NCBI GenBank assembly: GCA_050084515.1
Contig: CM114271.1
Span: 47,926,001 to 47,990,000, forward strand
Source of the DNA: Blasia pusilla
Taxonomy: Eukaryota
DNA length: 64,000 bases
Direction of reading: 5' to 3'
Part shown: piece by piece, positions 1 to 64,000 of the stretch
Position numbering within the stretch: the stretch's first letter is position 1
How the letters are laid out: every line of letters starts with the position of its first letter
Notes under the pieces: model-generated
Database searches by the model: none
What the model saw: only the letters and a program-made list of their open reading frames with translations
What the model was told of the DNA's origin: nothing
Translations under genes and position numbers: made by a program

Positions 1-3000
1 CTCTCGCCTCTCTCGCCTTGAAGACTCAGCCTCTTTTCTTGAAGACTCAACCTCGGAATTCCTAGACCCTTTTGCCTTTGCTTTCAAACTCTCTGTGGAT
101 TTGTCCTTGGCGGTGACTACCTTGGACATCAACTCAGCTATCTCCATGGCTTGTTCTTCCGCATCTCCTTCCAAAAAAATTTCAGTCTTCATGAAGTTTG
201 GAATGTTGTCCTTGCCAACGACGACGGCGTCATACACCATGCTTAGGTTCTTGTTTGTCATCTCCTCCAGCTTGTTGAAGTCCAACCAGATTAGACAATT
301 CAATACCTTCCACTCGGACATGTTTTGTCCCATCTCCATGTCGTACATGGAGAATCCCTCTCCATCAAGAGGAGAAGCCCATAATTTGTAGGTTGCCGGT
401 AATTTTCGCAAGTTACTTGCATTCACAGAATAGATGAGGTACCTGTACACCATTCGCTAGGCAGCTCTTTGTCGAGATGACTCAGCCGCGTGGTTCTGAC
501 GATCCCACTTCTTCTTTGCGAAATATTATTTTCGCACGTCTATTTCCTCGTCCAGATCTGCCTGAGGAAGGATGTGATTCTTGAACATCGTCCTGAAGCC
601 AGGGTTTTTCGTCGGCTTATCCCTAATATCATCAGGCCACAGTTCAAAATCTTTTGCAGCCTCTAGGTTGGCCTCCTTTGGAACTAGCTCAATATTTTTG
701 AGCTCCACTTCTAGACCCACCATCATCAACTTCCCAAGAAGTTATAGCGCATCCTAGAAGGACCATTCCGTAGCCAATATGAGATCACTGGGTCTGATAC
801 GCCCAAAGGGTGGTGTGCCGCCCGCTTCTTCGCCTTGGTGCCTTCAAGATTGATTTTCATGAGTCGAATCCGCCTAAACTCTGATATCCTGTGCACGCAA
901 TCCAAAGAGACCTTCTCTCCAATTCGACCCTGTGGGTCTTTGTCCCTCTTCTGCTAGCGCTCGATTATTGCCTTCAACTCCTTGTAGAACTCCGGGCCAA
1001 GTTCGGGGTTGAGGATTTCAATGTACCGCTCTATCTTTCTTGCAGTGTACTTTGTAGCTACAGACACGGCAGCCTGAATGAATTTGGCCCGTTCCAAGGA
1101 CGAGACATTTTCCCTTCGTTCCAGTTCCAATGTGGCGCTCTTCTTGGCTGCATGGATCTTGGACCATCATAGAATCGTGACCGCTGCATCTTGGGAGATG
1201 AAAGTAATTTCCCAAGTCTTCTTCTTTATTTCAGCGCCCTTCGCCAGCATCTCATCGACCAGGTCCTCACCGAGGAATCCCTTGTACTCTGATGGGGATA
1301 GCGTAAGCACCTTCTTGACTCTGTTGAATTCCAAGATCCAGTGGTGGGTGACGTTCCCCTTGGATACAATCCTCAAAATGCAGAGACAAGGTTAGAATAA
1401 TGATCCCTTGCAACCCTTCAATTTCCGTCTGGTTGCACCGGAGTTTTCATTGCATAGTGAGTGCAACCTGTTAGACTCCGATGGGTTGCACCACTCTCGA
1501 CAGATTGCAAGGAAGTGCAATCCGTTGGACTCCAAGTGGTTGCAAAAATTTCTTCGAGTTGCAATCTCTTGGAGGCCCAATGTAGTTTCTGCAACAAGTC
1601 GGACTCTCGGTCGGACTCTGACGGGTTGCATCACTGTCCGCAGATGGAAACGGTTTGCAACCCGTCAGGGCCCGATGGGTAGCACATTAATGTCCATCGG
1701 CATGAGGTGACACAACCCGTCAGAGTCCAACGGATTGCAGGAAGTCCCCAGAAGCATAGTTCAATCCAAATTTTGACCCAAAAGAAATTTGGTTGCAACC
1801 CGTTGAACTCCAATGGTTTGCAAAATGACTTCCATTCAAAGTGAAGTTTCTAGATGAAACGTGTGTTCAGCAACCCGTCGGAGTCCGACGGGTTGCAAAA
1901 TGGTCTTGTATAGATGTCATCGAAGGCCTAAAATCAACCCATCCGGCTCGGACGAGTTGCAAAAGGCCAAATAATCAACAAGTAGGAGGAACTTTTGGGG
2001 AAAATGGAACCCGTCAGAGTCCGACGGGTTGCTTTTTGGCCAAAAGTGACGAAAAACTAGGTGATTATTTTACCTTTGGCAACCCGTTGGAGTCTGACGC
2101 GTTGCTTTGAGGCCTCTGATGACTTGTAAAGAAGACCATTGTGCAACCTGTCGGAGTCCGACGGGTTGCTAAACATAAGCAACATCCAGAAATCTCCCTC
2201 GAAAGCAGAGTCATTTCGCAACCCGTCAGACTCCGATGGGTTGCAGTAGCTCGGATTTATCCAAAAAATTGGCTACCAATTTCTCATTTTGCAACCCATT
2301 GGAGTCCGACACGTTGGTGTAGCCCGGTTCATCCAAAAAACTGGCTACCAATTTCTCATTTTGCAACTCGTCGGACAAATTTCAGGATTGCCAAGCGAAA
2401 TCTAATGGAAGTCCTGATTTCAACCCATCAAAGTCCGATGGATTGCTGGATTGTACTCGAATTTCCCGTGCAATGTCAGAAAGGATTGTGGCTATCCACT
2501 CCTACGATTCCTGCCAATCTACTATCTGAACATGTTTGCAATCCTTCGGACTTCGACAGGTTGAAGCAAACAAAAATTATTGAGAGAAATATGAACTTAT
2601 ATATTCATGGAATACATTTCCATCTCCACCATTTCCATGTGATGCGGAAATGGATAGAGGACGACTACCCTCACGCAGAAATGCACTTCCAATGAATTCG
2701 GGCCCTCCTCAGCAAACTCTGACCATGCCATGTACTTGTGGTTTCCATCCCATATAAAGAAGTAGAGGTTCCGCATCCAGCTGTATTGTGTTCCTTCAAT
2801 AGCTCTTCTGAATTCCTCGTTTCTGATCCTCCAAAATGTGTCCAAGGCCTCTAGGTCTTCTTCCATCACCAGAGCCTACGTTCCATGTTCATCATAAGGC
2901 TGAACATAGAACGGAGGGAAGCTATCAACGTAGGATGTTGTCGTAACCGACTGCTTCAGCTTTGCGATGTCCTCGTCAGACTAAATTTTGCGGACGTATT

Positions 3001-3940
3001 CTATTGTCTACAGTCAAAAAAGTGGAATTCTTGGGGACTTGTGACCCTCCACCACTGACATTTGCTTAACAACTTGCCACAATGGCGAGGAACGCCAATT
3101 ATAAGGTGCTTTTCAGATTTTTCCAATTAAGAAAGGAATTGAGAATGCGATTTCAAATATGCCATTGTCTACTTACCCGCTCAAAAATTGGTTGAGTGTC
3201 GATGCCAACCAGCTGCTCTAGGATAGCATGTGGCAAGTCCATAGGAAATTCATCGATGTGATAGAGGTCGATTTCTTCCATCGGGCTCAATGACAATGAC
3301 GACTCTTCTCGTGCTTCTTCAGAGATGTCCACCATCTCCACACTTGTGTCCTCATGACCTCCTCGTCCGCCTCTTGAACTTCTTTTGTTTCCTCAACTGA
3401 TTCTAAGTTCATCGTGTCTCCAGACCTCGTCGGGGACATATCCTACATCTCAACATTGTTCGTTGGACGGGTGGGGCTTTCTTCCACCGCGATAGCTTTT
3501 TCTCTCCACACTTTCGCCAATTCTGCTCTCCTGATGGAGGCGTTGAGACGCTTCTTCTCTCGCTTCTCATCCGCAACTCTTTTCTTCAAAGCCTTATATG
3601 CCTCAGCCTTCGCATTCTACCTTGCGAGCTCCTCCAGAGCAAGATTTGCCACAACCTCTTGCCTGTGCATTTCTGCTTCCCTCTCCCGGTCCTCTATTTC
3701 TTGTTGCCTAATTTTTGTTGCCGAGCAAGGGCTAGGAGCTGGCGGCGCAGGAGTCTTGATGGACTCGGGAGTGACGCTCCCAACCTTTGTTACTTGTGTT
3801 TTCTTCCTTTTCATTGTGCATCTTGATTGATTCTTCTTCCTCGTTAATGTTATCTACACATGTGCACTCCAGAAATCCAATCGACTGCCTAAACTCTCAA
3901 AGCGTCGATTGATTGTCTCAACCCAACTCTCAAACCATCA
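1..3940 (-). pseudogene. Decayed spliced accessory gene of the MULE-like element, with a ParB/Sulfiredoxin-like domain; continues past the window start
   Basis: Minus-strand ORF pieces at 3617-3814 (basic, charged), 3153-3341, 2597-2869, 1167-1376 and 526-729. Reading through two TAG stops (2981-2983, 2876-2878) gives YVRKI*SDEDIAKLKQSVTTTSYVDSFPPFYVQ...LYFFIWDGNHKYMAW. Inferred intron 1372-2600 joins in phase (mutated ATAAGT donor, AG acceptor). Start position uncertain. Confidence 0.65.
1409..2565. repeat. Array A: about 17 interspaced copies of the 29-bp palindrome TGCAACCCGTCGGA-N-TCCGACGGGTTGCA
   Basis: Examples: agcaacccgtcggagtccgacgggttgca at 1869, tgcaacctgtcggagtccgacgggttgct at 2142, cgcaacccgtcagactccgatgggttgca at 2217. 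Period about 55-75 bp with mostly unique spacers. Confidence 0.95.
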
Positions 3941-4092
3941 TTTCTTGAAGCACCGTTACCTTCCAATGAAGGGCTTCGAGAAATCGACGTGTTCAGTTGA
4001 GGCGGGGACCTCAACTTCCCTGAGGACTCGAAGGTGGAGGAAGAGCTCCAGCTGAAATTGCAAAATGAAAAAGGGAAATTAGCAAAAATTGT

Positions 4093-4103
4093 GCCTTATA
4101 TAC
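4093..4103 (-). promoter_or_regulatory. Candidate TATA box for the minus-strand accessory gene
   Basis: GTATATAAGG on the minus strand, upstream of a pyrimidine-rich stretch and the first ORF pieces. Confidence 0.3.
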
Positions 4104-4193
4104 TTTCCGAGCCGTTGAGGTGACCATTGGTTCGTGGGAACCGTTGGACCGATGGAAACATCGGCCGTTACGGTGCTTTGCATGTGGGAAACG

Positions 4194-4484
4194 TGCAACT
4201 CGTCGGACTTGATGTACATGCAACCCGTCGGACTCGAAGGACGTGCAACGCGTCAAAGTTTGACGGGTTGCACGCTTCCCTCAGCGTGGGACATCAAGGC
4301 GAGGTCCCCAATAGTTAGATTCCAAAGATTCGCAAGCAAATGGATTCCGTGGCTTTGCAACCCGTCAAAGTCTGACGATTTGCAACCATTCGCATTCCAA
4401 CGGATTGCAACTTCTCGGAATCCGATGGGTTGCAACTTGTTAGAATCTGACGGGTTGCAACTTGTCGAAATCCGACGGGTTGAA
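4194..4484. repeat. Array B: same palindrome, partly as contiguous 25-bp tandem units sharing TGCA, in the divergent intergenic region
   Basis: tgcaacccgtcaaagtctgacgatt/tgcaaccattcgcattccaacggat/tgcaacttctcggaatccgatgggt/tgcaacttgttagaatctgacgggt/tgcaacttgtcgaaatccgacgggt at 4356-4480, plus copies at 4194-4272. Confidence 0.92.
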
Positions 4485-4681
4485 CTAACCTTGTGAATGT
4501 CTAACCTGAGGCAATCTGAAAACTTTCAACGTGATCAATCTCAAGGGAAATTTATTTTTATTGCACTTTCCTTGGTGCAGACACTGTCAAATAATTTCAC
4601 CTACCAACTAACAGCTTGTCAAGAGAATAACAGTCACTATTCACTATAAATTAAGCATTCTCATTCTTATTCTCATTCTCC

Positions 4682-7600
4682 TTGTGGAATTATCTGCAAA
4701 TGGATAATTATGTGAAACTCACACATGGCAATCATCTAGCGGCCCTTCCTCAATCACATATAATTCGACCCCAAGCTATGGAGTCTTACATACAAGTGGA
4801 TGAAAATTTCCTTTCACTCCGATTTCTTCTCCACATTGGAACAATCTTTATTTCCAAGGATGTTAGGGTGGATGGTATGGAGGACCTCGTAGGTGACACA
4901 CTCCAGCCAGTGATTGGAGACTCTAAAGTATGGACCTTCCTACCTTACACAAATGGACAATACATAGTTTATGGTTTTCCTCTGAAGCCTTTTGTTTTCC
5001 AAGTCGACGGTCTGCAATTTCCTAGTGCACTGAGCTCTATGTTTGCCACTCCCAGCTCTGTAGATGTAGCATTGACTCCAACTTCACACATTCGTGACAA
5101 TGTTGTACTTCTTGAAGAGATTCTGGATGTTGTCAACCTGACGGGATGTGCTCGACACCAACCGGACCCTGCCTTTCTCTACTCGTTCCTCTTCCGAGTT
5201 TCGGGCAATAATTTCATGTCATTTCTGCCCTTGAAAATGTTCAAGCACATTCTTGTCAACGAGTTGCTGCCCACGTACGATGGTAATTGCATTTTTGAGT
5301 TGCCTCCACTTGCTGGTCTTGCTCAAAAGAAAAATGGAGGACACTTGAAGGGTATGGACAGAAAGTCTCATTGTCATTGATGGTGCAGGCTTCAGCGGAC
5401 TAGTGCTTCAATTCCATGTGGTCCTTGGATTTTTCTCACCGCCAATGCGTTGGAGCCCTAGTGTAGAAGTCCAAGCTGCCCATTTCTAGAGTGAAATGGT
5501 TGAGTCACTACGTCGCAATTCCCCCCAAAGAATGCAGAAACTCCTTATGAGGTTGGTGCCACCATACCACCAAGAGGCCATCGATGTCCTCATTGTCAAG
5601 CATCCCCTTTCTACATTAGAGCATATCCAGCATAAATATTTTTCATTGCGCACGACTATAGTTCTACATCTGAGTACACCACACTGGCAGTACATGTTGG
5701 TTCCCACACTCATCATGTTATTGGTGCAATTCAGAGACACATCAAGGAGGATGTGGCAAAGAAAGTGGATGAGATGTATAGAAACACTCCGAGATCAAAT
5801 CCCGGAATGATGAAGTTGACAACAGCATCACAAATTTGTGAACAACTACTTGGAATCCCTAGCCATGGCAAGAGCATGGCTTCTGAGGAGAAACAACTCT
5901 GGGAAAATCTGGCATTTCTCGCTGATCTTGAATGCTTCAGGGACTTGTTGCATTAAATAAAAGTACTTGATGGAAAGATGGTCGGAATAGATGCCATTGC
6001 GAGAATCAAGGATAACTCCAGATTTCCTTTTATTTAGAGATGAAAATTTATGTGCTAGGGAGGCGAGGGATCTAGAGCTGATGTCTTCAAAATATCTACA
6101 ACAAGGCCGTCCAGTGGCCTCGATCTTATTGATCGAATGAGGGAAGGAGAAGATCTTTATGGCAGTTGGGTAAGCTTTGATATTTGCTACAGGGTGCTGA
6201 ATGGATGGTTGACCATGGGTGCTCACGTTTACGACCATGTGGAGAAGGGACTCAAAACCATATTTGTTTGTGAGGTAAAAGCAAAAGATGTTGGCACTTT
6301 GAACATGTGTTGGTTACTCTTATTGGAGGTGGTGAAGGAAAAAAAAGGCCACCTCCTGAAATTTATGGGTTCATGGTGGACAATGTACAACTAGGATTGA
6401 TTGCTATCAAGGAAGTGTTATCGGGTGGAGAAGTTCAACGAGAGAGGGAAAGGTTGGATGCTTTCCATTGGCAATAGTCTATGACTCGGTACACCAAATC
6501 TTGCATCGAGGAGAATAAGAGAATAGAGCATGTGGCTCTACTCCAACGCTGCAAGGACAGCAAAACCTTGAAACATGCCATGGAGTGCCAAGAAGAACTT
6601 CATGGGTGGTGGAGGAAGCATGCAATTGAGAGGAAGTACAAGGAGTTTTGTTTTTGGCTCACTTGGCTTAGTACGAATGAGACAATGGGGAAACTTCCTA
6701 CGGGAGGTGAGTTCAGAATTTCCTCCTTTCCAGCTCATGCTGAGAATTATTTGAAAAGTTGCAGCTCAAGTTGCAACTCGTCGAAACGATAGGGATTCCG
6801 AATCTGAGAAGCCAAGCAACCCGTTGGATACGACTGGTTGCTTCAGTGTGGAACCCATCGAAACAATAAGGATTCCAAATCTCAGAAGCCAAGCAACACG
6901 TCAAACTCGACAGGTTGCATCAGTCTCCAACCCATCGGATCTCGACGGGTTGCAAGTAAGAAAGTATGCTAGGTCCGCAAATAGCTGGTTTTCAATGGAT
7001 GGCAAGTTGCAAGTAAGAAAGTATACTGAGTTTGCAAACCGTCGGTTTTTACGGATTTCAAGGTGCCTAAGTGTGCAACCCATCGGATTCTGACAGGTTG
7101 CAGACCTTTGTCTATCGACACTTCTTATAATCCATCAGAATCCGACGGGTTGCACATGGATTTTCTTGGCCAGACTGGCCTCCTAATTGCAATCCGTCCA
7201 ATTTTGATGGGTTGCATTAGGAGCTTCCACATTCTGGCAACCCATCAGAAACCGACGGGTTGCACAGACGTTTTTGGGATGCCTCTGACTTGCAGCCCGT
7301 CCGATTCCGACGGGTTGCAGACCCTTTTTTGTGGATAATTCTTGCAAGCCATCGGAATCTGACGGCTTGAACATGGATTTTCCAGGCCGGACTGGCCTCC
7401 TACTGGCAACCCATCCAATTCCGGCGGGTTGCAATAGAAGGTTCTTGGGTGGTGTGACCCGTCGGAAACCGACGGGTTGCACAGACGTTCCTAGGATGCC
7501 TCTGACTTGCAGCCCGTCGGATTCCGACAAGTTGCAGGCCTTTTTCTCTGGACACTTCTTGCAAGGGGTCAAAATCCGACGGCTTGCACATGGATTTTCC

Positions 7601-9305
7601 AAGCCGGACTGGCCTCCTACTTGCAACCCGTCCGATGTCGATGGCTTGCAGTAGGAGGTTCTTGGGTGGTGTGACTCGTGGAAAACTAACGGGTTGCACA
7701 GACATTCCTGGGATGCCTATGACTTGCAATCCATCGGGTTCTAACAAGTTGCTATTTTCTTTGCTTACAGAGCTTTTTCCGTTCCTTTTTCACATTTTCG
7801 TCTCTGCAGGGATTGAACATTCATAAAAATGCCCTTTGCCTCAACATAAGTGGAGCCAAGAGTTTTGATTCCTCTTGGAGGTTGTCACAAGCATGCCAAA
7901 AAATTTCACTCGTGGAGGCATGCCAACAAGACCAGGCAAGGGCAATGCTACAGTCTGCATCATCCCATATCTTCCTCACAAAAGGCAAAACCAAGGAAAG
8001 GGACCTTCAATTTACGAGCTCTATGTTAGGGCCGGTGTGAGATCTGGTGATGAGAAATTGTATGTGGAAGCCTTCAATTGGTGCATAGCCGAAACTCCCT
8101 CGAGCAAGACGTCCACATTGGTGGGGACATTTGTGGGCGTGTTTTAAGACATCTAATACAAATGGTGGTAGAGCACTCTGAGCGAGACTCCTGGAGACCA
8201 GATAAGTACCTTGACTTCAAGCAAGTCAAGTGTCAACATCAAGGAATGAACCCGATGATTGATTTGGATGAAGAAACAACCCCGCCCAGGTATTCAGAGA
8301 CACCAGATTGCTCCCAAATTTTAGTAGAAGTAACTTCTCCAAAATCAGTGAATGGTGAATCAAAATCTCTCTGTTGGTGGAACTTCGCAACATCTGGTCT
8401 TTGGGGTGGTACAACAGTATGGGATTCCCGTCATTGAGGTGGATCGTAACCTCAAGAGATAGCATATATCTCAAAGCAACCCTGGACGTGGACCACTTGC
8501 AAGGCAGGATCCGATGGCATTAGGAGAGCATGCGGCACTTTTTTGAATAAGAACTATACAGGACTACACGACCACTGCCAGGCTTCTAGGGGCTAAAAAC
8601 CATTGATTGTTTCACTAAGACGAGGGATCAATTGAAGTACTTCTTCTGCCCAAATGAATCATGCGCTTTTGAAAGTCTTATCCAGCTGCAATTGGAGCTC
8701 CAGGGAATACCCCCATGATTTGGCCCATTGTTGTTGGTACCAATTGCACTTAGGAGGAAGTGGACAATCTTACAAGTGTCGGTTTCAGACTCGTAGATGG
8801 AGGGTGTTTGGAGCATTTTTACATTACAGAGACCTTCGCATTTTGGATTTAACCTAAGATTGATGTCAACATGTACCCGGAGAAAGTGGATGATCGCAAT
8901 CCACTATTTCTGTTCGAGTCTAGAAATGGGGTGAAGAGAAATAGAATGCATAGGCCAACGATGGAGAGAGCAAAGCAAATCGCATCAGCTCGAGAGGAAA
9001 ACATGGAAATCATCGCCACAAAAGACGTTCATAGTGGAAATGGAATAGGAAGGATGTATTGGGTCAGGAACAACACTGTGAATTCAAGTGTGAGAGGGGT
9101 GTATGTGGTACACATCTATTGCTTTCCCACATGTTCCTGTGATGACTTTATGCAAAGAGAGAAAAGTGGGAAAAGGTATTTCCCTTGTAAGCACACGTAC
9201 TATGTGTTGCTTGTAGTTTTAAGAGAGTCGGAGGTAGGAGTAGGAATCCACCAACCAATTTCGTCCCTCAAAGAAGTGCAAAGTATCCTAAACAAACCAC
9301 TTTGA
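4682..9305 (+). pseudogene. Mutator-like (MULE) transposase pseudogene: GCM-like Zn domain, DDE core, C-terminal SWIM finger
   Basis: Frameshifted pieces: CVGAL-x-CRSPSCPF...CPHC...HVGSHTH (about 5440-5715); WVSFD (first D, about 6170); GFMVDN (second D, about 6370); LDAFHW, matching the (C/D)xxH motif; SWIM CSCDDF...PCKH (about 9130-9195). In-phase GT-AG intron 6707-7809. Confidence 0.75.
6770..7753. repeat. Array C: palindrome array in the transposase intron, with a higher-order unit of about 217 bp (4 palindromes) repeated about 3 times
   Basis: Units begin at about 7126, 7342 and 7560, with recurring spacers such as catggattttcc...gactggcctccta and cagacgtt...ggatgcctctgact. The array lies wholly inside intron 6707-7809. 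Confidence 0.93.
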
Positions 9306-9766
9306 GGATGCAAAATGAGGTCTTAGATTGTACTTTAAATTAAAGTGCCAAAATGTTCATTATGAGCTTGAACTATAATCAGCTATGGAAACCAGATGCA
9401 TTTTTTTCAGACCTTGGATGGAAAAAGTGATTTGTTCCATATTTGTGATTCCAATGATTTTTCAGTTTTTTTTATTTTGTGCAAGTTGCAACCCGTCAGA
9501 TTCAGACGGATTGCCAAAGTGTGGAAGAGAATAAACAAATTTGTGGTAGTGACTAAGCACAGAGAAAAAAATTTGCAAAAATGTTCACAAAAAAAACTTC
9601 CTCTCTTCAACCCAACGGAAAATCTGTTCAAATCACAGGAAGCTCTCTTCAAAAAAAAGTATCTCTTTGGGTTGAAGGTAGTTTCCTCTCTCCTCTCTCC
9701 TTTCTTCCTCTTATCTCTCTCCTCTCTTCCTCTCCTCTTATCGCGCCTCCACGCCCTCATACCACA

Positions 9767-9865
9767 CCTCCAATTTCTTACAACTCTTAGTTCACCTCCA
9801 CCCTCTCATACCACGCTTCCAACTTCTTACAACTCTTAGTTCACCTCTACCCGCAGTTCCAACTT
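9767..9865 (+). repeat. Short tandem duplication (about 50 bp) following a CT-rich tract near the likely element end
   Basis: ccaa(t/c)ttcttacaactcttagttcacctc occurs twice. Confidence 0.7.
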
Positions 9866-11620
9866 CTTGACTCCAACTTTGGCCTCAAATTAGCTATCGG
9901 AAGCACCTCATTTATACCAAAGGTGATTCTGTGACTATCACACACATGTGGAAAGGACAACAATAATTCACAGTATAACACATGTAACACACAATTTTTT
10001 GTGTAGATTAACAGGCTCCGTGTAGAATCCTTTCGAGCCGCCAATGAAAGCACGACATGCATCTCTAAATAAGATAGCAAATTGAAAAAGGCGAAAAATA
10101 GTCCAATGTCCACCTTTCCACATGTAGTAACCCTTAGAGTAACCCCTCATGTTTCAGTAATAATATAGATTATCGGATGGATTTCTGCCTCACAAGTAAC
10201 CACAGGTGTGCATTTATAAATTAGTTCATATACTTACATATTTACATTTTTGGAAAATCGAAGTAGAGACCGAGTACTTATCCCGAATTGGTGCAAGAAG
10301 GTGACCTGCGCAGGCCGGTTATTCCGGCCGTTCTAAACCAGGAAATACTTTTAGAATACATATTTAAGGTTGAATAGTTTGAAAGGTAATATAGAAAATG
10401 GGTTTCACTCGTAGGATTGCTTACTATCTTTTTCCCATCTCTTGAACGTCTTCTGAATAAATGTGCAGATCCCAAGGAACGTCGTTATTACTCGGATCAT
10501 TGCAGTGTATGAGTGAATTACTCTCGGCGGGTAGGGTATCCGCCGATGCTATTGCGAGTTGAGTTGCTGAAGGGTATTTTTCGCAGACATTTCAGAATCC
10601 GGAGTGTATACATATGATTCTCCCTCGTGCAAACACAAATTGATTAAAAGGTCCTCTACTTCATGGTATGGACAAACAGGAAGTCTCTTTCAGATGAGAC
10701 TGAAAGCAGAATCCGTGCGACGGTCGAGTAATGTTGTAAGGGAACATCTATTTTCTACGGGAATGTCCCAAAGCCGGATTCAGAACAAACAGCTACAAAC
10801 AATTTTTTTTCTCAACCTTTCACAGATCTTTTTTGTGCTCTTCTAGACTGGATTAGTATGTAAACGTCCATTAAACTGTCAGTTGTGATTCCAATCAGCT
10901 TTCCCCATTCGCGCCTCTCAGACATGAAGAGCATTCGAAGAGATCTGCACATTCATCCTTTTTTTTTATTCTTGTTTCTAAGTTAATTGTACTATAATAT
11001 AATGAAACAATAACAATTAATCATCACCATCCATTTCAACCCTATGAACAATGAAAATGTAATCTACCTATTATGACCGCACAACACAAAAGAGCTACTT
11101 CTACATCCCCGAACATCCAGTCAATCTATAGGTGTGTTTGGCGTCTTCATGTTTGTCACCCAATTGAAAACGTTACACTGAATTCCAAGCCATCTACAGA
11201 ACTGTGTCGCCATATTGAAAACGTGCTTAGTCAACTCCAAACCAGAAACAAAGGAACCGTTCTCTTAATTTTATTGATTCACCCCGAGTTTCTCTGGTAA
11301 AAACATTCACTCACAGAAGACCTCACACATGAGGAAGAATGGTCAATCCGCCCACCTATACCCAAGAGACTTTGGGGAGGAGTTGCAACAGTGACTATGT
11401 TGGCTTTTATTCTACTTGCTTGAGTTGTGATTATTTACTGCCAACTTTGCTTGGCTGTGGTTCCTCTCAATCCCATGTTTCGAAACTCAAATGCCATCAC
11501 CTCATGATTCATAGGGCGAACACTGGGCCGAGAAAGCCATTAGGTTTTTTATCCTTTCGTCAATCTGACCTTCCAGTGTTGACATGTGGTGGAGTAAACT
11601 AACTCAACAAGCAGCTGATT

Positions 11621-14600
11621 TTAACCCCGGTTCCTCGTGTGGAGGACAAGCTTAGATCTAAACTCTGCCGGAATTCGAGTAGGCTTGTACTGTTTGTCAA
11701 GACAAACCACGGTAGCTTTGGCTTCCACTACTACCTGCATATCCAAGCCCGGCCCAGTTTAGCTCCACCATCTGCCTCCAACAGCTGCTATTTAAGGCAA
11801 TCACTTGCAACCATTCATCACTTCACGTAAACCCTTCACTACAAAGGCAATTCCACTTTACCTGTCACACCTACTTACTGGAAGAGGCATACCATATAAG
11901 TCCTATCAACCGGGGGCAGTCAAGGAGTCCAGCAAAACCAGGGTGACAATCGGCAAGGAAGGAGTGAGGGGAGGACACCTGCCAGATTAAATGTTGGCGA
12001 CACATACAATATCCACTAGACGTAGAGCACCAAAACCGATCAACATGGAAATTAAGGACACTTTCAAGCAGGGGAAGAATAAAATGGAGTGTGAGCAAGC
12101 CATCAGCCATGAGGTGATGAGAATGACGGATACTGACCTGCCTGTGAGGAAGCTTGTAAACAAAATGCTCAAAATAAAGGCGAGCGGCAGTTGATCCAAT
12201 CACTCTGGCTGTCACGACATACCTATCACCACTCTGGCTGCACCCACCACCCAGCATTATATTTTAGACAAACAGATGCTTGAGCTCTTCATGCTAAGAC
12301 CACCAGAAGTTATTGCGAATATGGAGACTAGAAGGTGGTCATACCAGAAACTCAAGTGAAGTAAAGATTAGTTCAATAAAGAGTGCTTTGAACGCCATTT
12401 GTAGACTACACCTCAAAGAAGAATTCCGAAACAACTTGTCATGGAGTAATGCAACCATTTGCTAAAACTTTAGGTTTTGGAATCACATCTTAATTAAAGT
12501 GAACCAACTCTGAGAAAAGACAGAGTCCGCACTCTTAGAGGTGCCAAGAACTTCAGGGATAAATCTGAGAGAGCCAGGGCATTTCCTGATCGGGCAACAG
12601 CATCCGGACTAATCCCGATTGCTTCACAAAACTCGTGTCGTGCTGCACAAATATGACCACCAATCACAAACCTTCTCTTCCAGGATCCCTCACAAATGTA
12701 GCAATATTTCACCGCAATAAACCAAGAGCACTAGAGAACACTAGAGATTTCCATCGCAAACTGAATAATGTGCCTATTCAGAGATCCGTGAACAAAAAGG
12801 GGAATATCATGAAGTGGAAATGTAGCAAACTGGACAATGTCCCTGTAAAGAGATCTGTGAACAAAAGGGGGGATATAATGATGTGGAAATCAGCAGAAGT
12901 GTCTGCATATAGTTACCATGCTGGCAATATTGAGCATAGACTGCATTATTGACCACACCATACTGATCCAGCTCATAATCACGAACCTTCTCTTCCACTT
13001 CATAAGCCTCATTGATACTGCAAAACAAAGGGTGTAGTTAGAAATGTCCAAAATCTCTACACTCCTGTCAGTAAGTATTTCACTCCTCAGAGTCCAGGCG
13101 CTCGTGCATGGTTCACCATGGCATATCCTAGGACACTTATGACCATCTTTGGACTAGCTTCATATGGGAAATATCAATCAATCATACAGAGAAAGATAAT
13201 TGACGATCTCCAAATAGAGGTCAGATACACGCCAGACATGAAGTATATGTGACAACTCATGTCACCAGCATCTCAGGTGTTGGAAATGTGCAGGCAAAGT
13301 TCCAGTCAATCTTCTGGGTGATACATCAGGCTGGCTAGTTTGGTCAAACTTTAAGTAAGAGGGATGCTTTTGAGTTGGAGTTCAGTCATGAGGAGCTTTG
13401 GAGGTCAAAACAGTAGACATGGTGACTGCACTTGGACGCATTCAAAGGCTGGCGAGATATTTCTTCAGTTGAGAGGTCCAAAAAGTCACCTAGTGAGCAA
13501 AATCTATACCCAAGAGAAGAGGCAAAGATCTACTGAATTGGAGAGAATTTCTGAACAGTTCTTGAGAAAGCCCATGCTAGATCAACGTCAGTATGGAGAG
13601 TTTTTGGCACGAGCGGTTAGATATCATGTCACAAGTGGAATCCTTCAAAAGCAAGGAAGCAGGAGTTTCAGAAACAGTTGGAAGACTTCAGTGAATAAAA
13701 TAAGGAGATAAAGTTACCAGAGAGGAGAGAGGGTCTTGTGGGTTTCAGTGGGGATTCATTTGTAACCTGCAGGACTGGCTAATTTGTGGAGAATCTCGTG
13801 GCATTGTTGAGCAGATCCCTGGTGGAAACCCCAAGCCCTTAAGTCAGTTCCAGTCTTGACTTGTGTGTGTTTCACATGTGTGCAAGGCTCCTGAACTAAT
13901 CGGGAATCAGTGGCTGGTGGGTCTTGATGGAAACCTGAAGTAGTTGTGTCTGATTTCAGTGTTTGGCGTGCAGGTTTCTATTTCCAAAAACAATTGTGGC
14001 GATCACAGGTAACTTCATGCACCTCCCACCAATCTGTAAGCGTACATGGAACTGGAAATTCCCTAGAATCTGCTGCTAAACCTCTCCTTAACCAACCATC
14101 TGATTGACTCTATCAGCAAGCTTTAGTACAGTGATTGGCTGATTATAGGAACACATAAGTACATGGAGCAACACATACGATGTCTGCTACCAACATGAAA
14201 GAGAAGGTGCGGACAGATTCAGTAGTTTCTCATTCAATCAGATAGACGAGCCGAGCTCCAATGAGGATCCATCACTTTATCCACACACAGACGTAGTTCT
14301 CTCGAATACATTCACTAAAACACCCATGGTGCAGATACCATTTGCTTAGGAAAGTTCAGTTCATGCTCAAAACTATTATATGAAGTCGAACAAAGAGCTC
14401 ACAAGCTCTTCCATCTCCCACAAGATTATGTCAAGTCTCAGCAGCGGTGGATGTAGCATTCTCGACCACTGTTCCTTGGAATAACATGGTCAGATACATT
14501 TGCTGATGGTGCAATTGACATCTCCAATCTTACCATCCGATAACACCAGACAGGATAATTAGTAAGAGGTATGAACCAAGCCTCTTGACTAAACAGTTCA

Positions 14601-15429
14601 AGGCATGGGGATATCAAAATGTGAAGACCTTTCTGAAGCATTGCAATTGACAACCACTCAGAAATTATGGTCAGTCCCCTTAGAGCTCCAGTGACTGCAT
14701 AACAGCATTCCGTCGCACAACCGTGTAGAGTTACTACCGTGGTGGTCTGCATTTATTTCACCGCACATGAAACTCTCTCATTCAAATTTCTCTTTCCATG
14801 AGGCTCTTACGTTCGACTCAGGCACGTTACGGTGACTCCTGCGTGGGCCCAGAATCACGCAATTAAACAGATCTTCCAAGGAGTTCTGCTGACTTTAGGG
14901 GATGCTGTCATTCCCAGGGAAGTAGATGGATGGGTGGATGACCGGCACTCGAGAGATTACGCTGTTGTGACTGACACATGCGTGATAGATAGCCTGGGGA
15001 AATCTGAAGGCTTTCATTTTCCACCGGAAAACTAAAAATAAAGATTCCAAGGAACGCCGATTAGCTCATCAAATGCATCATAGCATCTGATGCCAGTGAA
15101 AACCCATGGGGAGAAGAAATGTACCTGCTCATACCCAATGAGTTTCCAGTCTCGCCGTCTCCAAACACACCGTCGAAGGCTGCGAGAGTAAAAACGTGCT
15201 TAAGACGATCACTACGCCGAGTGCAAGCAACAAGTCCACGGGAGGCGCTGAAAGCAGACGCTGTCAGGGAGCGACGCAGCTCCTGTCCACCCGAGAAATC
15301 TGGACTCCTCCAGCCCGCTCTAACAGACTGATTCGGCACCCCGCTTCGCCTGCATTTTGTCTTGGCAATAATAATTTTCCATCCTCGCGTCATTCCAAGA
15401 GGTGCGGACTCGGATGCCCCTACCGCCAT
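11621..15429 (-). CDS. ALT: Plastid acyl-lipid (acyl-ACP/CoA) hotdog-fold thioesterase, ALT-like; 5 exons
   Basis: Exons 15429-15125 (transit-peptide-like, alternative ATG at 15477), 13017-12917, 12642-12533, 12233-12138 and 11734-11621, all GT-AG and in phase. Motif [28 protein letters not shown] is typical of the ALT/4HBT family. Confidence 0.9.
12757..12893 (+). repeat. Tandem duplication of about 69 bp within an ALT intron
   Basis: caaactgaataatgtgcctattcagagatccgtgaacaaaaagggg... versus caaactggacaatgtccctgtaaagagatctgtgaacaaaaggggg... Confidence 0.8.
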
Positions 15430-17489
15430 GGCTGTGAAGCTCTGGAGCTTGGACCCGCGTGCGACTAGATAGGGCATGACTTGTCGTTTAGGTTTCACAA
15501 CAGGAAGGTCTCCCGTCTATTCGGGAGACACCACCCTCGCACCACCTTCGTCCGGGATACGCTCAGGTTGGAATCTCAGTCACGTATTAGGGCTGGGAAC
15601 ACCTCCTGTAGTTTTGGGCAATCTGTAAACATGACGAATGATCTGCTCGCAGGTTAGATATGCTTTCTAGGAGGATTCTCCCCTCGAAACTCCACCTCCA
15701 GATTTGAAGCGCATACGCGGAACATACACATGCGGTATTTGTCAGTGGTTTGTTTGGAGATCCGTTTATGGCTTGCTCGTCCACGATTCGTTGATGGAGA
15801 AATTGAGATGTTTACTTTGGGTGATTACGTGCACGAAAACATGGCTGATCAGTGTTTACGTAGATGTTGCTGTGGATACATAGCTGATCAATGTTGATGT
15901 GAATATTGATGTGGATACATTGCTTCATTCATGTGCCATCCTCGTAGGGTGTATTTGACTTCGCAGTATACCCAAATGAGATGGTAGAAAGAGCTTTGAG
16001 TCAGGATTGAGAGTCGCCTTGTGGAATAGACTAGGAATTTGGGAATCCATTCCAAACCTGTTAATGCTTCCTGGGCCACGTGAGGCAAAGCTCCGGGCTG
16101 TCAGAATGAACCCTGCTTCCGAACATTACTGTATCACTGCACAGATTACTCTGTCGCTATCGCTCTTTGCACAAGAATCTCGATCATCCATCATCGGCGT
16201 TTCGGACATGGATCTCACGATCGAAGCTATTCGACCTTCCTCCGCTGTCAATTCTATTTCATGCAAACCCTGCGTTCTTTCGTCACGCGTTCTTTCGATT
16301 AGAGAGGCCGGCATCATTTCCACTGTTCGTGCCAATCCGATGTACACGTGAAACTTAATCCCAAGAACGCTTGGTGTCAGAGTACGCTCATACTACTTCC
16401 GGATGCAATGCAAAATTGAGCTCCTCGCGGATGCAAAATAATTCGGCGTAGCATTACACCTGTTACCCTCAACGGAACCAACTTCAAAAATAGTTTTGCG
16501 GAATATTTTTACATGGCCGAAAATTATAAGTGAACCAAGAACCATCCAACTTCACAGGTCTTAGCATTCACAACCGCCAAGCGTGCCTCCAGTAATGAAT
16601 ATGCAACACGTTCAAAACAGGAAGACATTACTGCCACAGGCTGGCTGGCAAAACGATGTGGCATTGGTTTGAAAGAAACGTGTAGTAGACCTTATCTTCC
16701 TCGATAAACCCCGTCCAACATACAAGCCGTACCGCTGTCAAATGCACCGAAGATTCAAGCCGACAACCTGGTGCTGCCCTCAGAAATCCGAGCTATTCCG
16801 ACACCGCTGAGAGAGCGTAATACGCACATGTAAACATCGCTCCCGACGTGATAGGAATTGTGAGAATTGCACGGCAAGACGTCATAGTGATTGCGTTTGG
16901 ACTTCTCAGGATAACCTGTGCTTTAGTAGAGTCGAGAGACGACCTCTTTCCACAACGATTGCTCCTCAATGCGTCTGGTTTCCGCGACTCGGGATTTCTC
17001 GGCCACATGTAGGAGGTCACGAAAAATCGCAACTTGTCCTCGGCCAAACTAGTCAGCTGTCCAGACGGAAAACCATTATAACACCGATGAAAGGAGGCCG
17101 GCAGTGTCAGCCCCTGAAACCACGGAGCCAAGGGTTAGATGATTTTCGGCCGGTCTAGAAATTCACCGCATTCCACCATACTATAGTATCCTGATGAAAG
17201 ATAATTTCACGCGACGGGACGTTCGAACTCACCGAAAGAGTAGGCGTGGCGGGAGCACATCCTGTGTGTCGAAGCTCGTAGTGTAGTTTTATTGCCGGAT
17301 CCCCTTGCACCTCACTTGTAGTTGATAAGACGAGGTTCGACCAGTTACCGGAAAAGAAAAGAAGTCAGGCCTTCAGCCATTACTGTGGAACAATGATGCT
17401 CATGTACGGGGAAGCGATCGAACTCGAGGGAGAACGCAATTCCCTGGGAGATCTCTGAATAAAGAATGACACATTCTTGTTCCCCGCCA

Positions 17490-18794
17490 CTAGTATCCTC
17501 GGCATCTGACTTTTCTCTCAGCCCAATCTCTGAACAATGCAGCCCTGTCGGCTCTACCTGCTATGCCTGCAAGTTTCTCACTTTCGTCAGGCTGAGGTGT
17601 GTAGGAGTTGTCATTGTTGAGATGTACATCAGTGTGATCTCCTGGCTCGCGTTCCCCAGCCAACTGACAGAAGTTATGTAGAACGCAGCACGCAATAACC
17701 ACTTGAGGCGCATACTGCAGCCCAATGTTCAAATTGGTCAAAATTCCCCATCTCTTCTTGAGAATGCCGAATGCGCTCTCGATGCATGTGTGAGCCTTCA
17801 ATAACTCAGCATCAAAGTCGTTCTGTAACGGTGACGATGACGATCCATGAGACGCTTGAAAGGGAGTAATCAGGAAAGGCATTATGGGGTAATCCGTATC
17901 TCCGACCACGAAAGGACATATCTGCCTGCCGCTAATCTGAGCGACTGGCTGCTCTAGCGCTCTTTCCTCCTTCAACTTATGCCAGAGACTACTTGACCGC
18001 AAGTGAATTCCATCATGTAGTCCTCCAGGTGCATTGCAACAAACGTCCCAGAAAACCTTGTCAGCATCACAGACTCCTTGGAGCAGAACGCTGTAAAACT
18101 TTTTATTATTCCAGTAAAACTTGGGAGTATCTTGCAGTCGAGGTTTCCTCCACAGCTTTACGTGGGTACCGTCGATTACACCACACATATTTGGAATGTT
18201 CGTCATATTTTGAAACTTCGCGATTGTGCTCGCGAGCTTCGTCCCCGTAGGAATACTGATGAACTTCGAGTACAGCTTATCTCTTGATGCCAATATCTCC
18301 GTGATCTGCTTAGTATATTCGGTTACAGTGGAAGGACCGACGTTGTACAAATTAGCAATTGTACTGGGAGGAAGACCGAAGGCAAGCCGGTGCAGAACCA
18401 TGGCAACCACCCTATCTATCTCTATCGGGTCCCTAACCGTATTATTAGACCTCTCAATGAAAGGACTCAGTTCCGCAATCAGCGTTTGAAACGCTCTGTA
18501 AGACATCCGATACTGCGCGTGCCAGTGTGAGTCCCTCACCCGTTCGTCCGAGCTCCACGTTCGATTCTGCACCATATCCCAATAAGTGGACTGTCGAGGG
18601 ATTTTCCAAAGTTTCTTGTTGGAATTACTTACAGAACCGTAGTAGGCCGCCACCAGGACAACAAAAATTGCAGCTACTGGAGTCTCCAGCGCCGACATAG
18701 ATGCCATATCTGTATCCAAATGCCCCCCTTGCATATGTGCCCAGAGCAGTAGCATCTCACACAAATCCATCCTTTTCTCCTTGTGCACGGACAT
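17490..18794 (-). CDS. HARBI1/ALP1-like PIF/Harbinger transposase-derived protein (DDE_Tnp_4), 434 aa, intact
   Basis: Uninterrupted ORF with YRMSYRAFQTL, an HTH region (LHRLAFG...IANLYNVGPST), CGVIDGTH, VVGDTDYP, IESAFGILKKRW and ACCVLHNFC. Confidence 0.92.
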   Translation of the reverse strand: MSVHKEKRMDLCEMLLLWAHMQGGHLDTDMASMSALETPVAAIFVVLVAAYYGSVSNSNKKLWKIPRQSTYWDMVQNRTWSSDERVRDSHWHAQYRMSYRAFQTLIAELSPFIERSNNTVRDPIEIDRVVAMVLHRLAFGLPPSTIANLYNVGPSTVTEYTKQITEILASRDKLYSKFISIPTGTKLASTIAKFQNMTNIPNMCGVIDGTHVKLWRKPRLQDTPKFYWNNKKFYSVLLQGVCDADKVFWDVCCNAPGGLHDGIHLRSSSLWHKLKEERALEQPVAQISGRQICPFVVGDTDYPIMPFLITPFQASHGSSSSPLQNDFDAELLKAHTCIESAFGILKKRWGILTNLNIGLQYAPQVVIACCVLHNFCQLAGEREPGDHTDVHLNNDNSYTPQPDESEKLAGIAGRADRAALFRDWAERKVRCRGY

Positions 18795-19620
18795 TCACAC
18801 TTGGGCGTTTCCCCTCCTCCAGATCAAATCCCGCACTTCAACTTCCGCTAAGCCCCAAACATTTAGAAAGCTTCATCCAATCGAAAGAACAGAACCAATC
18901 CGTATTGTTTCCTACTCTTCACAAAAAAAAATCACATGTCACCAATGAATTCCCACTCTCCAACTAAACTTCCAGAAAACACTGTCGCGCTCCCAATAAA
19001 CCACGATAATTTCGCACGTCCAGCCAGCACCGGGTCAACCTACTCACTCCATAAAATGACGCAGCACTATGGAACTCCCATTGCGGAACAACGAGAGGCA
19101 CAGCAGTCGCAAAAGGAATCAAATCAAACCTCTACAGAATCACAAGCACCCCCTCGCCACCATCAGATTCATCCCGGCGCTCTTCCTCGACGAAACATTG
19201 CTGCTCCTTGAGAAAGAGATAAGAAACTCATAAAATCCAGCAAACTCTGCACCAACACGCAACAGGAAAAAAATTTCCACCCTGGCTTCTTTTCCAGATC
19301 GCCGAAGGCAGCCAATTCAAAACTCGCGCGGAAGACCGGCCTGCGCGTGCAATCGTACCAACGGGACTCGTAGGGAACCCTAGAACGCAAAGCTCGTTCG
19401 TCCGTCGCCGTCCCCTACTCACGCACACGCGCGCGCGCACTCATTGTGACGAAGTGAAGGTACCGAGAAAAGACTATTAGATGCGGGTCCCATACATGCT
19501 AGGGGTTCGCTAATTTTTTGTAAGCCCAAAGGGGATTATTTGACATAAGGGTTTTGGGTAACAAATCTATCAAATACAACAAATTTTATTTATATTATAG
19601 AGGGTCATCTCTTTTTCAAA

Positions 19621-19819
19621 TCATTATTATTGGAGAGCGTCTTCTTTTGATTTGTAAACTCCTCTTTGTTTGACATGTGATGGTTGGACAACAAGAAAAT
19701 ATTTTTCATCCTACGTGCGACAAGAAAATGTCTCCCCCTCTACAGGCAACAAAAAATAAATTTTGTGTGGAACTTGAATGATCCCTTCACTCCCGTGCAT
19801 GGCATGGCCTGTCGACTAG
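19621..19819 (+). mobile_element. Non-autonomous mini-Helitron
   Basis: A|TC 5' end, subterminal hairpin-like cccgtgcatggcatgg, and CTAG|T 3' end at 19816-19820. The 5' part is similar to 49849-49935. Confidence 0.6.
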
Positions 19820-19869
19820 TTTCTACTAGCATGGAATCCGTATCATGCTCGGTAGTGAAAGATTAATCA

Positions 19870-20000
19870 TGTTCACACAAATTCAAAATTTCTTTCTTGT
19901 TGTTAGAAGTATGAAAATCATAGTGTGACCATTTCAAACGGGTGGGGAGAAAGTAATTAATACACACACGCGATGGACACGTGGAGAGCCTAGATGATGA
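19870..20000 (-). repeat. Dispersed repeat of about 130 bp, inverted copy of 49966-50092
   Basis: Reverse complement ctaggctctccacgtgtccatcgcgtgtgtgtattaattactttctccc...cacactatgattttcatacttctaa matches ctaggctatccacatgtccgtcacacgtgtgtattagttactttctccc...cacactataattttcatatacttctaa. Confidence 0.8.
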
Positions 20001-23000
20001 GTATCATGGTAGATGAGGCGTTGGGCGAGATACTATCGAGGCCTTAGAGGGGTCTTGTACTTCCCTATTTTGAGAGGTCATATGTGACATGCTCTTAGGA
20101 GATGACCTACGAGTGTAGGTCACCCTTCCCTTTATGAGAAGTGGCAACCTTGGGGAGGTTGCCCTTCCCAACCACGTATGGCTCCACTTTGACTTATAGG
20201 GTCGTGAGTTAGTTGGTAGTTGGTCTCATGAGGGGACCACATGTATAGTTGTTAAGGAGTTAGTACTTTATGTACTATAGGTTAGTAGTGACTTGTGTGT
20301 ACATGTCACCCATGGAGGTACCCAAGGGGGAATATACCTCGGATGAAGCTCATTTGGATCTCATCTCTTTAGGATTGTAGACCCGTGTTGGGATCCGTGA
20401 TACAATGTAGCTTGCATGTATTGAGCTTGGATTCTCTCTTGAAGAGTGGGCTAGGAGCAATCAATAAGGAAGATCACGCATGTTTTGGGAGTCCTTGTGT
20501 ACACTTTCCCTTATATTACAACAGTGTGTATTCGAATCATGGGTATGGCTATTTGGATGAAGCAAGGTTGATTGCAGATTTCTTCAGAGCCTACAGTGTA
20601 TATTCAACTCTATATCCTAAGGAGATGCACATTGGTTCTCAATAGACAAGAACGTGGGACTCAATTTGTCGTGTAGAGCACAATTGTGGTATTGTGGAGT
20701 TTGCATGAATTGCAAGCTAATGTATCTTGACCATGTGGAAGGACATGCGGCAGAAGAATTGCTGAAATTGAAGTCAAATGTTCAGAATTGAGAAAATTGT
20801 GTAATGCGACAGATTTAATAGGATTTGAAGAGGGGGAGGCCGAGGGGGAGGCTTCTCAATCCTGGTGGAGTTGCTCAAGAGTGGAGCAATTAAGGATCAG
20901 ATTTTAGGGACAGAGTTCCTGAGATAATTATGGTGAGGAAATCACTGTCAATCAGGACCTGATTGAGTGTGAGCAAGTCGACAAATGCATGGGCACATCG
21001 TTGATGATTTTGAGTAAGAGTCGCTTGATTCCGGACCGAATTGGATGAATGTTGGGCAAGAGGAAAATCAAGAAAGGAGGGCAAAATCATGTTCAATTGT
21101 GCAGGATTTTATGAGATTTTACTTCGCCATTGGAAAGATCGTGAAAAACTGAGTGTGGTGTAGAGAGAGAGAGAGAGCATATTGATGGACATTGATAGGC
21201 CGTAGATGGAACTTATTTGAGAGTGCTTGACAGCTTCGATAGACACCAATGTCACACCATCAAATCAAATACGACTATGCAATCAGATACGAGTGGCCTG
21301 GCCATACGTAAGATAAGTTCCAACTTCCAACAATACTTTCAGATGTGCATGGGGACCCAAAAACACTTCGACCGCATGAGTACTTCAGAAAACACTACTA
21401 GCCATAAGACACATTGAATGTAAAACATGAATATACTAGCTTAACATAAGACAGTCTGTTTCTGGTCTCCAAACTTCATATACAATCTCGCACTCTCAAC
21501 TTTCAAGCATTTTGTCTTCTAGCCTAACTGTGTGTGTATTCCCTCTATAGGGGCTTATAAATACTAAAGAAAATTCACTCGAGCAATCAAAATGAACATG
21601 AAATCTCACAATAGAGTAGGGAAGTTCGGCTTGGAGCATATTAACCTTCTCAAGGATGGAAAGCCACGAATCACTGTGAACACTGATTTTAGAAGCGGCC
21701 AACAAAAAGCTGCAACGAAATGCGCTAAGACAATGATGATAAAGTTGCATTGCAGAATAAGAGATGAGTTTGTAGGAGCTTCAAAAGGGATTTTCCATAG
21801 TCCTCTTTGACTAAATGATTCGTCAACAACGGGAAATACCAACTTGAGATCAACGACAACCAACACTCAAGCAGTAGCCCTACACGATCGATTGGTTGAT
21901 TCAATCCCAAAGAGACCCGCAAATGACGAAATCGAGTTGCTCCGCAGAAGCGTCGCCAAAGGTGTGACTTCAATGGGTCACGAGATCTTCAAGAAGAGAG
22001 AGATTCAATCTCTTCACAAAGTAGGCCATCAAAAATCAGAGTTTTCAATTTCCAACATAGTTGTGATCAGTAATTGCGCTTTGAGATACGCTTCCAACAT
22101 AGTTCGGTCAGTAAGTGCGCTTTGAGATACCCGAAATGGTAAGTTTCTCTGTATGGCTCCAAATGAGCTGAAATGAAGGGGAAACATGCTCTCTTAGCAT
22201 CTTGTGGCTTTAGCGGGTCATCCTCAACTTCATGAGGTTGTCTTTCAGTATCCTTGAAGATGCTCTACTAGATCTTGCTGATATATCCTAAAAGATGTGA
22301 CAAAGGTTGCATATAGATAAAGTCCGTGTCCGCGCACATGCCCATGTCCATGAACTTATGTCCGTACTATAGAAGGACTTGTCCACGTAGGCCCCATCTC
22401 CATCTCCTTTCTCACCCCCTCACTTGCCTTCGTGATTCGCACTTTCTTGTTTCTTCCTCCTCCCACCTCCACGTCCTGCCCCCTTAGTGTCCAACCCGCC
22501 CTTTCCCTCGCTTTCCCTCGCTTTCATCATATAAGTGTGGGCCCTATATTTTGCAATCCATATGGGTGGACATGTCTAAACTTGTCCGTTCATGTCCATT
22601 TTTATGCAACCATACGAGTATCCATAGGGTGCCTTTGCGGAGGTTGCAGGACAATCGTAAGAGGTCAAAGATGACATTTCGAGGACTAGAATAACCTAAG
22701 AAAGCAAGTTTATGCTCTTTTGGACTCATTTGAAGTCATATGGCAAAACTTACTATTTTGGGTAAGTTCTTAATAAGAGCGTAGTTGACTTTCCATATTG
22801 CAAAGTGCCCCTTGATCACCTATTGTAGGTCAAGAGCCAACCTACGCATTGAGGCCATGAGGAAAGAGCTTGGGGGGAAGGGATAGGATATACCCAAGGA
22901 TAGAGAGCATGGGAGCGCATTCTCTCTTTCTTGAACCTCCTTTCATGGGGCAACGGAGTTATGGTCCTCCTTTACTTATAAGTAATATAAACTTCTCCCT

Positions 23001-23579
23001 AGGAAAGTGGGTTTTGTTTGACGTCAGAGAAATATGGAATTTATGTGAGAGATTTGATTTTGTTTGATTTCGTTGAAGATATGTTGGCATTTGACCATCT
23101 ATGTGTTGGGATGTCATGAGTGAGTATGATATATTGTGTTTATGTCTTTGTGTTTGGTAATAGCGGTGTATGTTATGTAGTGATGTGTATGCGCACCATA
23201 TTATTTGAAAAAAAAAGAGCAAGAAAATAGGAAAGGAAAGTACCAAGAAATGCTCTATCTAAAAAAAAACCCATTAAAATAACATGTAATTCCAAGAGGA
23301 TAGGTGTAGGATAGAGAAGTGCTTACTATTAAAAGAAATGATTCATTTAATAATACTAGTATGTATCATGGGGTGTGCATAGGAGGAGCTATCAATTATA
23401 TGTTATGGAGTTAGTGGGTTTGTTCATGGTTGTCATGGGAGCAATTTCTGAAATATTTTCCTATCTATTGGGCATACGAAGACTATGAATAAATCAAAAA
23501 GGTTTCCTTCCTTCCTACAATGTATTAAAATCATAGGAAAATTTCTTTAGAATGCTATCTTTCCTAATTAGTAATTTGT

Positions 23580-24340
23580 TGCCCTTACAAAGCACTCAAC
23601 CATATGGATGAAAATGAAAATACTTCATAAATGGAGGATATAATGCAGCCATTACATTCGACATATGTTGAAATTATAAAGTTGATTAATAGATAGTAAA
23701 TAAAAATTTCCTTTTAAATATATGAATAATGATGAAACTCCAACTTTTTTTAAAATTCAGAAATTTTCCCTTATTAATTTAGAAATAAATTAGTTATCCT
23801 TATTTTTCAAACCCCCATCTCCCAATTAATAAAATAAAATCACATATTTTGTTTCAAACTATTCTTTAGAAATCTTTTTAATAAAATAAAATATTTTTCA
23901 TCCTTTTGAAGAATAATACCTTTTCAAATTTTCTATTATTATCTTATATTTTTTTCCCAAAATAAAATTTAATTTTCCTTAAAAATTAAATTATAATTAT
24001 AATTTCAAGTTAATTAAATGTAATTTTTTTAATAAATTTTTTTAACATTTAATTTATTTTGAAAACTAAAATTAATATAAGTACTAAAAACTCTTTTCTA
24101 TTCAATTTTTGGGTTAATACAGACAAAATTAAACAAAAATTAAAGGGTTGAAAGGCTTTACACATGGCATTAGGACTTGATCCCGAGCTTATGCGCTTAA
24201 TGGTATGATATAGTACTAGTATATTTGTGTGCTATGCAAGGATGTAAATTATCTTCCATAATAAACTTTCATAATTAATAAATGTCATTTAAAATTAATT
24301 TTGATCCTAATGATTGGGAAGACTAACCACCTTTTTTAAT
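23580..24340. other. Extremely AT-rich tract, probably old transposon or intergenic DNA
   Basis: Long A/T runs and no ORFs. Confidence 0.6.
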
Positions 24341-25106
24341 GAAAGTGTCAAACAGGAGAGGAGTTTGCAATTGAAAGGCATTCTCCAATTATAATATAGA
24401 TTCATTTATTTCTTTCCTATGATGACACAATCATTTGTTGAGATTTACAGTGGTGTGACTCTCTTAGTTTACCACTAGTGCAAAAGGGTGCATGAAAGAC
24501 GCCACTAGAGAAAAAGTGCATGAAAAGCGCGATGTATATTATAGTAAGCTTAATCAATTACGGAGCATGATTTCTTTATTTGCAAACACCTATGAAAACG
24601 TTTTTTTTTTTTTTTCCACCGTACAATAGTTTTCCTCTCGAGTCCATACATGTTATAATGTGATGATCTTTTCTTTCCTTTTTCGAAGTGATACAATTCT
24701 TGAAGAGTTTAAATTTTTAGTGGTTTGACTCTCCAAGTTCACTATAAAGCATACTAGAGCAAACTGTGCGCATTTCACAAATTACATTTTCGGAAATGGC
24801 AAACAAATCAAGTAGACATATAAGTGTGTCTACGCATAAGGATGGATGTCTTATGAGTGACTTGATGAGGATATTCATTCATCGAAACTTCCAGCTGTTT
24901 GTCAAATGCTCACAATTAGCGAGGGGAGAAATGCGCGGAATTGCTAGACCGTAGCGTTTTGTCTCCGTATAGAGTGGTTCGCCGGCACCATTGTGGAGAT
25001 GTCTTTGATTGAATATGTGGATTAGAGAGTTGGTGCTGTCGATACGGGAAGAATGGGATGTGCTGCAGATGAAAAAAAAGGCGGAGGGCGCCATAGAAAG
25101 CCTAGA

Positions 25107-26451
25107 TTACGTAGGTGCTGGACGGGGAGACGGGGAATCGGGAGGCTCTGTTGCCGAGTCTGGAGAGGAGAAAGGAGACTTTCCTGCAGGAGGCGAGACG
25201 GAAGGAAAATTAGGAGACGGTGCAGGTGTGTCGGGAGAAGTTGATTCCTGAAGATCGGATGGCGACACTGATGACTCAGTAAGATTGAATGAAGGTCGTT
25301 TTAAATGTCGTGGATCGCAAGGCGTAGTTGGATCGGGGCAAGAAGATGAGTCCGGTAACGTTGCCAGTTGCACGGTATGAACTTGGAAATCGTCTTTGAA
25401 GAAAGTGAAACTCAGTCGCCGCAGGATGAGACTGGGATTTTTGGTGAAGCGATCCGGCTCGTACTCGAGCTCATAGCTCTTTTGAACCAGGTAATAGTCT
25501 TCAGATAGATCTCGTATCCCACGGCTGATTCTGGACCATAGACTGAGAGATTTTCATTTTCAATGAGCGTCTTCACCAGAATTGGATTCGCAGGATCGCC
25601 ACTAAATATGGCCACCCCTCCTCGCTCCTGAAGTTTCAGGAAGCAATTGGTGCCCAATCCCGCCGTGTCAGAGCTGTAACTTGGAGGTAATATCCCTCTC
25701 TCGCCAACCTGAAACGTGTAAAGTGGTACATTTAGATATCGGAGACGCCAATTACAATCTCTGTCTAGATGGAAACTAAATTCTGTCAAAGAGACTTCTT
25801 TAAACTCGGGGTTCTTTTCTTCTGCATATGTCATTGATACAGATATGAGATACGCGGAGCTTATTGATAATTTTACAGAATTTTCGTTGTCGCACAATAT
25901 TGCAAATTTGGATGCCGTAAGGCATATATGGCTTTGTAAACACCCTTCAGAACGATTTTCGTGGTATCACAAAAAATTTGAGGTTGGATGTGCTTTTGAC
26001 GAAAGTCATAAGACGGCTTTATTTCCGTTACATAATGTGGCTAGGATTCTCGTGAAACGCACTGTCCGTTTTCGAAGAACAAGACTACATGGAAACACGC
26101 TAACATATTACCACCAACCTCGAAGTTGCAGTTGGTACGCATGCACGCTTCCATGACGCCTTGGCTGTAGGTTTGCCCAGTTCCCTCGTTCCAGTGCATC
26201 ATGATTCTCGGCATACGGCTCTCCAAGCAATTGCCGCCAGCCAACAAGTCTATGGGAGGAGACTCGACGTGGAAGAAGCCGGCACCTACTGCCAACTTCT
26301 CCAATGGTTTCAAATCCAAAACGTTCACGTTAGAATCTCCCGGAACTTCGTAGTAGCCATATCTATCTTCCAGTTTCACCACAGTGACGGCCACTGATGG
26401 ACCTTGCAAGCCTCCAACAATCAAGATCGCTGCCAACAACACGCCCAGCAT
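25107..26451 (-). pseudogene. Secreted protein with a divergent GNA/bulb-type lectin-like domain and Pro/Ser-rich tail; frameshifted
   Basis: Signal-peptide-like MLGVLLAAILIVGG; probable intron at about 25945-26111; FSFHLDRDCNWRL...SSDTAGLGTNCFLKLQERGGVAIF resembles the GNA repeat. A frame change near 25480 links to YELEYEPDRF...PDTPAPSPNFPSVSPP. Confidence 0.5.
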
Positions 26452-27852
26452 CTTTTCACGGTCTGATTCTTCTCTCTTGCCCTTAGTTCACCAAGGGGAT
26501 GCATACACACACAAAACACACTATTTGATCCGTCAATCATCAAAAAGAAAAGAGTCATCACCGGAGAAGTTAGTGCACGCACGTAATCAAATCATAATTT
26601 ATTTAAGAAAGCGATCCTACTGTAGGCAAGATTCATCACACGTGGTTTCTTTGGTGCTTCACTTCCTTTCATCCGAAGCATAATTTCAAAATACTGCTAA
26701 ATCTTAAATGTTTGTCATCGCAGAGCTGCTTCTTTCCATGTGAGGTACAATGAAGGGAGGAAGTGCGAGTCCACATCATTACGTTCAGTGCATATTCAGA
26801 TGTGGCTGTATGTCATGTTATCGATAGGTCTAATTTCCTTCAAGCATACTAGTTGGTGTCGCTACATTGCAGTACTCAAATACTCATATCTGAATTTAAG
26901 GGTGCTTCAAATATTCTGCTATCAGAAACTGCTTTGCACAAAATAGTACATTACCAATTCTTCCAAGTTCAGGCCTTGACAATTTCATCCGTCCCAATAA
27001 AGATTTCACGACCCAATGCAGATTTCACGACGTAAGCAATCATAGAGAAAATGGAAACGAGGAATTTCCTATTTATGCGAGTGCAAACTGTAATTGTACG
27101 TAAGCTGAAGGAAATGGGTGACAATCCATCTCTACAGGACCAAACCAACCCACCTATTATTATTTGAAAATTGACTTCGCCAGTAAATAAGAGTCAGTTC
27201 ACCAGGATTGTGTGCACCAAGTTAAACCTGCGCATCTCACACATTGCCAATGACATCACTCAATTCGTGAAATTAGTCAGAGTCCCTTTATTAAGAAGAA
27301 ATGGTGCACACCATCAACTGGGGACTGTTACCAACACAACCAGACCACTATAGTGAAACTTTAAACCTGATGCAGCAACTACAGATCCACTTGATCAAGT
27401 ATATGAATCTGCTGATCTACATCTCAGAAAGTTGGGCCCTCTTCACAGTACATTGTGGGCAGAAGAGCGCCCTATTCAATTCTACATCATACAATAGTGC
27501 ACTTAACTCCTGCCAGTTAAGTACAGCAGCATTGAAGAGAATCAAGGGCCACAAATGGGTAGCCAGTTAACTATTATACACATGAATGGAGGTTGAACAC
27601 ACTGTACATGAGAAAACTATGATTAGGGCCACTCCATATGGGAGAGTGGTGAGTACCTATGTACATCTTGGCAAGAGGGACATCTCATTGTCGTTTTGGC
27701 CACGACCTCTGAAAAGCTCTATTATTGTTCAAGTGGTTGGAAATTCTTATTTACATCCATCACTCCTCGGAAAAAGCTTGTATTCAGAATGTAGTGCCAG
27801 CCATTGTGCAGTGGAATTTGTCGTAGCCCTCCTGTCAGCCATTCTGGGAGCC

Positions 27853-30800
27853 TTACCAGTCTTCTTTCATAACCTTGGCCTTTTCAAGAATATACTTGCC
27901 CTCCTTATACTTCTGAGCCTCATCGTAAGCTTTCTCATACTTCCATCCAAGAACTTCTTGGCATTGGAAACATTGTATATCAGCTACAGTGTGAAGCCCA
28001 GTAATCAGCTGCCGATCTTCCTTGGGTCCAACAGTCACATTTACAACATTTTGAAAGAGGTATGCTCTGCCATTCCTGCCCTGCAAATGTTCACCCACGT
28101 TTTTTAGTTTGATTCCAAGACCTGTTCACTGACATTGAGATTGTCAATGACAATTCTGGAACTCAATACCACATTTCACCTCCACATCTCTTCCCCTTAG
28201 AACACACACTCAGTTCATAGGTTAGGGTTAGGGGCAGTAAGCTTTGACACTATGCAACTCCTAAGTTGTTCCCTTGATTATTGTCTAGAAAGTTTCAGAG
28301 ATTGATTTACATTCATAAATTTCAAGCCCCTAATTCCTGTGCCGACCCTTCAAGCAGTTCTTGTCTTTATCATGGTTGATTGCAGATTCCAAGATAGTCT
28401 GCCATTTGAGTCTCAAATGCTTAGAGCTTCAGTGTGTGATCTACCGCTTTTGCAATGGGTGTGAATCGATTCCAGTCTCTCCTGGTTTATCACCTGATCC
28501 AGTAAACTAATTAGTGATCAGTGAGCCTATTCCAGTCTCCGGATCTACCTGATCCAATAAACTAATGAATGATCATTGCCCGTGTTCTCTGCTACAATAG
28601 GATTGGTTTGGAAACTATGTAAATACTAAAAGAATGATTTGAATCTCTCTGTGGACAGTTACATCTGATCATCTACTTACTACTTCGTTGTGGCTAGGTT
28701 TGAACACACATCCAGATCAAGGCTGTAGATAAAACAAGAAAAATAAAAATTTAATAGCAGAAAGCTGAAAACAGCATGAATAAGTTGGCTGGCTAATTAT
28801 ATAGCAGAGAGAGCCTAACTCTTCGATACAAAACGAATATGGCAAAATGTTTCTGAAGAAGAGATTGTTTGAGGGATATTAGTCATTTGTGCATTACCGT
28901 GACTGGACGACCTGTGGCGCTGGACTACAAAAGCGCCTGCACTAAGTGGTAGTTTAACGTGTCTTGTTGTACAACTTGTAGGTTTAGTTCAAGCTCTTAC
29001 AAAATCTTTAGTACTCGAGTCCCTGCAAAGGAACTAGCTGGCTTTCCACCTTCAAAAAGATGACTACTATCAGTCAATGCTAGTTGCAAAAAAAACGAGG
29101 ACTCCGTTGCCTGTGCAATATGTGAGCTTTCAAAATATTTATTCCTCTTTGTTAATCTTCGCATTTATGCAAGGCTAAATGGTCACACTGTCAACCAGAT
29201 GCAGCTTCGTCCTGACTCTTGAACACCAATATGATGGCCTTAGAAGTCACTATCCAGGTACCAGTAACCTGCTGACAGAATGCTTGTGGGTTTTGACGAT
29301 TTGTTACCATGGGTGCACATGATGCGCGTTCTGATTCTCAGCAGAATAAGAAAGAGTGATGATCAGCTCTTCATGATTGGAAATCTCCGAAAAGAGTTTC
29401 CGACTGAAGCAGTTGCATACTGTAATGCATGATGACAACTGACTCTCCGCTGACGAAAACTCTAACTGCATAATGACAACGGACTCTCCGCTGGCCAAAA
29501 CTATCAACTGCATAGTAACAGGAGACTCCGTATCGAAGACAGCTTGCACGCACCAGTAAGTGTTGCTAGTCAGCTGTTCCACTGATCTGAGACAGGGGCG
29601 TCTTCACCAAGGCTTTACGAAGAAGATTCTTATTGTTTTCGCGGTGCAAAAGATTCATCATTCATAGTCTGAGTCAGGTGCCTAAACAGCAGACCCACTC
29701 TTTTGCATATCCAGGCAGACAAGTTCTTGTTTCAACTATTACCAATTCATCGATACTCAAAAATTCCACATTTGCAATATTGCAGTCCTGGAATTTTCAG
29801 GAAAAAAAACTGAACAACGGAACGAAAACCACACTAAAGAACCTAGTTCAACGAATTGCAGCAGCAGAGCAGGCACCAGAATGAAAAATCAAGGTTTGGT
29901 CATGGATGAGAGAACGAATTAGGACTGTAGACGGATGAAAGGCCTCCATCTGCTACCTTCTTCTAGACACTTTCCCCAAACTATTGGTGGAACACAGCTG
30001 AAGACTGAATTAATTCCAACAAACCACAGTCCTTTCAGTGCTTGAATATTTGATGCAAACGTTCCCAGCGAACAAACGAAGGACATACCCAGGATTGGAA
30101 CAGTTCGCAAATGCTTGAGAAAGGTAGCAAATGCAAATTGCACTTACTCCCAGTCAGGCCCCTGCACAACGATCACACGAACTGAAAGAGAGCTACTACG
30201 AGAACATCGCCCGCTGATGTCCTCATGGAGTGGTCATCGGATGCATGTAAAGATTGTAATTCGGCGTGTATTACATGTTGTGCTTGCCTAATTCTACCAG
30301 TCCTAACACACAAACTGCCAGCAAGCATGCCTTTACCCCTGTGTAATCCTAGCATGAACGCAAGTGATGATTTGCAATCTCCCCATCGATAATCACTTGA
30401 AAACGATCTGAAAAATTCAACGTAACTTCGTCCCGGCAATCAAAACCGAAATTGAGAATCGATACGCGATGAAGGCACTTCCAATACATGGAATTCGAAG
30501 CACAAAACCCCGTGGCAGGACAACAGACTGATGGAAGAATGAGATTCAGATAATATGCGTATTACTTTCTCTTTAAAAAGCCGCTTCTTCTACAAATCAA
30601 ACTGCGACCAAATTTGACACAAACTCACAAATTACTCCCAAATTATGATTGCTCCAACCGTCATCCCTTCACTCCAGCCGGGGTTAAGCGAAATAAAAAC
30701 AACTGAAAATTCCTCACATCCAATCAAGCCAGACACACAGCAACATCACGTATGTTTCACAGAATAGATTGAAAGCACAAATGATCTCCAGCCAAAACGC

Positions 30801-30904
30801 GAACTATAGCATACCGTGAAAGACTTGGAGATTATGTCGTCGTGCTCGGCTACATGGCAGCGGCAGTTGCTGCAGCTGTAGATGCGAGGACCACACTCCC
30901 CCAT
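27853..30904 (-). CDS. Yippee-like (YPEL) zinc-binding protein, 105 aa, 2 exons
   Basis: Exons 30904-30815 ([30 protein letters not shown]) and 28080-27853 (GRNGRAYLF...[16 protein letters not shown]...[24 protein letters not shown]), joined by a phase-0 GT-AG intron. Confidence 0.95.
29426..29532 (+). repeat. About 42-bp tandem repeat (2.5 copies) in the Yippee intron
   Basis: tgcatgatgacaactgactctccgctgacgaaaactctaac / tgcataatgacaacggactctccgctggccaaaactatcaac / tgcatagtaacaggagactccg. Confidence 0.75.
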
Positions 30905-31220
30905 CCCCCGAATCAACCTCCCGAACGTCCACGAGATCGCGCCTCCTCCTCCTCTCCTCTCCTCCCTTCTCCTCGCTTCTCCTCTTCTCTGGGCTTTGCT
31001 CCTCTGTCCTCTCCTCCTACGCTTTGCTTCCCCTTCTCCTGGCCACCCTCTTGGCTTTTGCGTAGACTGCAGAACTTCCTCTCCTATGGGACTCTCACGA
31101 CGTAGGCACACGGAACTCACGCCACGCGACGGTCGCAGCGTAGAGCTCACCGGCGTGACAGTTGAATCCCGTCCGCTTAACCCGGTCCGGTGGAAGGGAG
31201 CCACGTCCACAATACTAATA

Positions 31221-31391
31221 TCTATCTTCTATCTATCGGAGGATACTAAGCTGCTCCTACGTGTGACACTAAATTTCTCTCAAAAATATTTTTATCATTT
31301 TAACATTGGTTGAAAATTGGTAAAAAAAGTGAAATTATTAATAGGGGCCGTAGTTATTAATCACAGCTGTGCATTGCGCGGTCCTAACTAG
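31221..31391 (+). mobile_element. Non-autonomous mini-Helitron upstream of Yippee
   Basis: A|TCTATCTTCTATC 5' end, ctgtgcattgcgcgg hairpin, and CTAG|T at 31388-31392. Confidence 0.65.
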
Positions 31392-31399
31392 TACCCTAT

Positions 31400-32520
31400 T
31401 AAAAGAGGATGGGGTTTAAGGCAGGGGCCTCCGTGACACGGGTCCCTAAAGAGAAGCCCAATGCACGACATGTTTTGATTACACAGGAAGAAAGATGCAC
31501 TTCGATAAAAACGAGTGATGGAAAACCATCGGAAATACAAAAGAGGGGGACTCAAAGAGTCAAAACCTGAAGGCCACAACAAGACCAGAAAAGGAAGAAG
31601 GGGGCATTCCCCCCCCTAACGACGAAACTCACCAACAATAGAGACAATATCAGCAACAACAAGAGAGCTATGACTACTACTAAGTAGGCCTCTAGCGCCG
31701 GCGTCTCCCACAACCTGAGCCCGCCGCAAAATCCCATTAGCGTGGGCACGCTGCAACGTTATGGAGACCCACTGCCTACAATACAGAATCGCAGTAGCTA
31801 AGGACAACCCATTTCTCGAGTGGAGATGATGGGCGCGATCCGTGAACGAAGTCGAACCTCTCCCCCATAGCCCCATACATCTCTATGGGCGAGGGGATGA
31901 AGATGTGTCCTCGTGTAGTCGATCGTAGATATGTGTCTTCTTCACCGCCCGCCGCCGCCGCTCCTTGTAGCATTCGCCCTTGGGCCACCACTTGGGCTCG
32001 ACCGCCCCGCGTAGGATCTGTGACTACCACGCCCGCCACCACCACCTCGGCCTCACGTGTCATGTAGAGATCGGCACGAATGAGGGAATCCCGCATGGAG
32101 TAGTGCCTCTCTCTCTGCACATGGAAGCCACTCTCCCGAGCAACATCTGAACATGATATCCCGCCTTTGCATCGTGAGTGGCTATCCTCTCACCCCAAGC
32201 GACAAAGATGCCAAATGCACACCAAGTGGATCCAGGCTCCGGCGACACTCGCAGTGTGTCGAACCAACCACCGATGGTTGGGGGAGGCCCAAGCGGAACC
32301 GCATCGCTGTAGTATAGGTAAGTGGTGCGATACGGAAAGCCTGGAGAAGGGGGCGCCCCCCTACCCATGAGCCTGCCCCCTTTCCGGAGCAAGAGCGAAT
32401 AGGGGCCCTAACCTCCATGGGGATATTCCCGTCAGACATAGTTCCTCTAAAAACTGCCTCAAAGTGGGCTTCCATCAAGGAAGATTGGAGCCCAGACTGA
32501 CCGGAGGTAACTAAGGAGGA
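31400..32520 (-). mobile_element. 3' fragment of a non-LTR retrotransposon with a restriction-like endonuclease (CRE/R2-like grade), decayed
   Basis: MRFRLGLP...HCECRRSLDPLGVHLA (CCHC-like), ERIATHDA, then RADLY...VVAGVVVTDPT (PD-(D/E)xK-like). Confidence 0.65.
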
Positions 32521-34489
32521 GAAAGTGGGGAGAACGGCTCTGGCCTCAACTCGAAGGGAATCTCTACAAGCTGTGAGTTACACATACGTCGTTTATTGCT
32601 CGAATCTTTGATTTTTATTACTATACGCGTATACCCTTGTTGTACGAGGACCAACCATTTTTCCCATTAACATTAAGTAGCCATTTTTACCATTAACGAT
32701 AAAGTGGTGGAGTTGTGGATGACAGTTAAGATCTTCATCGCTGCCAAATCTAATTTGAAATTAGGGTTCATTGCACACTTTGGGGTCTTTGCAGGAATTT
32801 GTTTAAAGATTTGCCATTGTCGATACGTTGTCGCGTCCAGACAATGTTCACGTTGATTTTTTTCTAAGTGTGTTTAGATTACGAAAAAGTAGACGCTTGG
32901 ATTTCCCTATTTTGATTAGAGTATGAAATTTGTACACACGTATGCAATGGTGTGTTTCTTTGATGCTTCATGCTATTCATAGTGCTATACAATCTCCTAT
33001 CAAATTCTCTATGTTCTACACTTTCTTGCTTACTGATCTAGACGAGTTACTTTTAATATGAGTAGGGTTACACAACCTATTTGCTCATCGCTCATCGAGC
33101 TTTACATGTGTTTCCAGGAGGACATTGAAGTTTCATCCAACATCATAAGTTTTGATCTACTACAACTTTCCTTTAAGTTTGCATTCTTGCCACTCTCCTT
33201 CAACACTTCTGAATCTAGAAACCTCCAAAAGCAATACATTGCATAGTAAGCAAAAGTAAAAGATTACTTACAACTTTCCTCATTGTACAACGATGAGTAG
33301 AAGAAAGGTGAGATATATATGACTCTAAGACACACAACTATGAAGTCGACACAAGCCAAGGAAAGGATGCAGTGAAGAAAGAAACTCACACTTCTAGCTC
33401 TAACAAATACTATGGAGTTAAGCCTACGAATACTACACCTTCAGAAAGACCATCGTGGTCTCCAATTTCACAAAACAAATCGATCAAGTTGGAGTCGATT
33501 ACAAAATTTGCAAGCAAGGTCAACCCAAAATGGAGGGCCGTATTGGGTTATGATAGTGAGCCAAATTTTGGGGATGCCAAAAGGGATTCTCTTCCCGCCT
33601 CAAAACCTCATAATCATCCCTTAATTGAGCGAGATAGCGGCTTGAAGATCCTTGTCCAAACCATGAGAAAATTCAAGAGGAATCCACTAGAAGTTCAAGT
33701 AGGAGTAGACATAAGACGTTCCGTCCTAGGCTAGCTAGAAAAAGAAGGAGATCCATGCAAGTGAACGTTGCCTTCAAAATTATATTTTAAGCTTAATTGT
33801 AAGGTTGTATTATTTGAAGCTAGAACTATGTTTTGTCCATCTCTTTATGTGTGATCTTTCTTGTCTGCACTCTGAAATAGTTTCCTATAGAGAGAATATC
33901 CTTCTCTCAACTACTTGGACACTCTAATAGTTATTCCCACCCCATAATAGGCTCCAATGCAAGCGCCTTGCATATGTAAGCCACCCGTAGAGAGTGCTCC
34001 CATCCCAAATCTGAACACTCACCAACCAAGAGTGTCCCAATCGACCGTACGGCCAAGTACTCTCCCAAAGATTGCCCCAACTTACAAAGGCATATTCACT
34101 CAAGCGTCGAGAGTGCCCCCATCCTTAAGATGTACACTCACCCAAGCGCCTAGAGCGCTACCACCCCACAACAACAAACTCAATAGATCATCCCTACCCA
34201 ACAACATAACACTAACCAATCAAAGGGCACAAGAGGCCTGTGAAAACATAAGGAATGGCTAGACAACGGAGAGGGTGTTGAGAAAGGGTGAAAGTCAAGT
34301 CACGGCATCAAGACAAGGCCATGAGGGCACGGACTTCTCGCAAAGAGAAAACAAGACAAAGCGCTGCGAGGGCAAGACAACCATTTTGATAAATTTCAGG
34401 TCAATTTGTGTGTAGGAGTGGTCTATGCTTTGATTGGAGCAATAGAGAGCCTGCAATTATTTTTTTGAGTAAAATTGTTCTTCATGGAA

Positions 34490-34912
34490 TATTCCACAAT
34501 GTTAATCGAAGGCGAGAAGCTAGATAAGCAAAATTACAATATTTGGCAATTTCGCATTTAGCAATTTCTCACGGGTCAATAACTATGGGAAGTTATTATA
34601 GATTATGAGGCCAAACCAAAACGGGATTCAACAAACTTTCATGTTTCCACTTGGAACAAACGCAAGGCAAGTTCTTCACTACATTTCAATAACGATAAGT
34701 TCTCCAATGATTGGTCACATTCAAGATTTTGATATTCCGAAGGAGAATGGGATGCACTGGAAAAAATGTCCATTCACTAGAAAGGCGAGAAAGCTTCAAT
34801 TGAAACAACAATTGAACAAAGTGAGCAAAAAATTAATGATTATGTTTTGAGGTATCAAACATATTGTTGATTAGTTGAATAGTATTGGAGTGATTGTAGA
34901 AGAAGATGATGA
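34490..34912 (+). mobile_element. Ty1/copia gag fragment
   Basis: EGEKLDKQNYNIWQFRI, MIGHIQD and ARKLQLKQQLN across frameshifts and stops. Confidence 0.7.
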
Positions 34913-37430
34913 TAGTTTGGTCTACTTGGCCAGTAGTCTTAGTGAATTTTGATCTACCTCCTTGGCTCTGCACTAAGAAGTTTTTCTTCCAATTGGCTAT
35001 GATTATTCCTGGGAAAGAATTTGTGACATCCAATAACTTGGATGTCTGCTTGTCTCCACTAATGGAGGAGTTGCAATTATTGTGGAAAGAAGTCAAAGCA
35101 TATGATAGTACTCAACCAGCAGGAAGGGGTGGATTTGTTCTTAGAGATATGGTAATATGGACAATTAAAGACTATCCTGGTCTTGGGATCATATCAGGCC
35201 AATCCACCAATGGATTGCTTGTATGTTGTGTTTGTGGCCCGCGGGTGTTCTCATACTACTCTAAGCCCTTACAAAAGCCCACATTTCAAGGCCACAGAGG
35301 TTACAAAGATAGGGGTCAACCATACAGGAGGAATTCTATGGTGTAGTTATTCAATCAGAAGGTCGAGACATGCACATCTCCGGGTCGAGTTTAAAGTGTT
35401 GAGATAGTAGAGGGGGCCCAATTGAAGATGGAATTTGGAGATGCCCCTAAAACCAAGCAAAGGCGAGGTGAACCTCGCCTTGTAGATCCTTACAAAAAGT
35501 ATGGCGTCCAAAGAAGGAGCATACTTTTTGACTTGCCTTATTGGAAGGTAAGACTAATATCACTTTTCTTGAAGTGTATAATTATTTTCAATTTCTTCAT
35601 TGCTTTAGCCATAACAATACTCTCAATCTTGTGCCCATTGTGGCCGTGATTGATTTTCAGGACTTGTTGATTCGACATACTTTGGATTTGATGCATTGTG
35701 AAAAAAATCTTGTTCATAATAGAATCAAAACCATATTTGGCTTACGGAAGAAAGATTCTATCCAAGTTAGTGAGGATATACAGATAAGGGGTATTCGTCC
35801 TCACTTATAGCTTCAATCTCATCCTACAAGAGCCACAATTAAGTTGAAACCAAAAGCAGATTATATGCTAACAGCTGATGAGATGAAAGTTTTCTATGCT
35901 AGAGTAAGGGCACTCAAAGTGCCTATTGGTTATGCTGGTGCTTTACAAAAGTACATTCTACGATAGAAGTATTGAAGATTGAGTTACACTCAAGCTCATA
36001 AGATACCTGAACTACTACATTTGGTACTCACACAAAGTAGGGAAGCTTAATCTTGGTTAGTCAGTTAAGCGCGATTATCTTAACTAGGGTTAGTTAATCA
36101 CAATTAGTCTAACCCGAGACTATGGTTAAGGTTAGGGTTAGGGTTGTTTGTACATACTGTATATAATTGAGAAGGGGACCAGCCTCCATTCATTCTCTCA
36201 TTGCAAATTTTGTTCTTCATGGTGGTGTGTGAGTGTGAGAGCCGTTTCCCACCAGTTATGCTTCTTTAGCACTTTTCCAAAGAAGTTGGGGAGCTTAAAG
36301 TCCCATGACTTGCATATCTTTATGCAACAATTATTGCCATATTGCTTACGTGGTTTGATGAAAGCTCCCATCAGAATGACAATAATGAGGATGTCGCAAT
36401 TATTTTGTAGACTGTGTGTAAAAACATGGGATCCAATAGATATGGGATCTTTGAAAGAGGATGTGTCAACCACTTTATGCCTCATTGAAATTCATTTTCC
36501 CCCTTCTTTCTTTGATGTCATGACTCATCTCATGATTCATCTAGTTAAGGATCTTGATATATGTGGCCTTGTTGCAACTCGATGGATGTATCCCATTGAG
36601 AGGTACTTGGGTGTCTTGAAAGGGTATGTAAGGTCTCGAGCTAGACCACACGCTTGTATGGGTGAAGGATATATACTCGATGAAGCCTTGGGATTTATCA
36701 CATAGTACATGCAAGATTATACAATTTTACAAACAAGGGTGTGGGATGCACATGAAGAGGATGGTGTTGTTGGCAAAATACTGGAAGGTGTCGGCATTAA
36801 ACAACAACTGGGTGTTGAACTACTCAAAGTAGCAAACAAATACGTTGTAGAAAACATCGAATGCTTCACAAGCTTTATGGAGTAAGTATCTCTTGATTTA
36901 ACCATGAAGGAAATTTGCCATGTTATTCATTAATACTCGATACTGAGCCTTGGGTTGACTAGATATACATGATTTTGTTCCATGCAGAATATATAGTGTC
37001 AAGAAGACATGTGACAAGACTTTCTCTCAATGGATACCTACAAAGATCAAGAATTCAGTCACGGAGGTGAAGGAAGTAGAAGATTTGGCTATCAAGTTAT
37101 CTGTACCTCCTTCACGCCATTATCTTTCTTATAAGAAAATGAAAGCATATGGGAATCATTATAGAGTTGAAGATAGTGGGTCGTTTGCTACATATGACTT
37201 TGGAATTGCATCTATATTCTTATCCAAGAATCATGGTGAAGTTAGAGAGATACTTATGTGGGGGTCTTAATAGATATCCTAACATAAGACTACGGTATGA
37301 AAGATTGAGTGGTGTTGATGAGAGGGAGATGGGTTCAATCAACTTGGGACCCTCCTCATCCTTCAATGATTCGTGATGAAAATGGCTTCTTGTTGGCTAA
37401 TTTCAAAACACTTTTTCCATCAAATTGTGA
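34913..37430 (+). mobile_element. CACTA/En-Spm transposase pseudogene (Transposase_21 and DUF4218-type regions)
   Basis: STWPVVLVNFDLPPWLC...IIPG...LDVCLSPLMEELQLLW...WTIKDYPG; RSILFDLPYW; LIRHTLDLMHCEKN; LGSLKSHDLH...FPPSFFDVMTHL...RWMYPIERY. Confidence 0.9.
35970..36280. mobile_element. 311-bp insertion (probable solo LTR) in the CACTA transposase
   Basis: Flanked by AGAAG at 35965-35969 and 36281-36285; interrupts R*K|LGSLKSHD; degenerate tattgaa...ttccaa ends. Confidence 0.6.
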
Positions 37431-37439
37431 TGAGGAGAC

Positions 37440-38317
37440 CTCATTGCAAGGCATACGGGCCGCGGTCCTTGAAAGCCACTTCCGAGCTCCATACAGGCCG
37501 CGGACCTTGGAGCCCGCATGCAGGCTAGGATACGGGCCCTAAAGCCTGTGTCCACGCTGATAATGGGCCACTTGTGCGCCTCCGAGCCCGCAAGCGAGCT
37601 ACAACACGGGCCCTGGAGCCCGCATGCGAGCTCGGGTGCGAGGTGCGAGCTGCTCACGGACTATGGTGAGGGCCTTGAAGCTAGGCCTGCTTGCAAGCCT
37701 CCGAGCCTGCATGCCGGCTGCCTAGCCAATGCACGGGCTTGTTGTGAACCGCGGAGCCGGCTTGCAAGCTAGGTCGCGGGCCTCCGAGCCCGCGTGCGGG
37801 TTGCTTGCGATCTAAGGTGCGGGCTGATTGCGGGGCTGGAAGCCCGGCGTGGGCTTGCATGCGGGCCTCTGAGCCTGCACATAGGCTAGTTGCATGCCTT
37901 GGAGCTCGCTTGCGGGTTATGTCGCGAGCAGTCGAGGCCGCATGCGGGCTGCTTGCAGGCTTGGGAGCTGTGCGTGCTTGTTGCGGTCTAGAGCGCATGC
38001 TAGGTCGCGGGCAGCCGAGCCCGCGTGCGGGTTGATTGCGGGCCAGGGAGCCCAGCGCGGGCTCGCATGCACGCCCCCAAGCGCGCACGCAAGCTAGTTG
38101 CAGGTCTTGGAGCCCGCATGCGAGCTATGTCGCGGGCCGCCAAGCCCTCGCGTGGGCTCGTTGCGGGCTAGGGTGCGGGTTGCTTGCAGGCCAGGGAGCC
38201 TGCATGGGAGCCCATATATGGGCTACGGCGCGGGCTCGCATGCGGGTTTCCGAGCGTGCAAGTGCGGGCTAGTTGCGGGCCCTGGAGATCGCGGATGGCC
38301 CGCACTTTGGGCCTTGG
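37440..38317. repeat. GC/CpG-rich degenerate minisatellite built on gagcccgc(a/g)tgcggg
   Basis: Many copies of gagcccgcatgc and cccgcgtgcggg; longer direct repeats near 37768 and 37998. Confidence 0.8.
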
Positions 38318-41026
38318 TGTCGTGCGCATACATATGGCTACAAAACATACATCGCTGGTCAAATCTACACCACACAACACCGATCTTCCCCACACACAGG
38401 TAGATCCACACATGTACATAAATCAATTCATACATATACATATAGATCAGGCAACAAAAGTAAAGAGTAGTAAAAACGGCACACCCAGTCTAAAACTCCA
38501 CTCCTCAATCTACATCGGCATATCGAGCCTCGTCCACCCTGCGCTATCAAGGAATCGGGACGCTAGCAACCTATTCCTATCTCACACACATACAAGAGAG
38601 ATGCTCCAATGAACCAACATGAGAAAGATGGCTTAGGAAAGTCGTCTTCCTCTCTTATATAGGGTTGGGAAGAGCCAAAAGGATCTTCCCCTAAAAATAG
38701 CTATCCTCCAGGTAACCTGCGCACACAGGTTACCAGGGGTGGGTGACCTGGTAAACAAGTCACGCGACTGTGAAAGACCTCAGCAAGAAAGTTGTTAGAA
38801 ATGACGTTCCTAACATAACGGACCTATCCTCAACCTTATCCGACACTGTGGGACAAAGTTACACTCAAGACAATCCGTTGGATCCTATGCCCTATTCACG
38901 ATAGATCTCGGCCTATCAGCTACTCAGATGTGATAATTATCATGCACATACATATCTCTACAGAGCATACATCATTGATCACATCTACACCACACAACAC
39001 CAATCTTCCCCACACGGGTAGATCCACACATGTACTTCTGTACATGTGTCAATTCATACATATACATTGAGATCACACAATCGCCCCCCTAGCTGGCATT
39101 TGGATCCCCTAACTCCAGATAGAAAATATCACATCTCTCTAACATGACCTACTACCCTATACACATCCGTCCACGTTCAAAAGATGACATGTCGCACAAT
39201 TGCGCACATGATTCTTCCAAACCATACCATGACGTCCTTCCAACATGAGGACTCTGATCGATAATACCTCGCGCAAACGTAGGATCGTGCATCCTCCAGT
39301 GACATCTAGTGTTGTGGGTGCCGCTTGCTGTAAATACACGTAATCTCCAAGATAAAATCTCCTAATCCCTAGATGATAACCTCCTCCACGAATGGTCGCG
39401 TATCTCTATGTTGAGCAATAGCTACGTTCTCAAAGGCCATATGCATAACTCTACGAAAAATCTTTGCCCTCTATGAACATGCTTGTATTCACATATTTGG
39501 ATCATCAAGATCTAACACCTCCGCGATGGCACATCAAATAGTTGCAGGTAAATCTGGCTCTCTCCCAAAGAGGAAAAAGTACGGTGAAAATGACGCCAAG
39601 GATGCATGCCAACTAAAGCGATAACACATAGCCAACCAGGGCAAATGTAGGTCCCACTCCCTCAACTGTCCCCGCTGCAAGCCATACATCCTCTCTTCAC
39701 CATATGTACTACTCTCTCCGCCAACCCATCTGCCTCAGGATGATCTCTGGACGTGGTGTGGTGATCTATCAGCGCTTGATCACACAAGGCCTGAAACTCT
39801 CCCCTGAACTCGGTACCCTGGTCAGTCAACACCTCCGTCGATGCACCAAAGTGACTAAGCATAGAATCTAGAAACGCATAAGTTGTTCCCTTGCTTGCCT
39901 TATCCGGTAGTGCCACCAACTCTATCCACTTGGAGAAATGCTCCATCATCACCAACACGTACCTATGATGACGCCCTGTCAATGGCAAAGGTCCCGCCTA
40001 GTCTAAACTCCACCAGTAACCTAAACCCATAATCGGCAAAGGATGTAACTGCGGAGTGGGATCATTGAAGGATGCTCGCACTCTGTCACATACCATATAT
40101 CTGGCCACAAATTGTTGTTCCCAAGTATGCATGCCGCGCCACCAATACTGAACGTGGAATAAGCTGTAAGTACACTTTACTCCAAAATGCCCCAACTCCT
40201 CATGGGCATGTTGCACTACACGTGCTTGTTGGGAAGGATGAGGTACCACTTGTATCCTACCATCTCCCCATACCCACAACTCCCTCTTCTCGTCATCCCT
40301 CTGAGTAAGCATTGCTCCTAGACCCAACATGCTCCAATCCGTATGTAACTAGAATGGGCGACCCCAAACCGATCTCTGTAAAATGGGTGAGGATGTCAAC
40401 TTGTCCTTGAGCTCCTGAAATGCTCGCTCCTAATCATCTCTCCATAACCAAACCTGATCAAGTTTTGTCAATAAGATCAAAGACTTTGCGATCGCACTAA
40501 AACCCTTGACATACCGTCAATAGAAGTTCGCCAGTCCAAGAAACGCTCGGACTTGACTCACATTTGTTGGGCGTGGAATCTGCGCAATAGCCTCCACCTT
40601 CATCTGTTGAACGCCTAACCCACTCGGTTATATGGTGTGTCCCAAGTACTCAATCTGATGCTGAAAGAATCTGCACTTGCGTGGATGTAACTTCAGTCCA
40701 TGTTACTGCAATCGTTGAAACACCTCCTCTACGTGTCGCTCATGCTCCTCAACCGTGGAATTGAAGATGAGAATATCATCTATGTAACATCGTACAAAAT
40801 CCAAGCCAGCTTGAATCCTATCCATCACTCTCTGAAACTCCGCAGGCGCGTTCTTCAACCCAAATGGTAAGAACCGCCATTGATACAAGCAATCTCTCCC
40901 GAACCAATCTATCCCCCAGAATGTTGTCTTCTCCCTGTCCTCCAACCTGATAGGAAGCTAATGATAGCCATCACGGAGATCTAAGGTACTGAAGATCTTT
41001 GCATGCCCTACCACATCAAAGATCCT
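38318..41026 (-). mobile_element. Ty3/gypsy element, 3' half (RT, RNaseH, integrase, PPT, 3' LTR 38318-39079), decayed
   Basis: LPFGLKNAPAEFQRVMD...CYIDDILIF; HAHEELGHFG; FSKWIELV...LTDQGTEF...HPEADGLAER; PPT aggggggcgat next to a TG...CA LTR. Confidence 0.9.
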
Positions 41027-41028
41027 GG

Positions 41029-42312
41029 TCATTGAGGTGGATTACAACCTCAAAAGGTGGCATATATCTCGGAGCGATCTTGGACGTGGACCCACTTGTA
41101 GGGCAGGATTTGATGGCATTAGGAGAGCATGCGGCATTTGCCTAGATTTTGGGGATTCAAAACTTTTGATCGTTTCACGAGGACCAAGGATCAATTGAAG
41201 TACTTCTTCTGCCCAAATGAATCCTACGCTTTCCGAAATTCTTATCCGGTTGCCATTGGAGCTCCACGGAATACCCCCACAATTTGGCCCATTGCCGCAG
41301 GTAGGAATCGCACTCAGGACAAAGTGGAAAATCTTACAAGTGCCGGTTTCAGACTCAAAGACGGAGGAAGTTCAGGGCATGTTCGCATTACACAGACCTT
41401 TGCATTTCATATTCAACCCAAGATTGATGTCAACATGTACCCGGAGAAGGTGGATGATCTCAATCCACTATTTTTGTTTGAGTCTAGAAATGGGATGAAG
41501 AGATCTCTTCATCCCATTTCACATTCTGTTTCTAGAAACAAAATGTGTAGGCCAACGGTGGAGAGAGCAAAGCGAATCGCATCAGCTTGGGAAGCAAACA
41601 TGGAAATCATCGCCACAAAAGATGTCCAGAGTGGCAATGGAATAGGAAGGATGTATTGGGTCAAGAACAACATTGTAAATTCAAGTGTCACAGGGATGTA
41701 TGTGGTGCACATCTGTTGCTTTCCCACATGTTCTTGTGATGACTTTGTCCAAAGAGAGACAAGTGGGAAAAGGGATTTCCCTTGTAAGCACATGTACTAT
41801 GTGTTGCTTGTAGTTTTAAGAGAGTCGGAGGTAGGAGTAGGAATCCACCAACCAATTATGTCCCTCAAAGAAATGCAAAGTATTTTAAACAAACCACTTT
41901 GAAGATGCAAAGTGAGGTCTTAGATTGTACTTTCATTTCAGTGAACCTTCACTTTGAGCTTGAACTCTATTCAGCCCAGGGCAAACGATAGATTCTTTCC
42001 AACCTTGGATGGAAAAAGTGATTTATTCCACATTTCTGATTCCACTGATTTTTCAGTTTTTTAAATTTTGTGCAAATTGCAACCCATCGGATTTAGATGG
42101 GTTGCCAAAATATGGAAGAGGAAAACAAATCTGTGGGAGTGCCTAAGCACTGAGAACAAAAGTGCAAAAAAATTCACAAAAAAGTTTCCTCTCTTCAACC
42201 CAATAGAAACTCTCTTCAAATCACAGGAAACTCTCTTCAAAAAAAAGTATCTCTTTGGATTGAAGGTAGTTTCCTCTCTCCTCTCTCCTCTCTTCCTCTC
42301 CTCTTACCGCTC
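41029..42312 (+). mobile_element. Internal fragment of the MULE-like element (SWIM region plus 3' flank), homologous to about 8430-9750
   Basis: Colinear high similarity from gtcattgaggtggat onward. The C-terminal part of ORF 41129-41902 matches ORF 8871-9305. One palindrome copy at about 42078, matching the one at about 9488. Confidence 0.95.
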
Positions 42313-45300
42313 CTCCCTCTCTAGGACTTCATCCAACTGTTTCTTCAACTCAGCAAGTTCTTCTTGATTCAACCTATATGGCACCTTTGAAGGTGGTTGA
42401 GATCCGGGTAGCACCTCTATCTTATGATCAACCGCCCTATGTGGTGGCAACTCAATGGGAAGCTCCTTTGTCAAAACATCTCCAACTTCTTTCACAACTC
42501 TCTCGAGTGTTTCAGGGATTTCCCTTGAAGCTCTATTCTAATCTCTGCATCTTGCGCTTGCGTCATCCTCTACTTGTCTCATCAAGAAAAGGAATCCTTC
42601 CTCTAACTCGGTCAAACTCCTCCTCGTGATGGCTTTCACCAACTTCATCTTACTATGAACCTCACGAACCAATCTGACGTGCATCCGTTTTTCATTTACC
42701 AAGACGCTCAACCTCAAAGGTCTTCATCTCAATTCCACCTCATACGCGTCTATGAACGTGTTCCCCAAGACTCCATTGATTCCGTCCATGTCGCAAACTG
42801 TGAAATTCTCCTTCAACTCGAATAGTCCGCATGCCATAGCTAGCCCTAGAATCAACTCTAATGTCTGGTGAGACTTGCCTCCCGCGAAACCAACCCTAAT
42901 GGGTTATTCCGCCTTAGTGGTTGGCAATCCCAATGCCTTCACGATTCTCCGGCTTAAGAAGGAATGCAAAGCACCTGTATCAACAAGCAACATCATATGG
43001 TGATCAACAATCTTGGATCCTAGGTAAACAAAATTGGGCGTTCTCTTGGTGGCTTGGAGAGATGTATCTAGATCTCCCGTCGATAAGTGCTTAGCACCAA
43101 ACGAAATCATACTTGGTTTACTAACCTTGGGCCTTGCACATTCCTTAGCCATATGCCCGGGTTCACCATAATTGTAGCGAATCACTTTGGTGTTTGCTGA
43201 CTTCGGGTACGGCGGCCCTCTTGGCTTCGCGTTGATTTCCACTTGCTTTGCTGTTGGGGTAAGAGACCCTCCGTGGTTGCGCTCAACCCCATTCCAAACC
43301 CTCTTGGATGCCCCTTTGTTTTTCGGTAACTTAGAAAAACTTTTCGGCTCGAAGGGTTTTTGGCTTTGGACTTCATCGTCCCCTATCCGCTCTCCTAGTC
43401 TCAGAAGTTCCGCGCACGTCTCTGATAGGTGAGGCATACGGAAGAGGGCCTTTTCAGCGCTTTGCTTGAGTCCACTTAAGAAGATCACCTTCTTCATAAA
43501 TTCATATGTGGAAAGTGAGTTCATTTGTGCACTCAACTCTTGCACATAAGCGCTAAAGGACCCGCTTTGCCGCAATCACACAAACTCCATGCCATCGCGA
43601 TACTCCTGATATTCTAGAGTGAATCGGTCACCAATCAACACCTTCAACGCTTCCCAACTCAAAGTTGTTCCACGGCCCATATGTTCTTTACGATGAGCCG
43701 TCCATCAGTGGAGATCATGATCCTTAAGGAACGTGACCACTATAGTCACATTGTCCCGCTCCTCCGCCCTTTGCGCTCCAAAGTAAAGTCCGAGCTCAGT
43801 TCGAAACTTATTCACTATCTAAGAACGAGTTCATACATACATACATACATACATATTCATAGTGAACAGTTTACATACATACATGGAGCCATTACATACA
43901 TACATACATACATACATAATACATATTCATAGTTAAAACCCTAAAGATGGCCATTCTAAGATGGCCATTCATAGGAATAGGGCATGACATTCTTGTGAAT
44001 GGCGTTGGGAAATTTATCTTACAAAGCTTCTTGCCGGAACTAGAAGCTCCATTCGACTTGAGTTCAACGATCATCTTGCTCAATTGCGCCATCTAGATCG
44101 TTATCACCTTCATCAAATCCAACATTTGGACCTAAAAGGCTAGGTCATTTGAGTTTGGAGCCAAAGGCCCCACAGAAAGATGCGCATTTGGGACATCCTC
44201 ATGTTTGGGACTCGACACTTCGGGAGTCGCTATCTCCTCCTCTGGCTCGTGGTCAGTCATTGATTCGTCTCTCGGCTTTTTTAGTTTGGCTGGCGACTTT
44301 CTTGGTTCTTTGCCTTTGGTCGCCATTTGTGAGTCCTCATTATCTCAGATCTCCACCTCATGTCTTGCGTTCCTCCTCGAGCGTCAAGCTCTCCCTGCTT
44401 GAGTTCTTCTCAAAAGTCCATATCTTAGACGACCCCAAGTTCATGCTCACCAAGGAATTGCTCTAATACCACGTGTTATGCGCCTACTCTCCTTGAACGT
44501 TATTCTTTGTTGTTGCGGAAGGATGCGTTGAATCGATTACGCTCCCAACGTTGATCTGCATCCAAACACGCACTCACGATAGTTTGGTATATAACAATCA
44601 ACGGTTCTAACTTGCCGAGCCCTCGACTCAGCCTCTCATCAAGATCAACCTTCCTAGTTTTGTGGCTTACAATATAGGCAAGTCTTGAAAGACTTGGGAC
44701 AGACTTTCTAATCGGTTCAGGAACTTAAAGTGGCGTTTTGTGCTTGGCGGTTCCAACTGTCCAATGGACATCCAATGAGTCTCTAGGTGCGAGTCACAAA
44801 AATGACTCGTGGGTTGGAATCCAAGAGTGGCGTACAAAGTCCACTCCCTTGACTCAGGTTTGGGTTTCGAGTTCCAACGCCAAACTCCCATTCCATCTCG
44901 TGCTTTTGAGACGCCATTTGGCGCTCAAAGTGGAGTTTGTGTTCCAAGACTCTTTGGAGACACTCCCCCTTACTAGTACTTTGGGGGATCACCGAGATCA
45001 CCCTAACTTTAGGAAAAGACAACCGAACCCCTCAGATTGGCCCTCAATCTGATTGCTCTCACCGTTGTTTTGGGCCAATATCTCAGCCTCTACTTACGCG
45101 TTTGCTAAAATCTTTAATACGTTGGAAGACTCTTAGGATAAACTTTCCACCGCGCCCTTATTTGTCCCAAACGCATCTCGTGGCTAAACATTGTCGTATG
45201 GAGAGCCTTTCTTCGAGTAAGTACATGCCTTCTAGATACAAGGTAAACTCTCTAAGAAGTTCTCCTTTTTCAATACAAAATTATTATGTATACTCTCCAT

Positions 45301-46386
45301 TCTCTCACGACAAGTATCACAAATGGAAGTGCCGAGACGATCACTTCTTCGTAACATTGGACCCCGAAATTCCTAACTATAAAATCCCTTTAAACTACTT
45401 TATGCTTGTACACACGGAAGATAGCACAACTAGTGTTAAACCCTACATGAGCAGGCCTATTAACGTCCATGGATCGCTATTTAAGGATATACAAAGTACA
45501 ATCCCATGTCCTTCCATATGTGACGATAGGAAGAATCACCGTAGTTGGAGATTGCATGACCTGGTTCATGAACGCCTCCCCAAAGTGATAAACTAAATAG
45601 GGAATGAACCAATTCCTATCTACAGAGAGTACCTTAATATGGTAAGGATTGAGGAAAGGAAAGTCGGGCACAACTCGTGCTCCACCCCTATCCATGTTTG
45701 ATAGAGATTCTCTACTCTCCTCAAGAATGGACTTTGGCGGAATTATTCTCCCAAGAGGGGTAATCCACTCTCATTGGGAAAATAACAAGCCAAAACATTC
45801 ACTCTTTTAGTATGACTAAACTCCTCTAAGGTGACAAGCCTCTCATCTCCACACACACCACATTCTAGAAACCTCTCGAAGAATAGACCATGGTCAAATT
45901 ACTCTCCCAAGAGGGATGATCCACTCTCATTGGAAGAGCAAGCAATCCCAAAGCCATACACTTAAGAGTGACACAAGAAACTCTCAAGATATGAAATAGA
46001 AGGTGATGAACCCTTGAAGGTCCCTCCTCTTTGTATACTTAGAAGGGATCCACAAGAGTACAAAATACATCTAATCTTATCTTGTGCCATATGGCTTCCT
46101 CTCAAGGCTTAGCCAATCACATTTTGACAGAAATAAATTTCCTCTTATCTCTTCCAAAACATCCTTTTTTATCCACTTGATATTTTCCAAATTATCCCAA
46201 CTACCCTAGCCACCAACCAAGACTACTTTTGCTTTTCATTCAAGCATCAACCTCACTACTTTACTTTTATAAAATCAAGCCACAATGAACCAAAATGAAG
46301 GGGAAACATGCTCTCTTGGATAAAAGATTGAGGAAGCCTAGTGTGTTTCTTGGCTTGCCCTTTTTGTAGCTCCACGCGTAATAACA
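42313..46386 (-). mobile_element. Ty3/gypsy element, 5' half (LTR 44474-46386, tRNA-iMet PBS, gag, protease, start of RT)
   Basis: PBS TGGTATTAGAGC at 44460-44471; LTR ends tgttat...ataaca; gag with degenerate zinc knuckle (YNYGEPGHMAKEC); LVDTGA protease; LPPHRAVDHKIEV...PYRLNQEELAELKKQLDE. Confidence 0.85.
43830..43927 (+). repeat. (TACA)n microsatellite-rich insertion within gag
   Basis: Several catacatacatacata runs interrupting the gag frame. Confidence 0.75.
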
Positions 46387-46389
46387 ATG

Positions 46390-49300
46390 TCTGCCTCCAT
46401 CTATGTAGCCCCGCACATCCAACCACAATCCTCCATGTCTCTCACTACTCCAGATGATGTCGATGCCACCGATCCAACACTAGTTAATATAACCTCAATA
46501 CCATAGCAACAATCTACTACTGCAACTCTTTTATCTGAGCAGTCGTTGGGTCTCATACATCTCCCTCGACGCATCTAGATGACGGAACTCTATTTCCTCT
46601 AGGGGCATATCCACCACGACACCACCCCCTTGGAAAATCTAACTCTTCCTCCCCCAAAAAGATCACCTAGCGCTTGACCTCTAGGCCCACACGAATTGCC
46701 AACTCGATGTGATGACCTCTCAAGCCCTCGATCCATACATAACTAAGGATTTAGTTTAAAACACATAACGCATGTATGACCATACCGCTAACAACGGTCA
46801 TACTAGTAGACTCTACGTGCGGGCCCATCTCCTTCTCCTCGCTAAGGCACACGTCCACAATGCTGACGGGCACAATCTTGTTGTTGATGGGCTCCACAGT
46901 AACCTCCTTGAGCTCGTGATGCCTCACTCCTCTCTCAAAATCCAAGTTGATGTATTGATGGTGCAAGAAAACGTAATTATAGTTACGCGTGACTCATGGC
47001 TATTACACTCCCCTCGGACATGTTGCGCTCGATGCAATCCACCATCTCAAACATATCTCTTAATGTAGGTGAGATGCGCGTCAGAAGTATTTCATCCCTC
47101 ACTCATCTCCGCAAGTCTCGTTCCAACATCCCATACTATACCATCACCCCTTAGTGACAACAATAGATGACGTAGGCGAGTAAATGCCTCCCAAAAACTC
47201 TCCCCTATGCCCCTATGGAAGTTGTGGATGCTCTGAAACTTCTTAGTCTGTACCCTTTAGTAGTTCTTCCGCAACACCGCAAAAAACTCAACCACGGGAT
47301 TGAACCGAGGACAAACCCGACTCAATGATGTAACAACTCCAATCCAAATCAACCCTCCCAGAACCTCACTAGTGGCAGAGGAAGTAGCATCTTGCTACTT
47401 CCTCTGCCATTGTCTTCATGCTCCTCCTCCTCATCTGGAAATGGCTCTGTCCATGACGCGTAATGTGGATCATAGTAGAGTCTCAACGTCTCAATTTTAG
47501 GCGCGTACCTATGGGAAAACTCATGGTAATTGTCCATGGATGCCCCCTCTAAGTGTTGGAATATTTCATTCCATGCTATGAACAAGTTGAACTCTCTAGA
47601 ATTCCTAGCCCTCGGTGAATCGCACCAACTCCTAAACTCCACGATGAATTTGTGCGACTCTATAGTACCTAAAAACTTAAGGGGTTCCCTATCCTTGTCG
47701 TCCATCTCGTATGCCTAAACGGTAGGACCAATCAATGTGTACGATGATGGACTAACAAACTTCTCTTTGCCCTTCCTCTTGTCTGAGGATGTGATACCCA
47801 AAATTTTGTACTTTTGAAGAATTACATCTTTCTATTCAAAGAAGACTTGTATATACATTATCATTTTGATATTATGGTTGCGTAGTAGAAGAATGAGTGA
47901 GATTGAAGTGAATCACGAAGCTCCAAGGACAAGACACAGATATAGGAAATCAAGGATTTGCCTGAGAGGAGAGGAGAATAAAATAACGAAGTCTAAAGAC
48001 CCAACAAGAAGCTTCAAAAGGACAACGGAGCTCTGTTAAGAACTTGTCTATGAAGTGCTTCACTCCTGAATGAAGCATGAAGCATGAAGAAGAAGAGAAA
48101 GAAGTACTTCGCTCTTGAACGAAACACAAAGAACGAAGCACCTGGAACAAGAACAAAGAATGGAGCGCTTAATCTTCAGATCAGGAGAAAGAGCTTCGTC
48201 CTCAAGCGAAGCCAAAGAGGTCCACACTTAGCAGCGAAGCGAAGCTAAGATTGACAGTGATTTCAAGCGACACATAGTTAGAACAGTTAGAATAGGAAAA
48301 GGCGCAACTCTTTGTATCAGATAGGTAGTTATGACAGTTTTGTTCTGCGGATTCATAGGGATCTTAGGAAAAGAGAAGAGCACCATAGATCTAGGTAGTT
48401 ACAAATGTTGAAGAGACACCAGCTTCATCAAGAATGCTTCAAATCTTTGGATCACTCCTACTTCAGAGAGTATTTAAGAAACATGCAAGTAGCCATCATC
48501 ATCATTCTCTTACGAAGTCCTTATGCTGCAGGAATGGTCCGAGCAAGGGAGTAGTACCCTCTCGAGCTTGTATACACTTTTGAAGCTTTCTCATTCTTGA
48601 TGGAGTAGTAAAGCACTCATTCCTTCATTATGATGTGCGATGCTTATGTCTGAGTATTCTTTTTGGGTCTGTAGAGTGAAGAATGAATCAGACGAACCTT
48701 TCTCATCAATGGAATAATCAACATAGAGTTGTAGGAAATCTGTTTGACAGAGAGTAGCCTGCCGAGACGGATTAAGTTCCGAAAGTAGGAGAAGCGAGCT
48801 TTCATGTTGAGGTCTCTGTGAGGTTTCTTGATATCGAGAGGAAATCTACCTGAGCGTGCTATCAACTCCACTAGAGAGAATTGAGAAAAGAAACTTTGGT
48901 ACTAAGAAAGATCTGAAGATATTAATAAGACATTGAATCTAAATTATTCACACCTAAATACAACTATTACCACAAAATTGTAATTTGAAACTAGCTTTTC
49001 ATTAAACAATGATACTCTTGGGGATCAACCTCAGTAAACGACTATAAAATTGAAACTCTTATACATTATAGAGGATAATATAGAAGGAGGTGGAGGTAGT
49101 CCCTCACGTGGAGATCCTCAAAATCTGGCGCCACTCCGTGTGAATCCTCTCGAGCTACTCTCAACCACACCATCTCGCCTCTCAAAGTTCCAAAAAGACA
49201 TCGTGATGAACTTCATGCGCCTCTAACACGATCATTCTCAATCTTGAGACTAATCCCTCAATCACTCAACCTAAACATAGGACACTTAAATCTACACTTC

Positions 49301-49700
49301 TTCTCTTAGCATTCAAAAAGACATGATATCCCAAATAAGTACCCAGTATCCGAAAATCCCTCACATGTGCAGGGCAGAAGACCATAATGGTAACTTGAAC
49401 AATGCCGTTGTCGCTCCTCAACAACTACAAACTCGACTCCAACTCGATCATAAAGTCAAAACTCCTCTAGTCAAAAAGTCGTACTTCCTTGGTGCTAACA
49501 ATACTCAAACCTCCTCGATGTGCGGTATGGTTACAATGGTAGGAAGTGGCATCAACATCACGAAACAACTATAACCGACACGGTAGAGGGTAATGGAATG
49601 CAAAGATTCGTGGCATCCCCTCCGTCATCAATAATGCACGCGCTACTCCTCAGTGCTGGTACGGCTCCGCGATTGAGTGGGTGTGGTGCGGTGTCATATA
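46390..49700 (-). mobile_element. Old retrotransposon gag-like remnant, interrupted by a solo LTR
   Basis: ORF 47349-47705 (REPLKFLG...FIVEFRSWCD...IFQHLEG) is gag-like; flanks are decayed and the boundaries approximate. Confidence 0.4.
47790..49070. mobile_element. Solo LTR with 5-bp target site duplication GAGGA
   Basis: GAGGA (47785-47789) | tgtgatac ... cattata | GAGGA (49071-49075). The right end is consistent with C>T decay of atcaca. Confidence 0.7.
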
Positions 49701-49848
49701 GTAAAATCATCCAATATATAAACTCCTCTTTCATTAAGTCTTAGAGAGATTTTTATTAGTATTAAATAAATTAGTTTAACAATCACTATATCTTCACGTT
49801 ACCAACCGACCTCCCTTGCATGACGTAGGCATGGTGCACTAATTAGCA

Positions 49849-50092
49849 TCTATATTATTATTGGAGAATGCCTTCTTGATTTGCAAACATATGTTTGTTA
49901 AACACGTGACAATTTGACAAAAAGAAAATATTTACGGCCCTTCATACATTCGTCAATGTTTTTTCTCGTCAACTAGGCTATCCACATGTCCGTCACACGT
50001 GTGTATTAGTTACTTTCTCCCAAACCTTTTAAAGTTGACACACTATAATTTTCATATACTTCTAATTTTTGTTTAAAAAAATTGTGTGAACA
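49849..50092 (+). repeat. Helitron-like 5' segment plus dispersed repeat upstream of RF1, related to 19621-19700 and 19870-20000
   Basis: a|tctatattattattggagaatgccttcttgatttgcaaac versus tcattattattggagagcgtcttcttttgatttgtaaac. Confidence 0.7.
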
Positions 50093-51132
50093 TGATAAAA
50101 TCTTTCACTTCCGGGTATGACACCGGTTCTACGTTCATAGAAATGGTAAGAGACAAATAGGAAGGAGAAGTGAGAGGCGGACGGAGAGCGTGAAGAGGAA
50201 GAATCTGTTCGGTCTTACACTTACGGAAGTCGGTGAGTTGACCCGAATATTGTTCCCGGCCGGGAACCCGCCGGTAAAGTGCCGTCCTAAGGTTCCAGGC
50301 GCCGAAAAGAAATTTCTTGGAGTCGCGCGACCCCAACATTCCCATGGGAGTCGGCGGAGATCAGTAGTCGACGCCAAAGCGAAGAGAATGGACCGGAGAA
50401 TGGGAAGTGTAGGAAAGGCAAGGAAAGCGTACGAAAGGCGAGGAAGTCGCACTGTATTACTTTTTGTGTTTTCTCTCACTTAGCGAACGTTGTAGAGGTC
50501 AACCCGGGGAATGTGGGAGTGCGGCCCTCGCATTTGCCTCTGCCATTTAGCAGACTGCGACGACATAATTTCGACGTCTTTCACGGTCGGCCACACTTTT
50601 CGTTTCGACCGCTGATCATTTGTGTTTTGAGTCAATGCTGTGAGATGTTCGTGGTTTATGATGGGTGTGTAGCTAGATTAGAGTCGGAGAAATTTTATTT
50701 ATCTAATTTTCATATTTTAGGTCTGGCTGGAGCAGAGGAATGATGGTAGATGCAATCATACTCTGGCATTTCGTAACAAATTTGGTATCAGTTGGAGGAT
50801 TAGAAGAAATACAGTTTTAGTGAAAGGAGTTTGCCTGTTAAACGAGCTTCGTTCTTGGATTAGTTGGTTGTCATACTACAGGATTCTGTGCTTCGAACTC
50901 TTCGTATTGCAAGTTCCTTGATCGCTTTTCGAGTTCATTTCCGGTTTTAATTGTGGATGCGAATTTACGTTGAATCTATCACAAACTTTAAGTGATTTTG
51001 CCGATATTGATTTGTGGTGTGTACCTGATCAGACTTCTGAAAATTTTATTGTTGTTGCAGGCTGGATTCAAGGAATTGTAGTAGCAATATGACCTGAGAG
51101 TTTGGTTAAACTTAGAAAGTTGAGTGTAGACA

Positions 51133-54100
51133 ATGCAGAGATTACCTCAGAAGTGGAGATCTCTTTTGAGTGGGATTTCCGCTTTGTCTGGGATTCCTCT
51201 TCCAACCATCTACCCGAAGAAGACTATTGAACAGCCTGTTGCACACAGAGATGGATACAAAAATCTTCATCGGAGTTGGTGCCAGCAACTTTTCTCGACA
51301 GGTTGGTGGTTGGTGAAACGTTTCTTGGGTTATGGTTTAGTGGAGAGACTGATTGGTTGTTGTGATGGTTTGGAGGGAAGGAAGGATTGATGGATGGATG
51401 GTTGCTCAAGTGTGTCATTTTCTACTTCCTTGGATTCAGAAAGGCGGATTCCAATTTCTCAAGACTTGCTGATGGTTATGGAGAGGCGAATGGTTTCAAT
51501 TCAGGGTCGTTATGCTTACCTCAATCAAGCCTTGTCGCAGGTAGTTCAAGGCACCTCATGACTCCTGGTTTGCAAGAGTTCAAAACTAGTACACTCATCT
51601 TGAAATAGTAGGTGTGCATCTGTACTTTTGTGTGGGAAACAGGGCTAACATGGGATGATGACCTGGATGACTAGAAAATGTGAGGATGAGCATTCGTTCC
51701 GCAGAAGAAGTTAAAATGTAAAGTGGAACTTGTATGAAGACAGCCAACAGCCAGCACAGATGAAATCACAAACATAAACAAAGAGCTGAGCAGGATGGAG
51801 GATTGTATCAACTGCATCTTGTCTTTGAGGTCTAAACGCAAGGTATACCAAAATGTTTGTCAGTTCAGTTATCTTTTGTGGTCTAAAGACAATTAGTTGT
51901 TGAAGAGATCCTCCACAGTCAACACTGGTTGTATTATACAATCAATTCCATAACATACTGCTTTTGAATTCTCTCTTTCCTGTTATGCTATGATGCACTT
52001 TTTTTACTGTTTCATCCTTGTTCACATCACATCACGGAACAGGAGCTTGAAGAATTGAAGAGTATTCTTGATGATTCTGGAGAGGATGATGACATACATC
52101 GCTTAGTAGCTGATGAATTGCGGTTGGCTTCCAGTGACGAGTTGGAGCTTCAGCATCAGGTCCTCTTTTTCATGCTACCTAGAGATGAGGCTGATAGCAG
52201 GGGTTGCATACTGGAGGTTAGAGCAGGTGGGTTGTCCCTTGGGAGACTAGAGTTCTAAGGACCATGTGTATGTAGTGCAGGAAGCCTGTCTGTCATCCAG
52301 ATATTTTTGAAGCTTAGAATACTTACTCAATTCAGTATGGGTTTGCATGTTCTCCTACCAACATAATTGAATGCCAGTGTGATGGTGTCAGAATCTTTCT
52401 GTTATTGTGCTTGATCACGAAATTGGTGGCCCCCTTTCTCTCTGGAGCTATTGTGCCAAGGTGATGAAGTGTGGTATGTCTTACAGGGACCGGTGGTGAA
52501 GAAGCATCTCTATTTGCAATGGACGTATTTAAAATGTAAGATTTTACCCTCACATGTATGGATTATCCATGATTCCAAGAGCAGGAATGGGAAAACATCC
52601 AAGATCTGTCACGTTCAGCAATTTCATTTGCTTCAAAGTTCCCATGCATTCAGATCGCAAAGGAAGCTTGTCATGCTTCTGAACAAAAATGTGAGCCTTA
52701 TGTCTGTGGAACCGCACATTCTTTGCAGGTATGAACGGTATTCACTAAAACAATCTTGGCGTTTTGAGATCTTAGACATTACTGAGACGGATCTTCGTGG
52801 CTACAAGGTTATTAATCTTCAAGATTCTGACCACTGGATCCCAGAGCAGTTGGATTTCTAAGCTGTAATGTGTGCTACTCATGATAGATTTAAAGTTTGT
52901 TCTTATGATAGACTAGTGTAAGCCCTTTCGATGCATGGGTTTAAATTACCTCCCATAGTTAACTCTCAAAGTTCTCAAGTGCCATTTTAAGTTAGTTTCA
53001 AGCTATCCTATTGGCTCAGAAGGGGAGCAATCTTATCGGCTGAAAGTGTCAAGAGGAGAGGTGTTCGCAAAATGAAAGGGCACTCCCCAATAAGAATATA
53101 GATTGGAGCTGGAGAAGGTTTTGAATTCATGTTACTAAGCCGAAGATTATGTGGAAGTTCAACCGAACGTCCAAGATAAATTTCTAATTATGTTCCCCTA
53201 AAAACATGGACAGGAAGCAAGTGCGTCTATAACAGGCAATGGTGTCTATGGCAAGCTGAAGTTTGAAAGTGGAGTGCATCGAGTCCAGGTATTCAAACAT
53301 TCTACACATCTGTAAATGGCAATCCCTTTGTCAAAGTTGTCATCTGGAGTTTTTCGGTGTCCATCTTTATTTTTCGGAAAGCTTTGCAAGGTTCCGCAGT
53401 CGCAAGTGGGTTAGTACATGACAGCTTAATTCTCCTTGTTGCAAATGTGTGCCAGCGTGTTCCAGTCACGGAAAAGCAAGGGCGTGTCCACACTAGTGCC
53501 GCCTCAGTAGCAGTTCTTCCTCAAGCTGATGAGGTGTTTCCAAATAGATCAACCACCCTACAGGACTTCATTCTTTCCTCTGATGGAGGATCACAAAAGC
53601 ATTTTTCTTGTGAAAGGGACACACGGATGGCTTCATTTATTACAAATTATTGATAAGGTGATATGTGGATGCGACTGGGCAGGTGGATGTGCAAATAAGG
53701 AATGAAGATGTGCGAATAGACACATACCGAGCTGGAGGTGCAGGTGGCCAACATACCAATACTACAAATAGCGCAGTTCGAATGACTCACATACCGACTG
53801 GCACCGTTGTTGCTATTCAAGATGAGCGCTCTCAGCATCAGGTTTGGGTTCCTCCTCCTGGTTGATTCACTGGGATTGACCTCCTTTCTAGGTCAGCACT
53901 TCATTTCTATTGATGTTTCCCAGCGAAGGCAGCCAAGTTTAAAACCAGATAACCCTCCAGCTTAGCCATTCCTTCATTATGAAATATGCTTTAACCAGAT
54001 AAAGTGTGGAGCTCTGGATTATCTTAAATGTTCCTGCAAATTTGGCCTTGAGTGGTTATCTCCACAGTGATGAGTATCTATGAATTGTGTATAACTTACC

Positions 54101-54836
54101 ATTCAAACTTTCCAATTCTGATTTTTCCAGAACAAAGCCAAAGCTATGAAGATTTTACGAGCAAAGCTCTATGAGAAAGAGAGGCTCCGCCAACAGTCAG
54201 TGCGGTCAAATCTTCGACATTTACAGGTAGAGTTGGTACACCTCATACAAGTACGATGTGACCTGTCTGCAAATGTTTTTGGGAGTCCTATTGTGGCAAT
54301 GCTGAGGTTTGGGATCTGCGCTGTTCTCACTTAGGGACTGTTATTCATGCTCTTCTCATCTGGGATATGTTTGATCAATCTCATCATGTAGAAACTTCCT
54401 GAACTCTATTTTAAACTTTATGTCCACACCTAATAAGATGCAAAGTAGTTCTGAATCATTGTACGATTTATTTGTCGGAGAGCCATTCACACTTTTATGA
54501 TTGGAGTAGACAATCGCTTGTATCTGACACTAATATTGGAGTCTCATACGTGGTCGTTTAAACCCTAGATGTTGTTCAGTGTGATGAGTGGGTCAAATTG
54601 AAGTTTTATCTTTGTCATTTTGTTGCTTTTCGTCTTAGATTGGTTCTGGAGATCGCTCTGAGCGTATTCGGACTTACAACTTTCCACAAGGGCGGGTGAC
54701 TGATCATCGTGTGGGTATCACACAACATTCAATTGAGCACATACTGCAAGGGGATGGTATAGACACATTTATTGATGCTCTTGAAATGAAGCAAGAAATG
54801 GAGGCCCTTGGGACATTGAAAATTGGTATGGATTAG
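51133..54836 (+). CDS. prfA: Peptide chain release factor 1, organellar (mitochondrial-type); 11 coding exons
   Basis: Exons 51133-51301, 51440-51540, 51744-51842, 52043-52226, 52487-52535, 52729-52807, 53214-53288, 53456-53533, 53683-53841, 54131-54226 and 54639-54836, all GT-AG and in phase. Motifs [28 protein letters not shown] (PxT), GAGGQH and [19 protein letters not shown]. Confidence 0.96.
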
Positions 54837-57737
54837 AGAAGATTGTAGGCCGGAATAAGAACTTATATTGAATTCTAATAAAGTTATTCCAAACAGTAAA
54901 GAAGTAGCTGAGTATTTGACTGCATATAGAGTGTAAACGATGGTGTGTTGAAAGTCGTCCTTGTTTGTACTCTTTATCTTTCTTGTCCAAGAACGGGTAT
55001 TTGAAGAGCAAAACTGTTGTGGCGCCAGCCATTTCTTCAGAGTGAAACACTCTCTACCTAGTGATTTCACGTGATGAGTCATAAATGTGCTTTAAGTCTT
55101 AAGGGTGGGTCCTGCGTTGCCTTGGTATATGGCAATGCTAGAAAATGTGAGCGCCTAGATAAATTAGTCGGGTTCTCACAAACTCGCTGGAGGCAAGCAG
55201 TGTGTGATTTGTTCGACACTCAATAAACCTTTTGTTTGCAGTCTTTTTGCTTCCATTTTACGTGCGCTGGAGTTGCATATGCAACTGAGCGACAATGCAT
55301 GAAAGGCCGCAATAAGGAATTTGGTTTTAGAAATGAGTCAGTAGATAAGGCAGGTGTGATGGAAAATTGAAAAGGAATTGATGAAGACGTAAGTTCCGGA
55401 GTAGGGAACAGAGACGTAATGAAGACATAAGTAACGGAGTCATTCCTTAAGTGAAAAAATATTAATCACATGCTTAGTAATCAAAAGGGACGTGAAAATC
55501 CATAAGGAGAGTGATGGCTTTATGGAAACAACGTCCACATGATCAAATGATTAAACCAGGATAACAAAACCCAAACAATGACTGGAATTTATAGATTTTG
55601 TTTCTATGAAAAAAACTTATAAGTTAAGGTTTCAAAACCAGTCAAGATGTTAAGATTAATTGGATAAGAGAAAGGAAATTTTGTAAAATTTACCTTATAT
55701 GATTATCAGACCCAAAAATGAGGTTTTCTCATCAAGTTCGCATATTCCACTTTTCCCTGCGTTTTGAAAGTTAAGTGGATTAGAATTAGGCATGACCATC
55801 TGATGTTTTCAATGCTTATATTTGTGATAAGATAGATGTTTATTCAGTTAAATTCTTCGATGCTTTCTTGTTGAGTAAGGGAAACGTCATTTACAATATG
55901 CAATCAAGAAAATGTTTTATGGATGACATGCTACATGACAAAATACTGAGAACAAACGGTATCAATGAGAGCATATGTCCAAAGTCAACCCACATAACTA
56001 AGATCATTAGCTGAATAGACCGTTTTTCCAAACTTTTTGTCATAATTTACTACTTCAAATCTAAATAATTGTTGGAATATGCAATTGGAAACACAAACAG
56101 TGGAGAAATTCATTATGAGTACTAGTGTCCTCTTTGTGTGTTGCATGCGGTACTCAATTCTTTCCTATTAAAATTCAAAATCTATTCCTTTTTACATTCC
56201 ATGAGTTAATTTCCTTGCATTTCATTATTATATTCTTGTTCCTTTTTGAAAATCTTAATGAGTATCCGGATGGAATATACCAAGCGTTGGAGGTGACTCG
56301 AAATAACACAGCGTATAAAAGCCATACAGTTTCAATAGGGACAATTACAAATATACTCCCTAATAAGAATATTGAAGATAATTAGAGGAGGGTTTAAGAA
56401 TGAAGCGAAACATTTGTCCTCAACACTATTATAGAGGTTGAGTTCTACAATTCTTTGTTGTCTATAAAGAGACTACCATCTTGAGTGGTTAAGCCTTAAG
56501 TATGGGCTCAAGGTGAGAGCACCTTATATCTACTTTTGAGAGTCTCTTAGGGCTCCAAATTCATAGTCCATCCCCAATTCTGGCCCTCTACCTCAGAATA
56601 AGTTTTAATTCCCTGTTGTTTTCTTGGGACTCATGATGATCTTGGAACAAATCTCATCCCTAATTTTGGTCATCTCAATTCTTCCAACTTTCCATGAATC
56701 ACTAACCCCTCACTTCATGTATTCCATGGCTCAATGTCTCATGGTTGATTTGGCCCTTGATTTTCCTTCCAAAGACAAGTCTCAAGGCTTACTACCCATC
56801 TTGATTGGTCCAAGTTTCTCGCCCATTCACCTATGGCTTGAATTGGACTCTACGCTAACCCACCTTTCTTTTCCATCCAACAACTAGCGACTACTTATGT
56901 TCTTTGATCCCACAACATTGTTGAGGGTTCTTGCGCCCATGTAACCTAGACTTGCTCCTACAATTGACCCATTGCTCATGGTTGTCTTGATAGGGCTTTT
57001 AAGGTTCTCGCCTTTTTCCAATGTTGTGACTGGTCTAGTTTAGGTTATCCCTTCATAGGAACTCCAATGTCTTTCAGGCTTGTAATACCTTATTCAAATT
57101 TTCTTTTCTGATCTCCACTAGGGTGTACATCTTAGACTAAGCTATTCAAGACATTCCCCAATTGGCTACAGTTGGGCCCTTCCTACGAATACCAAAAGTA
57201 GTTCCTTGCTTGAAGTTACCAACATCTTGGGTTATGTCTATGTGCCTTATTCTAGACAACTAAGCCTACCTCTTCTTTACTTGACAAGTTGATTCAATTT
57301 AAGTTCATAATGCTTAGCTCCCATGGTTCGTCCCAAGTCGTGTTTGGCTTAATCACCTAATCTCCTTAATTCACAAAACATGAAGAGTTATTCACATTCT
57401 AATGAAAGGATTAAAAAACTCAGTCCTTAGACAATGTGAATTCAGATGCTTCTTAAAGTCCTAGAATTTCCAAGTGTTTGCACGTTATTTATTTCTTATT
57501 TAAAGAAAACCTCTACCACTTGAAATTATATAAACCATGCCACTGTGCTCGAATCCGAGGCTAAATCAAAATCTTACACTCTACCTTCCACAAGTTTCCA
57601 TGAGTTGGCCTACTTCTGAATTCTTTTAAAAGTTCTAAAATGTGATGAAAGAATCTCACTTGTGTTTTGGAACTTGTAAATCATATACTTAGTAGTTTTT
57701 TTAGAATAGTAATTATTTTTACTAGTAAGGTCCCCCT

Positions 57738-57793
57738 AAGAGGGACCATGCATTGCATAGTAAAGAGGGACTATGCAATGCATGGTCCCTCTT
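57738..57793. repeat. Perfect 24-bp inverted repeat with 8-nt loop
   Basis: aagagggaccatgcattgcatagt-aaagaggg-actatgcaatgcatggtccctctt. Confidence 0.9.
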
Positions 57794-59978
57794 TACTAAC
57801 ACCCTCTTTAATAAACCTTGAGCCAATTTTTTTAAAGGCTAAAATAGATCACCAATCTCATAATGTAATTTTAGGATATTGGAGCTAGGTAAAACAGCTA
57901 AAAATTCAATCCTACTATTAGTATATATACATGAACCTTTCATATGACTAAGTACTCTTTATTAATCTCCTTTCCATCTTGACCCTATAGATATTGATCC
58001 AACATGATCCCGGGCTTCAAAGCTCGCATCTTGCCTATGGACATGGGTTTTCCACTTGTGCAGATATCAAGCATGTATGGATGATGTAGAAGCATCTTCA
58101 TATTCCCACAATTGCTTTGCCTAGAAGTTTTCTGCTGCACACATGGAGCTCCTTACTTAGGAACTTAGGGACATTACTCTACACATCCAAACACATCAAG
58201 TGTGATCAATCATGTCCCCCTTGAGAGAGGTCTTTAAGAAGGAACCTACTAATCTAGGTACACATTTAGCTCTCGTTCATGGAAGATGTTAAGAGCTCTC
58301 CTCCTTTTAGACGACTACCCAAGTTGCAACAACTTCGATTGAGAGAGCATCTCCTTAATCCTTTTAATAATTGAAAGGATCTTGCATATCTTCTTGTCAT
58401 CTTACCGAAGATACTTGAAGGTATATATAAGTTAGAGAGAATGCAAACTCTTACTCTTTCTTTTTATGCAAGACAATCGCTCCTTGTGTATATGTTTGTA
58501 TGTCTCGCAATGTTAGTTGTTTCTACAAGAACACCTCGACAAATCATGCAGATTAACCAGTTTTAGGAACTCCACACGTAGTAGTTTCTTGCTACATGGA
58601 GTTACATTATCTAGACTGAAATGGAGTCATCGCATCTCATCCCTCATAGACTCACACGGAGGATTTGGTCCTAGAAGAAATTCGTTAAACTTCTCAAATC
58701 TTTCTCCCCCCTTAGGTATTTTCAAGGCCATGCAAACCAAATTGTCTCCTTCATGTATATACTTTTATGTCTCCTTCCCCATCACCACCAGAGTCATGTA
58801 TTCTTACCGTATTTCTATGCCAAAAAATGGGGAAAATGCATACCGCAACAAATTTGAAAATGCTCCCACAAATTAGCTTCCCACTTCATAAATGACTGAG
58901 CAACTCTTGCATAGAATACTCTATCTGACGTGGAAGCCAATTTCTTGAGCCACCAAGACTTTGTAAATGCTCCCACATAGTAGCCCCCAACGTCATAACT
59001 GAATGAGTAAATCTTGCATAGAATAATGCATGTCTCTCCATATGTACACTCGGAATCCACTATCTTAAACATCAACCTAACACAATATTTGCAGAGTGCA
59101 TGGTTGGTAGCATTTATCTTGGCTCAAACAACAAAATCTCTCAGATCTTGAAAGATATTTAAATACTCCTCCTCAGTTTTGAAGAGTTTAGGGTTATAAG
59201 ACAAAAATCTCCATATTCAATATTAAAGGTCGTGTGGACTGTGAATTCAGAAGGAAGCCCTTTGACCCACTTCAGAAATTCCACAACGTACCTGTACTTG
59301 AGTTTGGAATAATGCGAATCAGGAATTTGGCGCATTTTGAACATTACAAAATTTGAGATAATACAAACTAGAGATTCACTTTTGGGCATCTAGGATAGAT
59401 GGTTTGATATTGTGCATCTAAGGCGGATGAATGGCATACACTCTCACGATAACCGTACTAGAGCCACAACGCATTTATGCCCAAATTTCAGAGGTGTACT
59501 ATGCTGCGTCGGAGGACTCATTTCTTGCTCGAGAATCCCAATTATCAGAATATCCCAACCCTTTGAAGAAAAAATTTATATTTCTCCTCAGGTACCATTA
59601 GAACTTCAAGGTACAAAGGATGAGCATGATCTTGATCTCAGATTCTTAGGACAACTCAAGCTCTAAGGAGTAATGTACAAAGGATATCTAATCTCCATTG
59701 CAGTGACTCGGAGTCTAAGATTTCATACAAGCTAAACGCTAAAGTGGTCTAATCTGGCTTTGCGCACTAATCTCTCCACCTTTCTTTCGGACTAGCAGAG
59801 TGACAGTAAGACACCTATGCTCTGACATGAACTGTTCTAAATATTCCTTGGACCATATCATTAGCTGCCAAACTATTGATCCTAAGAGCCACTTAGTTCC
59901 TCGAGTAGGATGATTTCACTTGGATTGTTAGTGTTTTGTGAATGCTTGAAAAAAATCATGTACAATACCATGATCCTG

Positions 59979-62900
59979 TCAAAATCTGCGCATTTCTTTG
60001 GGAGGCTTGAAGTTAATAGGGTGGGTTTCTGGTGTAGCTTTGTCATCTTCCCTCCACATCTTAATGGTCTTGTCAGCTTCACAAGTGACCAGTCTACTTC
60101 CCGTCACATCATAACCTAACGCATATATTCCAGCCTCACTGTCCAACGACCCTGCAATCAGAATATGACGTACATATTTGTTTTAGGACCAAAGACGGAT
60201 TATTCAGATACAGGATGTTTGGAGGAATGACCTAGTTGTGCTGATAAAAAATAATCCAGAAGCAAAAAGATAGTTTTCAACACTGACCTGGCTGAACCAC
60301 AGTGTGTGTTTGTTGAAAGTTGTGCCCACTCTTCCAGTCCCAGAACCAGAGACTACCATTGTCGCCTGGTCATCAAAGTAGCACATTGAAATTTCAGCCA
60401 CAATTAGGTCAAATTCAACCCTTAGCTTATCTACACTTCCGTGGTACAATTAAAAATCCTCTTCTACAGTGACAGGATGCCTTCTACACTACTGCAAAAT
60501 GCACAAGATACAAACTGAGCTCAAGGAGGAGACTATTCCCCAAATTAGTCAGAATTAGAGTAAGCTGACCTGCTGAGCACAGAACATTATCCTCGTTGAT
60601 AGCCATGCAATTCACGATTGTTCTCTGCTGTGATCTGCATTGAATTCCACCATAAGGCCCCGAAACCCATAGATGAATTGAAGTTACCTATTAACTTCTG
60701 GTATTCTAACTCCAGCCACGTAAACACCACAAGTAAATCAGCTACCTTGGAAAAGGAGAATTTCACAAGCAAAAGATACTTACAGCATGTTGTGCAAAAA
60801 TTCTCCTTTAGGGAGGCGGAACTTTTTGATATTATCTGCTGAAGCTGATGCAAACGTATGCCTGCAGGACAACAGTTTACAATTTTAACTGCTCACCATT
60901 GTGTTGGTTCTCATCCACCCCTAACAAAAACATGAGCACAGAAGCTGCAAGAACGATAGTGACGAGATTACACAGATGTGATGACTTGAGTCAAGAAGGG
61001 GCGCCCCAAAGGGATGGAAGGAAAGGGGGGTGTGGAAACCTACTCAAAAGGATGCATAGCCAGCGCACGCACAGACTTCTTATGAAACGTCAGAGTTGAC
61101 ATTGATTTCCCTGCACAGTGCCCAGTATACAGAAGACTTCAAAACTCTCATACAGGAGCCATCTCTCATGAATATGCTCAGTTTAATCTGATTCACACCC
61201 AAGCCATACCTGCAGCCAAATCCCAGAGTTTGATGGTTGTATCATGTGAACCAGTAACAACCTGGGGATCCTGCTCAGGCCAAACAAGGCATGTCAGTTA
61301 GTTCTGTTCAGGATTCCAACCCAATGAAAGAGATGACCACTGACATGGATTTCAACAGGAACCCACTTACAATGACCTCTAACATGGACAACTGAGAGAT
61401 TCCAAAAGAGTACACATTTTGTACAATAACCAGAGAAGGCTCACAATGCAACATTGATTGTGCTTATCAAGTGAAGGACTAACTGGGATTAAAGCAAAGA
61501 AGTCTTACAGTAGCTTGAGTGATGATAGAGCAAACAGTGTTTTCATGGCCAGATAACGCAAAAATTTGGGCTTTCGTGCGCATATCCCACACCTGTATGA
61601 TGTTTCAAAAGGTGAGAGTTCCTTACTTAGTGGTTTAAAGATTGAGGAACATTTTTGAGACTGAAGCGAAGTCAATTCATACCCGACAGACTGAGTCACG
61701 TCCACCAGTCATCAAAATGTCGATTGTTGGATGAAGAGACAAGCAGTACACACCACTTAAATGTCCATGATACGAGCGAATAACCTGTCAGAGTCCAGTA
61801 CAACAAAAACCATCAGAAAACGACTACCATGCTGTGAAGGTTGACTGTGACTTGAACAGGTGGCAAAACCATTTTCAGCCATTCTTCGCTTATTTCTACC
61901 CACCAGACCATGAAGATCACATGAACAGGCAAACTCGAGGGTAAATACTACTTTAGATCAATTGGAGTCACTGGAAACATAAACAAGGCGACACCGCGGT
62001 GTTGACTTGATCAAATTAGATCCAAAGAGAGACAAGATCTGGGCTGCTATTGCAGTGGAACTGGCCTAGATGTGCAAAAGCATATGGCGGTAGATGTCAT
62101 GACCCTCGTATACAACCCTAGGAACAAAATTAACCATTGGTGAATTTTATCAACTGCATCTATCACCAGTACATGAGTACTTTGTTGTACTAAATTCCTT
62201 CTTGTCCACGTCTCGATTAAGGAATGCGAATATCCAGGAGGTTTCCATAATTTCAGAGTTGAAATACCGGAGAAAATTACTATACTCCTCTTTACATTGA
62301 GTACATTGAGGTACTCTAATATGTTGAACTCAATGCACTCCTCTCTACATCTGTGAGTCTATTTAACATGGATCTCAACATACCTTGTTGTACTCCAGGT
62401 CCCAGCATTTGACCTGCTTATCGTCTCCTGCTGAAAATAGGTACGGATGCCGTGGACTCACAGCCAGACCTGTTTCCACACCATTCATTCCAAGAAATAA
62501 TAAGAGGACTGGCTCGGCGACATTTCACTCCAGTGCTAACACAAAATGATGAAAAGAGGAGTGCAACAAAGGTACGACCTCGAATCTGCTCAATATGTCC
62601 AGTTAAAGTGAGCTTGAGCTTGCCAGTAGCCGTTTCCCAAATCTGCAAAACAATTTCAGGGTCGCTGAGGACTTTCCATGCACAGCTGTGCGGCTCAGAT
62701 ATATGGACAGTCCACTGAATGCGAGGATGAGAGCCTCTGATTTGTATTACAGAGACGATGACAAACAGAAGATTTGAAACACATTGAAAATATATGTAGG
62801 CATGTGGCCTGAGCCACAATGTTGCCACAATATATTCATTTTGAAGTCGTATAAAGTAAAAGGAAAATAAAATTGGATTCCAATCCTTAATTCCATCCAT

Positions 62901-64000
62901 TTCCAATCTATCATCAGTAACATAGAAACAATGACGGTAAAATTAGAACATGCGCTTTATTTGCCTGATAGCCCAAATGGGGATGCTTACTTTGATTGTT
63001 CGATCAGCAGACCCAGTGCAGAACCACTCATTCCCTGGATCAAAAGCCAGAGATCTCACCCATCCAAGATGTCCACTGATAACCTGAAATGAGAGTCTCC
63101 AGTTACTATGACTGGCAACTAGCCAAAGATGATCCTCCAGACTACAAGTGAAAAGTTACACCCACTAAGTAAATAAGAGGAGTGATTTTTTTAATAGTAC
63201 TTAAGCTAGACTGCGAGACCTTTTCAATATACAAGAAAACAAAATTTGCAGAATCAATTAGTCTGTCCTAAAGAAGAAAGAGGTGTTGAAATAATACCCT
63301 GTAGTTGATCCAAGGTGGATGCCATGCTGGTTTTGGCCATTTGCTGGGCAATCTCTTCATCACCGCAGCACTAGGCTGGTACCTACATTAAGGAGTTTCA
63401 AACTCAATACTTCTAGAACCTTGTAATCGCAAATGAATGCTAGACAAACATGAAATCACAGTACCCACATATTTGATTTCTGGAGAGCTAGTTGCCATTT
63501 TCCCTTCACATGGCATTATCCACTTGAGGACAAAACATAATATCTTTTGTAGAAGAGAAAAGAATGCTATAGGACAAGGGGAAGGATATAGTAGATCAGA
63601 CAATTTCTAATTTTAACAGTGCACAGGTCTTAGATAACAATATGTGTAACCAAAGCAAACCCTCAAGATCAACCTGCTGCTCTGTCAGACCATGATTTCA
63701 ATAGACTTACACAAGAACTGACTCCAGTCACACAATCCAAAACAAAAACAAAACCCACTAACCGTTCAGTGATTGCACCAGAAGCCATCTTGTAGTCTCC
63801 CGCAGCCCCTGTTCCAGGCCCTACGGAAACTGGAGAAGGCTGCCCATGGGGAGATACGGAGACAAGTTGCAAGTCTGCTCCAGCTTCTTTACCATCCCTT
63901 TGACTTCCTGCTCCTTCACCAAGATACAACCAATTCCTTACAGATAAGCTTCCTGGATACAAAACAGTAGCTTCAACCATCCTTACTTGACATGACTCTT
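59979..64000 (-). CDS. PRL1: Pleiotropic regulatory locus 1 (PLRG1/Prp46) WD40 spliceosomal NTC/MAC protein; 5' end outside the window
   Basis: Spliced exons encode [26 protein letters not shown]...[56 protein letters not shown] and [11 protein letters not shown]...[10 protein letters not shown]...KPPKEMRRF*; stop at 59979-59981. Confidence 0.96.

Follow-up and report, generated by a model that had tools for sequence, protein, structure and literature searches.

The first kilobases of the window (the whole stretch of 64,000 nucleotides of Blasia pusilla DNA that was analysed) carry a palindrome that recurs between dissimilar intervening sequences, and the question that this locus raises is what such a layout might serve. 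A sequence-only reading had described nine regularly spaced repeats with mostly unique spacers filling an intron, and had proposed either a phased protein-binding array or an intronic RNA of serial hairpins processed into small or guide RNAs. The answer argued for here, to which we would give a probability of roughly 0.6, is that the palindromes, clustered in the non-coding parts of a decayed transposon, represent multiplied sites for a DNA-binding protein encoded by the element.

The palindromic unit and its locations

The unit has the form GCAACCCGTCGG-ANT-CCGACGGGTTGC, that is, 27 bp composed of two inverted 12-bp half-sites and a 3-bp separator. Within the first 9.5 kb of the window, 38 such units are distributed over four locations (16 + 7 + 14 + 1):

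1410..2564, no strand: array 1, with 16 of the 27-bp palindromes and three lone half-sites (1497, 1591, 2363)
4195..4483, no strand: array 2 in the divergent intergenic region, seven units (4220-4483) plus extra half-sites
6773..7752, no strand: array 3, 14 units (6927-7752)
9488..9514, no strand: one palindrome by itself, 183 bp past the gene B stop codon in the 3' non-coding tail

These palindromes are genuine and far beyond chance. Allowing up to 8 mismatches, the 38 units compare with 0.02 in shuffles (first 12 kb searched); with up to 3 mismatches the 27-mer gives 11 matches and none in 100 shuffles, and for the 12-mer half-site, when up to 2 mismatches are tolerated, the count is 61 versus 1.76 expected, with 59 of the 61 confined to 1425-9514. 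Identity to a single consensus is about 83% across the four separate clusters (166 changes in 988 positions), array 1 units showing 0-6 mismatches (65 changes in 416 positions). The substitutions are predominantly G>A and C>T, and the units are decaying through C-to-T transitions.

Palindromes do lie where the sequence-only reading placed them, with unit starts at 1870, 1934, 2006, 2079, 2143, 2218, 2291 and 2420 and the lone half-site at 2363. Its count of nine falls short, given the 16 units over 1410-2564 and the further occurrences at 4195-4483, 6773-7752, 9488-9514 and 42079-42105. Nor does its period of about 60-75 bp hold, since centre-to-centre spacing in array 1 ranges from 53 to 129 bp and is therefore not regular. 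Three different spacing regimes are found among the four locations. In array 2, five units directly adjoin one another at a period of 25 bp, leaving no spacer, their 12-bp half-sites being separated by 3-bp linkers, while array 3 contains a higher-order repeat of 217 bp in three copies (7023-7673), with four units apiece. As for helical phasing, the spacings of array 1 tend towards multiples of 10.5 bp, with a nominal Rayleigh p of 3.6e-4 for distances that are not independent of one another; array 3 shows no such tendency (p 0.35), and array 2 has its fixed 25 bp.

The unit, exact or with degenerate CpG positions, is absent from metagenome, viral and prokaryotic genome collections, as expected for plant DNA. 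A full-text search of one paper collection for the motif returned unrelated primers only, and no liverwort description of comparable repeats was found in the literature searched (one collection).

The host element and its non-coding parts

The clusters belong to a DNA-transposon-like, high-copy and decayed element made of two diverging genes, A on the minus and B on the plus strand, with the following features:

1..3853, minus strand: gene A, a decayed coding region running off the window start, with consecutive ORFs split by single stops
1372..2596, minus strand: putative gene A intron, about 94% occupied by array 1, read from sequence
4700..9305, plus strand: gene B, apparently for a SWIM-zinc-finger, Mutator-like protein; a pseudogene
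6707..7809, plus strand: putative gene B intron, about 89% occupied by array 3, from sequence and tblastn
41028..42321, plus strand: second element copy, 5'-truncated, comprising the 3' part; 81% identical to 8430-9734, with a palindrome at 42079-42105

Gene B carries nine in-frame stops across 4655-6394, a frameshift near 6274-6394 and seven stops in 8409-8852; this copy of the element is therefore dead. Homologues map by tblastn to 5078-5647, 7813-8120 and 8409-9293, whereas a homologue search with the 5' part (4655-5377) found nothing. Among 64 relatives at E<=1e-3, the Pfam SWIM domain is found in 24 at E<=0.01 and in 17 at the cut-off; the window ORF shows the CxC...CxH pattern in 8853-9302 and scores 13.9 bits for SWIM, under the cut-off of 19.6. 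On these sequence features gene B is assigned to the SWIM family. Its resemblance to Mutator-like transposases rests on the SWIM finger and on the spacing of motifs as judged by eye (D-67-D, DxxH at +29, E, here K, at +125), because the Pfam MULE domain (PF10551) was found neither in the window ORFs nor in any of the 64 homologues. For comparison, the catalytic residues of Muta1 are, in the available part of the source, D214, D283, H307 and E419 (PMC5225508), and a SWIM finger is present at the C-terminus of some Aedes MULEs according to excerpts of PMC5499845 and PMC5225508. PDB sequence searches with five ORFs gave nothing meaningful, and a structural-neighbour search with P0013 returned weak SWIM-type neighbours only; for the segment 6059-6391 the recognition score was too low to be of use.

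In gene A, no Pfam family was found in 13 ORFs, the VANC domains DUF1985 and DUF287 and any recognisable DNA-binding domain being absent; a search with 2600-2875 found no homologues, and no PDB relatives were found. The idea that genes A and B are inverted paralogues was rejected, the tblastx matches between them being confined to the palindromes.

The element belongs to a multicopy, high-copy family, with 4017 (X1), 38556 (X2) and 3161 (X3) related DNA contigs at at least 80% likeness. Contig depth cannot rank parts of the element, and depth differences between array and coding sequence were set aside. In X4, a run guessed to be RNA, 19 contigs were found, all less than 99% alike and 16 of them less than 90%. 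Homology between the two copies in the window ends right at about 9734, one unit lying 220 bp inside that end. The palindromes of the two copies differ through five transitions in 27 positions, four of them in CpG columns; that is, 22 of 27 positions are kept versus 81% overall, no better than the flanks. Between 3850-4700 and 9300-10100 no terminal inverted repeat was found, and the left end of the element lies beyond the window.

All four clusters lie between coding segments (two occupy putative introns, one the intergenic region from which the genes diverge and one the 3' tail), as judged for gene A from the ORF list and for gene B from the segments mapped by homologues. The earlier description of array 1 as filling an intron is plausible: on the minus strand the acceptor side offers a branch-point-like CTAAC, a pyrimidine tract and AG at 1373-1372. 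The other boundary has candidate GT donors at 2596-2595 or, alternatively, 2615-2614, and this intron is a reading of sequence. In gene B the donor would be GGGAG/GTGAGT and the acceptor CTCTGCAG/G (slashes mark the proposed junctions), and the homologue alignment picks up again at 7813-7825. One X4 contig ends at 1372, adjoining the putative gene A acceptor. Another crosses the putative gene B donor and reaches 6773, which, should the contig be RNA, may count against the intron proposed there.

The near-complete occupation of both putative introns (94% and 89%), together with the fold-back structure in array 1, could also suggest that arrays 1 and 3 each represent a non-autonomous fold-back element of its own, with terminal repeat arrays, that inserted in the gene and is tolerated as an intron. 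The Mutator group does include fold-back elements whose inverted termini contain tandem repeats (PMC5499845). The chance of such nested insertions is nonetheless slim: no target-site duplication was seen at the array borders, and the gene B homologue alignment breaks at the position of a canonical donor and acceptor. Moreover, other copies also have an array at 6773, since DNA contigs of those copies that diverge at this point carry on with array-like sequence (loose-end consensus).

Spacers, duplications and RNA structure

The spacers of array 1 measure 26-102 nt (-2 to 102 nt over all arrays), and two duplications account for much of their content:

1794..2245, no strand: large imperfect inverted duplication in array 1, centred on unit 2006-2032, with three spacers mirrored per side
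2211..2367, no strand: direct duplication of 72 bp in 2.2 copies (TRF period 72)

Specifically, 1794-2019 repeats 2019-2245 in inverted orientation; the halves align, the arms are 190 nt long and 74% complementary, and reverse-complement spacer scores of 35, 24 and 21 compare with a null 99th percentile of 18. The 72-bp duplication is the source of the two spacers, 2245-2290 and 2318-2360, that had been singled out as the only duplicates; duplicates they are (97% over 32-37 nt), but not the only ones. Duplicated blocks contain 8 of the 15 array 1 spacers, two in direct and six in mirror-image arrangement, so that the spacers cannot be called mostly unique and were not acquired. For the remaining seven no relative is detectable, though their flanking units share one consensus, and most non-duplicated spacers have no mutual similarity. 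With the unit identity seen in four clusters, the suggestion that the repeat is constrained and the spacers are not appears reasonable. Where contigs join one palindrome to another, as from 1898 to 2142, the sides are shorter than 30 letters, and such joints may reflect self-mapping of the repeat.

The likeness to CRISPR arrays is superficial. It lies in the alternation of palindrome and intervening sequence, that is, in partly palindromic repeats of about 27-29 bp and, in part of array 1, intervening sequences of 26-59 nt. CRISPR arrays, in contrast, have near-identical repeats, unique spacers of narrow length range and a prokaryotic or viral cas context, while here the repeats are degenerate, the spacers are variable in length and either duplicated, directly or in inverse orientation, or absent, and the surroundings are eukaryotic transposon DNA. 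Among the scanned window ORFs, the only Pfam matches are domains of Harbinger, CACTA and LTR-retrotransposon type and a PCRF-like piece, with no cas context, and the closest relatives of the Harbinger ORF are liverwort proteins. Array 1 spacers match nothing elsewhere in the window and nothing in 50,697 phage records, and the absence of the unit from viral, prokaryotic and metagenome collections points the same way. An adaptive array with spacers acquired from invaders was accordingly rejected and has practically no chance of being correct. The Transposase_21 match in the window belongs to a different element at 34900-36702, and no tRNAs were found in the window.

The inverted duplication also bears on the proposal that the arrays act as RNA. 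That is, serial intronic hairpins, chiefly the 450-nt fold-back at 1794-2245, would yield double-stranded RNA diced to small RNAs that regulate or silence the family. The region 1780-2260 does fold far below its shuffles (-235.8 kcal/mol versus -127 +/- 5.8, z -18.7), a folding energy of -10 kcal/mol or lower is reached by 22 of the 38 units taken singly, and arrays 1 and 3 lie within putative introns. The long fold-back, however, is accounted for by the inverted duplication, and the arms of the units show no covariation: standard pairs occupy 81.0% of cells versus 81.0 +/- 0.7 in shuffles (259 of 500 at least equal), the covariation score of 0.176 versus 0.168 is equalled by 116 of 500 shuffles, and a separate arm test counts 326 Watson-Crick pairs versus 329 +/- 5. 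In addition, the unit stems are 12 bp only, array 2 lies between the genes, and at 9488 there is a single unit by itself. Rfam gives no family at gathering score over the whole window (best, MIR4227 with 31.6 bits versus 100), and its sub-threshold miRNA-like matches are attributed to the palindromes. Serial hairpins or guide RNAs are thus improbable; the absent arm covariation fits two half-sites, each kept for itself.

A different possibility is that the arrays are functionless internal minisatellites with no protein or RNA user, that arose as replication slippage and fold-back template switching, favoured by a palindromic seed, duplicated blocks in direct or inverted orientation. The 72-bp direct repeat, the three-copy 217-bp repeat and the mirror-image duplications centred on units are in line with such an origin, as is a palindrome kept no better than its flanks between the two window copies, and transposon-internal tandem repeats are described as common in the available part of bioRxiv 10.1101/2024.12.02.626372. 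Duplication alone, however, would copy the spacers too, yet 7 of the 15 in array 1 have no relative, and the unit recurs at four separate places in three spacing regimes. We regard this explanation as unlikely, while keeping it in view.

Binding sites as the favoured reading

A protein-binding array, which the sequence-only reading had already entertained, fits best, because the units are found only in the non-coding parts of the element, as are VANC target repeats; the phasing that had been joined to it is weakly supported. The 27-bp palindrome would be an operator-like site at which a protein encoded by the element, the transposase or the product of gene A, binds as a dimer. The units multiplied through local duplications, some direct and some inverted, and would have done so wherever no coding sequence stood in the way. 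In an active family, they would load the element with its own protein, and this loading could serve the assembly of a transposition complex, autoregulation of the divergent promoter or counter-silencing. The present copy, with its broken genes and decaying units, is a relic. Most likely, then, the arrays are an ordinary kind of transposon feature.

Several observations count against the binding reading. The clusters are internal and not demonstrably subterminal, the 3' palindrome is conserved no better than its flanks, helical phasing is confined to array 1, gene A has neither a VANC nor a recognisable DNA-binding domain, and no Pfam MULE domain was found.

The closest parallels appear to be found in VANDAL elements, with their VANC target repeats, and in Muta1, with its subterminal repeats; the comparisons with published systems made here extend to the available parts of the sources. 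VANC21 binds a short motif, tandem repeats of which have built up in VANDAL21 within introns, between genes and in the terminal non-coding parts, and blocks of VANC target repeats are gained and lost in the course of evolution (Hosaka et al. 2017, PMC5735166). As in VANDAL21 and VANDAL6 of Arabidopsis, of the Mutator superfamily, the repeats studied here occupy introns, in this case putative, an intergenic region and a 3' tail. Unlike the VANC motif, which has 9 nt and is not palindromic, the unit is a 27-bp palindrome; gene A lacks DUF1985 and DUF287, the transposase has no Pfam MULE match, the host is liverwort-like and binding is proposed from the layout. In Muta1, a fold-back MULE of Aedes aegypti, the 12-bp subterminal repeats are nine in number and joined by 3-4-bp linkers, and with more copies both transposase binding and excision increase (PMC5499845). 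A similar combination of 12-bp elements and 3-4-bp linkers is seen within and between the array 2 units. The Muta1 repeats, however, are direct and lie inside 145-bp terminal inverted repeats, nine per end, whereas here inverted pairs of half-sites form at least 38 units in internal clusters of up to 1.15 kb.

Rehavkus, Tetris and other fold-back transposons carry satellite repeats in their inverted termini (bioRxiv 10.1101/2024.12.02.626372; PMC6446971). They share with the present element a relation to Mutator and variable numbers of expandable tandem repeats, but their repeats are terminal, their hosts are insects or annelids, and Rehavkus has a PHD finger and not a SWIM finger. In maize En/Spm, a CACTA element, 12-bp motifs bound by TnpA, often in inverted pairs, are found in non-coding regions including the promoter, TnpA being an element-encoded accessory protein that also regulates En/Spm. 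The inverted pairs of 12-bp motifs in non-coding DNA are a shared trait, although the En/Spm motifs are subterminal only and the superfamily differs.

A bolder form of the binding reading, tentative and rather unlikely, is that a bryophyte Mutator-like family evolved sequence-specific self-recognition independently of Arabidopsis VANC. That is, a dimer of the gene A protein or the transposase would sit on CpG-rich palindromes in the promoter and in the introns of both genes, sensing or removing methylation or autoregulating the element, while the palindromes would also drive inverted duplications, producing a hairpin that may trigger silencing.

As it stands, the analysis mainly removes a false lead, as no guide-RNA system needs to be invoked, and it flags an apparently unclassified family of SWIM-bearing transposon proteins without a Pfam transposase match. 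A palindromic dimer site is, moreover, easy to test. If the binding reading is true, this would represent a second transposon, independent of the first, that has stocked its introns and promoter with sites recognised by its own protein, and, as a case from an early-diverging land plant, it would bear on how widespread VANC-like self-recognition is.

Palindromic units in four clusters

The unit of the 1409-2565 locus has the consensus GCAACCCGTCGG-ANT-CCGACGGGTTGC, that is, two inverted 12-bp half-sites flanking three central bases, and together with its TGCA...TGCA flanks it makes up the 29-bp palindrome of the sequence-only reading. When the first 12 kb were scanned with up to 8 mismatches, 38 units were found, against a mean of 0.02 in 50 shuffles. 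Allowing 3 mismatches at most, the exact 27-mer gave 11 matches (0 in 100 shuffles); the half-site, with no more than 2 allowed, gave 61 (1.76 expected), 59 of which lie within 1425-9514. No description of the motif or of the family was found in the paper library searched, which omits most subscription journals and Repbase. The units fall into four clusters, one of them being the locus itself (array 1), and all are part of one element with two diverging genes:

1-3853, continuing past the window start, minus strand: gene A, an ORF chain interrupted by single stops
1410-2564: array 1, 16 units
4195-4483: array 2, 7 units, five of them directly abutting at a period of 25 bp, without spacers
~4700-9305, plus strand: gene B, with relatives mapped to 5078-5647, 7813-8120 and 8409-9293
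6773-7752: array 3, 14 units, with a 217-bp higher-order repeat present three times, each with 4 units
9488-9514: a single unit

Since the clusters differ in unit packing, the length of the "spacer" spans -2 to 102 nt. In array 1, the unit starts proposed earlier proved correct, while the nine repeats then counted become 16. Centre-to-centre distances in this array are 53, 54, 86, 54, 55, 83, 75, 64, 72, 73, 64, 75, 73, 129 and 118 bp, none of the 15 being more than 3 bp away from a multiple of 10.5 bp. The idea of a phased array is thus suggestive for array 1 (R 0.73 at 10.5 bp, nominal p 3.6e-4, the distances being non-independent owing to duplications) and does not extend to array 3 (p 0.35); the 10.5-bp distance pattern was seen in neither array 2 nor array 3.

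Growth of array 1 and conservation of the unit

Among the 105 pairs of array 1 spacers, scores above the 99th percentile of shuffled spacers were obtained for two comparisons in direct and five in reverse-complement orientation. The top-scoring match is the direct duplicate already recognised at 2245-2290 and 2318-2360. The following three (1897/2106, 1961/2033 and 1822/2170) are mirror images, because positions 1794-2019 repeat 2019-2245 in inverted orientation about the unit at 2006-2032, with arms of 190 nt that are 74% complementary and halves that align with each other; a weaker mirror pair surrounds the unit at 1657-1683. The spacers had been described as mostly unique: in fact, 8 of the 15 lie in block duplications, and the other 7 have no detectable relative. 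No spacer matches the window outside its own arrays, nor was any match found among phage records. The arrays grew via direct and inverted block duplication and not via acquisition of foreign spacers, the mirror-image duplications having probably been promoted by the palindromes themselves. The locus is no CRISPR-like system, failing on repeat identity, spacer uniqueness, spacer length and genomic context alike.

The 38 units carry 166 changes at 988 positions, G>A and C>T together making up 105 of these. G/C columns vary at about three times the rate of A/T columns (146 changes in 18 columns versus 20 in 8), and the CpG observed/expected ratio of the window is 0.64; the pattern of change is that expected for methylated repeat DNA decaying by deamination.

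The sequence-only reading had also allowed for an intronic RNA of serial hairpins processed into small or guide RNAs. As RNA, 22 of the 38 units are predicted to fold at -10 kcal/mol or better, and the inverted duplication has a predicted fold of -235.8 kcal/mol (z -18.7); such folds follow from the DNA being palindromic and are no evidence of RNA function. Moreover, pairing between the arms is at chance level. Standard pairs amount to 81.0%, compared with 81.0 +/- 0.7 in 500 shuffles preserving column composition (259 of which equal or exceed the observed value), the covariation score is 0.176 versus 0.168 (reached in 116 of 500 shuffles), and a separate test counted 326 Watson-Crick pairs versus 329 +/- 5. 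Across the 38 units, with column composition kept, no arm-to-arm pairing beyond chance was detected, the few double changes being those produced by CpG decay on both arms. An Rfam search returned no family at threshold, and the hairpin reading is not supported. Judged from their sequence, the units are preserved as half-sites rather than as hairpins.

The diverging genes and the family copies

A representative library yielded 64 relatives of gene B at E<=1e-3 (best 6e-22, identity 30-42%). The Pfam SWIM finger is found in 24 of them at E<=0.01, and in 17 at the curated cut-off; the SWIM stretch in the window itself reaches 13.9 bits, short of the cut-off. In the translation of 6059-6706 and 7810-7860, motifs assigned by eye comprise a D, a second D at +67, a DxxH 29 residues further on, and an E-motif 125 residues past the second D, in which the presumed catalytic E is replaced by K in the window copy ("SGAKS" at 7849-7860, versus the conserved ES motif of homologues, "SGAES" in the relative P0011). 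This by-eye spacing is close to that of the Muta1 catalytic residues D214, D283, H307 and E419, as given in PMC5225508. On account of the SWIM relatives and the Muta1-like spacing, gene B is called Mutator-like; it is not filed as a MULE (Mutator-like element), since profiles do not confirm membership, the Pfam MULE domain being found in none of the 64 relatives. The copy is dead, with 9 in-frame stops across 4655-6394, a frameshift near 6274-6394 and 7 stops in 8409-8852. The relatives (P0001-P0064) are eukaryotic proteins of 400-750 aa that combine a Cys-rich region with a SWIM finger at the C-terminus and have no other Pfam match; one of them, P0021, also carries LINE-type endonuclease and reverse-transcriptase domains as a fusion. 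For gene A, no Pfam family, homologues or PDB relatives were found, and the possibility of an inverted paralogue of gene B was rejected on comparison.

Array 3 is bounded by a good donor, GGGAG/GTGAGT (GT at 6707), and a good acceptor, CTCTGCAG/G (AG 7808-7809), just past which, at 7813-7825, the homologue alignment picks up again. It makes up ~89% of a putative gene B intron, whose position would interrupt the catalytic region. Array 1 is flanked by a candidate donor (2596 or 2615) and an acceptor (CTAAC, pyrimidine tract, AG 1373-1372), and makes up ~94% of a putative gene A intron. The earlier view that array 1 fills an intron is borne out as to splice-like borders and filling, while intron status itself, for arrays 1 and 3 alike, is plausible from sequence. 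Array 2 sits mid-way in the ~890-bp region between the putative start codons (~3814 minus, ~4700 plus), and the single unit lies 183 bp past the gene B stop codon.

In three low-coverage DNA runs of one organism, 4017, 38556 and 3161 contigs show at least 80% likeness to window positions 1-10000 and cover every identity band: the element is a multicopy family. In contigs of other copies that diverge at 6773, the loose-end consensus runs into array-like sequence, so an array is also present there, out of register. The window itself is eukaryotic DNA rich in transposons:

17493-18794, minus strand: Harbinger transposase (Pfam DDE_Tnp_4 / Plant_tran), an unbroken 434-aa ORF
34900-36702, plus strand: CACTA transposase pieces (Pfam Transposase_21 E 2.8e-34, DUF4218 E 1.1e-30), an element distinct from the palindrome-bearing one
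39665-43575, minus strand: LTR-retrotransposon protease and integrase (Pfam)
41028-42321: second copy, a 5'-truncated copy of 8430-9734
52415-53650, plus strand: two ORFs matching PCRF (peptide chain release factor) weakly (E 0.0058 and 5.8e-5), possibly host-gene exons

The Harbinger ORF shares 88% identity with a protein from Marchantia paleacea, 80% with a Riccia fluitans protein and 67% with a Calypogeia fissa protein, which places the host among the liverworts or near them. The ORF might represent either a young copy or one that has been domesticated (ALP1/HARBI1-like). The second copy is 81% identical to its counterpart, with homology stopping at ~9734/42321, and retains the 3' palindrome (42079-42105). 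Between the copies this palindrome shows 5 differences in 27 positions, each a transition and four of them in CpG-column positions; being no better preserved than its 81% flanks, it indicates that both copies drifted neutrally since insertion. A 49-bp tandem repeat (9735-9832, two copies 82% identical), preceded by a CT-rich tract, starts exactly where the copy-copy homology ends and could mark the element 3' end or a breakpoint. The second copy sits between the integrase (39665-40348, rve and Integrase_H2C2, minus) and the protease (42907-43575), on the strand opposite the LTR retrotransposon and at the expected reverse transcriptase position; it could reflect insertion with deletion, or rearrangement.

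Binding-site reading and known repeat arrays

The units are best read as sites bound by a dimeric DNA-binding protein that the element itself encodes, a reading to which we assign a probability of about 0.6. The dyad of two 12-bp halves, the consensus common to the four clusters amid free neighbouring sequence, and the confinement of the clusters to non-coding parts of the transposon, the divergent promoter region included, all fit such sites. Specifically, a dimer of this protein would occupy the palindromic units, and binding might serve transposition-complex assembly, promoter autoregulation or counter-silencing.

The nearest documented case is Arabidopsis VANDAL21, whose repeats show block gain and loss between copies (PMC5735166). 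A counter-silencing system like that of VANC (the VANDAL element protein with DUF1985/DUF287) is nevertheless improbable here, and the clusters are not classed as a VANDAL/VANC system, VANC domains being absent. In Muta1, nine 12-bp subterminal repeats with 3-4-bp linkers increase transposase binding and excision, according to PMC5499845, and array 2 shares this geometry. The clusters are not assigned to the classical subterminal or fold-back arrays either, being internal and the element termini lying outside what was seen.

As binding sites, the clusters would function in the manner of the repeat arrays that Mutator-type elements carry. They belong with already known transposon-borne recognition-repeat arrays.

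Follow-up and report, generated by a model that had tools for sequence, protein, structure and literature searches.

A decayed ParB/sulfiredoxin-fold domain, probably from a transposon-borne gene family, in Blasia pusilla

For the minus strand close to the start of a 64,000-nucleotide stretch of Blasia pusilla DNA (contig CM114271.1, positions 47,926,001 to 47,990,000; the whole stretch is called the window in the following), the question arose which kind of gene had left behind a ParB-like translation interrupted by stop codons. Proteins with the ParB fold serve bacteria, plasmids and phages as DNA-binding switches gated by nucleotides, and to our knowledge they are little known in eukaryotes, sulfiredoxin (Srx) aside. 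The initial annotation had read such a domain through two TAG codons. This observation is real, as the minus-strand translation of 3001-2600 agrees with it, TAG codons are found at residues 7 and 42, and a plain ORF (2869-2597) covers only the second half, as had been stated. Taking all results together, we regard the minus-strand segment 3076-2597 as the decayed remnant of a ParB/Srx-fold domain from a gene family that transposons carry, a reading that is probable. The following features define the segment:

2597..3076, minus strand: decayed exon with a predicted ParB/Srx-fold domain (A1 and A3 profiles, tblastn, fold of a relative)
3014..3016, minus strand: TGA stop at the Arg of the family motif IPLCR (tblastn, translation)
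3008..3010, minus strand: TAG stop at a variable position, two residues past the TGA (tblastn, translation)
2981..2983, minus strand: TAG stop (residue 7 of 3001-2600) opposite a Gln of the closest relatives (alignment)
2876..2878, minus strand: TAG stop (residue 42 of 3001-2600) at a variable position (alignment)
2735..2749, minus strand: DGNHK, the Arg of the family motif DGNHR being replaced by Lys, codon AAG (family alignment)

The segment corresponds to a domain of about 160 residues, in which the family motifs IPLCR, VR, GY, FYV, WD..W..N..FE and h-h-WDGNHR-xxAW follow one another in this order; the last is represented in the window copy by WDGNHK (2752-2735). A profile established from 12 Riccia proteins and none of the window sequences (A3) matched 3052-2585 with 80.7 bits (E 2.7e-26), and the family profile A1, which comprises 41 sequences including the window peptide itself, matched 3076-2597 with 155 bits (E 3.8e-49). 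With the window peptide as query, phmmer detected 80 matches at E<=1e-3 among 1.84 billion proteins, 12 of them at E<=1e-10 and the best at 4.6e-17; a word-index search for longer proteins containing the window peptide gave zero matches. As tblastn and the profiles extend the homology in frame to about 3076, past two additional stops, the domain begins outside the segment first described and lies behind four stops, one TGA and three TAG. Both TAG codons reported before are part of a larger set. Their proposed origin from CAG fits the first one, where the closest relatives carry Gln (VR-x-[LI]-Q); the second one occupies a variable position. Together with the Arg-to-Lys exchange in DGNHR and a spoiled splice donor, the four nonsense codons identify the window copy as a dead pseudogene, which is unable to make this protein and is itself functionless.

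Downstream and upstream of this exon, further parts of the gene were assigned:

2595..2600, minus strand: degenerate phase-2 splice donor, ATAAGT (comparison with related loci)
1372..2600, minus strand: inferred intron of 1229 nt, ending in cattttgag (splice geometry, restored junction)
801..1371, minus strand: next coding part, matching the helical middle region of long relatives and containing more stops (A3 profile, tblastn)
130..555, minus strand: additional stretch of homology, in a different frame (matched by A3 profile positions 511-659 with E 3.6e-7)
3077..3832, minus strand: putative N-terminal region rich in Lys and Glu, with ATG at 3814 and TAG stops (ORFs, translation)

In the relatives the donor reads G/GTAAG or G/GTGAG, the slash marking the exon end, and retention of the intron results in a reading of the type N-x-stop, which is present at the donor in 51 of 70 related loci. 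Among the matches listed (25 of the 70), a G precedes the TAA or TGA in each of the 22 N-x-stop loci. The TAA at 2599-2597 belongs to the degenerate donor and is not taken for an ancestral stop codon. Splicing at the inferred junction would restore M-I-V-S-K-G-N-V-T-H-H-W-I, the relatives having LN-x-SSHATVQYDWI. The coding part that follows was matched by the A3 profile with 52.1 bits (E 1.2e-17) and in tblastn with the relatives P0015 and P0008 as queries; its helical counterpart in the relatives is conserved and has no Pfam match. In canonical ParB, by comparison, a helix-turn-helix DNA-binding domain follows the N-terminal domain, and a dimerization domain forms the C-terminus. Past 130 the gene leaves the window at its start. 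In the putative N-terminal region the frame changes near 3340-3100, and the sequence is not conserved (A3 profile E 6). An intron at 3176-3011, which would join the ORF 3341-3153 to the exon, was discarded, the homology being unbroken in frame through 3076-3002.

The relatives constitute a conserved protein family, annotated solely as "hypothetical protein", which has multiple copies in at least one genome and was seen in liverwort, moss and fern as well as in many environmental contigs. All 47 matches to P0008 are proteins of Riccia sorocarpa, encoded on at least eight contigs of up to 56 Mb; further named matches derive from Ceratodon purpureus and Adiantum nelumboides, and 141 relatives were confirmed on metagenome contigs. 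The proteins in which the domain of about 160 residues resides reach a length of 1191 residues (P0012), and numerous members have truncations or variant motifs. The family consensus at the central motif is DGNHRxxAW. In 41 aligned sequences the Asn (N134) never varies, and each of the residues D, G, H and R is retained in at least 90% of them; of 165 domain-bearing proteins, 123 have the complete DGNHR, and IPLCR or VPLCR occurs in 97 of the 124 proteins with residues at that position. The Arg being kept in the family motif, the Lys of the window copy is a substitute for a conserved Arg, as had been suspected for the AAG codon.

For the assignment of the fold an AF2 model of the intact relative P0011 was used (pLDDT 92.4, pTM 0.85), which is only 28% identical to the window peptide, so that the model describes the relative and not the window peptide. 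In this model DGNHR (132-136) is located between a strand (128-132) and a helix (134-146), that is, at the strand-to-helix junction where the phosphate-binding motif of the ParB/Srx fold resides, and a helical insert of about 45 residues (85-125) with conserved Trp and Phe residues separates the core strands two and three. When the model was compared with 48,161 chains by VIA-align, only 14 reached Z>=2. The best eight were KorB (7.4), PadC (7.2), Arabidopsis Srx (6.3), the N-terminal domain of pNOB8 ParB (6.0), SerK (5.9), Atu1540 (5.2), human Srx (5.1) and SbnI (4.9), with 80-99 residues aligned and Z from 4.9 to 7.4, and values of 5-7.4 lie in a range which the tool terms common; SspE, BrxU and a chain of the DndBCDE-DndI system appeared at Z 2.4-3.3. 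Foldseek against the PDB returned, among the matches listed to rank 49, Srx, ParB, Noc, KorB, PadC, SbnI, SerK, pNOB8 ParB and two structural-genomics proteins with probabilities up to 0.99. Against BFVD, the best 50 matches are for the most part proteins of phages and giant viruses with names of the ParB/Sulfiredoxin, partitioning protein or methylase type, and the remainder are unnamed or named otherwise (E from 0.005 upward). No Foldseek E-value was as low as 0.001. The case for the ParB/Srx fold rests on the mutual consistency of the structural matches and on where the motif is placed in the fold. By these model-based comparisons the domain of the family is supported as a ParB/sulfiredoxin fold.

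Searches at the sequence level were largely negative. No Pfam family matched the window peptide at E<=10 and no ParBc match was obtained for 49 relatives at E<=0.1, so the profile check proposed with the initial annotation did not confirm a ParBc domain. PDB searches with phmmer and profiles gave nothing significant, including no similarity to Srx, and the profile search yielded only a chance match to eL24. hhalign of the family with the N-terminal, ParB-like parts of two phage methylases reached 0.4% probability (E 0.15). The sub-threshold matches were TIGR03187 DGQHR (E 0.002, P0011 109-151, 17.9 bits vs a cut-off of 58.85), Pfam DndB (E 0.066, P0007 residues 167-207) and, among the relatives, DUF1015 (E 0.0056). 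The GERRxR patch (box II) of canonical ParB is absent, the family reading DGNHRxxAW at this place. The Srx motif reads G-C-H-R. The structural comparison with the relative and the conservation of DGNHR speak in favor of the ParB/Srx reading, and the three fold searches pointed to nothing else of weight. Neither of the two outcomes named in the initial annotation as refuting it, a different fold or a DGNH not conserved in homologues, was thus observed.

Some full-length relatives may in addition end in a region resembling beta-class N6-adenine/N4-cytosine DNA methylases, for which the sequence comparisons give weak indications; this part is absent from the window. A match to PF01555 was obtained for only one of 44 long relatives (P0116, E 1.1e-5), below the gathering score (25.9 vs 26.7 bits) and confined to the AdoMet-binding end (profile positions 165-217). 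PRK13699 matched three of five long proteins scanned (E 0.002-0.009), namely the three which retain the C-terminal end. hhalign with four phage methylases, picked by their similarity to the very region that was then aligned, gave 95.3% probability (E 2.1e-8) over 78 columns of the AdoMet-binding end. The parts follow one another in the same order in L034, an independent metagenome locus with a methylase match at E 0.04, which was the only one among 80 metagenome loci in which the methylase-like part was matched. The catalytic motif of N6/N4 methylases is (D/N/S)PP(Y/F/W). It was not found at the expected place ahead of the AdoMet-binding end, where Riccia proteins read LDMPTG or LDMPSG, P0055 FDVPFG and L034 VDYPEN; this site was placed by eye, since the region was left unaligned by hhalign. 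An AF2 model of full-length P0116, which lacks the DGNHR stretch, was unreadable (mean pLDDT 37.9), and Pfam revealed no nuclease domain in any relative.

The surroundings of the gene are characterized by palindromes and by a second, putative gene on the opposite strand:

4220..4483: 7 palindromic units arrayed upstream of the gene, in part repeating every 25 bp (repeat scan)
6927..7649: array of 12 palindromic units in a 217-bp super-repeat (repeat scan)
9488..9514: single palindromic unit (repeat scan)
8853..9305, plus strand: ORF with a SWIM-like finger (CxC...CxH), on the strand opposite to the gene (Pfam SWIM, Atlas)

Arrays of a 27-bp palindrome surround the gene and also occupy its intron, where 16 copies (1410-2564) nearly fill the interval 1372-2600. 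The window contains 37 units, compared with none in 20 shuffles; 36 are located at 1410-9514 and the remaining one lies in a duplicate at 42079. Nine window tiles outside the element contain no recurrent palindromes. Of 45 related loci with a length of 2.5 kb or more, 9 contain recurrent palindromes with differing sequences (vs 0 of 135 shuffles), and these nine represent about five independent lineages.

The SWIM-like ORF, which is duplicated at 41123-41902, possibly represents the terminal part of the element's transposase; its CxC...CxH pattern reaches only E 0.29 with Pfam SWIM and an Atlas score of 0.86, which serves as a lead only. The Mutator context assumed initially was not confirmed, as neither MULE nor DBD_Tnp_Mut nor another transposase domain was detected by Pfam at E<=0.01 in 46 ORFs from 1-13153, hand-picked from 66 of at least 70 residues (most of those left out lie inside palindrome arrays). 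The three plus-strand frames of 4500-9400 contain no transposase domain at E<=1, and decay could hide one; for the 241-residue ORF 4655-5377 Atlas returned nothing. The window copy adjoins a segment duplicated 32 kb away, and the similarity at the 3' end common to the two copies is gradually lost in a CT-rich tract near 9711/42299; no matching inverted terminus was found for this end. Elsewhere in the window there is a 434-residue PIF-type transposase that is open under the standard code.

The initial annotation had also stated that a ParB-fold domain is no standard part of Mutator elements. For eukaryotic DNA transposons precedent exists, as two studies of 2025 describe ParB-like accessory genes on giant algal transposons whose products are proposed to bind and modify their own element (PMC12477816; bioRxiv 10.1101/2025.02.11.637652). 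In the Ectocarpus element Sola1 an accessory gene with ParB-like and DNA-methylase domains is reported on the strand opposite to the transposase (PMC12477816). The likeness of both algal proteins, that of Sola1 and PAG3, to the present family is one of published description. According to the description, Sola1-1_Ec32 encodes a protein of about 1100 residues on a large DNA transposon (the relative P0012 has 1191), in which a ParB-like domain at the N-terminus is combined with a methylase domain of the N6A/N4C type, the latter being weakly detected here, and it is transcribed opposite to the transposase, a putative feature in our case; for that protein, as for the present family, binding and marking of its own element is proposed. 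As far as described, the systems differ in the host, an alga on the one hand and liverwort, moss and fern on the other, in the ParB-like part of the present family, which is invisible to Pfam, in its DMPT/S at the expected catalytic site, and in the window copy being dead and lacking the methylase end.

In red-algal giant transposons of the Plavaka (CACTA) type, the accessory gene product PAG3 is described as ParB-like, with its gene adjoining tandem inverted-repeat arrays, and the authors suggest that the protein binds its own element (bioRxiv 10.1101/2025.02.11.637652). By this account, PAG3 and the present family share an N-terminal ParB-like domain, the status of an accessory gene and neighboring inverted-repeat arrays, here with 16 palindromic units in the intron and seven upstream; PAG3 carries a 2OG-dependent oxygenase domain in place of the methylase-like one and resides in Plavaka. 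Since algal ParB-like accessory genes beside inverted-repeat arrays are known from these reports, the window gene would be a dead copy of an already published kind. In the open-access literature searched for liverworts, Marchantia and Physcomitrella, no paper on a land-plant transposon family of this ParB-like kind was found.

Fusions of ParB with N6_N4 methylases are described for ParB-terminase loci of phages and prophages in two reports (PMC4738411, PMC12704722). To judge from these, the domain order is alike; the AdoMet-binding end aligns with the four phage methylases, and phage ParB/Srx proteins and methylases lead the viral fold search. Different are the ParB-like part, which has no detectable sequence similarity, the helical region of about 250 residues and the long charged linkers between the domains, and the eukaryotic, intron-bearing nature of the family. 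Judging from the model, the family shares the core fold with KorB, PadC, sulfiredoxin, SerK, SbnI and the N-terminal domain of pNOB8 ParB, and, with the solved ParB/Srx proteins, a Gly-x-His/Arg-Arg motif at the strand-to-helix junction (G-N-H-R in the family), from which it differs by the family-specific helical insert and the missing GERRxR.

In our preferred reading, the exon would stem from a multi-exon accessory gene of a large DNA transposon in a non-seed land plant and represent the first globular domain encoded there. By analogy to ParB, KorB, PadC, Srx, SerK and SbnI, the His-Arg of DGNHR in the intact protein might bind a nucleoside triphosphate, and some full-length members might combine the ParB-like module with a C-terminal methylase-like domain as in the phage fusions. 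The protein would then have the element that carries its gene as a target, and it might load at the arrays of 27-bp palindromes which flank and interrupt the gene. This mechanism, comprising nucleotide binding, coupling to a methylase and action on the own element, is tentative and we consider it rather doubtful.

That the frame is no coding feature at all, being a chance frame or one in which TAG is read as sense, might be concluded from four stops in 160 codons and the missing Pfam match. The chance frame is refuted by the independent A3 profile and the 80 phmmer matches; recoding was rejected because decay accounts for the TGA, the spoiled donor and the frame change and recoding does not, and other genes of the window, e.g., the PIF-type transposase, are open under the standard code, which leaves this explanation a negligible probability. 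A decayed ordinary host gene outside any mobile element, for example one for a sulfiredoxin-like enzyme, is very improbable. Sulfiredoxin is indeed a normal plant enzyme with the same fold, and Arabidopsis Srx is among the structural matches. Against it stand the 47 paralogues in one genome on at least eight contigs, the many truncated or variant members, the size of domain, insert and proteins (up to 1191 residues), the position of the window copy amid repeat arrays and beside a segment duplicated 32 kb away, and the missing sequence similarity to Srx.

More weight is to be given to the view that assigns the domain to the DndB/DGQHR/DUF262 wing of the superfamily with the ParB/Srx fold and does not take it for an NTP-gated clamp or methylase partner, although we judge this view unlikely. 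Members of that wing sense or cut modified DNA or are NTPases in defense-type systems. The sole hints at the sequence level, TIGR03187 and DndB, point in this direction, the motif D-G-x-H-R has the form of DGQHR and not of the GERRxR of ParB, and SspE, BrxU and the DndBCDE-DndI chain appear in the VIA list. The sequence matches are, however, far below the curated cut-offs, KorB, PadC, Srx and pNOB8 ParB (Z 6-7.4) rank well above the DUF262/Dnd-type chains, and the relatives have no nuclease domain. The explanation to be taken most seriously, which falls somewhat short of being the expected one, is that the palindromes are unrelated to the ParB-like protein and represent subterminal transposase sites as in CACTA-like elements or a separate hairpin-rich non-autonomous insertion. 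Subterminal repeat arrays are a general trait of several DNA transposon superfamilies. Arrays are present far from the gene (6927-7649), near the end of the element (9488-9514) and in the duplicated end (42079), and only 9 of 45 related loci have recurrent palindromes. On the other side, independent gene lineages carry different palindromes, which fits a co-evolution of binder and site, the co-evolution of transposase and site predicting the same; the intron array lies within an intact splice geometry; and the red-algal ParB-like gene is described with the same adjacency (bioRxiv 10.1101/2025.02.11.637652).

With the reading as a decayed domain of a transposon-borne family, the ParB idea of the algal transposons is extended to land plants, namely liverwort, moss and fern, and the proposal becomes testable through the signature IPLCR ... 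WDGNHR, the existence of intact members and the candidate sites for binding, which differ between lineages. A more far-reaching idea, which at present is improbable, is that bryophyte and fern transposons possess an epigenetic module addressed to themselves, which would derive from phage-type ParB-methylase genes by inheritance or acquisition and in which an NTP-gated clamp would load at lineage-specific palindromes and the methylase-like domain would mark the element. Apart from this, 5-methylcytosine is regarded as the modification on which plants depend, DNA adenine methylases being few in them (PMC4738411). If true, a transposon in plants would thereby possess its own chromatin identity.

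The minus-strand translation of 3001-2600 reads EYVRKI-stop-SDEDIAKLKQSV...FPPFYVQPYDEHGT-stop-ALVMEEDLEA...YFFIWDGNHKYMAW...VRVVVL...MNI. It contains the two TAG codons described in the initial annotation, and the plain ORF list indeed gives just the second half (2869-2597). That translation was accurate; its extent was too short. In tblastn with long relatives and in both family profiles the homology extends upstream to about 3076 without leaving the frame, and the stretch GHKSPRIPLF-stop-L-stop-TIEYVRKI-stop-S aligns with the relatives' ...PPKIPLCRLEPFTRVRKLQ, so that the domain carries four nonsense codons instead of two. An intron at 3176-3011, considered as a candidate, proved wrong, as the matches run through in frame to about 3076.

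Nonsense codons of the window copy
3016-3014, minus strand: TGA, at the Arg position of the conserved IPLCR motif
3010-3008, minus strand: TAG, variable position
2983-2981, minus strand: TAG, Gln conserved in the closest relatives
2878-2876, minus strand: TAG, variable position

Judged by sequence comparison, the frame at 3076-2597 is no chance frame, because the window peptide (X at stops) found 80 protein matches at E<=1e-3 among 1.84 billion representative proteins (phmmer; 12 at E<=1e-10, best 4.6e-17) and a profile built from 12 Riccia proteins only recovered 3052-2585 in the six-frame translation with 80.7 bits (E 2.7e-26). The 41-sequence family profile, of which the window peptide is itself one row, scored 155 bits on 3076-2597. 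Its 41 aligned members share the pattern IPLCR..VR..L..F..GY..FYVS..G..WD..W..N..FE..KMFxVWDGNHRLxAW..H..V..L..AMHxLN, in which N134 and two Trp are invariant and D132, G133, H135 and R136 are each conserved in at least 90%. The domain was present in 165 of 170 proteins, and 123 of these 165 read DGNHR, as had been expected for intact paralogues; the remainder are gapped at the motif (11) or carry single-residue variants, including DGNHK in three proteins, one of them the window copy. The 570-residue relative P0008 had 47 matches, every one a "hypothetical protein" from Riccia sorocarpa, a liverwort; the contigs that encode them fall into eight different lengths, up to 56 Mb. The family profile search (60 hits) added the moss Ceratodon purpureus and the fern Adiantum nelumboides, and of 552 pattern matches in metagenome contigs 141 were confirmed as relatives, 80 of which were kept as loci. 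With this distribution the family is multi-copy and often truncated, as expected of a transposon gene.

Profile searches did not return the ParBc domain: the window peptide had no Pfam match even at E<=10, and none of 49 relatives matched ParBc, their only related rows being sub-threshold ones for DndB (E 0.066) and DUF1015 (E 0.0056). The NCBIfam model TIGR03187 ("DGQHR domain") covered the motif region at E 0.002; its 17.9 bits are below the cut-off of 58.85. A PDB search with the family profile gave a chance ribosomal protein and nothing else, and comparison of the family with the N-terminal, ParB-like parts of two phage methylases was not significant (hhalign, 0.4%, E 0.15). A structure was predicted for the relative P0011 (AlphaFold2, 41-row alignment; mean pLDDT 92.4, pTM 0.85), whose identity to the window peptide is 28%, so that the fold evidence is the relative's. 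Among 48,161 representative chains, 14 matched this model with Z>=2 in VIA-align, where values of 5-7 may reflect a common arrangement.

VIA-align matches of the P0011 model
First eight (Z): KorB 7.4, PadC 7.2, Arabidopsis sulfiredoxin 6.3, pNOB8 ParB-N 6.0, free serine kinase 5.9, Atu1540 5.2, human sulfiredoxin 5.1, SbnI 4.9
Lower rows: SspE, Spo0J, BrxU, a chain of the DndBCDE-DndI system, O-phosphoserine sulfhydrylase (Z 2.2), Osa

Foldseek against the PDB gave no row at E<=0.001; its rows down to rank 49, with probabilities up to 0.99, comprise Srx, ParB, Noc, KorB, PadC, SbnI, SerK, pNOB8 ParB and two structural-genomics proteins, and the earliest unrelated row stands at rank 50. Among viral models most matches were phage or giant-virus proteins bearing the names ParB/Sulfiredoxin, partitioning protein or DNA methylase; others are unnamed, and a few have different names. 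In the model DGNHR falls where strand 128-132 passes into helix 134-146, which is the strand-helix junction occupied by the phosphate-binding G-x-H/R-R of the ParB/Srx fold. Core strands two and three are separated by a helical insert specific to the family, about 45 residues long and bearing the conserved WD..W..N..FE. Since the match list is nearly pure, the domain is covered and DGNHR sits exactly at the phosphate-motif junction, the modelling supports a ParB/Srx fold for the family domain, and with it the original fold call.

The domain frame of the window copy ends AAT ATA TAA GT. Of 70 related loci with a match extending to the end of the domain, 51 read N-x-stop at this point; 22 of 25 listed rows read this way, and in each of the 22 a TAA or TGA inside G|GTAAG or G|GTGAG, a phase-2 splice donor, supplies the stop. 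Because this donor reads as a stop, the domain end is exactly where many database "proteins" of about 180-250 residues terminate; P0005, P0007, P0009, P0011 and others (also loci L005-L084) stop one residue past the domain's last Asn. Such entries probably represent gene models cut short, or transcripts that kept the intron, and not genuinely short proteins. The window copy has A in place of the donor G. A matching acceptor, cattttgag|G, is found at 1372/1371, and the join gives ...M-N-M-I-V-S-K-G-N-V-T-H-H-W-I-L-E-F, aligned with the relatives' ...LN-x-SSHATVQYDWIQDAE.

Continuation of the gene
1371-801, minus strand: profile E 1.2e-17; further stops
555-130, minus strand: profile E 3.6e-7; in another frame; the gene then exits the window

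The window copy is a thoroughly dead pseudogene without function. For the nonsense codons at the Arg and the Gln, the Arg-to-Lys change and the altered donor, one C>T or G>A transition each could suffice, which would fit the decay of a methylated repeat.

Long Riccia members reach 1191 residues. In them a disordered N-terminus precedes the ParB-like domain, which is followed by some 250 residues of conserved helical region, by charged linkers and, last, by a conserved C-terminal region present in P0116 and in 11 other proteins; a full-length AlphaFold model of a long relative was uninformative (pLDDT 37.9). Pfam N6_N4_Mtase matched one of 44 proteins, over the AdoMet-binding end only (E 1.1e-5, 25.9 bits, below the gathering score of 26.7), and NCBIfam PRK13699 ("DNA methyltransferase") matched three of five long proteins scanned, namely those retaining this end. 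Matches of the region to phages were weak (tblastn, E 0.1-1), with 14 of 15 listed rows within annotated DNA methylase genes. Five long relatives aligned with four phage methylases with 95.3% probability (hhalign, E 2.1e-8, 78 columns), a partly circular comparison because the phage genes had been picked by the same similarity. Independently, the metagenome locus L034, the only one of 80 with such a match, carries a methylase-like motif 2.7 kb downstream of the ParB-like domain on the same strand (A4 profile E 6e-4, Pfam E 0.04). These matches point weakly to a methylase-like C-terminal region. The catalytic tetrapeptide of methylases is (D/N/S)PP(Y/F/W); at the expected site, placed by eye, DMPT/DMPS, DVPF or DYPE occur instead, for which reason methylase activity is doubtful. 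A ParB-like part followed by a methylase-like one is also how phage ParB-methylase fusions are arranged (PMC12704722, PMC4738411). Two phage records (L001, 616-1779; L002, 580-1824) encode DNA methylases of about 400 residues whose N-terminal extensions of about 180 residues bear a GHGR motif and have no Pfam match at E<=0.001; both look like such fusions, and one adjoins a terminase large subunit.

Allowing up to six mismatches, the window contains 37 copies of a 27-bp palindrome, GCAACCCGTCGGAGTCCGACGGGTTGC, which appears in none of 20 shuffles.

Palindrome copies and duplicated 3' part of the element
1410-2564: 16 copies, within the inferred intron
4220-4483: seven copies, just upstream of the gene
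6927-7649: 12 copies
9488: one copy
42079: one copy, inside the duplicate of 8596-9711
8596-9711 and 41159-42299: element 3' part, 85-88% identical; SWIM-like ORF, one palindrome unit, CT-rich end

The copy at 41159-42299 is without everything upstream. Recurrent palindrome families (at least three units) were found at nine of 45 related metagenome loci no shorter than 2.5 kb, in about five independent lineages, each with its own sequence. They were found at none of 135 shuffled loci and in none of nine tiles of 6 kb taken from the window beyond the element. Environmental-contig members in L007 (1751-3686 and 5676-5814), L015 (2-1553) and L052 (4617-5076 and 8464-8668) are apparently intact or near-intact and flanked by arrays of their own 24-26 bp palindromes, e.g., GGAGGTGCC..GGCACCTCC and TCCAACTTTTGG..CAAAAGTTGGA; they are good material for protein-site co-variation. 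The opposite strand at 4655-9305 carries decayed ORFs ending in a SWIM-like finger. As no transposase domain was detectable in them, the Mutator context of the initial annotation is unconfirmed.

Further features of the window
17490-18794, minus strand: uninterrupted 434-residue ORF, PIF/Harbinger-type transposase (DDE_Tnp_4 E 2.3e-25, Plant_tran E 3.6e-8); the element is possibly intact
34900-35343 and 36142-36702, plus strand: CACTA-type transposase fragments (Transposase_21 E 2.8e-34; DUF4218 E 1.1e-30)
39665-40348 and 42907-43575, minus strand: LTR-retrotransposon pieces (integrase core and zinc-binding domain; gag/aspartic-protease region) enclosing the second SWIM-like ORF segment
52415-53650, plus strand: two ORFs with weak peptide-chain release factor PCRF matches (E 0.0058, 5.8e-5); may be host-gene exons

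ParB-like accessory genes of transposons are known from algae. The 21.5-kb Sola1 element of Ectocarpus encodes an accessory protein of 1104 residues with ParB-like and DNA-methylase domains (2025 study, PMC12477816), and the Plavaka accessory gene PAG3 of Bostrychia combines a ParB-like domain with a 2OG oxygenase and adjoins tandem inverted-repeat arrays, for which self-binding was proposed (preprint, 10.1101/2025.02.11.637652). Iyer and colleagues associate Dam-type methylases with ParB in chlorophytes and chytrids and report few N6A methylases in land plants (PMC4738411). Given these precedents, and since no land-plant counterpart was found in the open-access literature searched, we regard the family, likened to the algal proteins by description, as a land-plant addition to this kind of gene. 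The initial observation is confirmed, and its interest lies not in the functionless window copy but in an unannotated family with a clean signature and the recurrent company of lineage-specific palindromes.
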